DNA of 64,000 nt. Source: Macrostomum lignano. Taxonomy: Eukaryota. Positions 1 through 64,000 of this stretch are shown here, in pieces. The translations under genes were made by a program, and so were the position numbers. A model generated the notes under the pieces. That model was not told where the DNA came from. It worked only from the letters and a program-made list of their open reading frames with translations, and did no database searches. Location: positions 1 through 64,000 of the forward strand of contig NIVC01000045.1 in NCBI GenBank assembly GCA_002269645.1, given 5' to 3'. Each line of letters opens with the position of its first letter. The first letter of the stretch is position 1.

Positions 1-7
1 TCTAAAG

Positions 8-262
8 CAGCGATCGGAAAACTCCGGCCCGCGAAGCCCTCTCTATCCGGACCTCGGGTTCTTTGAAACTTCACAATAGCGATCCAGCTCGCTCAAGGTT
101 TGTCTCTTCTCATCTCCTCCCCTAATCACATATCCTATCTCATCTCTCCTCCCTTTCTTCTTCTCTCTCCCCCATTCCCTCTCTTTGACGCGCTTGTCTG
201 GCCAGCAGCAATGATCTAGCTTCTTTACCCGGCCCTTGAAATAAAAAGTTTGTCGACCCCTG
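8..262. mobile_element. hAT (Charlie-like) MITE, about 255 bp
   Basis: Right end gtttgtcgacccctg (rc CAGGGGTCGACAAAC) resembles left end cagcgatcggaaaact. Flanked by (c)tctaaag at 1-7 and ctctaaag at 263-270, i.e. an 8-bp TSD of NTCTAGAN type truncated by the window edge. Confidence 0.65.
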
Positions 263-270
263 CTCTAAAG

Positions 271-620
271 CGACGAGATGTCACGGTACAAATCGCAAAA
301 GTGGTCAAAAAGTCGTATAGGAGAGTTAATTTGAGGCGTCTTATTGTCTGCGACTTTGAAACGACTTTTAAGCCGTAGATTCAGTCGTATTTGATGCGCG
401 CGCTAGATTTGCAGTAAAACCACTGGGTAGATTACCTTGATGAATATGAGTCAAATCTCTAAACAAATTTAGGCGTCAACACAGCAACTCTTTTGAGTCG
501 TCCAACTTACGTGGCGAGCTTGTACGCAACAGCCGCCTCCCAAACGAATTTGACGCGTTTGAGTCGTTAAAAAGTCACAATAGTCAATTCAGAGTCACTT
601 TAGAGTCACTAGCGAGTTGT
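271..620. repeat. Dispersed repeat, copy 1 (related copy at about 3205-3560)
   Basis: Shares cgacgagatgtcacggtac, tttgaggcgt(c/t)ttattgtctgc and gagtcactag..gagttgtttg blocks with 3205-3560; both lie in Crumbs introns. Confidence 0.55.
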
Positions 621-728
621 TTGAAATGACTTTAGTAAGTTTTCAAAGGGATTTTGGAGAGACTGAATAGGGGATTTGGGACTTTAGGAAATAAAAATCA
701 CAGATTAATACAAGCAAAATTCTCTCAC

Positions 729-3700
729 ACTCAAATCCACCGGAGCCGTCCAGATTGACGCACTGGGTGCCGTTCGGACACGAGCCGGCGGATGGGTGGC
801 ACAGGTCTCGGTCTGAGCAGTTGCGTCCTCGCCATCCAGCGGTGCAATTGCACCTACGAGTAAAAATGGAAAATTACTACCAAACTTATCAAATTAAATT
901 TTTGTAGTGACGCATGGATCTTAGTGGGGAGGTCATGGGAGCTCAAATGACTCTCTACAATAAAATAAAGAAGCAATCAGCAAAGCCTCACGAGTAGGAG
1001 TTGTAAAACATCCGAACAGTTCCCTCCATTCTGGCAGGGTGTGAAAGCTACGCAGACGCTCTCAGTGCGAGCCCAGTGGTCACTTCTGTGGAGTTGTCGG
1101 CGCTAACGGCTGTTGGCAGGCTGTCAATCAACCCGGCGGGCACAGGGCCCAGCAGTAGCGGCGTGTCACCGTTGAGTCTCACTGAGCTCAGCACTCCGCG
1201 AAATGCCGTTGTGTCATTGCCAACAGCTGCGGCGACACTGGATGCAGCGATCTCCTTGATCTGCTGACGCTGCCGCTCAACGGCGGAGCCGGGGCTGGCT
1301 TGGCGCCGCTGAAGCCGCCGATGATGAGCTGGCCTGACAGCTGCGGCAGCGGACTCGCACTGCTCAGCGATGCCGACCTGACTGAAGATGACACTGACAG
1401 CGACAGCGAGCGACCCGATATCGACACGGAGATATTTACGGAGACGAAGCTGCCGGTGGCCACCGAGTCTGAGGACGTCAGCGCTGCGATGTCGGAGCCG
1501 TTGCTGTGCAGTAACTGGGGCGGACAGACGGCCACTGTTGTCAATCTGAAAGTTAGTAAATGGCTCAACTGATAGTCAATGCAGTTTTGCTTTTGGACAA
1601 TTCAAGCATAGGACGAATATTTTTGAAAAACTACGCTTAGGACTAGCAAATAAATAAACAAATATTAATGTGCTTTGTTTGACGTTAATCCAAACAAGAC
1701 GTCGAGACACGCTGTTTACGGAAAAGCCACCGGTAAGATTCACGTAGTAAAAGTCAGTAATAAAAAACTGACTAATTATAAATGGATTCACTTGGATTCA
1801 TTTGGTTTTCTACAAAAGACACTGACCGAAGCGAGCAGTCTCGGAGTGGTCGCCGAGTCGCTCGGGTCGCCCAGCAGCAGCAGAAACGCTCCTCGAGACA
1901 AAGTCACCAGCCTCAGCTCAATCGTCCACGAGTCTCCGCCATACACACTTGACACACCTGCTGCAGACGCGAAGCTCGCTGATGACACGCTGCCGCCCAA
2001 ACCCAGTGAGAACGATGGAAGCTCAACGGAGCAGTTTCGGCCTCCGAAGCCCGCAGCGCAGTGGCACACAAAGTCATTCCACACATCTGAGCACATCGAG
2101 CTCGTCTTTGCTTCACAAGGCGACGGGCTGCCGCACTGCACCGACCGACTGCAGACTCCCCAGGTCGCGTTGCTCGACTCCGCCGTCCTCTCCGTAGCGA
2201 CCAATGTCGAGTCGTTCGTCACGAGCCGCAGGTCTCTCACGCAGCCGCGGAAGCCGCCGCCGTCGATGCCGGATCCGCTCTCGCCGCCGACACGAACTGA
2301 CATTCGACTGTTCGGCCTGAATGAGTCCGACAGTCCATCGACCAGCTGTGCTCCAGGCATCTGACTCACTCCTGACTCACTGCGACTCAATGTCGCACTG
2401 CCATTGGTCAGCGAGACCGACAGCGTCAGCCAATCAGTAGAGGCCAAGCTGTCACTGATTGGCCAAGCGGCCCGACCAATCAAAGACGATGAGGCATTGA
2501 AGAGCAACAACACGAGACTGGAGTCGTGAGCGCCGACTCGGATGTCTCCCCAGTGAGACGAGAGCCGGACCAGATCGAAGTGGGCGAGACTCGTGCGGAA
2601 CGACAGCTCGAAGGTGCAGTCAGCTGTTGTGGTGAAATTGGCGCTGAAACTGGACGTCCCGTTGAATGAAGCCAGAGTGTTCTCGTTGCACTGCGGTCCA
2701 GACCAGCCAGGCTTGCAGGTGCAGCGGTAGCCGTGATCAGGTGATGGCAGCTCGCGAAGAAGCAGCGGCTCGCAAGTAGCATTGTTCTCGCACGGGCTGG
2801 AGTCGCAGCCAGTCAGTCTGACGCTGCAGTTTTTGCCTCCGAACTCAGCGGTGCAGCCGGTGCAGGCATAATCCGCTACCAGATCCTTGCAGACGGCTCC
2901 GTTCTGACACGGCTGTCCGAACCGTTCGCACTCGTTTATGTCGATTGAGCAGGTCGGGCCCTCGTAGCCGGGCAGGCAGTGGCAGGTGAATGAGGCCAGG
3001 CCGTCCGTGCAGCTCGACGCGTGAGCGCACAGGCTGCGGTTGGTGGCCGGGTCCAGACAGTCGTTCGGGTTGATGGAGCAGTCATTTCCAGATGAGCCTT
3101 TGGTGCAGAAAATGAACTATATTGGATAGTAATTTGAGTGCAGGTGGACAAGTTGCAGGGAACACAGGTAAAAAAGCAAAGAAGTGACTCTAGACGACTC
3201 CAAAACGACGAGATGTCACGGTACCAGTCGTCAAAGTCCTTTAAGAGTCAATTTGAGGCGTTTTATTGTCTGCAACTAGTAAGTAAGCTGCGTTACTTTT
3301 TAAATTAGAATCGCATTTCGCACTAATAACTTATAGCAACTCTATTTAGTCTACTGAAGTTATCAGAAAGTTAAGCGCTAACACGATGGCTTTTGGAGGA
3401 CTTTTTCGCGACTGTTTTAACAATTTTTGAAAGCATTCGATGTGCTCGTGACTCAAAACTCGCATCTTTATCTTATTACAGTCGTTTGAGTTGTTAAACG
3501 ACACTAGGGTCACTAGGTCACTAGTCGTTTGAGTCACTAGGGAGTTGTTTGCAATGACACTTTAGCGATTCTTGTAACGCTAAGTGATAAGTGATAGTGG
3601 TAAGTTTAAATAACATATGATTCATACCGTTAGAAGTCAGTATTCCTTAAAGCACTTAGACCGACTTCTATCGGTCTAATTAAATGTTAGTGCAACGATC

Positions 3701-6700
3701 AAATAACACTACGATATGAGTTCGCTTGGCCAAGGTAGCTTCATTTCATCGATTTTAAAAAACTCAATTCATTATGCCACATGTCGACGGATTCTAAAAT
3801 GACTTGCCTTTAAATACATTTTAAGTCCAAGGGTTTTTTCAGGTTGCGAGCACACTATGATATTAAGGGTCGCTTACACAAGCCTATGGTGTAAGGCTCA
3901 AAAGCGTTAGTTTCAAATTTTGTCGCAAATTGTTTAAATTGTGAACAAATGGCAGTGAGTGGACTCAGTGAATAGCAGAAGCTAACTGAACTCAGAAGAG
4001 AACTTACCATTCGGACAGAGGCACACAAACCCAGCAGCCGCTGAATAGTTAAACACACCATCAAATGGATATGGCAGGCTGGCATTGCCATACAGAGCCT
4101 GGTTGCTTCTCTCTAAGCAGGTGCCATTGTAGTGGCACGGGTTTGGACTGCAGTCCGGCTCATCCACCGTGCAGTTCCTGCCGGAGTAGCCAGCCAGACA
4201 CTGGCATGTGTAATTTTTCACTCCGTCAATGCAGACGCCACCGTTGGAGCAGGGGTTGGATGGTGAAGCGCAATCGTCAATGTTTTCGCTGCAGTTGGCA
4301 CCGCGAAATCCCGTATCGGAGCAGTTGCAGGTGTAGCTGTCAAGGTGTGGGCGCATTTTATGGGTTTAAATTAACCCACTTGACTATATAATAGAATTGA
4401 TTGAACCGAAAATATACATTATGAAGAATGAAGGTTTTCATTTTTTTCAGCACAAAAGTCGTTATTGCTTTTGATAGAAAAGAGAGCCAGTGGTTATATT
4501 GTGATATATACTCAGCAACATTGAAAATTCGCCATTCTAGCTGTAGCTTTATAGCTTTATAGATTCGTAGCTTTAATCCGTCCAACCCTAGCACACCGCT
4601 TCCCCCACTTCATTCCTGAACTCAAGTCTGCCGCGTGGCGTAGCTAAGCTGCGTCACTCGCAAAGATCGAGAGACTTTACCTGCGATCTCAAAAGTGGCG
4701 ACTACATAGTGAATATTCTGTGATGGCGACTTTTCGATGTTGCTGAGTATATATCTTGCCTTTTTTAAAGCTTTTCCTTTATAAAATACTCGTAGGATTC
4801 CATGTTAAATATAGGGGGGCCGTAGCCCAGCGGTAGCGGAGCTGCTCTGGTGTGCCAGCGACCCAGGCTCGATTCCAAGTGCAGTCACATTAATTTGGGG
4901 CTGAATTGGAATCTCGGCTTGGCTCTGCTCGTGCAATTAACGGCTTTGAGAGCCAACCCCCCCAAGGCGCAGTGAAGTGTACATGTCTAACGATAATATA
5001 AAGTTAGGGCCGCTGTACACTCCTGTGTGAGCGTGTGCCTGCGTACGTATCCGCGCGCTTGTATGCCTGCTCAGGGGAGTCGGCGGAATGGGCAGTAATG
5101 CCTCTCGCCGGTTGTGTGCCTATGTCGCTTAAAGTGCGCCAGGGTGCACACAACCCCCTGCCTCTAATAAAAAAATCCTGCGTCTTATGCCTAAAATCAC
5201 TCGCTGGTTTTAAGAATCAATTTAATCATTCTGGTACACATTTTGTTACACAAGTCAGAGATGAAATAAATAAAAAAATTGAACCCGTGCAAACAGAAAC
5301 GCCTAATCTTTCTGCAGAGAGCGCCAACCCCTGAGTCATAAACGGAGTGCAACACAATAAAGTGAAATCGTCCGTAAAAATTGTTTTTCTACCAACCTAG
5401 AATTGCCATCGATGCACTGACCGCCATTCAGACAGGCGCCAGCAAAGCAGTCATTAATGTTTGCTGAGCAGTGCCGACCTTGCCAGCCCTGATAGCAACT
5501 GCAGGTGTAGTTATTGATTAAATCTTTACACAGGCCGTTTATGCACGGATTGGTGGCGCAGTCGTCAATGTTGTTCTCGCAGCGGGTGCCTGCATTTGTG
5601 AGGTTGGTTGGTTCGCATTGCCTATGGAAATTCATATTTTTATGACTGATTTTATCGCGACTCTGTGAATCAGTGAGCCATTGATTGCTTTAATGAGAAC
5701 CTTTGATAAACAGGTAAACACTTGAACAGAAACTCTCCAAAGAGGTATTGTGAAAAATACTACATGTAACTAAAAATAACTGTGACTGTGAAGTGAATGA
5801 AGATTTAAAACAATAAAACACAATAACAGAAGAGAAAAGGGAGAAAGAAGGAAGAAAAGGTGAGATGATATGGAGAGAGTAAAGGGAGAGAGACAGGTGG
5901 AGAGGGAGAGAGAAGAGGGAGAGAGGAAAGGATAGAAGAGGGGCGGAAAAGAGGAAGAATGAGAGAAGTGAGAATAGAAGAGGGGGATGAGAGAGTGAGA
6001 GAAGAGAGAAAGAAGGATGAGAGGGCAGAGAGGAGAGAGAGGAGCGAGGAGCGGAGAGTGGGAGGAGTGGATAGGAGAGTTGGAGGGAGAGACAGGAAGG
6101 TGAACTCACCTAAAGGACACTACTCAAAGCTATGTACAAACAAATACTCCCATGACTCCCAAGAATGTGCTTGCATTACAAGCCAATAACATATATGCAA
6201 TAAAAATTACAACTTGAAACAGGCAGTTAAATAAAATTCAAGCCTCAAGCATCTGTGTTGCCAGCAATAACTGATAATAGTTATGCAATACCACGAATTT
6301 GAAAATGCAAGCTCAACTCCAAGAAAGCAAGCCATTTATAAAGTGCAACCCTAATAACTGTAGCTAATGAAGCACAATTAAAAGTCAGACTCAGACACAG
6401 GTGCTTAATTGAGCTACACTTTAACCTCTAAGCTTTTAAGCCCCATTATGCGGTGAAAAAGCCCATTGTATTTAAGTGGAGTTTTGATTAAAAATCTTTA
6501 CAAATTAGCAAATATAATAAAATGTTCAAAACAATTAGTGAATGAATAGAAATTTTTGAACGCCATAAACCAGGCAATAAATGTTTAGTGTGGTTACCTC
6601 TCTAGTTAGTAGGTTAAAGATCTGTTAATGTTTTGCGGCACAAATGAGATGATTTATGACAGTTTAGCTTAAAATTGCAGTTGCTCCCGCAGTATTGGGG

Positions 6701-8179
6701 GGGGGGCAAGGGGGCAAACGACCCTAGTAACGAGAGGGGAGGGGGTGGGGTGGGCGAGGACTTCCAGTATTGAGGGGGCAAATGACCTCAGTATTAAGAG
6801 GGGGGCAAACGACTTCAGTATTGAGTGGGGGGCAAATGACCCCAGTATTGAGGGGGGCAAATGACCCCAGTATTGAGGGGGGCAAATGACCTCAGTATTG
6901 AGGGGGGCAAATGACCTCAGTATTGAGTGGGGGGGCAAATGACCCCAGTATTGAGGGGGGCATATGACCTCAGTATTAAGAGGGGGGCAAACGACTTCAG
7001 TATTGAGTGGGGGGCAAATGACCCCAGTATTGAGGGGGGCATATGACCTCAGTATTAAGAGGGGGGGGCAAATAACTTCAGTATTGAGTGGGGGGCAAAT
7101 GACCCGTATTAAGGGTGGGCAAATGACCCCAGCATTGGGGAGGGGCAAATGACCTCATTTTGAAGGGGGGAAATGAAGAGCAAATGAATTTATGTAAACA
7201 TTCAAACCGATTACAGTAATCATTAAATAAATAAATAATCCATTAAGAAGAATATCCAAATAACACACAAACAAACCGCATCAACTCACCATTGAATCCC
7301 GGCAAGCAACTGCAGTTGAAGTAGGGCTCAGTCAGCACAGTACCAAGGCATGTACCGTTCAGACAGACGGGAGCAACTTTGGGGTCGATGCCAATCTCGG
7401 GCTGTGCCGTGGTACAATAGTCAATAATGACGGTGCAAGTCTGCCCAGTGTAGGGCAGACTGCACAGACACATATCTTTGCCATTGACGGTGACACAGAC
7501 TCCGCCATTTTTGCAGTCGGGATTGCAAACTGCACGCCTTTGGCGAGATAGAAGTTCTGAGTTGGAATCTATGGGAAAATTGAAATACATTGTTTAATAA
7601 AAATGAGATGTGGGGAGTACTGATTCGGAAACTTTAGTATTATGAAGGACACTATTCTGTTTATTGCAAAATTATTTTTTAAACAAGGCTAAGAAAGCAG
7701 AAACTAGACTGTTTTGACTATTAAAATTCTATTCAAATTCAATACTATAATCTATACATAACTGGATAAGGGAATTGAACATTTTATATTATACCTGCCG
7801 CAATAGGCAGATGTGCAACTGACAGCTCAGCCAAAGCTATTGTGTGGCGCATCCAAAGCTGTTCAGTCCAAGGACTGGGGGGTCGCCACACACTTCCTCA
7901 ATCACTCCAGCTAATGCTGGCACCCATTTTACAGCTGGGTGAACTGAATCAATGCAGAGTTAAGTGTCTTGCTCAAGGACACAAATTGTTCCAAGTGGGA
8001 CGAGAACCTTACAGCTATGAGTCCAACACTTAAGCCACTAGGCTACAACCCTTTTTACAATATCTTATAAATATTAAATATTCAAAGAACTTACTATGGA
8101 ACAGTTCAGCTGTGACAGGCATAATGATAACCAAAATCAAGGCACACATCAGTATTGTTAAAACACTATGAGAAGCCAT
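729..8179 (-). CDS. crb: Crumbs homolog, 5' portion (signal peptide, 9 EGF, LamG, EGF, LamG, EGF, EGF); continues beyond window start
   Basis: Exons by GT-AG and phase: 8179-8095 ([25 protein letters not shown] signal peptide), 7568-7290, 5589-5397, 4336-4008, 3097-1827, 1545-992, 853-729. Crumbs-type long-loop EGF ([10 protein letters not shown]...[11 protein letters not shown]) and [18 protein letters not shown]...HGYRCTC immediately before LamG1 (SFRT...[10 protein letters not shown]). Exon 1545-992 contains indels. Confidence 0.85.
3205..3560. repeat. Dispersed repeat, copy 2 (related to 271-620)
   Basis: Shared sequence blocks with 271-620. Confidence 0.55.
4815..5165 (+). mobile_element. 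tRNA-derived SINE, family B
   Basis: Head ggggccgtagcccagcggtag (A-box-like) and ggctcgattcc (B-box-like). Whole body matches the reverse complement of 62275-62825; the tail also matches 48785-48840. Confidence 0.7.
5830..6100. repeat. GA-rich low-complexity tract
   Basis: Almost pure purine (G/A) run in a Crumbs intron. Confidence 0.85.
6765..7165. repeat. G-rich minisatellite, about 25-28 bp unit (gggggcaaatgacc(c/t)cagtattga)
   Basis: Tandem copies read directly; each carries a G5-G8 run. Confidence 0.9.
7805..8047 (-). mobile_element. tRNA-derived SINE, family A
   Basis: Reverse complement of the cagttcacccagctgtaaaatgggtgccagcattagctgggg core seen at 11583, 37395 and 39437. Confidence 0.75.
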
Positions 8180-11100
8180 GACAATAGCTGCTGTCTATTG
8201 ATAGCTAAAGAGCAGGTCCAATTTAAATTTTTGCTGCAATGAAGAAATTAACAAAATGAATTTGCTCAAGTTATCAATATTAGAATAACTCAAAGATATT
8301 ATAAAATGCATTAATACTAGGAAGAATATTTATATAATAAGATCCAATCATTGATTAGTTAGAGATTAGTATAAGTAAGTACCATGAAAATAGATTTATA
8401 TAAGCTAGGTTAATTTATTGAAAATCCCTTTTTGGCTAATGCATATTGCATAGGCTCTTTTAGAAACATGCATATACTTTGTTTTGAATGTACTTTAAAT
8501 GTTTCTTATCTGTAGCTTCAACTATTTAATGCTTATCTATTTTGTTTGTTTTTGATCAATTATATCAATTATTCTCTTTTTGTCTATATTTCTGTTTTTC
8601 TTGTTGAATATTGTATTTATTTAATTTTTATATTCATCTTGCTTAATCTTCTTATAACTTTTAGTGCTTTGTTCATTAGTCTTGCATTATATCTACTTTG
8701 GCTACTTTGTCATGTAGCCAAATTTGCTAGCTGTTATGAATTTACAGGAACAGGGCCTAGAAAAAATCTCATTCTTTGTCCAACTCATTATTTCATAGAC
8801 AAGGAAAGTCTAGACAAAATGAGGGGACTTCTTAAACTTTAGATACATAGGAAGGTAAAGTTTAGGTATATAAAATATATCCCTATAGATAATCCTCCAA
8901 CCCTAAAATCCCATTTCTCTGCCCAGTGGTTGGCTTTTAGCTACAAAAATGAAGCTAAAATTTGAAATCAGCACTATCAAAAACCTCTATGTTTTATAAA
9001 GATAAAAATATGATCAAAACTATAAAATTTTCTTAACCTAAGCTCTATAGCCAGGATAGCTTTTTTTCATGGAAAATTCAGGGCAAATTTAGCCTAGCCA
9101 AAGGAAAGTGGGCCAAGGCAGGTCAAGCTTTTACTATTTAAGGTAGATTGGGGCAAAGCAAGGACAAATAGGGCTAGGTTAGGAACAAAGTAGGGTAAGG
9201 ACAAGGAGCAACAAAGTGGTTGATTGACATGCTAGAATAGCCAAGCCATGTTGTCTATTTGTTGGCCAATATTGCAATGTAGATCTAGATAAAAATGAGT
9301 TATTGCCCAAATTAGACATTGGGGGAAAAATAAAGACTACTTCAAGCCCAGGGCATTAGGGTAAATTTATGAGTCTGAATTTTGGAGAATCAGGGCATTG
9401 GAGCAGAAAGTTTTTTGGTCTTAAATATATTCTAGGTATGCATTCCATGATACTGACTATAGCCTGACTGACAAACCTTAACTAAAAGAAGACAAGTTTT
9501 ATTTAAATAGAAATAAACTGACACATATTATATTACCACCTAAAATTAGAGATGCACTTTCCCTAGCTTCCCAAAGCCAAAGGGAGTGCTAGGCCTAATG
9601 TTAGTGCATAGGCCTACTCTAGAATATATGCGCTAGGCCTAGCTTACCTAGTGTTAAATTATATAGGTCGTTTTGTCATGAAAAGTAGGTTCGTACATCT
9701 TAATCTTACTTTTAAATTTTTTAGATTGCCAAATTCTACTGCAATAACGTGGCAACAGCCGCAAGACACAATGGCGTCAGTCAATGGAAGCGAAGGTCTG
9801 AAGTATACTTGATTCTATAGATGTATATTTATTTGACCGAAAAAAGTTATTACCAAAAAATTTGAAGGGACGACTACTCTTACGTTACCAGTAACGCTAT
9901 CACTTATCAGTTACGTTACCTCCGTCACTATCACTTGGGCGTGTGTGTATCGATTAATAACAGGAAAAAGTTCGCTGCACGCTGCATGTTAAAAATTTTT
10001 CTAGAACGCAAATAATACAACTGCAGAGATGATAATAAAGCAAAAAGCTTAAATTTTAAGCAAACTTTGTCATTTAAATGTCAATTAAAATTTGTAAAAA
10101 TGTATTTTTAACATTAAAGCAAGTAATTTTTGTTTTACGACGTCCAAAACCGTCTTTGATTTAACGCGAATTCCATCTGTTTGATCTGATCTGGATAAAT
10201 TGATATAAAATGATCTATCATCTGATTTCTGATGATAAGGCTTATCCATTACAATTAGCAAAATAGTTGGCAGACTTCGACACCTAATTGCACTGTTAAA
10301 TATCCATCATGACTTCTTGACTAAAGATAACATGCAAGAAAAATTCGAAAAGATATGCGCATTCCATGCATCCATATAATTGATCAAGAAGACGCAATGA
10401 ATAAAATGTCATGTCAAAGTTCCCTTTGTAGAGCAAGTTTAGTTCCCGCTCAAATTCTGGAAGTCAGCAACTGTAATGCAGTATTTAGATCTTAAATTAT
10501 CTCGCTCAGTTGAAAAAGCAATATATATTTCGCCTTCATATACATTTACATATACGTCTGCCTTATAGTTTCAATAAATTTTATAGCTTGTACGTATAGA
10601 CTTCCGCATATACAATTTAAGTACTCAATTAACTCCCTTACAATCCTAATTGATGCATGTTCGTGTTTTATAGTTGGACAAGCGCACTTATACGAGATGC
10701 TTTTTCATACCATAATTTGATTTAATTTTCATTAACAAATCATCAGTTTATAGTTTTATTACAATCGTTATTGTAAGCCTTAATTTAGTTATTACATGTA
10801 CATGCACACATTCAAAAGTATTACACGTACATTTATCAGTTGCATTTACTTAAGTCGTCCGTGTTTTGATAGCACGTACAATTAATTTACAGTTACGTAC
10901 GTATAAATTCACGGAAAAATGTCAAAATTCCGAGGATTCGACATGGTAGAATTCCGTTGAATTGCGTGAAAAAATGTATTGGCTGGCGGGAAACTATGCA
11001 AAATGCAATTGGTTTAGCCGGTGGCCTAATTTTATTTGCATATCTAGATTAACAAAAAATATTTTTGCAAAATGTACATGTACAGTAAATTTTGTCTGAA

Positions 11101-11582
11101 AAAATTAAGCACAAGAAAAAATTCTGAAGGCGGCGCATGCAGCTAACAGCTTGAGAAAGAAAGCAATTAATATTGAGTAACAATTTTTTGTTTGAAAAAA
11201 TAACGCCAAGGCAATAGTGACCAGCTCGGCACAATTCTCTGCTGGTATCTGTGCGGCGGCATATATGATCATGTCTGGCAAAAAGCCAAAGAATTAATTA
11301 AGGCTGCCCTCGAACCAATTATTATGTGAGGCTTTGGAACACGTACGCAGCGAGGGGTTCCCTGAAGAGAAGACGGCCTTTAGTGAGTGGGAATGTTAAA
11401 AGCTCCGCAGTACGGATCCCCAGTAGGATCTTTTGCTTAGGGCCCTTGTTAGGGTCCATTGCGGCTGTAAAGAGGCAAAGTATTGCTGGTCAAAGTCAAA
11501 CTCTGTCTTCTGTTCTGTGTCACATTGCTGTACTACTAGTACCCAAAACTTGAATGTCAAATTACATGTACATGTAATTTTG

Positions 11583-11825
11583 TTGGGGGTTCGATTCTCG
11601 ACCTAACTCGTAACAATTAGCGTCCTTGAGCAAGACAATTAACTCTGCATTGGTACAGTTCACCCAGCTGTAAAATGGGTGCCAGCATTAGCTGGGGTAA
11701 TTGAGGGTGTGTCTGGCGACTTCCCAGTCCTGGACTGAACAGCCGTTACGCAGCCTTCAGATACGCCGCGAAATAGCTGCGGCTGAGCTGTCGGTTGCAC
11801 ATCTGCCCATTTTAGGCAGGTGTTC
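11583..11825 (+). mobile_element. tRNA-derived SINE, family A
   Basis: ggggttcgattc B-box, then ccttgagcaagac..cacccagctgtaaaatgggtgccagcattagctgggg core. Confidence 0.75.
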
Positions 11826-12684
11826 ATGTAATCAATTACGAAAGTATTGTTGAATATCGACAGTTGTACTAATTTTACAACCATTCGGTCTCTTACAAAA
11901 ACATACAAAAGGCATCATGTAAACACGAAATTTGTGAAATGCAAGTAAACTCGAGATGATACTCCGACGTCGCTAATAAGACGTTAATAATGCCGGAAAA
12001 ATATGGAAATCAATTCAGCGGCCAGCCGCTTTTGGGCCACTTTTGGAATTGAGACAGCCTGATAAGCGGCCTGATAGCGGCGATCTCTTTGTCGGCACCT
12101 GTTTAAGCATTTTTGTCAGCAGAATGCTCTGTACGAACGTGCGACTCACTAAACGAAACAACTAGCTTCGAAAAAGCTAGCCATTCTATAAAGTAAAAAA
12201 TTGAAGCCAATATAGTGATTCATAGCAATTGAGATCTCTTTGCTTGCACTGCTGTGCTCAAAAAAGTTCTCTTCCCCACTGAGCACTAAGAGAACAACAT
12301 GGGAAAAATGACAAAATGTTATTTTCTTTGCCCATGAGCAGAGAGAATGTTATAGACTGCACAGTTCGTCTCAACTTGACTGTCAACTAAACAATCTGCT
12401 GCAGACCGTTCTGAACTGAGTCAGTCGTGTTCTTTAAAATCAAAGTCTGTTCCGATAATTCAGTTGAAATTTCTGCTTTTCAATGCATGCAATCAAAAGA
12501 CCTAGGAACAGTGTATCAAATTTACAGAGACGATTCTAAACTGCGAAATGTTGCTTGTGAGTAAAAACTTGATTATTTTGAAAGATTTCAAAGCATTTAA
12601 CTTAATAGCACTTTGCCATCCCATACAAAATCCGAAGACGTTTATCGACGTCGATGACAAATATGCTCGTATGGGTACTTTTAC

Positions 12685-12860
12685 ATGACATCGATACGCT
12701 CTAACATGTATGTACTTTAACATGACATCGATACGCTCTAACATGTATGTACTTTAACATGACATCGATACGCTCTAACATGTATGTACTTTAACATGAC
12801 ATCGATACGCTCTAACATGTATGTACTTTAACATGACATCGATACGCTCGTATGTACTTT
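12685..12860. repeat. 37-bp tandem repeat (catgacatcgatacgctctaacatgtatgtactttaa), about 4.5 copies
   Basis: Exact period 37 (12721, 12758, ...). Confidence 0.9.
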
Positions 12861-13489
12861 TAACATACGTCGGAGGAACGACGGTGTAACGTAAAAGTAC
12901 AACCAGGTTGATAAAAGTCCAATCGATGAGATAGCTCGTAATTACTAGCTATTCTCTCTTAGGCCACAAGGCAAGCTGTAAAAGGCTCTCTTTTATTTTA
13001 ACCAAGCATCCTGGCCACAGAAATTTCTGATAATCGGTGCTGAATTTTAATAGACTTATCCAATTTATTGACTTTTATTGTCTATCACCCAGTCAAGGAC
13101 CACTAGAAGATTATACCTTACTTTAGTAGACCTGGGGCCGATCGCAGCTCTATAGCAGTAGCTTCTGCTGGATTCTCTACCTGAAAAAGTTTTGTACTGA
13201 AAAAATGAAAACCTCCTAAAATTTTCCTAGAAACATAGTTTCCTGTCCTTCTACTTAAGTAGTCCTTGAGTAAAAACATTGAACGCCCTCGTGGTTATTT
13301 GAAACTCAAAAAAGCCTCGGCTACCACGTCAAATTCACGAATAAAGAAATTGTAAAACAGATTCTGTACCTACTTTACTAACACGCAGTTTCATTTGGAT
13401 CTTCCTGACCGATGTTTAACATTGCTGATGTTATGTACACAAATGAGTGATTTTTCACCTGCCAATGCCAGGCAGCGGACTCAAGGGAG

Positions 13490-14470
13490 ATGCCGCGGGA
13501 GATGTCCGTGCTGGGCCCAGAGCTCCGCTGACCTCAGCTCAGGTGGCCGGCATCACCGTGTAGGACAAGTGAGGTCGCTGGAACGTGCTCGCCCTCAGCC
13601 TATGTACTCTGCTAATTCGCGCTGAATTTTTTTGGCACCTTGGCCGTCTTGTTATAGTGGGCTCAACATCGGCGGTGCAGCCTCCTTCTCCCCCCTGCTG
13701 TCTCAGTACCTGCCGCAGCGGCACCGCGACAAGGCGCTCATCCTCTTAAACCTCTTCTTGGGTTTTGGATCCACCTTTGAGATCCTGCTGGCTTTACCTG
13801 GTGCTGCCTACTTTAGGCTGGAGATACTTGTTGGCCTTTTCTTCACTGCCACTTAGGGTTAGCGATTTTTCTCAAACAATTTCTTTTTAAGTTAGGTATT
13901 AAGAGCCATATAGATTGTATGAACTACTTTGGTCTGCCCTGGATGGATATAAAATTAAGCTTTTATGCTGCTTGTTCTATAGCTGCTAGTTATATTGCTA
14001 CTGAATAAGGAGTTTTTCATTTTGACTCCTTGAAACCAACGTTTTTTATCCTGTGCTGATTACAATAACGCCAAGCTTTTGAAACTTTTCAGTGCAGCAT
14101 TATTGCTAGCTTCTGGACAGGCAAATGAGGCAGTTAGGAGACAAAATAACAAAAGAGAAATGGCCGACCGTTAATGAAGGGACGGCCGCCAGGTATCTCT
14201 GAGGTGAGTTCCCTGTTGCACCTGTCCTACCACCGAACAACGCTAATCCTCCTCTGCCTGAGGTTCGGCATTGCCTTCGCCTACTACGACATCGTGCTTG
14301 TCAGCTCGGAGATGTCACAACTGCGTCAGCACTGCGACCAAGATCCAGGATTGCTGCCAGGGTTGGAGAGCGTTGAGCGGAATATTACAAAGCTATGACG
14401 TTGGACTCTGACGATCAAACTACCTGCTCATGGGGGATGTTCTTCGGCCTGATCTGCCTCTTCTTAGCCT
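13490..14470 (+). pseudogene. SVOP/SV2-like MFS transporter pseudogene
   Basis: Fragments in SVOP order: EMSVLGPELR* (TM1 end), SAQVAGITV, GLNIGGAASFSPLLSQYLPQRHRDKALILLNLFLGFGSTFEILLAL (TM4-5), LLHLSYHRTTLILLCLRFGIAFAYYDIVLVSSE (TM7). Broken by stops and frameshifts. Confidence 0.6.
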
Positions 14471-14819
14471 GGTCTAACGATTTAATATAATTGACCTAAA
14501 TGGATGTCAAATTGCATTTAGTTGGAGAGGACCCTCGACCGGACCTAATCAAAAACCATTTTATGCCTATTCCCTTTGTTCTGGTTCCGTTTAAAAATAC
14601 ATGTTTTGTTGCGATGCTTGTGACATGCCCTGAAGATGACGGTTTACGTCGAAACAGGCTCGCTTTAAGCATAGTTGTTTTGGTATTCCTTTTTATATTG
14701 TAAGATTTTAAGTAGAGCAAGTTTCAATTAAAAAGGTAGGACCATAACTACGTACATAGTATCATTTTAAATTACATTTTTAACTTTTCCCATTCCAGTT
14801 AAGCTGATCAAGTTGCATC

Positions 14820-17050
14820 ATGTCTGAACCAGTAAATGAACCTGCAGACTGTGCCAATCCACCTGAAGCTTTTAATGAGCCAAAAGATGCATTGGCCAAT
14901 GTTGAGCCCAAAGTAGAGTGCTCATACTCTGTATCTATCAATCCACCCACTGGAGGACTTTTGAGAGTCTTCAAAACTGTCAGCCTGTTTGCCAACTTAT
15001 TTTTTCTTTTGGTAAGTTCCATGCTTGAAAGAAATTAAAGCTTCTTTCACGAGGCTACCGTCATCTAAATATAGCCCAGAAACAGCGAAGCAGAAATAAC
15101 AAAGCAATCACTGCATTGTTCTCGAGTCGCTATATTCAAAACTAAAACGTTTTAACCAAATTATCAGCCTGCCTGCAAGCAAACCAACGCCGCCCTGGTC
15201 GATTTGGCCAGCTTGTACTCCGTATCCTTGGCCGCTATCAGCGTCTACCAGCCTGTCAACTGCATCTCCTACATTTCTGGCACATGGATTGGCAGTCTCG
15301 TCTACTCTCGAGTGAATTCTTTCGGCTTGCTGACTGCATTTTCTGCCCTATTAATGGCTGGCCTCGCCATGTGCAGCTTCATGCCGAACGTGCTGCTCTT
15401 CTTTGGTGCGTCCGGTCTCGGGGCTGTCGCTGAAGGCGCAATCGACACGAGTTAGTGCTGGATTACTTTGTTGGAAACTGTGTAGCCAAGAAGTTCTTAT
15501 TATTTGGAGACTTTTTATTTAGCATGGGGGTCTCCTAATTACAAAAATTATAATCTCAGAGATTTTATTAGCCCGTCAAATTGGCAGTCTAAGTGAATTT
15601 CTGGTACAGCATTCCCATGTGGGCGAGGTTGGCCGATGTTTTCGGCGTCTATCGACGTCACTAACAGATATGTAAACTGTACTTTTATGTCTGTGCAAAA
15701 CTGAAGTTCCAACTTCGGACTTCTGACAAATTCCAACTTCTGACAACTTCAGGACCGATTTCTGAGTTCTTAGTACTTTTTGTTCACTAGTCTTAACCGC
15801 CGAGCCAAAACCTCACATGTCGACACGCACTTTCGAAGTTCTTTTTTAACAAGGATGTTCGTAAATCAAGAGTCAGTGTCCCTATTCTGTTCTCCACCTT
15901 TTTAGTTGCCAATTCGCACTTCTTGGCTATGTGGGAGGGTCACCGAATTCGCGACTCAATGCTGCAGGGCCTGCACGCCGCCTGGTCCGCTGGTGTCATG
16001 GGACTTGGCGCTGCGCTCAAGTCTTTCCTGGATCCGAACCTCACATCAATAAAAGCCAACGCGTCGCAGCTGGCATCAGATGACGCCCAGCTGCCGCCTT
16101 ATTCTGGGCGCGTTCAGTTTGCCTACATCCTGTTCGCTAGCCTGGGTGTGATCCCGCTCTGCTCTCATATTGGCCTCCTAGTCTGGGATCGATGCGGCCC
16201 CACAACGAGGCCCAGGCGGCGGTCCGCAGACGTCCTGGCATCCGAGGATGGCAAGAGCGGCGGCCGCACCAAACGTCTGCTTGCCGGTAGACCAGCGCTA
16301 ATCATGGTTGCGTTCGCTGTGTCGATGCGAGTCTTTGACGCGTCCGCCTTTGTCTGCTCGTTCCTGTCCTCATACCTGTTCTATGGCCTGGACTGGTCCA
16401 CGCCGGATGCTTCTGCAGCATTTTCTGTCTTCTTCGCTGGCCAGTTTATTGGCCGTCTGCTCAGCGTTATTGTGTCCGTGTTTGTCAGGCCACTGCACAT
16501 TCTGCTGGCTAACGGCTGTCTAATTGTGCTGGCTGGCATTGTGCTGGGGCTGTTCGGCCGGACTTATGGAGTAAGCTGGGGATTCTGTCTGGTTGTTGTA
16601 TCTATGCCGCGCAAAGTCAGTGGATGACTAGAAATTCAATCGCTAGTGAGAATTTTTGACTGACTACTATCCTTTCATTGGTCTCCAACCATTTCCTACA
16701 ACCCACCGCAGATTCCGTACATAACTTCCTTTGCAATGGGCGTCGGAAGTTCGAGCAGCTTACCCTGTGCGTTTCTGTGGCTGTCCGAGTTCCTGCCCAT
16801 CAGTGGCCCTGTGTCGGCCTCGCTATTTCTAAGCGATATAGTGTCGCTGCTGTCTCCGGCTTTTGGTTACGTCATTGAAACCAAATGGCCAGCGTTTTTT
16901 GTTTGCTTCATCGGTGGGTCCGGTGCACTCAGCCTCTGCTCTCTGGCTGTGGGCCACTGGGTTGGGCTGCGGCTGCTGGCTGCGGCATCCGAGGCTGACT
17001 CCGAGGAGCAGAGAGAGCTGGATGACGCGACTCTTGCTATCCAGGCTTAG
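14820..17050 (+). CDS. MFSD4/NaGLT1-like (FucP-family) major facilitator transporter, 492 aa
   Basis: Four phase-consistent exons: 14820-15011, 15168-15450, 15906-16570, 16712-17050 (1479 nt). Motifs ALVDLA, ISYISGTWIGS, GAIDTIANSHFLAMW, MLQGLHAAWSAG, FFAGQFIGRLL; many hydrophobic segments. Confidence 0.8.
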
Positions 17051-17234
17051 AAGAATTGCTTTGAATGTCTTGCTTTGCTTGCTTTTGCAAAACTGATTTG
17101 AGCTGCACTGAGTTTAATAGTAGCATAACTTTGGTTGTATCTTTGTTGCTTAACAAAGGCCGTTTTTTAAGTATGCAGATTTGAAATTTTTGATGTGCTG
17201 ATGTTCTGATTTTCCAGATTTGTCGAATTTCCTG

Positions 17235-17450
17235 ATTTGCCAAATTATTTGATTTGACGAATTACTTGATTTGCCGAATTACCTGATTTGCCGAATTACC
17301 TAATTTACCGAATTACCTGATTTGCCAAAATTACCTAATTTGCCAAATTACCTGATTTGACGAATTACCTAATGTACCGAATTACCTGATTTACCGAATT
17401 ACCTGATTTGACGAATTACCTGATTTGACGAATTACCTTATTTGTCAAAT
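17235..17450. repeat. 17-bp tandem repeat (gaattacctgatttg(a/c)c)
   Basis: Read directly. Confidence 0.9.
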
Positions 17451-19048
17451 CCACACTTGCTGATATAATAATTGGCCGGAACTCCTGATTCACCAGAAAG
17501 AAATAAATTTCCTACCAGATTTTTATTAAACTATTTGCTATGTTCAGATAAATTATTTTCGTTCTTTGCCGTAAATTTATTGTACTCGTAGTGTAGAAAA
17601 TCAAACACATTTTTAAATACGCAAAGCACGCAAAAAATCGCAAAGAAAAGAAGATAAAGGAGTATCGCCGTCGAAAGACAACTACGAGCGCTAGTACGCG
17701 CTAAACTGAAAACAGATAAGCAAAACAGTGAAACAAACAACAAAAATAAGAAATGGAAGCAAAAAATGCGGATATACTTAGAAAAAGGCAGAAAAAATCG
17801 CCATACATGTACCTATCAAGGACCACCGTATATAGCTACAGTACATGGTACAGTGTGCTGTGTACAGTGGTCCTTGGTATCTATTTAGCAAATAGTTAAT
17901 TGTAAGCTAAAGCATTATTAATTGGTTAAAATTTGCAACCTTTTTATTGAAAAAAACAAAAATCAGCTAAAAGTAGAGCATTTAAACTTCATACTGAATT
18001 TCACTGTCAATAAATTTTGAAAATTTTAAGCCAGCTGCACTTAAAATCCACTGCTACATGCAGAAACTCCCCGTTGGCTCTCTCTCTCTCTCTCTCTCTC
18101 TCATTCCTCACGGAGCTGACAAAGATGGTTGCTAAATGTAGTCTTCTTGGCTTTGCGCTCGACATGGCTGCTGCGGCATCGCAGGCACCACTTTACCAAG
18201 GACCACTAGGAACACTTGGTTGTAGTCTGGTAGTCCTCGCCTTTTACATGGAGTATTTTTAAAACAGAAGTTGACACGTTGAGTCGACCAGTTGGACAAA
18301 GTATATCAACCCGGGAAAAAACCGAACACGGACACGAGAGTAGCTGGTTGCCCAGAAAATCTCAAAAACGAAAAGCAGCACCTGCACTGTAGCATGCGCA
18401 GGCAGGCAGTTCGGGCACCCAGTTTGCACTCCGTGACCCCCCACCCAGCCTATCCGCTTCCCCTTGCTCGAGCACTCAATGAACCGGAAATCTGAGTTCA
18501 GCCAGACAATAAATATACGGGCACAGCCACCTTCTATTTCTCCACCTTTTTGAGTGGCTAACTAACACTCGCAGTAACCAGCTAGAGTTGCTCGCTACAT
18601 GCACCAGCTACGGACGGTACGACTCGGGTGATTCGGCTGGTCTCCGACGGTGCAACAGGCATGGAGGTAAAGTGCCACATTGAATTGGCAACTTCCTCGT
18701 CGCTGCTCTTAACGACGGTCTGCAGCAGGCCACTGTGCGCCGCGTCAACTTTCTGTTCTAGTGAATCCGTCAGCATCGAGGTCTGTGTATTTTCAGTCCG
18801 GATCGTCTCGAACACCGCCTGGAAAAACGCCACCCGCTGGCGGTCAGGTGGGCTGCAGGACAACCTCCGATTAAAAGAGAACTCAGGCAAGACCGCAGCG
18901 ATGTTGCAGATCCTCATGGACGTCGAGAACCAGACCGCCGAGGCAGAGTTCCATAGCATGCTGGCGTTAGCCAGCACGCATACTCAATACGCAGAGCTGT
19001 CATTAGTGCACTTACTTTTATCCAACCAGATCGTTTCTAGAAAACCGG

Positions 19049-19056
19049 TATAAAAG
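19049..19056 (+). promoter_or_regulatory. TATA box of WSC gene 1
   Basis: TATAAAAG about 100 bp before the ATG, inside a block conserved with the gene 2 promoter (ccaacca(g/c)atcgtttcta..aaaacc..tataaaagca). Confidence 0.65.
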
Positions 19057-19150
19057 CAAACAAGGAGAGCTGCAGCATTCATCGCTCTATTACGATCTAC
19101 ACTGGTGTGAGCTACAGCAGAATTGAAATCACATCTATACTCAAGTAACT

Positions 19151-19849
19151 ATGCTCAAGACTATCGTTTGTATTGTAGGCCTCGCCTCGCTCGTGCTTTG
19201 CGCTGCCGGTAGAGTAAGTCAGGTGTCCTACATTGGCTGCTATCTGGACAACGAGGCTAGAGATCTAAAAGGACTCACTGGAGTGAGCAAGATTGGTCAG
19301 TTCAGCATCGGCAGCCTCATGCTGAGCAGTGCCAGCATGACACACGAGCTCTGCAGCCGCGTCTGCTCTCTGGGCGGCTTCCCGTACTTCGGTGTGCAGG
19401 TCGGTCTGCAGTGCTTCTGCGGCACCTCCTACGGATCTCTGGGAGCTGCCAACGCAAGCGACTGCAACAGCGTCTGCTCTGGGAACGGAGCTTCTAAATG
19501 CGGAGGCGAGTGGCGCATTTCTGTTTTCGCTTTGACTTACCCCTGTGAGTTTTTGAGTCTGTCTTTATTACATTTTTTACCAATTTCGTAAAACGAGCAT
19601 TCAATGTTTGTAGATAAAAAGTATTTTGAGCAGACGCAGATGCCCAACCAGACGGTTGAGTCCACCCAGAGCACCTACTGGACCAGCGCTGACAAAACCA
19701 AGGCCGAGTGCTTGATGATGTGCGAGGCCTCAGCTGACTGTCAGGCTGTGATTTTCTCAGGCCAGCAGCGCCTGTGCCACCTGCTGAGGTTCGCCTACCC
19801 GCCTGCCAGCCTCAGCAGTACCGATGGAGACTACTTTGTTCGCGGCTGA
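19151..19849 (+). CDS. Secreted WSC-domain + PAN/Apple-like protein, paralog 1 (about 209 aa)
   Basis: Exons 19151-19544 and 19614-19849. Signal peptide MLKTIVCIVGLASLVLCA; WSC motifs YIGCY.D, MTHELC..C...GFPYFGVQ...QCFCG, C...CSGN....CGG; C-terminal CLMMCEASADC..VIFSGQQRLCHLL. Confidence 0.85.
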
Positions 19850-21524
19850 CTGCTTTCTATCCAGGCAGCCTATTGGCAAAAAAACCAAATCACTTTGCTA
19901 ATTGTTCAATTGCTTAGTTTTTTTTTAATATTAAGCCTCTGTTTTGGAAATTAATGTATTTTTTTTTACTCGTAGAAGCCAAAAATCGACTATTTTGTCA
20001 TTTTTCAAAACATTTCACTTGTGCGTGCTGCTACAAGAGACTTAAACACCTGTAGTTCGAGTGTACTCCATAAAGTTATAGCAAACTACTCCATAAATAA
20101 ACTACAGTAGTAACAAAGGGTTGAAAGCTATGTAGTTTCGTTAAATTCTAGTGTTTTCTTACAGTTACAATCAAATTGACAAGCTGCTTTTTAACAATTT
20201 TTAGCCTACTATATATATTTTTGGGGGCAGATTTTTTATCTTTTTGCGTCAGATTTGGCTTTTTCTTCATTCAAATTTGTTTGTTTCCGTCAGCAGTCTG
20301 ACATAACAGCGTGGTTTGGAGGACAGAGAGTATCGTGTATGCATACGTGATGGCTGGTTTGGAAGTTTATAAAAATAAACAAATTTGTTTTAAAAATCGA
20401 ATTGTCTGGTGATTCTGCAGTTCTTAGTATATGTATATGCACACCAAATGGACTCAGTAAAAATCAAATTAGGAAGAAATAAGTTGTATTTTGGGTGGCC
20501 AACAATTCCTCACTACAAGCGAATTCAGAGTTTCTTATAGTACTTCAAAAGCTCCGGAGTCAACATGCTTAAAGCCTCCATGAGGAGTCAGACAAATGAA
20601 ATTTTATCTCTCCCCTATGGCAGTCGAAAAGCATGACAAACGAGACCACGACAATTTTATACAGAAAATATTTTTAATGATGTCGCCAGTTTACATGCAT
20701 CTTTCAGTTTATCTGTCTGGGATGTCTACAAACCCTTAGCCAGACAGTTCATGCATAATAAATAATAAATATTCTCCTAGGATAGGGCAGGGATCATTTG
20801 ACGTTAGCTAAATTGCATTTCAGTTAGGCTAGTTTACTAAAGTTATATTTGACAGATACATGTAGACTGCTGCAATCTATTTTCAGAGCTTTTTAATGGG
20901 CTTATGCCCTTAGGAGTCATCTTCGTTGAAACTTGTTAGTATATGGCTGTGACTCAGACGTATATACGGTGCAGAAAAATTACAGAAGAATTCACGCTAT
21001 TTATTAGCACTTCTGCAGGCAATGATACTGAAAAATCTACGAATAGACACTTAACCACCTAATGCGCTCTGCATTAAATTTATTAGTTTTTAGGTCCTTT
21101 CTTGTCTGGTATAGAATTCTTTTTTTCGGTATGAATTTCAACCAATGCAGGTCTAGCGGTAATATCATAGGCACACCGCGGACCCCTTAAATGCTATACA
21201 ATAGAGTCCTGACTCTAATCAACGACCTCAGACTCAAGTAAGTCGGAGCCGCCATTTCAAAGTCCAAAGAAATCGTATCGCAACGTCACTGAATGTTCAA
21301 CTCTGTGACTTAACGCGCAGCTCCAAGCTGATTCAGATTCGAGAATAACAGGCGGAGCAGAGTTGGGGCGCGTCTTCACAACGGTTGCACATTCGCGAGA
21401 TTTTTTTGAGTTGAGGACCCACCCCTTGATAGAGTGTGAACCAAAAGCGCTTTTATGTACCTAACTCGTAACTATAGTTACTAGGGAAAAATCCGTTCTG
21501 TCCTTGCAGGGGTGGCGGAGGAAG

Positions 21525-21932
21525 CAGTGGCGTAGCCAGGAATTTCAATTGGGGGGGGGGGGCGGCGGGTTGGCCTGTCTGGCCATGCCTTATGCCATTG
21601 CCACTTTTGGCGCCGCAGGCACTCATTTTAGCACCGCAGGCACTCATTTTAGCGCCGCAGGCACTCATTTGCACTCATTTTAGCGCCACAGGCACTCATT
21701 TTAGCGCCGCAGGCACTCATTTTAGCGCCGCAGGCACTCATTTGCACTCATTTTAGCGCCACAGGCACTCATTTTAGCGCCGCAGGCACTCATTTTAGCG
21801 CCGCAGGCATTCATTTTGGCGCCGCAGGCACTCAATTGCCTCATGGTTTTTGGTACCCGCCGCGCCCAACCCCACCCCCCCCCCAGGCGATTGGGGGGGG
21901 CGGCCCAACCGGCCCCCCTGGCTATGCCACTG
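21525..21932. mobile_element. MITE with 16-bp TIRs and an internal 21-bp tandem array
   Basis: cagtggcgtagccagg ... cctggctatgccactg (1 mismatch); internal ttttagcgccgcaggcactca repeats at about 21600-21835. No clear TSD. Confidence 0.7.
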
Positions 21933-22646
21933 GGAAAGAGGATGTCAACGCATTGTTTGAGTTAAATACGGCTCTCGCCTTTCTCAGTCTCTTCCCCATC
22001 AACAGTATGTTCTTCTGCTCGTCTTCGGGGGTCCTCCAGCTTCGTCCATGTTGTCTTTCGTCCGGCTCTACATGTATTTCGCCCCGTTGGCGAAAATGAA
22101 ACTAAAATTTCATACGCGTATTAACTACTCTTCTACTGACGTAGAATTTCGACGTAGAATAGTAGTTTATGCGCGTATGCACGAAATATTGGACTCTAGC
22201 TATCTGAATAATATCTGGCTATCCGATTATCTACATGTACTTCGATCCCCTATGGTTTCTTTCAGGTTATGCTGGCTGGCTGAAATTAAATGCGAGGTGG
22301 GCTCAGGACGTTCTCATTGCTCATGCAATGTGGTTTTCAGAATACATGCTACATTCTTTTTACATGAGAAGTCAGACCAAAAGATGCCGGTGCATCGACT
22401 GTTTTACATTTGAACGCGGCACTGTTTTCAAATAGGAGTTGATTTCTTGTGTGCTTTGGTCAAAACACGAAAAAATAACTGTTTTGTCTTGTTGACATTC
22501 AAAGTCACTCAGGAAAGAAACCTCATCAACCAAGGAAAATCGAAATTACTCTTAATCGTTTGATAACCTACTATACGTGTAAGCAGTACATTGAGTTCAT
22601 TACTGCACTGGCTCATAGCCAACCACATCGTTTCTAAAAAAACCGC

Positions 22647-22654
22647 TATAAAAG
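22647..22654 (+). promoter_or_regulatory. TATA box of WSC gene 2
   Basis: TATAAAAG in the block conserved with the gene 1 promoter. Confidence 0.65.
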
Positions 22655-22722
22655 CATAACAAGGACAGTTTTGCACTCGTATGAGCAACAGTAGAACTGA
22701 ATTCCCATCTACTCAAGAAACT

Positions 22723-23445
22723 ATGCTCAAAACTATTGCCTGCATTGTGAGCCTCGCCTCGCTCGTGCTTTGCACTGCCAGTAGAGTAACTCAGGTGTCC
22801 TACATTGGCTGCTATCTGGACAACGAGGCTAGAGATCTAAGAGGACTCACTGGAGTGAGCAAGATTGGTCAGTTCAGCATCGGCAGCCTCATGCTGAGCA
22901 GTGCCAGCATGACTCACGAGCTCTGCGGCAGCTTCTGCTCTCTGGGCGGCTTCCCGTACTTCGGTGTGCAGTCCGATGAGCAGTGCTTCTGCGGCACCTC
23001 CTACGGATCTCTGGGAGCTGCTAACACAAGCGACTGCAACAGGGCCTGTACTGGGAACGGTGCTCAGATTTGCGGAGGGACGTGGTGCAACTCAGTGTTC
23101 GCCTTGACCTACCCTGGTGAGTGCATGAGCTTAGTCTGAGCAGTCATGATTTTTCTAGTAGAAGTAGAATTTTTGATCAATTCTACTTCAAGTTTCCTGA
23201 ACCTTTTAGATAAAAAATATTTTGAGCAGTCGCAGATGCCCAACCAGACGGTTGTGTCCACCCAAAGTACCTACTGGACCAGCGCTGACAAAACCAAGGC
23301 CGAGTGCTTGATGATGTGCGAGGCTTCAGCTGACTGTCAGGCTGTGATTTTCTCAGGCCAGCAGCGCCTGTGCCACCTGCTGAGGTTCGCCTACCCGCCT
23401 GCCAGCTTGAGCAGCACTGATGGAGACTACTTTCTTCGTGGCTGA
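22723..23445 (+). CDS. Secreted WSC-domain + PAN/Apple-like protein, paralog 2
   Basis: Exons 22723-23116 and 23210-23445; same structure and intron position as paralog 1, high identity. Confidence 0.85.
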
Positions 23446-24024
23446 GCTCCATGTTAGGCATTGAGCTCTGGATTAACTTAGCCCATGTGTGGCTTCTAGA
23501 GTAGACAAAAAAGTTTAGAAAGATTTTGAGAATTTTTTAGTAACTCATTATTATAAGTATAGCATCTCGCAATTGTTTGAGAGACAGCCATCATCTGGAA
23601 ATAAAGTGTGCGTGAAATGCGTAAGCCAGGCAGCTACCGCAAGCAATACTCCGGAAAGTCTGCCATCTTCTTAGTGCCATTGCAGTCTCTCGTAAAAACA
23701 TCGTAAAGTAAAAAAAAACTTCCCAGAATCCCGTTTGACATCCCTTCCTACTTCCATGGTTACATGGCACTTCTCTCAGAAGCATTTCTGCTTGCCCAAG
23801 CTTTGAAAAGCTGGAAGTGATGAATTATTAATCTGTGTGAGTTTCTGAACAAAGCGGAGCTGTAAAGCCTCACGCAGGCTTTGCTGTTGTATTAGCAACT
23901 GACTGGCCGGCCCTGTGCATTGAGGCAGCTTTTGACGGCTCAGTCCTGCTAATAAATGAACCCCAGGCGCACTCCTTGTTTTCTCGTTAAGTGTCGCGCA
24001 CTCTAGCAGCAGCAGCAGCGGTAA

Positions 24025-24063
24025 AAGTAGTAGAGGTAGTAGTAGTAGTAATAGTAGTAATAG

Positions 24064-24105
<42 letters not shown>

Positions 24106-24145
24106 TGGTAGTAGTAGTAGTAGTAGTACGTAGTAGTAGTAGTGT
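24025..24145. repeat. (GTA)n microsatellite
   Basis: Read directly. Confidence 0.95.
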
Positions 24146-24775
24146 TAGTGGTCGATCTGTCTGCCTGTTCTCATATTCGCTCGTAGTCTAAGACGCTGCA
24201 TGAGACATCTAATAAATACTTCAAGTATTATTCTAGATACTTTGTTTCTACGTTCAGCTCATATGACCCTGATTCTGTCTGGATTTAATCCAACAGTACT
24301 GCTTGCTGTTAAACCTAAAATATGATTATAATAATTACCAACCCATTCAGTGATAATCAGGCCGACTAATTCGAACGAGTTAGGTAAATAAAGAAGCACA
24401 CTGGTTTCTTTCTGACAATGAGTACCGGTATGTATATTTGGCATAGGATCAGCACATGGACAAATAAAGATTAGCAATCAAAGTTAATATCATGCATATT
24501 ATATGCCTTAAGCGCCCATATAGTTAACAACCAGTACCATTATCGTCGCGGGTCACAAAAACAACATGTGCAATTTGCAAACTTAAATCGTTTACAGCAA
24601 AACAAATGAAAAGTAAATACGGACAACACAACATAAATTTTATGATTATTATCAACTTAAAGCATGCAGTAAATATTAGCTACTAGAAGTGCATTAGTCT
24701 ATCTAGTTTAAGCAGCCTGAGTGTCTTTTCTTTGTATGGTCTGCACAATAAACTTTGCTGCTTCCAACTGATCAT

Positions 24776-26592
24776 TTATTGCAGCAGATTACGTTGCTTA
24801 GCTGCAGCATCAAATCTTCTTTTTTGATTAGCGACTGTCTGCACCAAAAACCTCGTCAGTTCCCGATGGCCACCTCTAGCAGACGACTCCGCTGCCTCCA
24901 TGCAGCACCGGCTTCTCTTTTTTTGGTCTGCAATTGACTGCACTAGAAACTTCACAACTTCTAGCTTACCAAATCGTGCAACAAGCTTGGCTACCTTAAT
25001 GCAGCACTGATCTCTGCTTGTTTGGTCAGCGATTTTCTGCACCAGAAACTTCAACACGTCTAAATGATCCAAGAGTGCGGCAGACAGAGCTATATCCATG
25101 CAGCACTGATCTCTGTTTGTTTGGTCAACAACTGTCTGCACCAGAAACTTAACTACATCTAAATTATCCTGTTCTGAAGCACATTTCGCTGCTTCCATGC
25201 AGCACTGATCTCTGCTTGTTTCGTCAGCGACCGTCTGCACCAGGAACTTTAGTACTTCCCACTGACAATAAATTGCAGCAGACCTCGCTGCCTCCATGCA
25301 GCACTGATCTGTCTTTGCTTCGTCAGGAACTATCTGCACCAGAAACTTTACCACATTTAAATGACCCTTCTTTGAAGCACATTTTGCTGCTTCCATGCAG
25401 CACTGATCTCTGTTTGTTTGGTCAACAACTGTCTGCACCAGAAACTTAACTACATCTAAATTATCCTGTTCTGAAGCACATTTCGCTGCTTCCATGCAGC
25501 ACTGATCTCTGCTTGTTTCGTCAGCGACCGTCTGCACCAGGAACTTTAGTACTTCCCACTGACAATAAATTGCAGCAGACCTCGCTGCCTCCATGCAGCA
25601 CTGATCTGTCTTTGCTTCGTCAGGAACTATCTGCACCAGAAACTTTACCACATTTAAATGACCCTTCTTTGAAGCACATTTTGCTGCTTCCATGCAGCAC
25701 TGATCTCTGTTTGTTTGGTCAACGACTGTCTGCACCAGGAACTTCACGGCATCTATACGACCCCCGCTTCCAGCAAATTCCACTGCCTCCATGCAGCACT
25801 GATCTCTCTTTGCTTCGTCAGCAACTGCCTGCACCAGAAACTTAACTACATCTAAATGACCCTGTTGTGAAGCACATTTCGCTGCTTCCATGCAGCACTG
25901 ATCTTTCAAAAGTTGGTCAGAGACTGTCTGGACCAGTAACTTTGTCACTTCTAATTGACCCATTGCTGCAGCGGAATCCGCTTCCTTCGTACAGAACTGA
26001 TCTCTCTTTGCTTCGTCAGCGACTGTCTGCACGAGAAACTTCAGCACTTCCCACTGACCATTGGTTGTAGCAGAGGTCGCTGCCTGCACGCAGCACCTGT
26101 CCCTCAGAGTTGAATCAGCAACTGTCTGCACGAGAAACTTCAGCACTTCCCACTGACCGTTTCTTTCAGCAGATTTCGCTGCCTCTATGCAGCAATAATC
26201 TTTTACACTTTGGTCAGCAACTGTCTGCACCAGAAACTGCACCACTTCTAACTGACCAGAACTTGCTGCCGGTTTCGATGCGTCAATGCAACACTGATAT
26301 TTTTTTCTTTGGTCAGCCACTCTCTGCACCAGATACGTGACTACTTCCCACTCACTCTTCCTTGCAGCATGTTCCGCTGCCTCGGCGCAGCAGCGATCTT
26401 TTACACGTTGGTCAGCGACCCTCTGCACCAGAAACTTCACCACTTCCCACTGACCACGTTGAGCAGCTAGGCGCGAATTTCTAGCGCAAAATCGAGCTTT
26501 TCTTCTTTCCCCAGTCGAAGCCAGAAATGGGCTCTCAGTGCCCTGATGTTTCCACTGGTGACGGCTCCATGTCGGCTGATATTCTGACCCAT
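24776..26592 (-). CDS. Intronless protein of about 17 atypical 33-aa ankyrin-like repeats with an N-terminal MGQNIS motif; one frameshift near 26470
   Basis: ORF 26443-24776 has the repeat DQCCMEAAxxAxxxG(H/Q)(L/W)(D/E)VVKFLVQTVADxxxR. An upstream ATG at 26592 follows a cacacag acceptor and joins the ORF if one base is added at att[g]cgcgc, giving LEIARLAAQRGQWEVVKFLV. Confidence 0.75.
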
Positions 26593-26859
26593 TGTGCCTG
26601 TGTGAGAAGAAATCTTGAGTTAATTTTTGTTAAATATATGTTTCTACTGTATTGTATATTTTCGCCGTTTTTTAATAAAAGATTTCAGAAACAGTATAGA
26701 TTTGGGAGTATGGTTGCTGGTGCCGGTTAATTAGGAAACGCGCTTTGCCCTTTGCCACAAGCCTCTTGTCACATGCAGATCTCCCGTTCTGGTGATTGAA
26801 TGAATTTGAACTTAACAAAGCAGGGGTTTACCCTTAACGTAATCCTGGAAGCTTTATAA

Positions 26860-27572
26860 GAAGGGAAGGATTCAGGTACAAGAGAGGAGGGAAGGATTCT
26901 GGGATTAGAAAGGAGTGAAGGATTCAGGGATGAGGAAGGAGGGAAGGATTCAGGTACAAGAGAGGAGGGAATGATTCAGGGATTAGAAAGGAGGGAAGGA
27001 TTCAGGGAGAGGAAGGAGGGAAGGATTCAGGGATAAGGAAGGAGGAAAGGATTCAGGGATGAGGAAGGAGGGAAGGATTCAGGGATAAGGAAGGAGGAAA
27101 GGATTCAGGGATGAGGAAGGAGAGAAGGATTCGGAGATAAGGAAAGATTCAGGGATGAGGAAGGAGAGAAGGATTCAGGAATAAGAAAGGGGGGAAGGAT
27201 TCAGGAATAAGGAAGAAAAGAAGGATTTAGGGATTAGAAAGGAAGGAATGATTCAGGAATAAGGAAGGAGGGAAAGGATTCAGGAATGAGGAAGGAGGGA
27301 TTCAGGGATGAGGAAGGAGGGATTCAGGGATGAGGAAGGAGGGATTCAGGGATGAGTAAGGAGGGATTCAGGAATGAGGAAGGAGGGATTCAGGAATGAG
27401 GAAGGAGGGATTCAGGGATGAGGAAGGAGGGATTCAGGGATGAGGAAGGAGGGATTCAGGAATGAGGAAGGAGGGATTCAGGGATGAGGAAGGAGGGATT
27501 CAGGAATGAGGAAGGAGGGATTCAGGAATAAGGAAGGGGGGATTCAGGGATGAGGAAGGAGGGATTCAGGGA
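26860..27572. repeat. Purine-rich minisatellite, about 22-25 bp unit (ggattcagggatgaggaaggag)
   Basis: Read directly. Confidence 0.95.
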
Positions 27573-28081
27573 TGTCACTGAGGCTACAAATGTATTGCTT
27601 AAAGTTTCTATGGATGAAATTAAGCCCCGAACGGGGAGGCAGTCATGCACGGAACCAAAGGCACTGCTCAGATATTAATTCCAATTTTGAAATTATGCAT
27701 AGTTCACATAAAACAGTAGCTATAAGCAGAGTTTTAACATGTGAAAGGTCTTTAGCTCTCTTACCTGTATATACTCTATCTGCTGTTTTTATGTTCGTTG
27801 AGGCCAAGCGCTAAAGAAACTTAACGGCGAGTTTTCTAATCGCTCTTATTTTTGTAGCTTTTGGCGGTGACCGACCGCTCCTATTTTAGAAAATGAAACT
27901 TTTCCGAAGTACAGTGAGAGGTAGCTGTGAGACTGCCAACCCCACTACCCCCCCCCCCTACGCACCGCATAGAAGAGCGAAAATGCGTGGCTGTTGTGGC
28001 TGCTCCCTCTCAAGTACTATTTGAGAACTGAGCTCATCAATTGTGCGTTCGCGAAGTGTTGCACATTTGCGAATGCAGTTC

Positions 28082-28148
28082 GTTAGATAGTTAGTTTGTT
28101 AGTTAGTTAGTAAGTTAGTTAGTCAGTTAGTTAGTCAGTTAGTTAGTC

Positions 28149-28188
<40 letters not shown>

Positions 28189-28256
28189 GGTTAGTTAGTT
28201 AGTTAGTGAGTTAGTTAGTTAGTTAGTTAGTCAGTTAGTTAGTCAGTTAGTTAGTC

Positions 28257-28299
<43 letters not shown>

Positions 28300-28440
28300 C
28301 AGTTAGTTAGTTAGTTAGTTAGTTAGTAAGTTAGTTAGTTAGTCAGTTAGTTAGTCAGTTAGTTAGTCAGTTAGTTAGTTAGTTAGTTAGTTAGTCAGTT
28401 AGTTAGTTAGTCAGTTAGTTAGTCAGTTAGTCAGTTAGTC

Positions 28441-28499
<59 letters not shown>

Positions 28500-28732
28500 G
28501 AGTTAGTTAGTTAGTTAGTTAGTCAGTTAGTTAGTCAGTTAGTTAGTCAGTTAGTTAGTTAGTTAGTTAGTTAGTCAGTTAGTTAGTTAGTCAGTTAGTT
28601 AGTTAGTTAGTTAGTGAGTAAGTTAGTTAGTTAGTCAGTTAGTTAGTCAGTTAGTTAGTCAGTTAGTTAGTTAGTTAGTTAGTTAGTCAGTTAGTTAGTT
28701 AGTCAGTTAGTTAGTCAGTTAGTCAGTTAGTC

Positions 28733-28787
<55 letters not shown>

Positions 28788-28832
28788 GAGTTAGTTAGTT
28801 AGTTAGTTAGTCAGTCAGTTAGTTAGTTAGTC

Positions 28833-28882
<50 letters not shown>

Positions 28883-28920
28883 CTGGTTAGTTAGTTAGTT
28901 AGTAAGTTGGTTAGTTAGTT
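28082..28920. repeat. (GTTA)n microsatellite with GTCA/GTGA variants
   Basis: Read directly. Confidence 0.97.
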
Positions 28921-29932
28921 CGGCATTTTACATGTAATTTTTCTTGCTGCTCCTATTCATGGTGAGCTGGCAACTCTGCTGGACTCATCACTAGCGGTAA
29001 ACTGCTGTCAGAGCGACAAGAGCGCAGTTCTGCAGGGCATGGACTGCATTGTTTAGCAATTTGACGATCATTATTTACATTTTAGTGCAGAACAATCCAT
29101 TACTACAAACAATGCATTGTCTGTAGGATCGTCAAACAGAAAAACAATGCAAAGAATCAGCGGTCGCAGCACGGGACAACGATTGTCTGGCGAGCGCCGG
29201 TGATCGCTATGTCACGCACTGGGACCGCTGATTATTTATCCATTGCTGAGCAAACTAGCAGCTCTCGCTTGTACAGCAGGTGTTCAGCATTTATTTGTCA
29301 AACGTAGAAACAGAAGACGGACGCCAGGTGTGAGCCAGCGGCCAGGTGTCCCTCTACTACCTCTGCATGTGGTAAAACACACAAAGCTAATAGCTGTTTC
29401 GCTATTGCCAACCCAAACTGCATATCTTTTAAGAATTACAGCTCACACCTTTTATATTTACATGTATATGAACTTTCAGCTGGCTATGTAATCTTTCTCA
29501 GAAACCTACTAGGCATTGGAAACCCTTCTCAACCCCCAGAAACAGGGAGTCGAATTGACAATTCGACATTTTTTAGTCGGTGATCGAAGAAGGTTATAAA
29601 AAGTCTACCTTGAGTAGATAAGTTGCATATTGCATATACATGTACAATTCGCTATGTCAGCTATTGGCTGAAAGAATTCGCAAAGTATATGTAAGATGTT
29701 AAACTTAAAACTAAACTATTATACGCTGATCTGCGATCATCAGTCACATCATGTGTACATGAATTTTCACACACTAATGGAAATTTTTAATATGTAAATT
29801 ACACAGCCAAATATGTCTTTGCAGAATTTGGCTAACGAAAAATGATGTAAATGTGCATTGAGCACTAATTACAGGTAAAATAATAGCTTAAACCCTTATG
29901 GCTTGTTTCCCAGTGGGCCCGACCAGACACGA

Positions 29933-29981
29933 CCAAGGACTACTTAAGAACACTACTTAAGTGTTCTTAAGTAGTCCTTGG
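29933..29981. repeat. Perfect palindrome (22-bp stem, 5-nt loop) flanked by a 6-bp direct repeat
   Basis: ccaaggactacttaagaacact-actta-agtgttcttaagtagtccttgg; acacga at 29927-29932 and 29982-29987. Confidence 0.9.
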
Positions 29982-30633
29982 ACACGACACATATGCATGC
30001 TGTGATTGAACTCTTCTTTTTGGGAACATAATTATTCGTTTGAAAATTAAAAAGAAGTACATTTAAAAGCGTGTCAATTTCGATCACTCAAAATCCAAAA
30101 TATTTTTCCCCGCAAAGGACACGCTTTTTACAGCAGTGAAGCGCTGGGCCGTTCCATTATTCAGTGCCAAATTAATCTCTTATATGCCAGTGACGGATTT
30201 AAAAAGTGTCATTTGATAACGGGATTAACCGGCTGCAGAACTTTTGGCTTCTCAAAATGACAGAACAAAGCTTTTGTGTTACTTTTTGTTCACTTACGGT
30301 AACCTTTCGTTGCTTTTTTTGCTTTTTCGAAAATTAGCATATTTATTTCCACATTATTTCATCCAGCTGACGACAGTCGTTTTAGGCAATGTTAACTTAT
30401 CTTTCTCTGAAAGCTGATATTTTAAATTTAGATTAAATGCGCAAGCGCAATGCACTAAAATTAGGCCTAAGAATTGCACGTGTGTGTAGCCCCCCTATGC
30501 TTTAACTCTTTATACCTACGCGCTTTGTGAGCGCGAGAAAAGTCGAGAGAAAAAGAACAATATTTTTAGCCATCTCAATTTTTTAGCTACAGTTTACGGA
30601 GATGTGTACATGCATAAGGGAGGTACGATTCCC

Positions 30634-31251
30634 CCATAGTCAGGAAGGTGTCCAGTGTACGCCGGAATGAAAATTAAGAAAAAATGTTGTGTACGCCAAA
30701 ATTGAAAAGCCCTAAAAAAGCGCTTTTTGACGTACGCCAAAATTTGAATAGCCCAAAAAAGCGTACGCCAAAATTTGCAACTTAAATCTTAACTAACCTG
30801 TATGTCATCTGTTGTAACGTGAAGAAATCTAAAATACTAAAGTAATTATTGTACAGAATTAGTTAATAAGTTAAAATAAATAACTGACTTACACAAAACT
30901 TTAGTAAAGTTTTGTTAACAATAAATCAGATTTAAAATTTACGTAATTTCAGCGTTTTAAAGATGAAAATAGATTTACCAATTCACTAAAATTGAACGAT
31001 ATACAATACTTTGTCGAAGTAATTGGGTTGTTTGCAGGTTTTTTAAACGTTTGTTCGTACGCCAATCACATGCAAATATTGTAGGCCGATTTTTGGACAG
31101 ATTTTTGCATGCGAAAACTGTGTTGTGTACGCCAAGAACTCTGTACGCCATTTTTCGGACCGCGTGTACGCGAAACTGTACGCCATTTTTTTGGGGGGGG
31201 GGCTGATGTACGCCGGAAAATTCCGGCGTACGGACACCTTCCTGACTATGG
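30634..31251. mobile_element. Non-autonomous DNA transposon, 618 bp, 8-bp TSD
   Basis: TIR ccatagtcaggaaggtgtcc / ggacaccttcctgactatgg; TSD cgattccc at 30626-30633 and 31252-31259; many internal gtacgcc motifs near both ends. Confidence 0.85.
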
Positions 31252-32249
31252 CGATTCCCCGGCGTTACATGGCGTGGCTTTTTTAGATAAAATGTGGCTT
31301 TACCACATCAACAGTAGCTATTTATGCCGCTATTCACTAATATACAATGACAGTACCAATTAGGAATATTTTATTTATAGTGATCGGCCTTGTACATAGT
31401 TACATTACACACAAGAAGTATAAACCAATAAAGCCCTAGGGGACTAATTGCTACTGAGTCTGCGGTGTAGATGTAGACCTAAGACCAAGTCAGGATTGGG
31501 TTTAGGCCCCTATTCATTTTAAAATCAAAATAATTCGCTTCAAAATTGGGATCATTAACTTTAGAATTGGAATGGATCATTTTAGAATTATTTTAGAATC
31601 ATCATTCAAACTTTTTATAATATAGGCCTAATATCAGGTTTAAAAAATAAGTTAAAGAATAGACATCCTTTTTTGGAGTTAAAATCTAACCTTCCAAATG
31701 TTTTTTTAGAATGAATTCATTAAACTGTTAAAAAATTACTGTTGAATTAAAAGTCATTATTCTAAAAAAAGTTAAATTTTTTAGTTTAAAAAAATTCTCC
31801 AAAACTTTTTAAATTAAATTATCATTAAATATATTGTGGATTAACAAATTGAGCTCCTGTTAATTCTGAAGGTAACTTTTTCAGTTTTCTTTTGGTTTAT
31901 TACCATTTTAGATAGCCCCTATGACTCTGATGAGTTTCAAAAAAAATTGGAAAAGGGAAGTATTTTATATACTTAAAGTTCAAGAAGTCCTAAAGTAGGC
32001 CCCCCTAGTATTTTTAATATAGAAAATTATATATTTTTGCATTTTTATCAAATAATTGCAATAAATGGCATGGTGCAAGCAAACTTTTTTGATAGGATAT
32101 GTTCTTGTATATGGCGCAATCAAACTTTTCTATAAGATTCATTCCAACACAGGTGTGCCATGATTTTGACTAGGCCTATAAATTTAAAGCTGAGGCTATC
32201 TTGGTCATGCTGCATGCATCTAATCTGTCATTGTTTAAAGAGTCAAAAC

Positions 32250-32884
32250 TAGTGTTTCGCCATAGCCATAGCTATGGCTACGGGATCCTACGGCAAATAT
32301 GGTAAAATAGGTGCCTATGGCAGCTACGGATATGCCTACAGTAGCTAGCTGTTCTTATGGCTATGACTATGGAAATATGGTAGTTGCTGTCATATTCCAT
32401 AGATTCCCGTAGCCGTAGTCATTAATGTTAAAAATTGAAAAAAATATTAGAAACAGGTAGAGTAAAACAAAGATACTTTTAGTAAACTGTATTATCAACC
32501 TAGAAACTTATAAAATATACCTAAATTCTAAAAAAGTACAATAAAATACTAGCAAACTCTAATTTTTATTAATGTGAAAAAGTTTAGCATTAGTACTTTC
32601 AATAACGACTAAGTATTGTTGCTTTGAAAAAAGACAAAATATAATCTTACAAAGACAATTAAGTGTTTCTTTTATTTTCTAATTTAATTTGTAGTTGTTT
32701 AAGCACTAGGTTATCTTCTTGATTCAAAATATTTAGTTTTTTAGACTTTTTGTTAAAACTATGGCTACAGCTATGGGAACTACAGGAATATGATAATTTT
32801 GGAGTCCCTTTGGCTCTAGAATATGGAGAATTGGAGTGATGGCTATGGCTACGGTACATGGACCCTCCTTACGGCGGAACACTA
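32250..32884. mobile_element. hAT-type MITE, 635 bp
   Basis: TIR tagtgtttcgcc / ggcggaacacta (YARNG start); TSD gtcaaaac at 32242-32249 and 32885-32892; subterminal tagccatag/ctatggcta repeats. Confidence 0.85.
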
Positions 32885-33647
32885 GTCAAAACTCAAATAT
32901 GATTTCAACAATTCCATGTTTCATGGTTTTTCTTTTGTTTTATTTCATGGTTGTAGGTTTCAGGATATAATGCTAAATTGTAATACATAAAAAGATTGTT
33001 TGTGCTAGTTTTTTGGTCCTAAAATAACAATTCTTCATCCTAGTTAATAGAAAAAAAGTTTTTGGAATTGTAGTTTCATTTGGAAAAAAATATTTTAGTA
33101 GGTATGATAATCATAGCCAAAGAAACATGCCCATATGGAAACAAAAATGCTTTTGAATTCCTGTGAATTTTAATTGCCTGATCATCTTAAATGTTTTTTT
33201 TTCTAAAAGATAACATATGCCTATTGGAAAACACTAAAAATAGAATAATTTGCCTGTCTGGAATTTTTTATTTAACTTGTTTAAAGTTTAACTCTGACAG
33301 TTAGGAAGAAAAAATGTCTTGCTAAATTTTATGGTCAAAGACATATATACCTTGGCATTTGGTTTAAAATCCCAATATTTCAATTAGGGATAAACTTCTA
33401 TATAGTTTAACTTATTGTGTCACCAGGTTTGATAGGTCCTTCTTAGCATTGTATTATGAAAAATCCTAAAAGCAATTTAAGATTTAAAGGCTTGAATGAC
33501 TTCAAGTATATGTGACTTCGTTTTGGCTAAATAAGACTTCATTTTGAAACTCACAAAAATGAAAGTAAAAAATCTTTTTTTGTCATCAAATTTTGTTAAA
33601 ATGGTCATAAAAATATAAAGTTGTTAATTTTGTAACTTACCCTTGGT

Positions 33648-34943
33648 CATAGATAATAAAAACACTAGATGGGTCACTCGCCTATTTCATGAATAAGCTA
33701 CTTTCAATTGGGCGTCTGTATAGAGTTTTTTGGATATATTTGTGCATCAAGTAAAATTTTAATATAATATTTAGATTATGATGTAGACAAAAAAGTTTTG
33801 ACATTTCAGACCCTCATTTTTCAATCATTGAAGTTTATTACCGATGGAAAATGAAAAAATTTAACAAAAATGTGGGCTTGGTTTAAACTTGTTATAATAG
33901 AGGCATGTGCATTGCACTTACATGTATATATATTTTGATGCACAGGGTCGTATCAACTTATCATGTATACACAGATTGAAAGAAGATTTCACAAAAGTAA
34001 ATATTATACTCGTACATATAAAGCATTTGGGCAAGACAAAAGCATTATGAAAACAAAATTTTACTTTATAGTTTAAGCTAGCTACTTACCCGGTAGTTAA
34101 AGCAAATGTTCATGAACAAATTGAAGTTAACGAATGTGACAAAGAACGAAATACAATTAAATGTTTAATACAAACACAAAGGTTAATTAAGTTTACTCAT
34201 CTTTCTGCTTGCTGAGCATCGCGCTGTCCTATCCTTCAGCGGCTTGGCCTCACAGCGGCACCAGTGATGCAGTCTGAGACGAGCGAACTCCCTGATTAGT
34301 CGTGGCAACACCAGCTCTCTGTCAGGAACAGCATCCCTCCGTAGCCTTGTACTTCGGTCATGGCGTAGTCTTGGGCAATTGTATGCCTCTTCTGTAAAAT
34401 GCAAGCTGCATACCTTCCACTTCATTTTCCACAGCTTCTCGAGTGAAATGGCTCGTAACTCCAGCATTGATTGCCACTTCTTCTTTGGACTGATTCTTCG
34501 GAAACTGGTGCATGCGAATCAGGATGCCATCTTCGTTTACAGAGGTACTAGTGCTGGTACAAGTCACCGAACAGCAATCTTCGCTTGTGTATTTCAACTC
34601 TTCGATATTTGCCAGCACTCAATCTTCATGCGTTCTTCCTCCAGCAGCCATTTAGACAATTGTTTTTACTTGCTTAAATGAAAACGAATTAGCAAAGGAG
34701 AAAAGTCAAAATATATATACTCCTTGCTTTCGCTCTGATATCTAATAGAAAAGCCATGCTGAACCCCTACTAGTAAGCTTTATTTCGATGCTTGAAACTT
34801 TTGTCTATGGCTTAAACCATAGCACTGACGTGGGAGAACAAAAATCGATAGTCTTGCGCGTTCATATGCCCAGAAGAGAGTAGGCTATTCAGACATTGAG
34901 CGAATTTGCATTAAGTGACCCATCTAGTGTTTTAGTATCTGTG
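33648..34943 (-). mobile_element. P-element-superfamily deletion derivative, 1296 bp, carrying a THAP-domain remnant
   Basis: About 31-bp TIRs catagataataaaaacactagatgggtcact / rc cacagatactaaaacactagatgggtcact; 8-bp TSD cccttggt at 33640-33647 and 34944-34951; THAP coding sequence inside. Confidence 0.85.
34183..34590 (-). pseudogene. THAP zinc-finger DNA-binding domain (transposase N-terminus), frameshifted
   Basis: CCSVTC...IRMHQFPKNQS, then a +1 shift, then KKKWQSML...KVCSLHFTEEAY...RLRRDAVP; matches the THAP C2CH consensus including the P, W, F and AVP box. Confidence 0.8.
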
Positions 34944-35476
34944 CCCTTGGTTTGTTAATTAATAATTGGCTTACAATTTTGCATATATAAAATATAGTAG
35001 GATATAACAAAAACTTCCATTTACAAGATCAAATATATTATCAGTTTGCATATTATGATAAACCATTTTTAATGTAATAGTAAATAATTTTGCTATCATT
35101 TAACTTTTTTAATAATTTTAGAGATATTTAGTTAAAATCCTAGTACAATTGTTTATTTTTTTGTAGCTTTATTTATTATTTGGTGCCTATATTTTTCTAC
35201 CATATTTTGATTTCAAAAAGTATTTCTAATGTAAAAAGGTATTTGTTTGGCCATCTTATTGATACTTGTAGAGAACAGAGATTCTATCTAGATGTCCCCC
35301 ATCGGGGGGCGAAGATTGCTAGTATTTATGCTATTATTAATTTTTCTTAAGTTTACTATCAAAGCTAAACTCTCGTTTACAGGCCTAATTCTTGTGAAAG
35401 AGTTGTTATCTGGCATTGTTTTGTTTATTTTTTTTCAATATATATTAATAGAAAATACTTAAAATACTACTTTCAG

Positions 35477-40212
<4,736 letters not shown>

Positions 40213-41623
40213 TTAATTACCTAATTAGTGTTACTGGTTATCAACAACATTGTAATTTGTGTGTGTGTATGTGTTTACCATTGAGCTGAAATAATAAACG
40301 CGTGTGTTTATATAAAATACTTTGTAGCTTAATATTTCAGCTTGCTGAAATGACTTTTTAGTCACCTAATTATTTTGTGAATAAGTATTTTTTTTCATAT
40401 TTTAATTAAAGTAGGTCCTAAGGAAGACTCTAGTAGGATTTAGGTTATCTTTGTTTATTCTTAGACACCCTGGTGCAACACATCCAGCGACATCGTCCCA
40501 TAGCTAATGCTGAAGCAATTCTGCCCATACACTCTTGACTCATGCACACGCTCACACAGGGTGTATAGCCGTCAGGCATTTACATCGGAGTTTGATTTGC
40601 TTTTAGTAAAAAAAAACTATCAATATTATCTTCTTTATTAAATGATAGCAGCAAAAATGCCATCTTGGAGTGGTTCCGGCGTCCGTAGCTTCTGGATGCT
40701 ACATGAGGTGAATGCCATGGTCGTTCGTGCGGTAGTTCTTAGGTTAGATTAGGTGAATCATTCTCAACACTGGATTCTTCCTCACTATGGATTTTCACTT
40801 AGTTTTTCACCCAGCTTATGATTAAAACAAAGTTTTCAAGGCAGTACAGCATGACTTTCATTTAGATGTAAAATGCAACTCAGCATACTCTGTCCCCGAC
40901 CTCTAATCTTGATAGCGAAAGTACGACTATTAAGACCTTTGATAACGTTTATAGCTACGGCTACTTTTATATCCTGGGTTTTTTTACTGTGAATTGAAGC
41001 CTACTTACCGTTAGTTAACAGAGCGCCTTGAAAGACACCAGTTGAGAATAGAATGATTTGAAAAAAATAATAGGAGACTTTCTGCTTAACCAAATCAGAA
41101 AGCTTTAAAACAAATTCATTTTATATTTTCGGCAATTTGAACATTTATAAAAGCATGTCAACATTTATAATTTTTTCGTTAACTAAAAATCAAATTGTAT
41201 TTTTTGTTAAAAGAATACTTCTTTAGCGAATACCAGTCGCTTTATCTATTTGGATTAAGCTTTAAATGCACTTGATTTGCATTTTTGAGTCAGGTAAACT
41301 ACTTTCATTAAAGTTGTGAGGCTCGGTGCATGTCTTGAAGTGGCATGCTGCATCAAGAATTAGACGCTGACTAAAGTTAACTAATGAACATTTTACACTA
41401 ATTAAAGACCGTCACAAATCAAGTGCATCTGATCTAGCCCTTAATGGATTTCGAAACATTTTAGTTGCGATATAAATTTATAGCTGAATATAAACAAAGC
41501 TTAGTACGTAATTGAGATTTATTTAAAATACATGTAATATCAACCAGTAAAGAACCAACTAACTACTCTACAAAAACACAGGAATAGCAAACGTTCTATC
41601 AATTTGTTATCTCGTTCTTGTTA

Positions 41624-42933
41624 TACGAGGGGCGATCAAAAAGTTCTGTCACTGCTTAATTTTTTCTGCACACGGGACTTCTCTCTAATTGATTTTGGTT
41701 GTTACCATAGACACATCATGTCCCCTACTTAACCATAACTTTTTTGAAGCCACTCTTGCTTAACTCAAGAATCTGCAGCATTTCTTCATCACCACCCTTG
41801 AGCAACTATGTCAATCTCAAGCGAAGCCATACGTGCCATCATCCATTATGAGTGGAGGCGTGGCACAGCAGCTAAGGATATTGAAGCCCGCTTGGTGATC
41901 AACATGGAGAGTCTGCACCGTCATATCGCACCATATATCATTCGCTGGATTCACAGTTTTGAAGGAGGCAAAGGGGACTTCGAAGACGAACCTCGCAGTG
42001 GCAGACCCAGGACCTCCAACCAGAGTGTTATCGACAGCGTCCAGAGCCTCCTTGACGAGGACACGCGAGTGACTATTGCTGAGATAGCAGAGGCCTGTGG
42101 TATCAGTTATGGCAGCGCGCAGTCCATCCTGACGGTCCAGCTGGGAATGTCGAAGGTTTGTGCCAGATGGGTGCCGAAACTCCTGACTGCGGAGATGCAG
42201 CGCAATCGGATGCAGGCGTGTCAGTACCTGCTCCACCTGATGCAGCACCGCCAAGATGAGTTTCTCGACTCTATCGTGACAGGCGATGAGTCGATGTTCT
42301 CCCTATACGAGCCGGAGACCAAAGCTCAAAGCATGCAGTGGAAGCGCCCCGATGAACCCACTCCGATGAAGGCCAAGACGGTGCCATCAATGAAGAAGCG
42401 GATGGGCACCATCTTCTGGGATCGGCAAGGGGTGCTGCTAATCGAGTGGCTGCCTGAGAAGCGGACGGTTACTGGAGACTCTTACGTTGCCACATTGCGC
42501 CAGCTGAAGGAAGCAATCAAGGAGAAGAGGCGTGGAAAGGTCACTAGGGGCATCCGGCTTCTCCATGACAACCGCCTCGGCGCACACCTGTCACAAGGCG
42601 CAGGCTGCTATCCGCGAGCTGGGGTTCGAGCAGCTCCCTCACCCTGCTCATTCGCCAGACCTGGCCCCATCGGACTTCTGGCTGTTTCCGGCGCTGAAAA
42701 ACTCGCTGCGAGGGCGCCACTGGGCTTCTGTGACTGCACTGGCATCCTCGGTGAACCAGTGGTGCAAACACCAGGATGAAGACTGGTACGCTGCGGGCAT
42801 TCAGAAGCTACCAGAGCGCTGGGCCAAGTGTGTCACTGCGTGGGAACTTTGTTGAGAAAGTGCAGGACGATTAACAGTTACATCGTTGTTTGTTTTGTTT
42901 CTAGTTAGGAAAGTGACAGAACTTTTTCGAGCG
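41624..42933 (+). mobile_element. Mariner (DD34D-type) transposon, decayed
   Basis: Left TIR tacgaggggcgatcaaaaagttctgtcact; right TIR agtgacagaactttttcgagcg is truncated. Transposase from 41808 has FEDEPRSGRP, WVPKLL, TGDES, LHDN, HSPDLAPSDFWLF, with frameshifts near 41900-41945, 42575 and 42835. Confidence 0.92.
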
Positions 42934-43640
42934 AAATGAAACAAAAATCTTGAGTAAAAACTTTGATAGCCATGCAGCTTTTAGTAAAGAAAATGTCTTA
43001 AAAATTAGGTCGCTTGTAACTAGCAGCTACAAAAAAGGGTTTTCTAAATTCCCTAAAAAACGAAACTTAAAAGGTGTCGATCTAGCAGCTACGACAAAAA
43101 ACTAAGAGCTAAAACAGGAAAAGTTTGCAGCAAATAGTAGCTGTCATCATTATAAGAATTAAATATATGCCAGGTGCTTTCACCAAAACGATTAAAACAG
43201 TTTCTTGAAAATAGAAATTTTTCTTTGTAGATAGCAAAAATAGCTCCACTAAGTGCTATAGTAAAGAGTCTAAAAATAATTTAAACTTTAGACATTGATT
43301 TACCTGCAACCAAACTTAAAATTAGGAGCATGCAATATTTCAGATAATAAAAGACTGCTGTAAGCGCTTTTGTTTTTTTCCGGTGTTCTAAATCCACTTT
43401 CCTATCCTACAGCAACACCCAACAGCCTTAATTGCTGTCGTAGTACTCACAGAGGTTACAGACAAGTAATTACGGGATGATGTTAAGAAATCTGTGTGCC
43501 CTTTACTTTAGAAAAAAACTATCATTAACAAAATACGAGTCCTAACAAAGGTAGCAATTAGAAGTAAAAAAGTAACCCATTTATACAAAAAATAATTGTT
43601 TGCTGCAAGCGATAGTAGCTAGCCGGCAGTTACATGCGGT

Positions 43641-46600
43641 CTAATGCTGCTGCTGAACTGCAGCCAAGACCTGCTCTAGTTTTGATTCCATGCTCTTCAT
43701 TCGATGCCTCATTCTCTTTACTTTACCCTCAGTTTTCGCATGAAGCTGCTTGGTTTCAAATCTGTTCCGTTCGCTTTCCTGTAGGAGTAGGCGTACTTGC
43801 TGCTTCACGTCAACTGGGCCCTCGGAAGTCTGACCCCTCTCATTTCCTTCAGGCTTTGCATTCGTCGAATTATCATGCTTGTGGTAGTGTTCCTCTCCTT
43901 GGTGCTTTAAATCTTCAAGCATTTCTTGAACCTCCAATTTCAACTCCGACAGCTCGTTTGCTGTGTGCGCCTTTGCCACGTCGAAGTCGTTTCTGTTCCA
44001 CTGGGTGTCCCGTAGCAGGCGGGAGCGGCAGCGACGGAATTGAATCGCCTGGAACTCCAGAAACCGGTTGTAGTCTGGCGGGTAGAGCGACTTGTCTTGC
44101 CACCAATTCGCACCGTTTACCTGAAACGTTAAAAAAAATTATTCGCTGTCACGATTTTTAGGGCGAAGTACGATTATAAGCCTTACCTGGTCGTTGTCAC
44201 TTCGTCTCTCAGAGTCAGTGGCGCCAGAGTCAGTGGCGCCAGAGTCACCGGCGCCAGAGTCATCGACTGTATTTTGGTTGATACTGCAACTTCGCGATCT
44301 GCAGCTTTCGCAAAATTTCTTCCCAACGTACCGCAGAAAATAGTGCAAGTTCACCAGAAAAGAGAAAGGCGGTGGAATTGTAGGCAACTTATTGTACTCC
44401 TTCAGCATTTTAAAGAATTTCTTTCTCCAAATCCCGGTGGCTACGCCGTAAATTTGAGTGACTCGCAAATTGAAGAGCGCGATCAGCAGGTTCATCATCA
44501 CCACATTCACCAGGCCCATAAAAATGAATATTAGCAAGTAGTAGAACCACTCATATCCTTGTTTGATGGCGACTTCTCCGAGTTTTGTGCTGTTTGGAGA
44601 GGAACTGAGCTTGATTTGATCAAAGTTGCTAAACAGCAAGTTAAACGGCAGGGTGGCAGCCTGAATGAAGACTTCCCAACCGTAGTACGCATTGCCAACG
44701 TGAGCTGTGGGGGCCCAGGCAAAGGAAAACAACAGGCACGTGAAAAATACTCCAAAACAGCAAACAATCACAAGCAGAATTGTCAGAAAGGGCAACAAGT
44801 CGAAATAAATCAGTCTCCCCAGCATGCTGATCATTGGCCCGACGCTCTCAAAGTAGCTCAAAAACGTCACGGAGCGAAAGCAGAAAAGCACAAAGGACGT
44901 GCTTAGGACCATTTGACTTGGATAGGCTTCCTCCAATTTTAGACCATTACCGTAGTAGATCCATCTTGTTACCAGGCCAAGAAATAGAAAAAGAATAGCT
45001 AAAACATCAAAAACATTATTGCAGTCAGCTATGTATGCGGGAATTCGTAGCACGTATTTACCAATTCGGACTGCCTCTTTTGAAGATCTTAGTCTCCAGC
45101 TTTCAGCTATTTCTTGTGAGGCGAACGATAGAAAATAGGCTACTAAAATAGCATCCACCGCAGGCAGTGGAAAGGTAATCTGAAAGTTCAGAATGTACCA
45201 GCCGAAGAAACCAAGGAACCCAACGAAAGCTGTGGTATGGGTCCAAAACTTTGCTCTTGGAGAGTTAATATGGGAAATTTTTGGCCTGCACGGCAGGCAG
45301 TGATAATTGCCGCAACATTCTGAGCACAAAGAATGGGGATCTCTCCACTCATCTCTCGTCAGCGAGTAGATGCAGTCGGTGGCAAACAGATCTAGGCTAT
45401 CGGCTTCTTCCACTAGATCGAGAACGCTTCCGTATTTTATCTCTCTTATGTTCTCACCGGACACTGCGTACGGAAATTGTGGTCCAGAACAGTTCTTACT
45501 GCCTTCTTTGTTATTTTCTTGGGTGCTGCCGCCTGCAATAGTCATTTTTCCCTTTATATATCTGAACAACAGCTTGAGCTCCGATGGGCTAGCGTTGACA
45601 AAAAGTTCATTCAGTGCGTTCATTGCGATGTTTGTGACTTTCTTTTGCAACTGCAGCAGCTGCTCATGCTTGCCTTTTGCCTTAGCTCTCATCCTATTTA
45701 TTTCAGGGCCCAGCTGGATGAGCAAGCTGAGGCAGCACGGAATCAGCTCAAACTGTCTAGTCAGAATTAGCTCAGGCAGGATTTCGTCGCGGTCAAAAAA
45801 TGCGGCCAAGTCTAGAAGTGCCAGCTCTGAAGTGTCATCAACATGAGTCATTCGCTTGAACATGTTATGCCGAAGAAAACTTCTTTGGATACTTTCTTCA
45901 TTATCCAGTGTGCTGATGAAATGCTTCGTGAAGAATGCTTCTGTCTCCTGTGTTATCATGTTTAAGCTGAGTGCTGCACGAAATATCTTTCTGGAGTCCA
46001 TTTCCAGCGCTCTGATCAGAATCATTCTGTCTGTCTTTTGCTTCTTCGTACCCGAGTTTACAGATGTAGTTCCATAGTCATTCGTGATAGTCACGAGAGT
46101 GTTTTGTGCCGCTTGCCTGTCAGGGAGCTTTAGGGCTCGTTGTGGTGGATCTAGAAGGCGCCAAATGTCTGTCATTTTGATCTCCTTGAGATCTTTGTCC
46201 GTGATCTGGGAGTTTTCGCTGGCACTGTTCTTTAATTTTTTATTGTACTCCTTAACAGCTTGAATAAGATCATCGAAATTTCCGTTCTCAAAAGCTAAGT
46301 CAACGCATGATTTTTCTGACTGGGACTTGGACCAAAGCGTTAAATTGTTCTCAAGTAGAAACACAATATTTTGCCGATGGCCGGATGCGCAGGCAAAGTG
46401 CAAGCACGTATCTGCATCCTCAACGTTTTCGCAGGAGCGTGGCTTCACTTTTGACTTGATAAGGCTGTATTTGTCCTTGGTATTCAATAGAATCTTCATA
46501 GAACCAAGCATTACCTGCAGATTGTATTGGCCTGAGAACGTGTGAATTAGGTGAGCACCTGTTTTTGAATTGACTAAAATTTTTTTAAAGATCGTAGCAG

Positions 46601-48370
46601 CCTCATCGTCGGACGGAATCTTCTCTAACAGCTTGCATAGAACTGAAGTGTCTAGTTTTGTTGCGTGCAGGCAGTTCAAGTTGAGATTGTTTAGAGCCTC
46701 TGCGTTTACATTCTTACTAACAAGCAGTTTGAATCGATCCAAAATCAATTTCGCGTTTTTGTCATTCTTCAGAGTTGGCTCTGTTGAGCCAATTGCTGCT
46801 TTCATTTTTGTCTTCATCAGCGAATGCAGCAAAGTATTTCCTGCTGCGTCTGTGCGCTGGAGCTCCTCTTCTGGCATTTTGTTAATCAGGTGCTCCATAG
46901 TAAATCGTTGGGAATGCGAAACTTGGACAATCGGCTCTTCTTGATCCATTAGGTCGATTGCTAGATGAAGCACTGACTGATTTTTGTTGTTTCTCTTCCG
47001 CAGAATCTTTGAAGCTTCATTCGCCGCAAGTACTCCATATTGTTCAAACAGAATGCGAAAGAGCTCACTTTTGTCCTGCCTTTTGGCACCGATGTGGAAA
47101 ATCGTGTTGCCCGATTTATCGGCTATGAGAAGACCGCCGATTTGTTTTAAATGTTTATGAAGCAGCTCATTGACAGTTTGTAACTGACAGTTTTCGACAG
47201 CGTAATGTAAAACAGTTGATTTTTGTTTGTTTTGAACAAGTAGACATCCTGGATCGTTGGATATTTCAGCTTTTTTATCCGTTTGCTGGCTGAACTGACC
47301 ACTCCATTCACTCCATCGCTGCATGCGAGATGCACTTTTCAGACGTATTGTTTCTAAGATGGGTTTATTACTTGGCTCATCTGCATTTTTCTGACGCTTT
47401 GCTGCTACAACCCCTACAGCCTCAAGGAGTACATCATCTTGATCAGAGCACTGAGCAATAGCGTGCAGACACGTGTCGCCCTGTTTGTCTCTCAACTCGT
47501 ACCAACTTGGCACCCCTGACGACGCTTTTTTAATCAACTTGTGAGCCCTTTCCTTGCTGCATTTTTTAAGGGCCACATGTAGAACTGTTTCTCCATTTTT
47601 GTTGGCGGACTTTAGCTTAGCAGCATCTAAATTCATTTGTGTTTCTAAATGGCCAAGGGCATCGGCGGAATTTCTGGCAGCAAAATGGGCCACACCGTTG
47701 CCGTCGACATCTTTGTCCGTCAGCAAGTCACTGGCATTTTTAATGCCATCGATGATTTCCTCGAGAACACCTTCGTCTCGGCAGTGCTCTAACACTTTAT
47801 GCAACACAGTCTCATTTCTATTGTTTTTCCACTTCCAGCACATGGTGGAGGATTTTTCATTTATCTTGAGAATCGTTTTTGGGGATACCGAGTTTTTGGC
47901 AGCCCAGTGAGCACACGTGTCTCCATTTGAGTCTTTGAGACGCAATAGACTGAATGATTTTTGCGACTTGATTAGTTTTGTGAAGTTTTGATCCCAAGAC
48001 TCGGCGGAATGGTAGCGGGCCGATAGTTGTAGAGGTGTTATTTTGTCCTCGTCTGGAGTTGTTAGACAGTTTGGCCCGAACTGCTTAACTATTTCAGTGA
48101 GCAAACTTTCCCCATCCCTATGCTTGGCGGCATAGTGAGCAGCGGTCCTGAGGTGGTCATCTTGAAACTCCAGAAGTTTCAGTCCTGGAGTTTGGAGTCC
48201 TGGATATCGGAATTCTGGAGTCCTGGATATCGTAATAAAATCAAGAGCCGTCTCGAATTTTTTTTGCTTGCGTACAGAAGCAATTCTTCGCTTGGATCGG
48301 CACTGATCTCATCTTCGTCGCTATCATCGTAATCACTAGCCACTTGGTCAGCTTCCGCTTGATTCTCCAT
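43641..48370 (-). CDS. TRP cation channel with an N-terminal ankyrin array and TRPM-type transmembrane region
   Basis: Giant exon 48370-44187 (one -1 offset at the T8 run 48258-48265) plus exon 44120-43641. About 15 ANK motifs (TAAHYAA, TCAHWAA, TVLHVAL, TVLHYAV, TCLHFAC); S1 SPRAKFWTHTTAFVGFL; S4-S5 GPMISMLGRLIYFDLLPFL; S6 VNVVMMNLLIALF; TRP box WRKKFFKMLKEYNKLPTIPPPF; C-terminal coiled coil. Confidence 0.88.
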
Positions 48371-49859
48371 CGTCCGGAAGCTTTGATAGCCTGGCGCGGC
48401 AGATCTAACCTGAGAATTAGCGATTGGATTTCTTAAAATATAATTTCATGTCATTACGAATTTTAGCAACCACAGTAATGACTGGTAAGGTACAAGAGTC
48501 ATTCTAAAAGTCCTTTGTATTTGTTTTTAATTCTAAGGTAAAAGTATTTTGGTTTTACTTATCAATGTATGTACACAATTGTTGTGTACCACCTGGCACA
48601 AGCCTTAATTGGTATATTTAACATCCAAGAAGAAGTCTTTGTGTTTGTGTCTATGGAACTCAATGAAGTGAGCTTTGGCAATGTCCTTTTTAGGACTGAT
48701 CTTAGAATTTAATTTTAAGCGTAATTCAATAAAATTTTATGTATTTTATTTCTAGACGGGACCATGAAATCAACTACATCCCGCTGGCTGTGTAACAATG
48801 TCGCTTAAAGTGCGCCAGGTGTGCACACAGCCCCTGCTTCGAATACTAAGTTAGAACTGCGCTGATTCATGCTTGGGTTTAAATATTTTAATGCGCCCAG
48901 ATTTGTTGTTTAAGGTCCAATATTTGGCTTCGCATTGTTTAGGTAGTTTAATTTAGGTTAGGTTAGGCTTAGTTTACGTTCGATTAAGGTTGGGTTAGGT
49001 TATGTTAGGGTTTAGATTAGGTTTAGGGTTTAGGTTAGGTTTAGGTTGTTGGCTATTGTTGGCACTTGGAAGTCAATTCACCTAGACCTTATCAATCTGG
49101 AGTGCCATCCTAAGACAGCTTTTTATATCAATGTGTCTATCGTAATTTGTCTCAATTTTTTTTTTCATTTCTGCGTCTGAAGCAGCGTGAATTCGATGAT
49201 GCACTCGCGAAGAAGTTGCAACTAATCAGTTGTACACCGAATTCAGGAATTTTTGCTCATCCATGGTGATTGGAGCTTCAAAAGGCTTTTTGTGTATCAA
49301 TTTAAAAAAAAAATTTTTCTTAGTTAAAAAACGCTCATTTTGCTACTGATAAGTAAGCTGATGAGAAAATTTACCGCGAGTTTTGAATTGGGTTCTTGTT
49401 GGCAAAGTCAAGTATCCTAGCGGTTGTGGGCCGATCTAAAAAAGTTGAGGTAAGGGTGGTCACTGATTGCATATTTGTTAATTCATTGTTACTTATTGTG
49501 GCAATTCTAATTTATTTTTTGTAATTAATTTTGTACTTTTGTACTTTTGTACTTTGTTTGATAGAAACATGGAACTCGCCTATTTAGTGTTTAACACTCT
49601 TAGTATAGTACGTCTGTCTTTAGTATAGTACGAGCGTACCTCCTTTATCATAAAGAGTTTGTTCGCAGGGGAGGTTATGACCACAAATCAAGGTGCGGAG
49701 ACAGTTTAACGAGACAAGTTGTTCTTCCTATGCATACAATACATCAATGTACTTCAGCAGGCGCACTCAAAGCAGAATATACAACAGTCATAACTTTTGA
49801 ATCATCAAGCATCGCAAATACTTTGCACTGTGTGGCTTCTCTTTGAACTGAGTTAAGGA

Positions 49860-50462
49860 TTGGAATGGATTAAGGATTAAACTGGATTAATGATTTGACT
49901 GGATTAAAGATTGAACTGGATTAATGATTTGACTGGAATAAGGATTGGTCTGGATTAAAGATTAAGCTGGATTAAGAACTGAACAGGATTAAGGATTTGA
50001 CTGGATTATGGATTTGACTGGAAAAATGATTGGTCTGGATTAAAGATTAAGCTGGATTAAGGACCGAACAGGATTAAGTATTTGACTGGATTATGGATTT
50101 GACAGGATTAATGATTTGACAGGATTAAGGATCTTACTGGATTAAGGATTGAACTAGATTGAGGATTTGACTGGATTGAGGATTTGACTGGATTGAGGAT
50201 TTGACTGGATTGAGGATTTGACTGGATTGAGGATTTGACTGGATTAAGGATTGAACTGGATTAAGAATTGAACTGGATTAAGGATTGAACTGGATTAAGG
50301 ATTGAACTGGATTAAGAATTGAACTGGATTAAGGATTGGAATGGATTAAGGATTGAACTGGATTAAGGATTGAACTGGATTAAGGATTTGACCGGATTAA
50401 GGATTGAACTGGATTAAGGATTTGACTGGATTAAGGATTTGACCGGATTAAGGATTGAACTG
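49860..50462. repeat. 17-bp tandem repeat (ggattaaggattgaact and variants)
   Basis: Read directly. Confidence 0.92.
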
Positions 50463-51107
50463 TGATCTATACCATTTAATGGCTGTCAGAATTAGTCAAA
50501 GTCTGCGTTATCATAATATTTAATCAAAAGCTGTGAAGGCTTCATGCAACTTACAGAATTTTTAGAATGTCGGAAGACTCAACAAAGTTCAATTTCTAAT
50601 TTTCAGCGCCTGAAGTGAGAATCTTTCTGGTTTACTGTCTTTATCAAGTCAGAGCAGCCTTCGCATTACATCTACTGTATATAGCTGAGTGAAAATGAAA
50701 CTCATATTCTGCCTCTGGGCGACTTAACCCCCAACCCACCACCTCATCTTTTAAGTGGAGTTAGAGTGCAATGAAATTCATTCTTCGCTGCTGAGTTATT
50801 TTTATAATACGAAACTGGACTAAATTTTTAGTCGCGGGTGCAAGACTTTGCGCTTCGGTGCTGTAATGCGGGCTCTGCTCAGATTTCTATCTTCTCTTCA
50901 TTTTTCTACGAGAATTAGTCTTAATTCTAAACAGCTCTATCTCTTTTCATGCTTCAGTGCTCTGGGCGTTTCTATACAGAGTGCCTGCTTGGATTAGAAA
51001 CTGTGTAGGCGTTCACTGCAGTGCTTTTTTGTCTAATTGTACATGTACGAGTATATTTATAAAGTTTGCGAGTCCGCTTCTGAGTTCTTTTAAGATAAGC
51101 ACTGCTT

Positions 51108-51158
51108 GTCTGTCTGTCTGCCTGTCTGTCTGTCTGTCTGTCTGCCTGTCTGTCTGTT

Positions 51159-51208
<50 letters not shown>

Positions 51209-51361
51209 CCTGTCTGTCTGTCTGTCTGCCTGTTTGTCTGTCTGCCAGTCTGTCTGTCTGTCTGCCTGTTTGTCTGTCTGCCAGTCTGTCTGTCTGTCTG
51301 CCTGTCTGTCTGTTTGTCTGTCTGCCAGTCTGCCTGTCTGTCTGTTTGTCTGTCTGCCAGT

Positions 51362-51392
<31 letters not shown>

Positions 51393-51471
51393 CCTGTCTG
51401 TCTGTTTGTCTGCCAGTCTGTCTGTCTGTCTGTCTGTCTGCCTGCCTGTCTGTCTGTTTGTCTGTCTGCCA

Positions 51472-51503
<32 letters not shown>

Positions 51504-51549
51504 GCTTGTCTGTCTGTCTGTCTGCCAGTCTGTCTGCCTGTCTGCCTGC

Positions 51550-51580
<31 letters not shown>

Positions 51581-51585
51581 CCAGT

Positions 51586-51616
<31 letters not shown>

Positions 51617-51742
51617 CCTGTCTGTCTGTTTGTCTGTCTGCCAGTCTGTCTGTCTGTCTGCCTGTCTGTCTGTTTGTCTGTCTGCCAGTCTGTCTGTCTG
51701 TCTGTCTGTCTGCCTGTCTGCCTGCCTTAGTGTCTGTCTGTC
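51108..51742. repeat. (TCTG)n microsatellite
   Basis: Read directly. Confidence 0.97.
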
Positions 51743-52337
51743 AGAGTCTGTACGTATTTCTTAGATTTTAGCCAATAGAGAAATTTCAGTCAACGACTTT
51801 CTTACTAGTAGAAAGAATTGCCTTCGTTTGCATAAAAAAACTATATTTTTCTATTTGAATTACATGAAAAATGTTCCAAGCTTGATTTAAAACTTCGCTT
51901 TTGCCGTTTGGTTTGTCTCTCAGCCAACTCCGGCCTTAGCTACATTATGCTACGGATCGTGCATTTGATTATGGTGTTGCTTCATTTTTGTGTCTTTATG
52001 CATTTACAAGTCTGTAGTTTTCAAAAAAAGTTTTCATTTCTTAATTTTATTCCCCTCTGACAACGTCTGAAGGCTTTGTTAAACTGCTAAGTTTCCAAGA
52101 ACTTGACCACCCATACCTTGAAATGATGACTCCTAGTCACTAGACTGAAGATGAACTGTCAGAGATTCAGAGATTCAAACTAAAATTTTCATTAGTTCAT
52201 TTTTACCCAACAAGCCTGCTTTGGGACAGATTTCTCGCAGGTAAAAATCTTCACACGGGAGATTTTCGCTTAACCAGGCCCAGAGCCTCCAAGCGGCGTC
52301 CGAGCGGCTTAAAGATGGACAGGTTCCGCCGAGGATC

Positions 52338-52358
52338 GGAATGCAGCTGCAACAGCTG
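52338..52358 (+). promoter_or_regulatory. Candidate muscle enhancer: MCAT (GGAATG) plus paired E-boxes (CAGCTG x2)
   Basis: ggaatgcagctgcaacagctg about 930 bp upstream of the myosin ATG in a GC-rich island. Confidence 0.4.
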
Positions 52359-53085
52359 CCTGCACGCGGCCCCCGGGTGACATTTACCATTCACCAAGTT
52401 TTTTCCCGGCTCCAGGGGCTGCTGATAGTTTGTGCTGATTTTTGCTCTAATCTGCCAGCGCTTATAACTAGGGGGCCGCGTGCCCGCGTCGTTCCAGCCG
52501 AGCTGTCAATCAGAATTTTCGCCCAAGTTTGCTCCCATCTGGTTTTGCGGGTTTTCGTGGATCGGTCGGTCTCTCCCTGAAGACCTCGGCAGAATGTTAA
52601 CCAGCCCCCAGCTTCTAATCCTCATGACCCGGCTTCCTGTGTCTCCTAGTCTCCTATCAATGCAATTTCCTGGGAGAAGAAATTCTCCTTTCTTTCTAGC
52701 GGCACCCAGGGGAGGGGCCGGAATCCTGCTTTGGAATCGGCAGTCCCACCGTCTTCTACCCTGATCAGCGATGGAAATCTTTTCTGCAACAGAGTTTCAA
52801 CCATCCCATCCAGTAAATATCCTACAGTTTCTTTCCACTTGGTGATTCTCATTCAGTAGGAATTCATAGAATGATATGCAATTTTCATTCTATCAATTTC
52901 GATGGCGCACTTTGCTGTAATTATCTTATGTTATTATAGTTTGGTTCAAGCAAAATCTTTATAGATGTGCGATGCATGATGCAAAAGACGAATGCAAAAC
53001 TGGGTAGTATGGGCTGACGCAGATCGATAATAAGGCTCCGAGAGACGAGCCCTGGTTGGTCTGTCAGCAAAAAGCATCGATTTGA

Positions 53086-53095
53086 CCAAATTTGG
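53086..53095 (+). promoter_or_regulatory. CArG box (SRF site)
   Basis: CCAAATTTGG = CC(A/T)6GG, about 190 bp upstream of the myosin ATG. Confidence 0.55.
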
Positions 53096-53286
53096 ACATC
53101 GGCGGGCTGAGGACCGTCCCACCCCGGATCCCCCCTCCCCTCTCGCCAGGGTTTCGTCTCGGCTCTGACGCAAATCGGTTAAAACTCGCTCCTCCGTGGG
53201 GAACTTCCTCCTGCCGCCCGACATCCTTGATTCAGTCAGCCCGTCAGAATCTGTCAGTGTTCCCTTGAGCCGCCGCAACAGCAATC

Positions 53287-56200
53287 ATGTCCGGCCTGGA
53301 TCCCAAAGACCCAGACTTCAAGTACCTTGGCGTCGACAGGAAAGCCCTGCTGAAGGAGCTCGGCAATGTCACCTTCGATTCTAAGAAAGTTTGCTGGGTG
53401 CCCGACGAGAAGGAGGGATACGTCAAGGGTGACGTGATCTCGCGAGAGGGCGGGAAAGTCACGGTTAAGACGGAGAAAGGAGAGGTGAGAAGTTTATCAA
53501 TTATTAAATTTATGTGAGCATTTGTAGCATGAGTGGTTGTACGGTTTTAGGCTGCACGACGGAGTGACTGATCAGTGTCTGAGTGGCAGCGAAAGTAAGT
53601 GATTAAGTGACTGAGTGGATAGATAGGCTGACGGACTAGCAGGTGCAGTTAGTGACTGAGTGGCATTGTGAGTGCTGCAGTGAGTGACTGAGTGGCATTG
53701 TGAGTGCGGCAGTGAGTGACTGAGTGGCATTGTGACTGCGGCAGTGAGTGACTGAGTGGCATTGTGAGTGCGGCAGTGAGTGACTGAGTGGCATTGTGAG
53801 TGCTGCAGTGAGTGACTGAGTGACATTGTGACTGCGGCAGTGAGTGACTGAGTGGCATTGTGACTGCGGCAGTGAGTGATTGAGTGACATTGTGTCTCTG
53901 GTAATAAGAGACTGAGTGTGTGACTTAGCGACATTGTGACTGCAGCACTGGGGGACAGAGTGACATTGTGACTGCGGCAGTGAGTGACTGAGTGACATTT
54001 TGACTGCTTCAGATAGTACCTGAGTGACTTGGTTAACATTAGGAGTAAACACGAATCAACAATAAAATTTGGCCCCAACCAGGAGAAGACCCTGAAGGAG
54101 GACGATTTGCAGCAGATGAACCCGCCAAAATTCGAGCTGTACGAAGACATGGCCAACCTGACCTTCTTGAACGACGCCTCTGTGCTGCACAACTTGAAGC
54201 AGCGCTACATTAAAATGCTCATCTACGTGAGTTGCTTTGTGTATGGGATAGTTAATTGGGATTTAATGAGATAAACATGCAGATGAACATCAAAAGTCGT
54301 GGAGAATAAGGTAGATGAGTCATAGAATTTGGATATTGTCCTGAGTCATCGATTCACTGTATGACGAGAGTTTTGTTGTGTGGCGTCTGAATTATATCCA
54401 TGTCACAGAAAATAGAGCTGCAAGAGAATAGAGGAGTCACAAAGGAGGATAGAGAATCACAGAGGAGGATAGAGAGTCCCAGAGGAGGATAGAGTCATAG
54501 ATAGAGGAGAATAGATAGTCACAGAGGAAGATAGATAGTCATAAAGGAGAATAGAGAGTCATAGAGGAGAATAGAGAGTCAAAAAGGAAAATAGAGAGTC
54601 ACTGAGGAGAGCAAAGAGTCACAGAGGAGAACAAAGAATCACAGAAGAAAATATAGTCGCAGAAGAGAACAAAGAGTCACAGAGGAGAACAAAGAATCAC
54701 AGAAGAGAATATAGTCGCAGAAGAGAACAAAGAGTCACAGAGGAGAACAAAGAATCACAGAAGAGAATATAGTCGCAGAAGAGAACAAAGAGTCACAGAG
54801 GAGAACAAAGAATCACAGAAGAGAATATAGTCGCAGAAGAGAACAAAGAGTCACAGAGGAGAACAAAGAATCACAGAAGAGAATATAGTCGCAGAAGAGA
54901 ACAAAGAGTCACAGAGGAGAACAAAGAATCACAGAAGAGAATATAGTCGCAGAAGAGAACAAAGAGTCACAGAGGAGAACAAAGAGTCACAGAGGAGAAC
55001 AAAGAGTCACAGAGGAGAACAAAGAGTCACAGAATAGGATGGAAGCAACCTCGTTAAAAAGGGGGGCTTCCCATTTGTCACTTTTGCCTTGATAAAGTTT
55101 TAATGAAACCAGTTGCAATAACTCTAATCTAACAACGGTATCTCAATCTCAGACCTACTCGGGCCTGTTCTGCGTGGTGGTGAACCCGTACAAGCGGCTG
55201 CCCATCTACACCAACAGTGTGGTGCTGAAGTACAAAGGCAAACGCAAAACTGAGATGCCACCGCACGCGTTCGCCATCTCTGACAATGCCTACTCTAACA
55301 TGCTGCAGGGTGAGTTGGAATCCTGCGCCTTAGCAACAGTAACCTCATAAAAATGTTATCGATAAAGTATGTCACTCATGTTTTGTCTACCTTCATTTTA
55401 GATCGCGAGAACCAGTCTGTTTTGATCACGTATGTGGCTGTTTTAATTATTTCAATTTTGTTAATATTTTTAATATAAACTATTTAAATGATCTTTGTTT
55501 GTTTAGTTTGATTCAGGCTTCTGTTTAGCAAGGATACTTTTAACTTTAATAGAAAATGCACATGCTCATTTAAAAATTCCATAACGTCTTGTCACTCTTC
55601 TAATTATTTACTCATGTTTTGCTTTCTTCCAATACGAATCACTTCCAAGATTTGTCACTTCTGTACTTGTCACTCCCTTACTTGTCACTTTCTTAATTGT
55701 CACTCCCTTACTTGTCACTCCCTTACTTGTCACTCCCTTACTTGTCACTCCCTTACTTGTCACTCCCTTACTTGTCACTCCCTTACTTGTCACTTTCTTA
55801 ATTGTCACCCCCTTACTTGTCACTCCCTTACTTGTCACTCCCTTACTTGTCACTCCCTTAATTGTCACTCCCTTACTTGTCACTTTCTTAATTGTCACTC
55901 CCTTACTTGTCACCCCCTTACTTGTCACTCCCTTACTTGTCACTCCCTTAATTGTCACTTTCTTAATTGTCACTTTCTTACTTGTCACCCCCTTACTTGT
56001 CACTCCCTTAATTGTCACTTTCTTACTTGTCACCCCCTTACTTGTCACTCCCTTAATTGTCACCCCTTACTTTTCACTCCCTTAATTGTCACCCCCTTAC
56101 TTGTCACTCCCTTAATTGTCACCCCTTACTTGTCACTCCCTTACTTGTCACTCCCTTACTTGTCACTCACTTAATTGTCACTCCCTTACTTGTCACTTTC

Positions 56201-59200
56201 TTAATTGTCACCCCCTTACTTGTCACTCCCTTAATTGTCACTTTCTTACTTGTCACCCCCTTACTTGTCACTCCCTTACTTGTCACTTTCTTAATTGTCA
56301 CCCCTTACTTTTCACTCCCTTAATTGTCACCCCCTTACTTGTCACTCCCTTAATTGTCACCCCCTTACTTGTCACTCCCTTACTTGTCACTCCCTTACTT
56401 GTCACTCACTTAATTGTCACTCCCTTACTTGTCACTTTCTTAATTGTCACTCCCTTACTTGTCACCCCCTTACTTGTCACTCCCTTACTTGTCACTCCCT
56501 TAATTGTCACTTTCTTAATTGTCACTCCCTTACTTGTCACCCCCTTACTTGTCACTCCCTTAATTGTCACTCCCTTACTTGTCACCCCCTTACTTGTCAC
56601 TCCCTTTATTGTCACCCCTTACTTTTCACTCCCTTAATTGTCACCCCCTTACTTGTCACTCCCTTAATTGTCACCCCCTTACTTGTCACTCCCTTAATTG
56701 TCACTCCCTTACTTGTCACTTCCTTAATTGTCACTCCCGTACTTGTCACTCCTACATTTGTTATTCTCACAGACTTACCACTCTCATAATTTTCACCCCA
56801 AATACTTGTCACTTCCACATTTGTCACTTCCATAGACTTGTCACTCAGTGATAATTTAGACACTTTGCATTTTCGCTATTTGGCATCGCATTGTTAACAC
56901 AGCTACATGCACTAGCAGTCGTGACTATCCGCTTCGCTGTCATCTTATAAATGCTTTTTAGATGCTTTCTGGCTGTTTGAATTTAAGCTACTATTTAGTA
57001 GAGCTGTGGCATTTTATTGCAAAATATAAGCCCAACCGTCTACTCCCTTAAAAACGACTCTCAGCGGCGAGAGCGGAGCCGGTAAAACCGAAAACACAAA
57101 GAAGGTCATCTCTTACTTCGCCCAACTGACCGCCCTCTCCGGAGGCAAGGAAGCCGCTGAAGCAGTCGACAACAAGAAGGTTCGATGATGAAGGATGCTG
57201 CAGTCTTCATTGATTCTTTTTTTATTTGTGTGACCAAATCCCTAATACGTTCTGATATTCTATGAACGCCAGTTAAATATCAATGGTAACAATCAATATA
57301 CGCTACTAAGTAGAATGTGCCGCATTTTCCTGCATGATTTGACTTTGCCATAAATATTGATTTTTTTCTAAGAAAACACGCTATACAAATGAATCGCGTA
57401 CATTTTAACAAATCATTTCTCTGGCAGGGCACACTAGAGGAGCAGATTGTGCAGGCCAACCCTGTGCTGGAAGCGTACGGCAACGCCAAAACTGTCAGGA
57501 ACAACAACTCGTCTCGATTTGTAAGTTCAAAACTGCCGCTAGCATTTTTTAACTTTCTTATTTAAAATCATGGAGCTTTTCAAGCAAGAAAAGTATATCA
57601 AATTTCAGGGAAAATTTATTAGAATTCACTTTGGTCCGGCTGGCAAGATTGCTGGAGCTGATATCGAGTTTTGTAAGTATTTTTGGCTGCAGCATGGCTT
57701 GTATGTTTATGAGTGAGTTCATGAGTGAGTTCATGAGTGAGTTCATGAGTGAGTTCATGAGTGAGTTCATAGAGTTCATGAGTGAGTTCATAGAGTTCAT
57801 GAGTGAGTTCATAGAGTTCATGAGTGAGTTAATGAGTGAGTTCATGAGTGAGTTCATGAGTGAGTTCATAGAGTTCATGAGTGAGTTCATAGAGTTCATG
57901 AGTGAGTTAATGAGTGAGTTCATAGAGTTCATGAGTGAGTTTATAGAGTTCATGAGTGAGTTAATGAGTGAGTTCATGAGTGAATTAATAGGGGGGTTAA
58001 TGAGTGAGTTAATAGGGGGGTTAATGAGTGAGTTCATGAGTGAGTTAATAGGGGGGTTAATGAGTGAGTTCATGAGTGAGTTAATAGGGGGGTTAATGAG
58101 TGAGTTCATAAGGGAGTTCATGAGTGAGTTCATGAGTAAAATCATAGGTGAGTTCTTGAATGAGTTCATGAGTGAGTTCATAAGTGAGTTCATCACTAAT
58201 CACTCAGTTCATGACTAACAGTTGTGTCAATGCCTGAATTCATGAGGGACTTCATGAGTGAGGTCACGAGTGATTATACTACAATAGTGAGTTCATAAAT
58301 GAGTACATGATTGAGTTCATTTGTTGGTTCATTAGTCAGTTCAGGGGTTCATAAGTTCATGATTCAATGTGTGAGCTCACGAGCATAATTTTTCATAAGT
58401 GAATGTGTGAGTGCAGAGTTCATAGGCTCATCGGTGAATTGATGAGTTTATCTGTTCATGAGCAGTGGGTGAAGAGGCGAGTGCAGTGATGCGTGTATTC
58501 TGTTCTAACTCTTTGTTAATATACAATTCTCAGACCTGCTCGAGAAGTCTCGCGTCACCTCCCAGATGGGCGGGGAGCGCAACTACCACATCTTCTACCA
58601 GCTGTTGTCTGATTACGCCAAGCAGTGGCACGACAAGCTGCTGGTGGCCCCCGACCCCGGCCTCTACTCGTTTATCAACCAGGGCGAGCTGCAAATCGAC
58701 GGAGTGGACGACTCCGAGGAGATGAAGTTCACCGACGAGGCCTTCGACATTCTGGGCTTCTCAGCCGTGGAAAAGAACGGCATGTACAAGGCCACGTGCG
58801 CCATTATGAACATGGGCGAGATGAAGTTCAAGCAGAGACCGCGCGAAGAGCAAGCAGAAACCGATGGAACCGCCGAAGCTGAGAAGGTCGCCTTCCTGTT
58901 GGGCGTCAACGCCAAGGACCTGCTGCAGGCAATTCTGAAGCCGAAGGTCAAAGTTGGAAACGATTACGTAACCAAGGGACAGTCACTGGAGCAGGTAAGA
59001 TAAAGCTACAAATTAGTTTCAAAATGCTCAGTGCCTGCGAGTTCATCATAACGTTCATCGAAACGCTCAAAAACTAGGTGAACTTCTCAATGCAAGCCCT
59101 GGCCAAGTCGCTCTACCACCGCATGTTCGCCTGGCTGGTGGCCAGAGTCAACCAGACCCTGGACACCAAGGCTAAGCGTCAGTTCTTCATCGGCGTGCTG

Positions 59201-62200
59201 GACATTGCCGGCTTTGAGATCTTCGATTTCAACGGGTTCGAGCAGATCTGCATCAACTACACCAACGAGCGGCTGCAGCAGTTCTTCAACCACCACATGT
59301 TTGTGCTGGAGCAGGAGGAGTACAAGAAGGAGGCCATCGACTGGGAGTTTATCGACTTCGGCATGGACCTTGCCGCCTGCATCGAGCTGATCGAGAAGCC
59401 AATGGGCATCCTGTCCATCCTGGAGGAAGAGTGCATGTTCCCCAAGGCCTCGGACACCACATTCAAGAACAAGCTGTACGACAACCATCTGGGAAAGTCG
59501 CCGAACTTTGGCAAGCCGAAGCCGCCGAAGCCTGGCAAGGCGGAGGCGCACTTCGAGCTGCACCACTACGCCGGCACCGTGGGCTACAACATCACCGGCT
59601 GGCTGGAGCGGAACAAAGACCCGCTGAACGAGTCTGTTATTGAAGTTCTGAGCGCCAGCAAGGAGCACATGGTTGCGACGTTTTTCCCGCCAGTTAGTGG
59701 TAAGAATAATAGTGCTTTGATGTCATCATTTTCATAAACATCCCGGATGTTCTTGTGGTAACATTACCCGTGGCTTTTTCTTAGACGGAGGCGACGCAAA
59801 ATCCGGCAAGAAGCGCAAGGGCGGCGGCATGCAAACCATCTCTGCTACGCACAGGGTAAGTAGAGTTAAAAACGCGGCCCATTTGTCCTCTACGACAGTA
59901 GGACTCAAAGCAAACCAACTAAACAATGTAACAAACCAAACAGGAGTCGCTGAACAAGCTGATGAAAAATCTGCACAGCACTTCGCCCAACTTCATTCGT
60001 TGCATTGTGCCGAACGAGTTCAAACAATCAGGCGTGGTGGACGCTCACCTGGTGCTCCACCAGCTTCACTGCAACGGCGTGCTGGAGGGCATCCGTATCT
60101 GTCGGAAGGGTTTCCCAAATCGCCTCATCTACACCGAGTTCAAGCAGCGGTAAGTGACATGAAACATGAGATATACAGAAAGAATGAAATCGAGTTCTTA
60201 AGATCCCCAGCATCATGTTAACATCCATTTAAACATTTTAGCTACTCGATCCTGGCTCCAAACGCTATTCCGGAGGGCTTCGTCGAAGGTAAAGTGGTCA
60301 GTGGCAACATTCTCGAGGCTGTGCAACTTGACAAGCAGCAGTACCGTCTGGGCACCACGAAGGTCTTCTTCAAGGCCGGTGTGCTGGCCGAACTCGAGGA
60401 CATGCGCGATGAGAAGCTGAGCCGCATCATCGCGCTGTTCCAGGCCCAGATCCGTGGCTACGTGATGCGCAAGAAGCACAAGAAGCTGCAAGACCAGCGC
60501 ACTGCTCTCAGCATCATCCAGCGCAACGTGCGCAAGCACCTGCAGCTGAAGAACTGGGAATGGTGGCGCCTGTACCTCAAGGTTAAGCCAATGCTTAACG
60601 TTGCTCGCCAGGAGGAGGAGATGAAGAAGGCTGCCGAGGAGCTCGCCAAGATGAAGGAAGAATTCGAGAAGATGGAGAAGCTGAAGAAGGAGCTCGAGGA
60701 GCAAAATGTCACCCTGCTGCAGCAAAAGAATGACATCTTCCTCCAGCTGCAGGCTGAGCAGGACACTCTTGCTGACGCCGAGGAAAAAATTGAAAGCCTC
60801 ATCAAACAGAAGGCAGACTTTGAGTCGCAGCTCAAGGAGCTCGAAGACCGTCTCCTTGACGAAGAAGACGCTGCAAACGAACTTGAAGGCGTTAAAAAGA
60901 AGATGGAGGGCGAGATGGACGAGCTGAAAAAGGATATCGATGATCTCGAGCAGAGCTTGCAGAAGTCTGAGCAGGAAAAGCAGAGCAAGGAGAACCAGAT
61001 CAAGACACTTCAGGAGGAGATGGCCCGACAGGATGAGTCCCTCGCCAAGCTGCAGAAGGAGAAGAAGGCCCATGAGGAGACCATCAAGCAGACGCAAGAG
61101 GCTCTTGCTGCCGAAGAGGAGAAAGTGAAGAACCTGAATAAGCTGAAGCAAAAGCTTGAGCAGAACCTGGACGAGCTGGAGGACCAACTTGAGCGCGAGA
61201 AGAAAGTTCGCGGAGATGTTGAAAAAGCGAAGCGCAAAGTCGAGGGCGACTTGAAAATGACTCAAGAAACGGTGGACGATCTGGAGCGGGTGAAGCGCGA
61301 CATGGAGGAGCAGATCAAGCGCAAGGACGCCGAGCTAAACAGTTTGCACAACAAAGTTGAAGACGAGCAGGGCATCATTGCTCAGCTGCAGCGAAAGATC
61401 AAGGAGCTGCAGGCTCGCATTCAGGTAAGAAGCCTAAATAATTAAATATCGTACTCGCAAATCACCGTAACATTAGCAATCAACTTATCATCGTTGCCTG
61501 GTAATTCAGGAACTCGAAGAGGAGCTCGAAGCCGAACGCCAGGCTCGTTCAAAGGCTGAGAAACAGCGTCAGCAGGTGGAGGCCGAACTTGACGACGTTG
61601 CTGACAGGCTGGAAGAGCAGGGCGGCGCCACCGTGGCTCAGCAGGAGTTGAACAAGAAGCGCGAAGCTGAGCTGCTGAAGCTGCGCCGGGAGATGGAGGA
61701 CAACGTGCTCCAACACGAGCAGATGGTTCAGCAGCTGCGCAAGAAGCAACAGGACGCGGTCAACGAGCTGTCTGAACAAGTCGACCAGCTACAGAAGGCC
61801 AAGGGCAAGACGGAGAAGGAGAAAACGCAGTTCAAAGCCGAGGTTGAAGACCTGCACGCTCAGTTGGAACACGTCAACAAGTCCAAGGCTGCCGCTGAGA
61901 AGAATAGCAAGGGCTTGGAGGCTCAGCTGAGTGATCTGCAGGTATGCTGAAATACTCTGAGAACCGCTAACCGTTATAAAACTACGTCATTTATTCATAA
62001 ATTTTTTGTCTACAGGGCCGTCTGGACGAAGCCACTCGCCAGATTGGCGACCTGCAGTCGCAGAAGAACCGAGCTCAACAGGAGGGCGGCGACCTCGGTC
62101 GACGACTCGAAGAGGCCGAGGCTCAGCTGGCTCAGCTGACCAAGGCGAAGCAGCAGCTGACGCAGCAACTGGATGAGGCCAGGTTGAGAATCAATTATTT

Positions 62201-63587
62201 TTTGCATGCATTTCTACCTCTAGCAGATACTACTAAGCAGGCAGAATACAAGTAGTGCTGGGCACTTTTTATTTCGAGGCTTGGTGGCTGGGTGTAGCCT
62301 TGCGCACTTTAAGCGACATTGTTTCACAACTGGCGACAATTCCGCCGACTCCCCTGAGCAGGCACACAAGCGCGCGGATACGTACACAGTTAGCTATACG
62401 CACAGGCACACACTCACACAGCTAGGAGTGTACAGCGGCCATAGCTTTATTTATGGTTAGGCATGTACACTTCAATGTACCTTAGGGGGTTGGCCCTCAA
62501 GGGGGCGTTGCCAATTTTTTTTTTGTGGGGGACAAAGCCAAGAATCCCATATGACTCATTTTGGCGGCCTGAATTTTTTTCATTTCTACACTGGGTCACA
62601 AGGTGGAATGGGGGACAAAGTATGGGCCTGAGCTTTTACTCGGGGGGGGGGGCAACATGTCCCCCATGCCCCCCCCCCGGTGGCGACGCCCCCGCTCAAG
62701 GCCGTCAATTGCACGAGCAAAGCCAAGCCGAGATTCCAATTTAGCCCCAAATGCACTTGGAATCGAGCCTGGGCCGCTGGCATATCAGAGCGCCGCGCTG
62801 GGCCACTGGGCTACGCCCCCCCCCCCTAGTGCTAGACACTCATGAATAAATCTTCGTAAAATACTACCGCAGACGCAATCTAGAAGACGAGAGCCGTCAG
62901 AAGACCAAACTGAGCTCGGAAGCTCGCAACCTGAATGCCGACCTGGACCAGCTGAGAGAGCAGCTCGAGGAGGAGCAGGAGGCCAAGTCCGATCTGCAGC
63001 GGCAGCTGGCCAAGGCTCAAGGTGAGGCCCAGCAGTGGCGCTCCAAGTACGAGACTGGTGGCGGCGGCGGTGGCGGCGAGGAGGCCGAGGAGCTCAAACG
63101 ACGTCTGCAGGCGAAGCTCCTGGAGGCGCAGGATGAGGTCGACAGCGCAAAGACTCGAGCTGCTCAAGCCGAGAAGGCCAAGGCCAGACTGCAGGCCGAG
63201 CTGGAGGACGCCTCTGTGGACCTGGAGCGCACCAGCATTCTCGCCTCGCAGCTCGAGAAGAAGCAGAAGAATTTTGACAGGACTCTGGCAGAGTGGCAGC
63301 AGAAGTGCCAGCAGGCCCAGGCTGAGCTGGAGACCGTGCAGCGGGAATCCCGCGGCTATTCCACCGAGATCTTCAAGCTGAAGGCCCAGCTGGAGGAGGC
63401 CCGGGACCAGACCGAGGCGGTACGCAAAGAGAATAAAAATCTGGCGGACGAGATTCACGATCTCACTGAGCAGCTGGGCGAGGGCGGGCGAAACGTGCAC
63501 GAGGTTGACAAGGCCAGACGCAGGCTCGAGATGGAGAAGGAAGAGCTGCAGGCGGCGCTGGAGGAAGCAGAGGCGGCGCTTGAGCAA
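53287..63587 (+). CDS. Mhc: Muscle myosin II heavy chain (striated type), 5' portion; continues beyond window
   Basis: Exons 53287-53484, 54083-54226, 55153-55309, 55402-55429, 57065-57179, 57428-57520, 57609-57672, 58534-58994, 59078-59699, 59785-59855, 59944-60149, 60242-61424, 61510-61941, 62016-62182, 62873-63587. GESGAGKT P-loop, [36 protein letters not shown] region, coiled-coil rod. Confidence 0.97.
53645..54010. repeat. 32-bp intronic tandem repeat (gcagtgagtgactgagtggcattgtgactgcg)
   Basis: Period 32 (53709, 53741). Confidence 0.9.
54430..55035. repeat. Purine-rich intronic minisatellite; 18-20 bp monomers forming a 58-bp higher-order repeat
   Basis: Period 58 (54721, 54779). Confidence 0.88.
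55645..56750. repeat. 15-bp intronic tandem repeat (cttacttgtcactcc and variants)
   Basis: Read directly. Confidence 0.95.
57712..58190. repeat. 12-bp intronic tandem repeat (atgagtgagttc) with 9-bp atagagttc variants
   Basis: Read directly. Confidence 0.92.
62275..62825 (-). mobile_element. tRNA-derived SINE, family B, interrupted by a MITE
   Basis: Reverse complement matches 4815-5165 on both sides of the 62500-62694 insertion. Confidence 0.72.
62500..62694. mobile_element. Small MITE (about 195 bp) nested in the SINE
   Basis: TIR gggggcgttgcca / tggcgacgccccc; short ctca duplication on both sides; absent from the 4815 copy. Confidence 0.65.
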
Positions 63588-63839
63588 GTGAGGCACGGAG
63601 GCAAAAATTTTTCGTTTAGCGGTTACTTTAAACATAAATTTCACTTGGTTACAGAATAAATCATTTTATGTAGCAAGTTGGCGGTTGACTTAGTTGCCTC
63701 TCCATGTAAATCTGATTTTAGCGATAAGAAATTTCTAAGTACGCTCGTAGATCTCTATTAGAAGGGTTTGTGCAAACAAGAAGTTGCGAAACGTTTGAGT
63801 TGGAAAGTCGGAAACCACCTGGAATCCTGGGAAAACCAA

Positions 63840-63975
63840 AAAATTGGTACACCACCTGGAAGCAGATCCTGGGCCAACCGAAAAATTGTCACACCACCTG
63901 GAAGCAGATCCTGAGCAAACCAAAAAAAATTGTCACACCACCTGGAAGCAGATCCTGAGCAAACCAAAAAATCGT
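63840..63975. repeat. About 42-bp intronic tandem repeat (aaaattgtcacaccacctggaagcagatcctgagcaaacc)
   Basis: About three copies read directly. Confidence 0.8.
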
Positions 63976-64000
63976 CATTTTCAAGCCTAAAATGCAGGTT

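What the first reader, a model, noticed from the sequence alone, without database searches (positions are those of the whole stretch)
43641..48370. Chimeric TRP channel: long ankyrin array fused to a TRPM-type body
The N-terminal 700 aa or so hold about 15 ankyrin repeats, as in TRPA/TRPN. What follows resembles TRPM rather than TRPA: MHR3-like ILIRALEMDSRKIFRAAL, MHR4-like ALLDLAAFFDRDE, pre-S1 VLDLVEEADSLDLFATDCIYSLTRDEW, S1 SPRAKFW, TRP box WRKKFFKMLKEYNKLPTIPPPF (cf. WKFQRY..I.EY..RP.LPPP) and a C-terminal coiled coil. Canonical TRPMs have no ankyrin repeats and use an MHR1/2 (SLOG) domain at this position, which is absent here. About 4.2 kb of coding sequence in one exon suggests retroposition or domain-shuffling origin. 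Flatworm TRPMs are anthelmintic targets, so a new ANK-TRPM subclass would matter.
Basis: partly seen in the sequence, partly recalled or inferred. Interest (0 to 1): 0.8.

Follow-up and report, generated by a model that had tools for sequence, protein, structure and literature searches.

The report
Flatworm ankyrin-bearing TRPM-like channel gene
This is a Macrostomum flatworm gene for a TRPM-like cation channel whose usual N-terminal melastatin (SLOG) domain is replaced by a long ankyrin-repeat array; the design is real, but it was already described for the parasite drug target TRPM_MCLZ, so this is a divergent free-living relative and not a new channel class.

Summary
The observation largely holds. 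On the minus strand, 48370..43641 encodes a conceptual 1554-aa protein with about 13-16 ankyrin-like repeats, a helical linker, six TM helices, a TRPM-type TRP helix and a helical tail. Two corrections apply. The ATG joins the main frame only after a +1 fix in an A8 run (48265-48258). A 66-nt GT..AG intron (44186-44121) separates a 4.2-kb exon from a 3' exon.

The channel body is TRPM-type. PDB profile hits are all TRPM (E 1e-61 to 1e-48), and the top 50 Foldseek hits for a confident AF2 model (pLDDT 83.7) are all TRPM. No SLOG/MHR1-2 domain is present.

The "new ANK-TRPM subclass" reading is not supported. This architecture (ankyrin repeats instead of SLOG, TRPM-like body, few exons) is published for the schistosome meclonazepam target TRPM_MCLZ, whose clade its authors call "TRPM-like". 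I identified TRPM_MCLZ orthologues by their published residue numbers. The window protein's linker is profile-homologous to theirs (E 1e-7).

The window gene belongs to a strongly diverged, Macrostomum lignano-only expansion of at least 15 paralogue groups. These share the two-exon structure, so recent retroposition is unlikely. Deep phylogeny is unresolved. Interest is moderate to low.

The parts
48368..48370 (-). Putative start codon (MENQAEADQ...). An AG (…ttctcag|GTT) 33 nt upstream at ~48404 coincides with the first residue of the public model P0007 and may be a splice or trans-splice acceptor; this is an inference.
48258..48265 (-). A8 homopolymer where the ATG frame and the long ORF frame differ by one base. 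It is either an assembly indel or a real frameshift.
   Evidence: P0007 (97.8% identical over 228 aa) reads ...LLLYASKKKFETALDFI... through it without a gap.
46245..48152 (-). Ankyrin-repeat array (conceptual aa ~74-709). It holds about 13-16 repeats, many degenerate, with a ~65-aa non-repeat insert around aa 315-380.
   Evidence: Pfam Ank_2/Ank_4/Ank/Ank_3/Ank_5; ankyrin-HMM and motif scan. The last two repeats are modelled at pLDDT above 90.
45264..46172 (-). Helical cytosolic linker (MHR3/4-like) plus pre-S1 segment (conceptual aa 734-1036).
   Evidence: AF2 model is confident here. Foldseek aligns 635-850 columns to TRPM chains, including an N-terminally truncated TRPM4 (8rcr_A, TMt 0.64). 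hhalign to the TRPM_MCLZ linker gives E 1e-7 over 271 columns. No direct sequence hit to TRPM.
44859..45260 (-). S1-S4 voltage-sensor-like domain. The four positions that bind Ca2+ in TRPM2/4/5/8 are E1087, E1090 (Q in TRPM), N1119 and D1122 (conceptual numbering). The position of Sm.TRPM_MCLZ H946 is Thr here.
44388..44840 (-). S4-S5 linker, S5, pore helix (…LPFNLLFSNFD…), S6 and TRP helix (WRKKFFKMLKEY).
44358..44429 (-). TRP box through the PPPF motif (WRKKFFKMLKEYNKLPTIPPPFSF).
   Evidence: aligned to TRPM2 [23 protein letters not shown]
44121..44186 (-). 66-nt intron (GTAAGG…TTTCAG) containing the in-frame TAA at 44141-44139.
   Evidence: The junction DNDQ|VNGANWW matches P0007, and paralogues continue collinearly.
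43644..44120 (-). Exon 2. It encodes the conserved WW..YP..Y.RFL.FQA.QFRR motif and a charged helical tail with a possible coiled coil at the last ~30 aa.
43641..43643 (-). Stop codon TAG.

Best explanation
The locus encodes a subunit of a tetrameric, non-selective cation channel of the flatworm 'TRPM-like' group. The published prototype of that group is TRPM_MCLZ.

From N to C terminus the protein has a short acidic segment and about 13-16 ankyrin repeats in place of the melastatin SLOG (MHR1/2) domain. These are followed by a helical linker with the fold of TRPM MHR3/4, a pre-S1 segment and an S1-S4 voltage-sensor-like domain. That domain keeps acidic or polar residues at the four positions that bind Ca2+ in TRPM2/4/5/8. 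Next come the S5-pore-S6 region, a TRPM-type TRP helix with PPPF, and a helical tail that probably helps tetramer assembly.

Shown here: the gene model, the domain order, the TRPM-type fold and sequence of the body, the absence of SLOG, membership of a Macrostomum lignano-only expansion, and profile-level linker homology to TRPM_MCLZ orthologues.

Inferred, not shown: it gates like other TRPMs, through the S1-S4 cavity (ligand and/or Ca2+) coupled by the TRP helix to S6. The ankyrin array would serve as a cytosolic docking or regulatory platform. The many paralogues would give the free-living worm a diversified sensory or excitable-cell channel repertoire.

The window copy may carry a 1-bp frameshift near its 5' end. 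This is most likely a homopolymer assembly error.
For: Gene model:
- ORF, intron and frameshift are established.
- The conceptual 1554-aa protein aligns end to end with paralogue P0156 (52.8% identity, residues 22-1554).

Organism:
- All close hits are Macrostomum lignano, and P0007 is 98% identical.

TRPM-type body:
- phmmer against PDB gives TRPM2 at 4.7e-21.
- A profile of ankyrin-type flatworm channels against PDB returns only TRPM among the best 60 hits, E 4e-61 to 6e-48, and NOMPC is no longer among them.
- AF2 with an 80-sequence alignment gives pLDDT 83.7 and pTM 0.81. The Foldseek top 50 are all TRPM, with 635-850 aligned columns.

No SLOG.

Same architecture elsewhere in flatworms:
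- Ankyrin plus Ion_trans occurs in Opisthorchis, Dicrocoelium, Fasciolopsis and Schistocephalus, and in Schistosoma, Fasciola, Taenia and Echinococcus, among others.
- M. lignano clade C has ankyrin repeats, PF25508 (the TRPM MHR3/4 domain, above Pfam's threshold) and Ion_trans, without SLOG.

Identification of the parasite clade as TRPM_MCLZ:
- H946/Y1038, Y940 and Y944 sit at exactly the published positions (PMC10788528).
- The Opisthorchis model with two channel domains matches the published exon 3a/3b duplication.

Linker homology:
- Window clade against TRPM_MCLZ clade: probability 94%, E 1e-7.
- TRPM_MCLZ clade against canonical MHR3/4: E 8e-13.
- Clade C against canonical MHR3/4: E 6e-19.

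Other support:
- The unrooted TM tree puts all 31 ankyrin-type sequences on one side, with 67% bootstrap.
- Few exons is a family trait (PMC11731825).
- The Ca2+-site positions are conserved.
Against: - The window clade is very diverged. Its TM profile scores ankyrin-type relatives only slightly above canonical TRPMs (about 130 against 120 bits).
- Its linker gives no direct significant match to canonical TRPM or to Pfam PF25508.
- When the tree is rooted with a single TRPA1-like outgroup, the three ankyrin-type clades are not recovered as one group, and deep nodes have 5-24% support.
- Trees are neighbour-joining only, because no maximum-likelihood tool was available.
- No TRPS, TRPC or TRPN sequences were in the tree.
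- The N-terminal ankyrin array could not be modelled (single-sequence AF2, pLDDT 40).
- Function, ion selectivity, Ca2+ dependence and expression are all untested.
- The frameshift could be real and this copy a pseudogene.
Confidence: 0.8

Rival explanations
1. Convergent architecture. The Macrostomum clade containing the window gene acquired its ankyrin array independently of TRPM_MCLZ, for example by separate domain shuffling onto a TRPM body. It would then be a distinct ankyrin-TRPM subclass.
For: The TRPA1-rooted NJ tree does not recover the ankyrin-type clades as one group, and deep nodes have 5-24% support. The window clade is extremely diverged, with no PF25508 hit, and it carries more repeats than TRPM_MCLZ-type proteins appear to.
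Against: - The linker, which is independent of the TM domain, is significantly closer to the TRPM_MCLZ clade (E 1e-7, 271 columns) than to canonical TRPM (E 0.02).
- The unrooted tree groups all ankyrin-type sequences at 67%.
- The domain order, the lack of SLOG and the few-exon gene plan are all shared (PMC11731825).
- All ankyrin-type relatives whose source could be traced come from one phylum.
Confidence: 0.1
2. It is really a TRPN/NOMPC-, TRPA- or TRPC-type channel. These families normally carry ankyrin arrays, and the TRPM resemblance would be superficial.
For: A long N-terminal ankyrin array is typical of TRPN and TRPA. In the single-sequence PDB search, NOMPC scored 45 bits, on a par with TRPM4.
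Against: - The NOMPC match covers only S4 to TRP, whereas TRPM2 and TRPM3 match from pre-S1 to TRP at 70-77 bits.
- With a family profile, all 60 best hits are TRPM at 167-210 bits.
- The Foldseek top 50 are all TRPM over nearly the whole 790-aa model.
- Sister clades hit the TRPM-specific Pfam domain PF25508.
- The TRP helix plus PPPF is TRPM-like.
Confidence: 0.03
3. The window copy is a recently inactivated pseudogene and not a working channel gene. This is compatible with the family assignment.
For: The ATG frame and the long ORF are out of register at an A8 run. No full-length public protein model for this exact gene was returned, only the fragmentary P0007. The surroundings are rich in repeats and transposons.
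Against: There is a single 1-bp discrepancy, it lies in a homopolymer, and 4.1 kb of otherwise uninterrupted frame follows it. The splice sites are intact, and residues invariant across the family are conserved. The near-identical copy behind P0007 reads through the site. Homopolymer indels are a common assembly error (general knowledge).
Confidence: 0.2

Closest known systems
TRPM_MCLZ (Schistosoma mansoni Smp_333650 and its orthologues in trematodes and cestodes), the meclonazepam-activated 'TRPM-like' channel (Park et al. 2024 JBC, PMC10788528; Sprague, Rohr and Marchant 2024, PMC11731825; Rohr et al. 2026, PMC12861061)
   Same: - N-terminal ankyrin(-like) repeats in place of MHR1/2-SLOG.
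- A TRPM-like linker, S1-S6, and TRP helix with PPPF.
- No C-terminal enzyme domain.
- Very few exons (3, against 2 here).
- Flatworm-restricted as far as I could trace sources.
- Linker profile homology at E 1e-7.
   Different: - It is not an orthologue. TM identity is about 24%, and the gene sits in a separate Macrostomum-only clade.
- The window protein is longer (1554 against ~1380 aa), with more recognisable repeats.
- The S4 residue that governs meclonazepam sensitivity (H946) is Thr here.
- The filter region reads F-S-N-F-D where TRPM_MCLZ has F-E-V.
- In TRPM_MCLZ the channel domain has its own exon; here the ankyrin array and the channel share one exon.
Canonical TRPM channels (TRPM2, TRPM3, TRPM4 and others)
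   Same: The fold and sequence of the S1-S6 region, the TRP helix and the MHR3/4-type linker. The four VSLD Ca2+-site positions are conserved in kind.
   Different: There is no SLOG/MHR1-2 domain, and a long canonical ankyrin array takes its place. There is no Nudix or kinase domain. The linker is too diverged for direct sequence detection.
M. lignano clade C ankyrin-TRPM proteins (for example PAA51132.1/P0063 and PAA64798.1/P0070)
   Same: Same species and same ankyrin-linker-channel order.
   Different: Clade C keeps a recognisable PF25508 MHR3/4 domain and a near-canonical TRP box (WQFERY). It is closer to TRPM_MCLZ and to canonical TRPM than the window clade is.
TRPN (NOMPC) and TRPA1
   Same: A long N-terminal ankyrin array ahead of a six-TM TRP channel.
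   Different: The channel body is not of their type. The repeat number is about 15, against 29 in NOMPC.

Membership tests
Canonical TRPM (melastatin) | N-terminal MHR1/2 (SLOG, Pfam LSDAT_euk) | tested here: not met
   No LSDAT hit at E<=1. A jackhmmer SLOG profile that finds 50 other proteins does not find it.
Canonical TRPM (melastatin) | MHR3/MHR4 helical linker before S1 | tested here: inconclusive
   Fold-level match to TRPM chains across the whole model, and a transitive profile chain from the window clade to TRPM_MCLZ to canonical TRPM. There is no direct significant sequence match.
Canonical TRPM (melastatin) | TRPM-type S1-S6 and TRP helix followed by a PPPF-type motif | tested here: met
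   TRPM2 at E 4.7e-21; family profile against TRPMs at E 1e-61 to 1e-48.
Canonical TRPM (melastatin) | Absence of canonical N-terminal ankyrin repeats | tested here: not met
   Pfam ankyrin families are significant, with about 13-16 repeats.
Canonical TRPM (melastatin) | C-terminal tetramerising coiled coil | tested here: inconclusive
   No TRPM_tetra hit. The heptad pattern in the last 28 aa is reached by 8% of shuffles.
Flatworm 'TRPM-like' group (TRPM_MCLZ type) | Ankyrin repeats replace SLOG ahead of a TRPM-like channel body | tested here: met
   definition from PMC11731825 section 3.1 and PMC12861061 Fig. 1 legend.
Flatworm 'TRPM-like' group (TRPM_MCLZ type) | Homology outside the TM domain (linker) to TRPM_MCLZ orthologues | tested here: met
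   hhalign probability 94%, E 1e-7, 271 columns. The orthologues were identified by published residues H946, Y1038, Y940 and Y944.
Flatworm 'TRPM-like' group (TRPM_MCLZ type) | Groups phylogenetically with TRPM_MCLZ, apart from SLOG-type TRPMs | tested here: inconclusive
   The unrooted NJ tree gives 67% support for one ankyrin-type cluster. This is not recovered with a single TRPA1-like outgroup, where deep nodes have 5-24% support.
Flatworm 'TRPM-like' group (TRPM_MCLZ type) | Few-exon gene structure | tested here: met
   Two coding exons here and in paralogue locus L001; three in Sm.TRPM_MCLZ (PMC11731825).
TRPM_MCLZ orthologue (strict sense) | One-to-one orthology, and a His/Tyr/Phe-type S4 residue that governs meclonazepam response | tested here: not met
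   It belongs to a separate Macrostomum-only clade, has about 24% TM identity, and has Thr at the S4 position. Drug response is not testable with these tools.
TRPN / TRPA / TRPC | Channel body (S1 to TRP) most similar to that family | tested here: not met
   None of these families appears among the best 60 profile hits or the top 50 Foldseek hits. NOMPC gives only a partial S4-TRP match.
TRPS (soromelastatin, ced-11-like) | SLOG (and often Nudix) domains, no ankyrin repeats, and a sister position to TRPM | tested here: not met
   No SLOG or Nudix domain, and ankyrin repeats are present. Features are taken from PMC7306681. No named TRPS sequence was available for the tree, so the phylogenetic part was not tested.

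The most novel reading that the evidence does not exclude
The flatworm ankyrin-type 'TRPM-like' channels, including this Macrostomum expansion, may be an old lineage that kept the ancestral ankyrin array of group-1 TRP channels and never acquired the SLOG domain, and not TRPMs that swapped SLOG for ankyrin repeats. That would contradict the published inference of an ankyrin-free, SLOG-linked TRPM/TRPS ancestor (PMC7306681). It would also make the degenerate ankyrin-like MHR3 of canonical TRPMs a remnant of such an array.

A weaker variant is that the >=15 paralogue groups in a free-living, transgenesis-ready flatworm form a diversified sensory receptor family whose native stimuli could be found.
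Probability: 0.15. Interest if true: 0.6.

Novelty: new variant of a known kind. Interest (0 to 1): 0.35.

Why it matters
TRPM_MCLZ is a validated anthelmintic target, but its native activator and physiological role are unknown.

This work shows that a free-living, genetically tractable flatworm carries a large, diverged family with the same unusual architecture, plus a closer clade C. That offers a place to study what ankyrin-type TRPM-like channels normally do and what the ankyrin array contributes.

It also adds sequence diversity for mapping the S1-S4 ligand pocket, and it bears on how TRPM N-termini evolved. It does not establish a new TRP class.

Tried and rejected
- Single-sequence AF2 of the ankyrin region failed (pLDDT 40), so the repeat count rests on HMM and motif evidence.
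- A consensus-ankyrin phmmer scan was too insensitive for these repeats. I replaced it with an iterated ankyrin HMM.
- The search for homologous proteins returned few true relatives. The first two searches gave 9 and 21 hits, and the second did not even return its own query members. The exhaustive representative search was far more useful.
- A direct profile search of the pre-S1 linker against PDB found nothing, and hhalign against canonical TRPM found only a weak pre-S1 segment.
- I looked in paper supplements for outgroup sequences and found no FASTA held. Only one outgroup, a Clytia TRPA1-like protein that turned up by chance, could be used. Rooting with it left the deep nodes unresolved.
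- I considered and rejected assignment to TRPN, TRPA or TRPC.
- I considered and rejected recent retroposition, because of the intron and the shared two-exon plan.
- No canonical AATAAA follows the stop codon closely; I did not pursue this.


Full report
**1. What is in the sequence**

On the minus strand one frame is open for 1389 codons, from 48308 to 44142. It stops at a TAA (44141-44139) and then continues open in the same frame for 165 codons, ending at a TAG at 43643-43641.

The two frames meet at an A8 run (48265-48258). Adding one A gives ...ELLLYASKKKFETALDFI..., which is exactly what the 98%-identical public Macrostomum lignano model P0007 reads, with no gap.

The in-frame TAA lies inside a 66-nt GTAAGG...TTTCAG intron (44186-44121). 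The spliced junction DNDQ|VNGANWW is also what P0007 reads, and all paralogues continue collinearly across it.

The conceptual product is 1554 aa. It aligns end to end (residues 22-1554, 52.8% identity) with a full-length M. lignano paralogue, P0156. The finding's coordinates are therefore exact. However, the gene has two coding exons and, in this assembly, a one-base frame discrepancy in a homopolymer.

**2. Organism and family size**

Every close relative traced to a source is from Macrostomum lignano. All are annotated only as 'ANK_REP_REGION' or 'Ion_trans domain-containing' or hypothetical proteins.

I ran an exhaustive HMMER search of 1.84 billion representatives with a profile of the non-ankyrin part. 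About 30 representatives, each no more than 50% identical to the others, matched the whole profile at 250-1260 bits. After these there is a sharp drop to proteins that match only the transmembrane part at 155 bits or less. The window gene thus belongs to a large, species- or genus-restricted expansion of at least 15 distinct full-length paralogue groups.

**3. Ankyrin array**

Pfam reports only ankyrin families in the first ~700 aa (Ank_2 E 5.4e-17, five stretches).

An ankyrin HMM iterated on canonical repeats gives 12 hits along residues 79-699. About six of these are individually significant. TPLH-like motifs add three or four more. A ~65-aa non-repeat insert lies near residues 315-380.

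'About 15' repeats is therefore a fair count, but many are degenerate. A single-sequence AlphaFold run of this region failed (pLDDT 40). The last two repeats are confidently modelled in the second run.

**4. Channel body**

- *Single sequence against solved structures.* The best matches are TRPM2 (E 4.7e-21) and TRPM3 (6e-19), running from pre-S1 through the TRP helix. The alignment pairs SPRAKFW with SPQVKFY and WRKKFFKMLKEYNKLPTIPPPF with [22 protein letters not shown]. NOMPC matches only S4 to TRP, at 45 bits.
- *Family profile.* With a profile built from ankyrin-type flatworm channels, all 60 best PDB hits are TRPMs (E 4e-61 to 6e-48).
- *Structure.* AlphaFold2 on residues 600-1389 of the long frame, with an 80-sequence alignment, gave pLDDT 83.7 and pTM 0.81. 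The model has six TM helices, a pore helix and a long S6-TRP helix.
- *Fold search.* The Foldseek top 50 PDB hits are all TRPM2/3/4/5/8, with 635-850 aligned columns. One is an N-terminally truncated TRPM4 chain that aligns almost completely (8rcr_A, TMt 0.64). This means the ~300 residues before S1 superpose on MHR3/4.
- *SLOG.* No SLOG domain is present.
- *Ca2+ site.* The four VSLD positions that bind Ca2+ in TRPM2/4/5/8 are E, E, N and D here. They are invariant or nearly so across the ankyrin-type clades.

**5. The MHR3/MHR4 claim**

The pre-S1 linker of the window clade, taken alone, has no significant match in the PDB sequence set. It also has no significant hhalign match to canonical TRPM MHR3/4 (E 0.02).

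It does match the linker of the parasite clade at probability 94%, E 1e-7, over 271 columns. The core pairing is LLDLAAFFDRDEILPELILTRQFELIPCCL with LFLAIICGRFRVVEQLIRMRQFDVLPAAVL. The pre-S1 pairing is SVLDLVEEADSLDLFATDCIYSLTRDEW with SLIDLCAKAKCTNVLSLSCCQRLLDERW.

The parasite clade in turn matches canonical MHR3/4 at E 8e-13. A second M. lignano clade (C) matches canonical MHR3/4 at E 6e-19 and hits Pfam PF25508 ('TRPM2-like domain', which lies between SLOG and S1 in a shark TRPM4) above Pfam's own threshold.

The MHR4-like and pre-S1 assignments are therefore supported transitively and by fold. The specific 'MHR3-like' motif is supported by global fold only.

**6. Is the architecture new? 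No.**

Ankyrin plus a TRPM-like channel without SLOG is found in Opisthorchis, Dicrocoelium, Fasciolopsis, Fasciola, Calicophoron, Schistosoma, Trichobilharzia, Heterobilharzia, Schistocephalus, Sparganum, Taenia, Echinococcus, Mesocestoides and Anoplocephala. These proteins are about 1380 aa long.

They are the orthologues of TRPM_MCLZ:
- The Schistosoma haematobium-group protein has His at 946 and Tyr at 1038.
- The S. turkestanicum protein has Tyr at 940.
- The S. mekongi protein has Tyr at 944, the position reported for the related S. japonicum orthologue.
- These are exactly the residue numbers in the functional paper (PMC10788528).
- The Opisthorchis model with two channel domains corresponds to the published exon 3a/3b duplication.

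The literature states that TRPM_MCLZ 'lacks the NH2-terminal MHR1/2 or SLOG domain', carries ankyrin-like repeats instead, and is encoded by three exons. It adds that its clade 'could be referred to as TRPM-like' (PMC11731825; PMC12861061). The TRPM_MCLZ papers I read deal with parasites and do not mention Macrostomum.

**7. Phylogeny**

A neighbour-joining tree of the TM domain (108 sequences, 307 columns, 200 bootstraps) puts all 31 ankyrin-type sequences on one side of a split from 77 SLOG-type or other TRPM-like sequences, with 67% support. The ankyrin-type side has three sub-clades:
- A, which is M. lignano only and includes the window gene (99%).
- B, the TRPM_MCLZ orthologues plus a few unnamed sequences.
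- C, which is M. lignano only (100%).

I then added more TRPM_MCLZ orthologues and the one outgroup I could obtain, a Clytia TRPA1-like protein. Deep nodes fell to 5-24% support, and A no longer joined B and C. Long-branch effects are likely.

The relation among A, B, C and canonical TRPM is therefore unresolved by the tree. The linker profile comparisons favour A grouping with B (section 5).

**8. Gene structure and the retroposition idea**

The paralogue encoded at L001 has the same plan: a 3612-nt first exon, a 944-nt intron and a 426-nt last exon. TRPM_MCLZ has three exons, against 36 for TRPM_PZQ (PMC11731825).

Few introns is thus an old property of this group. It is not evidence for a recent retroposition at this locus. 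An ancient retroposition cannot be excluded.

**9. Mechanism**

Shown: the domain order and a TRPM-type fold.

Inferred from TRPM structural biology and from TRPM_MCLZ function (a cation current in HEK293 cells, with a ligand pocket in the S1-S4 cavity; PMC10788528): the protein forms tetrameric cation channels gated through the S1-S4 cavity and the TRP helix. These may be Ca2+-dependent. The ankyrin array would be a cytosolic regulatory or docking module, and the tail would assist assembly.

The meclonazepam-determining S4 residue is Thr here, so sensitivity to that drug is not expected.

**10. Verdict**

The interpretation as a chimeric ankyrin-TRPM channel is right. The claim of a new subclass is not, because the architecture is published. 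What is new is a large, highly diverged expansion in a free-living flatworm. I rate it a new variant of a known kind, with interest 0.35.

Noticed in passing
window 24776-26443 (-): A 555-aa ORF made of about 16 near-identical 33-aa ankyrin-like repeats (…CCMEAAKSA..G.LEVVKFLVQTVAD…). It is encoded by a 99-bp tandem repeat (13.5 copies, with a 297-bp higher-order unit at 87% identity). Pfam Ank_4 gives E 3e-45. It looks like a recently amplified repeat-protein gene or exon.
   Followed up: partly
window 41808-42855 (+): A mariner-type transposase remnant (Pfam Transposase_1 E 1.6e-22, HTH_32). Its reading frame is split between two overlapping ORFs, and it lies ~800 bp downstream of the channel gene's stop codon.
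   Followed up: partly
window 60294-61445 (+): A 383-aa ORF matching the myosin tail (Pfam Myosin_tail_1 E 8.5e-40). This is probably an exon of a myosin heavy chain gene.
   Followed up: no
window 19151-19591 (+) and 22681-23139 (+): Two paralogous ORFs, each with a hydrophobic N-terminus and a conserved cysteine pattern (YIGCY…CFCGTSYG…). They look like duplicated secreted WSC-like domain proteins. This was not tested against any library.
   Followed up: no
window ~48404 (-): The public model P0007 begins exactly after …ttctcag|GTTAGATCT, 33 nt upstream of the ATG. This could be a cis- or spliced-leader trans-splice acceptor.
   Followed up: no
L001 18262-20248: A partial second copy (82-86% identical) of the 3' part of the paralogue P0012/P0160, lying ~4 kb downstream of that gene. 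It indicates local segmental duplication in this family.
   Followed up: no
window, many sites (e.g. 28077-28920, 38590-38954, 51107-51742, 55652-56752): The window is dense in micro- and minisatellite arrays: (AGTT)n, (TCTA)n, (TGTC)n and 15-26-bp units with up to 70 copies. Base composition swings between 30% and 54% GC.
   Followed up: no
proteins P0062, P0069, P0090, P0106, P0118 and others: A well-supported clade (99%) of 12 TRPM-like proteins with ~800-900-aa N-termini. My scans detected neither SLOG nor ankyrin repeats in them, and Pfam on P0062 found only Ion_trans and a weak PF25508 hit. Their identity, possibly TRPS-like, was not established.
   Followed up: partly
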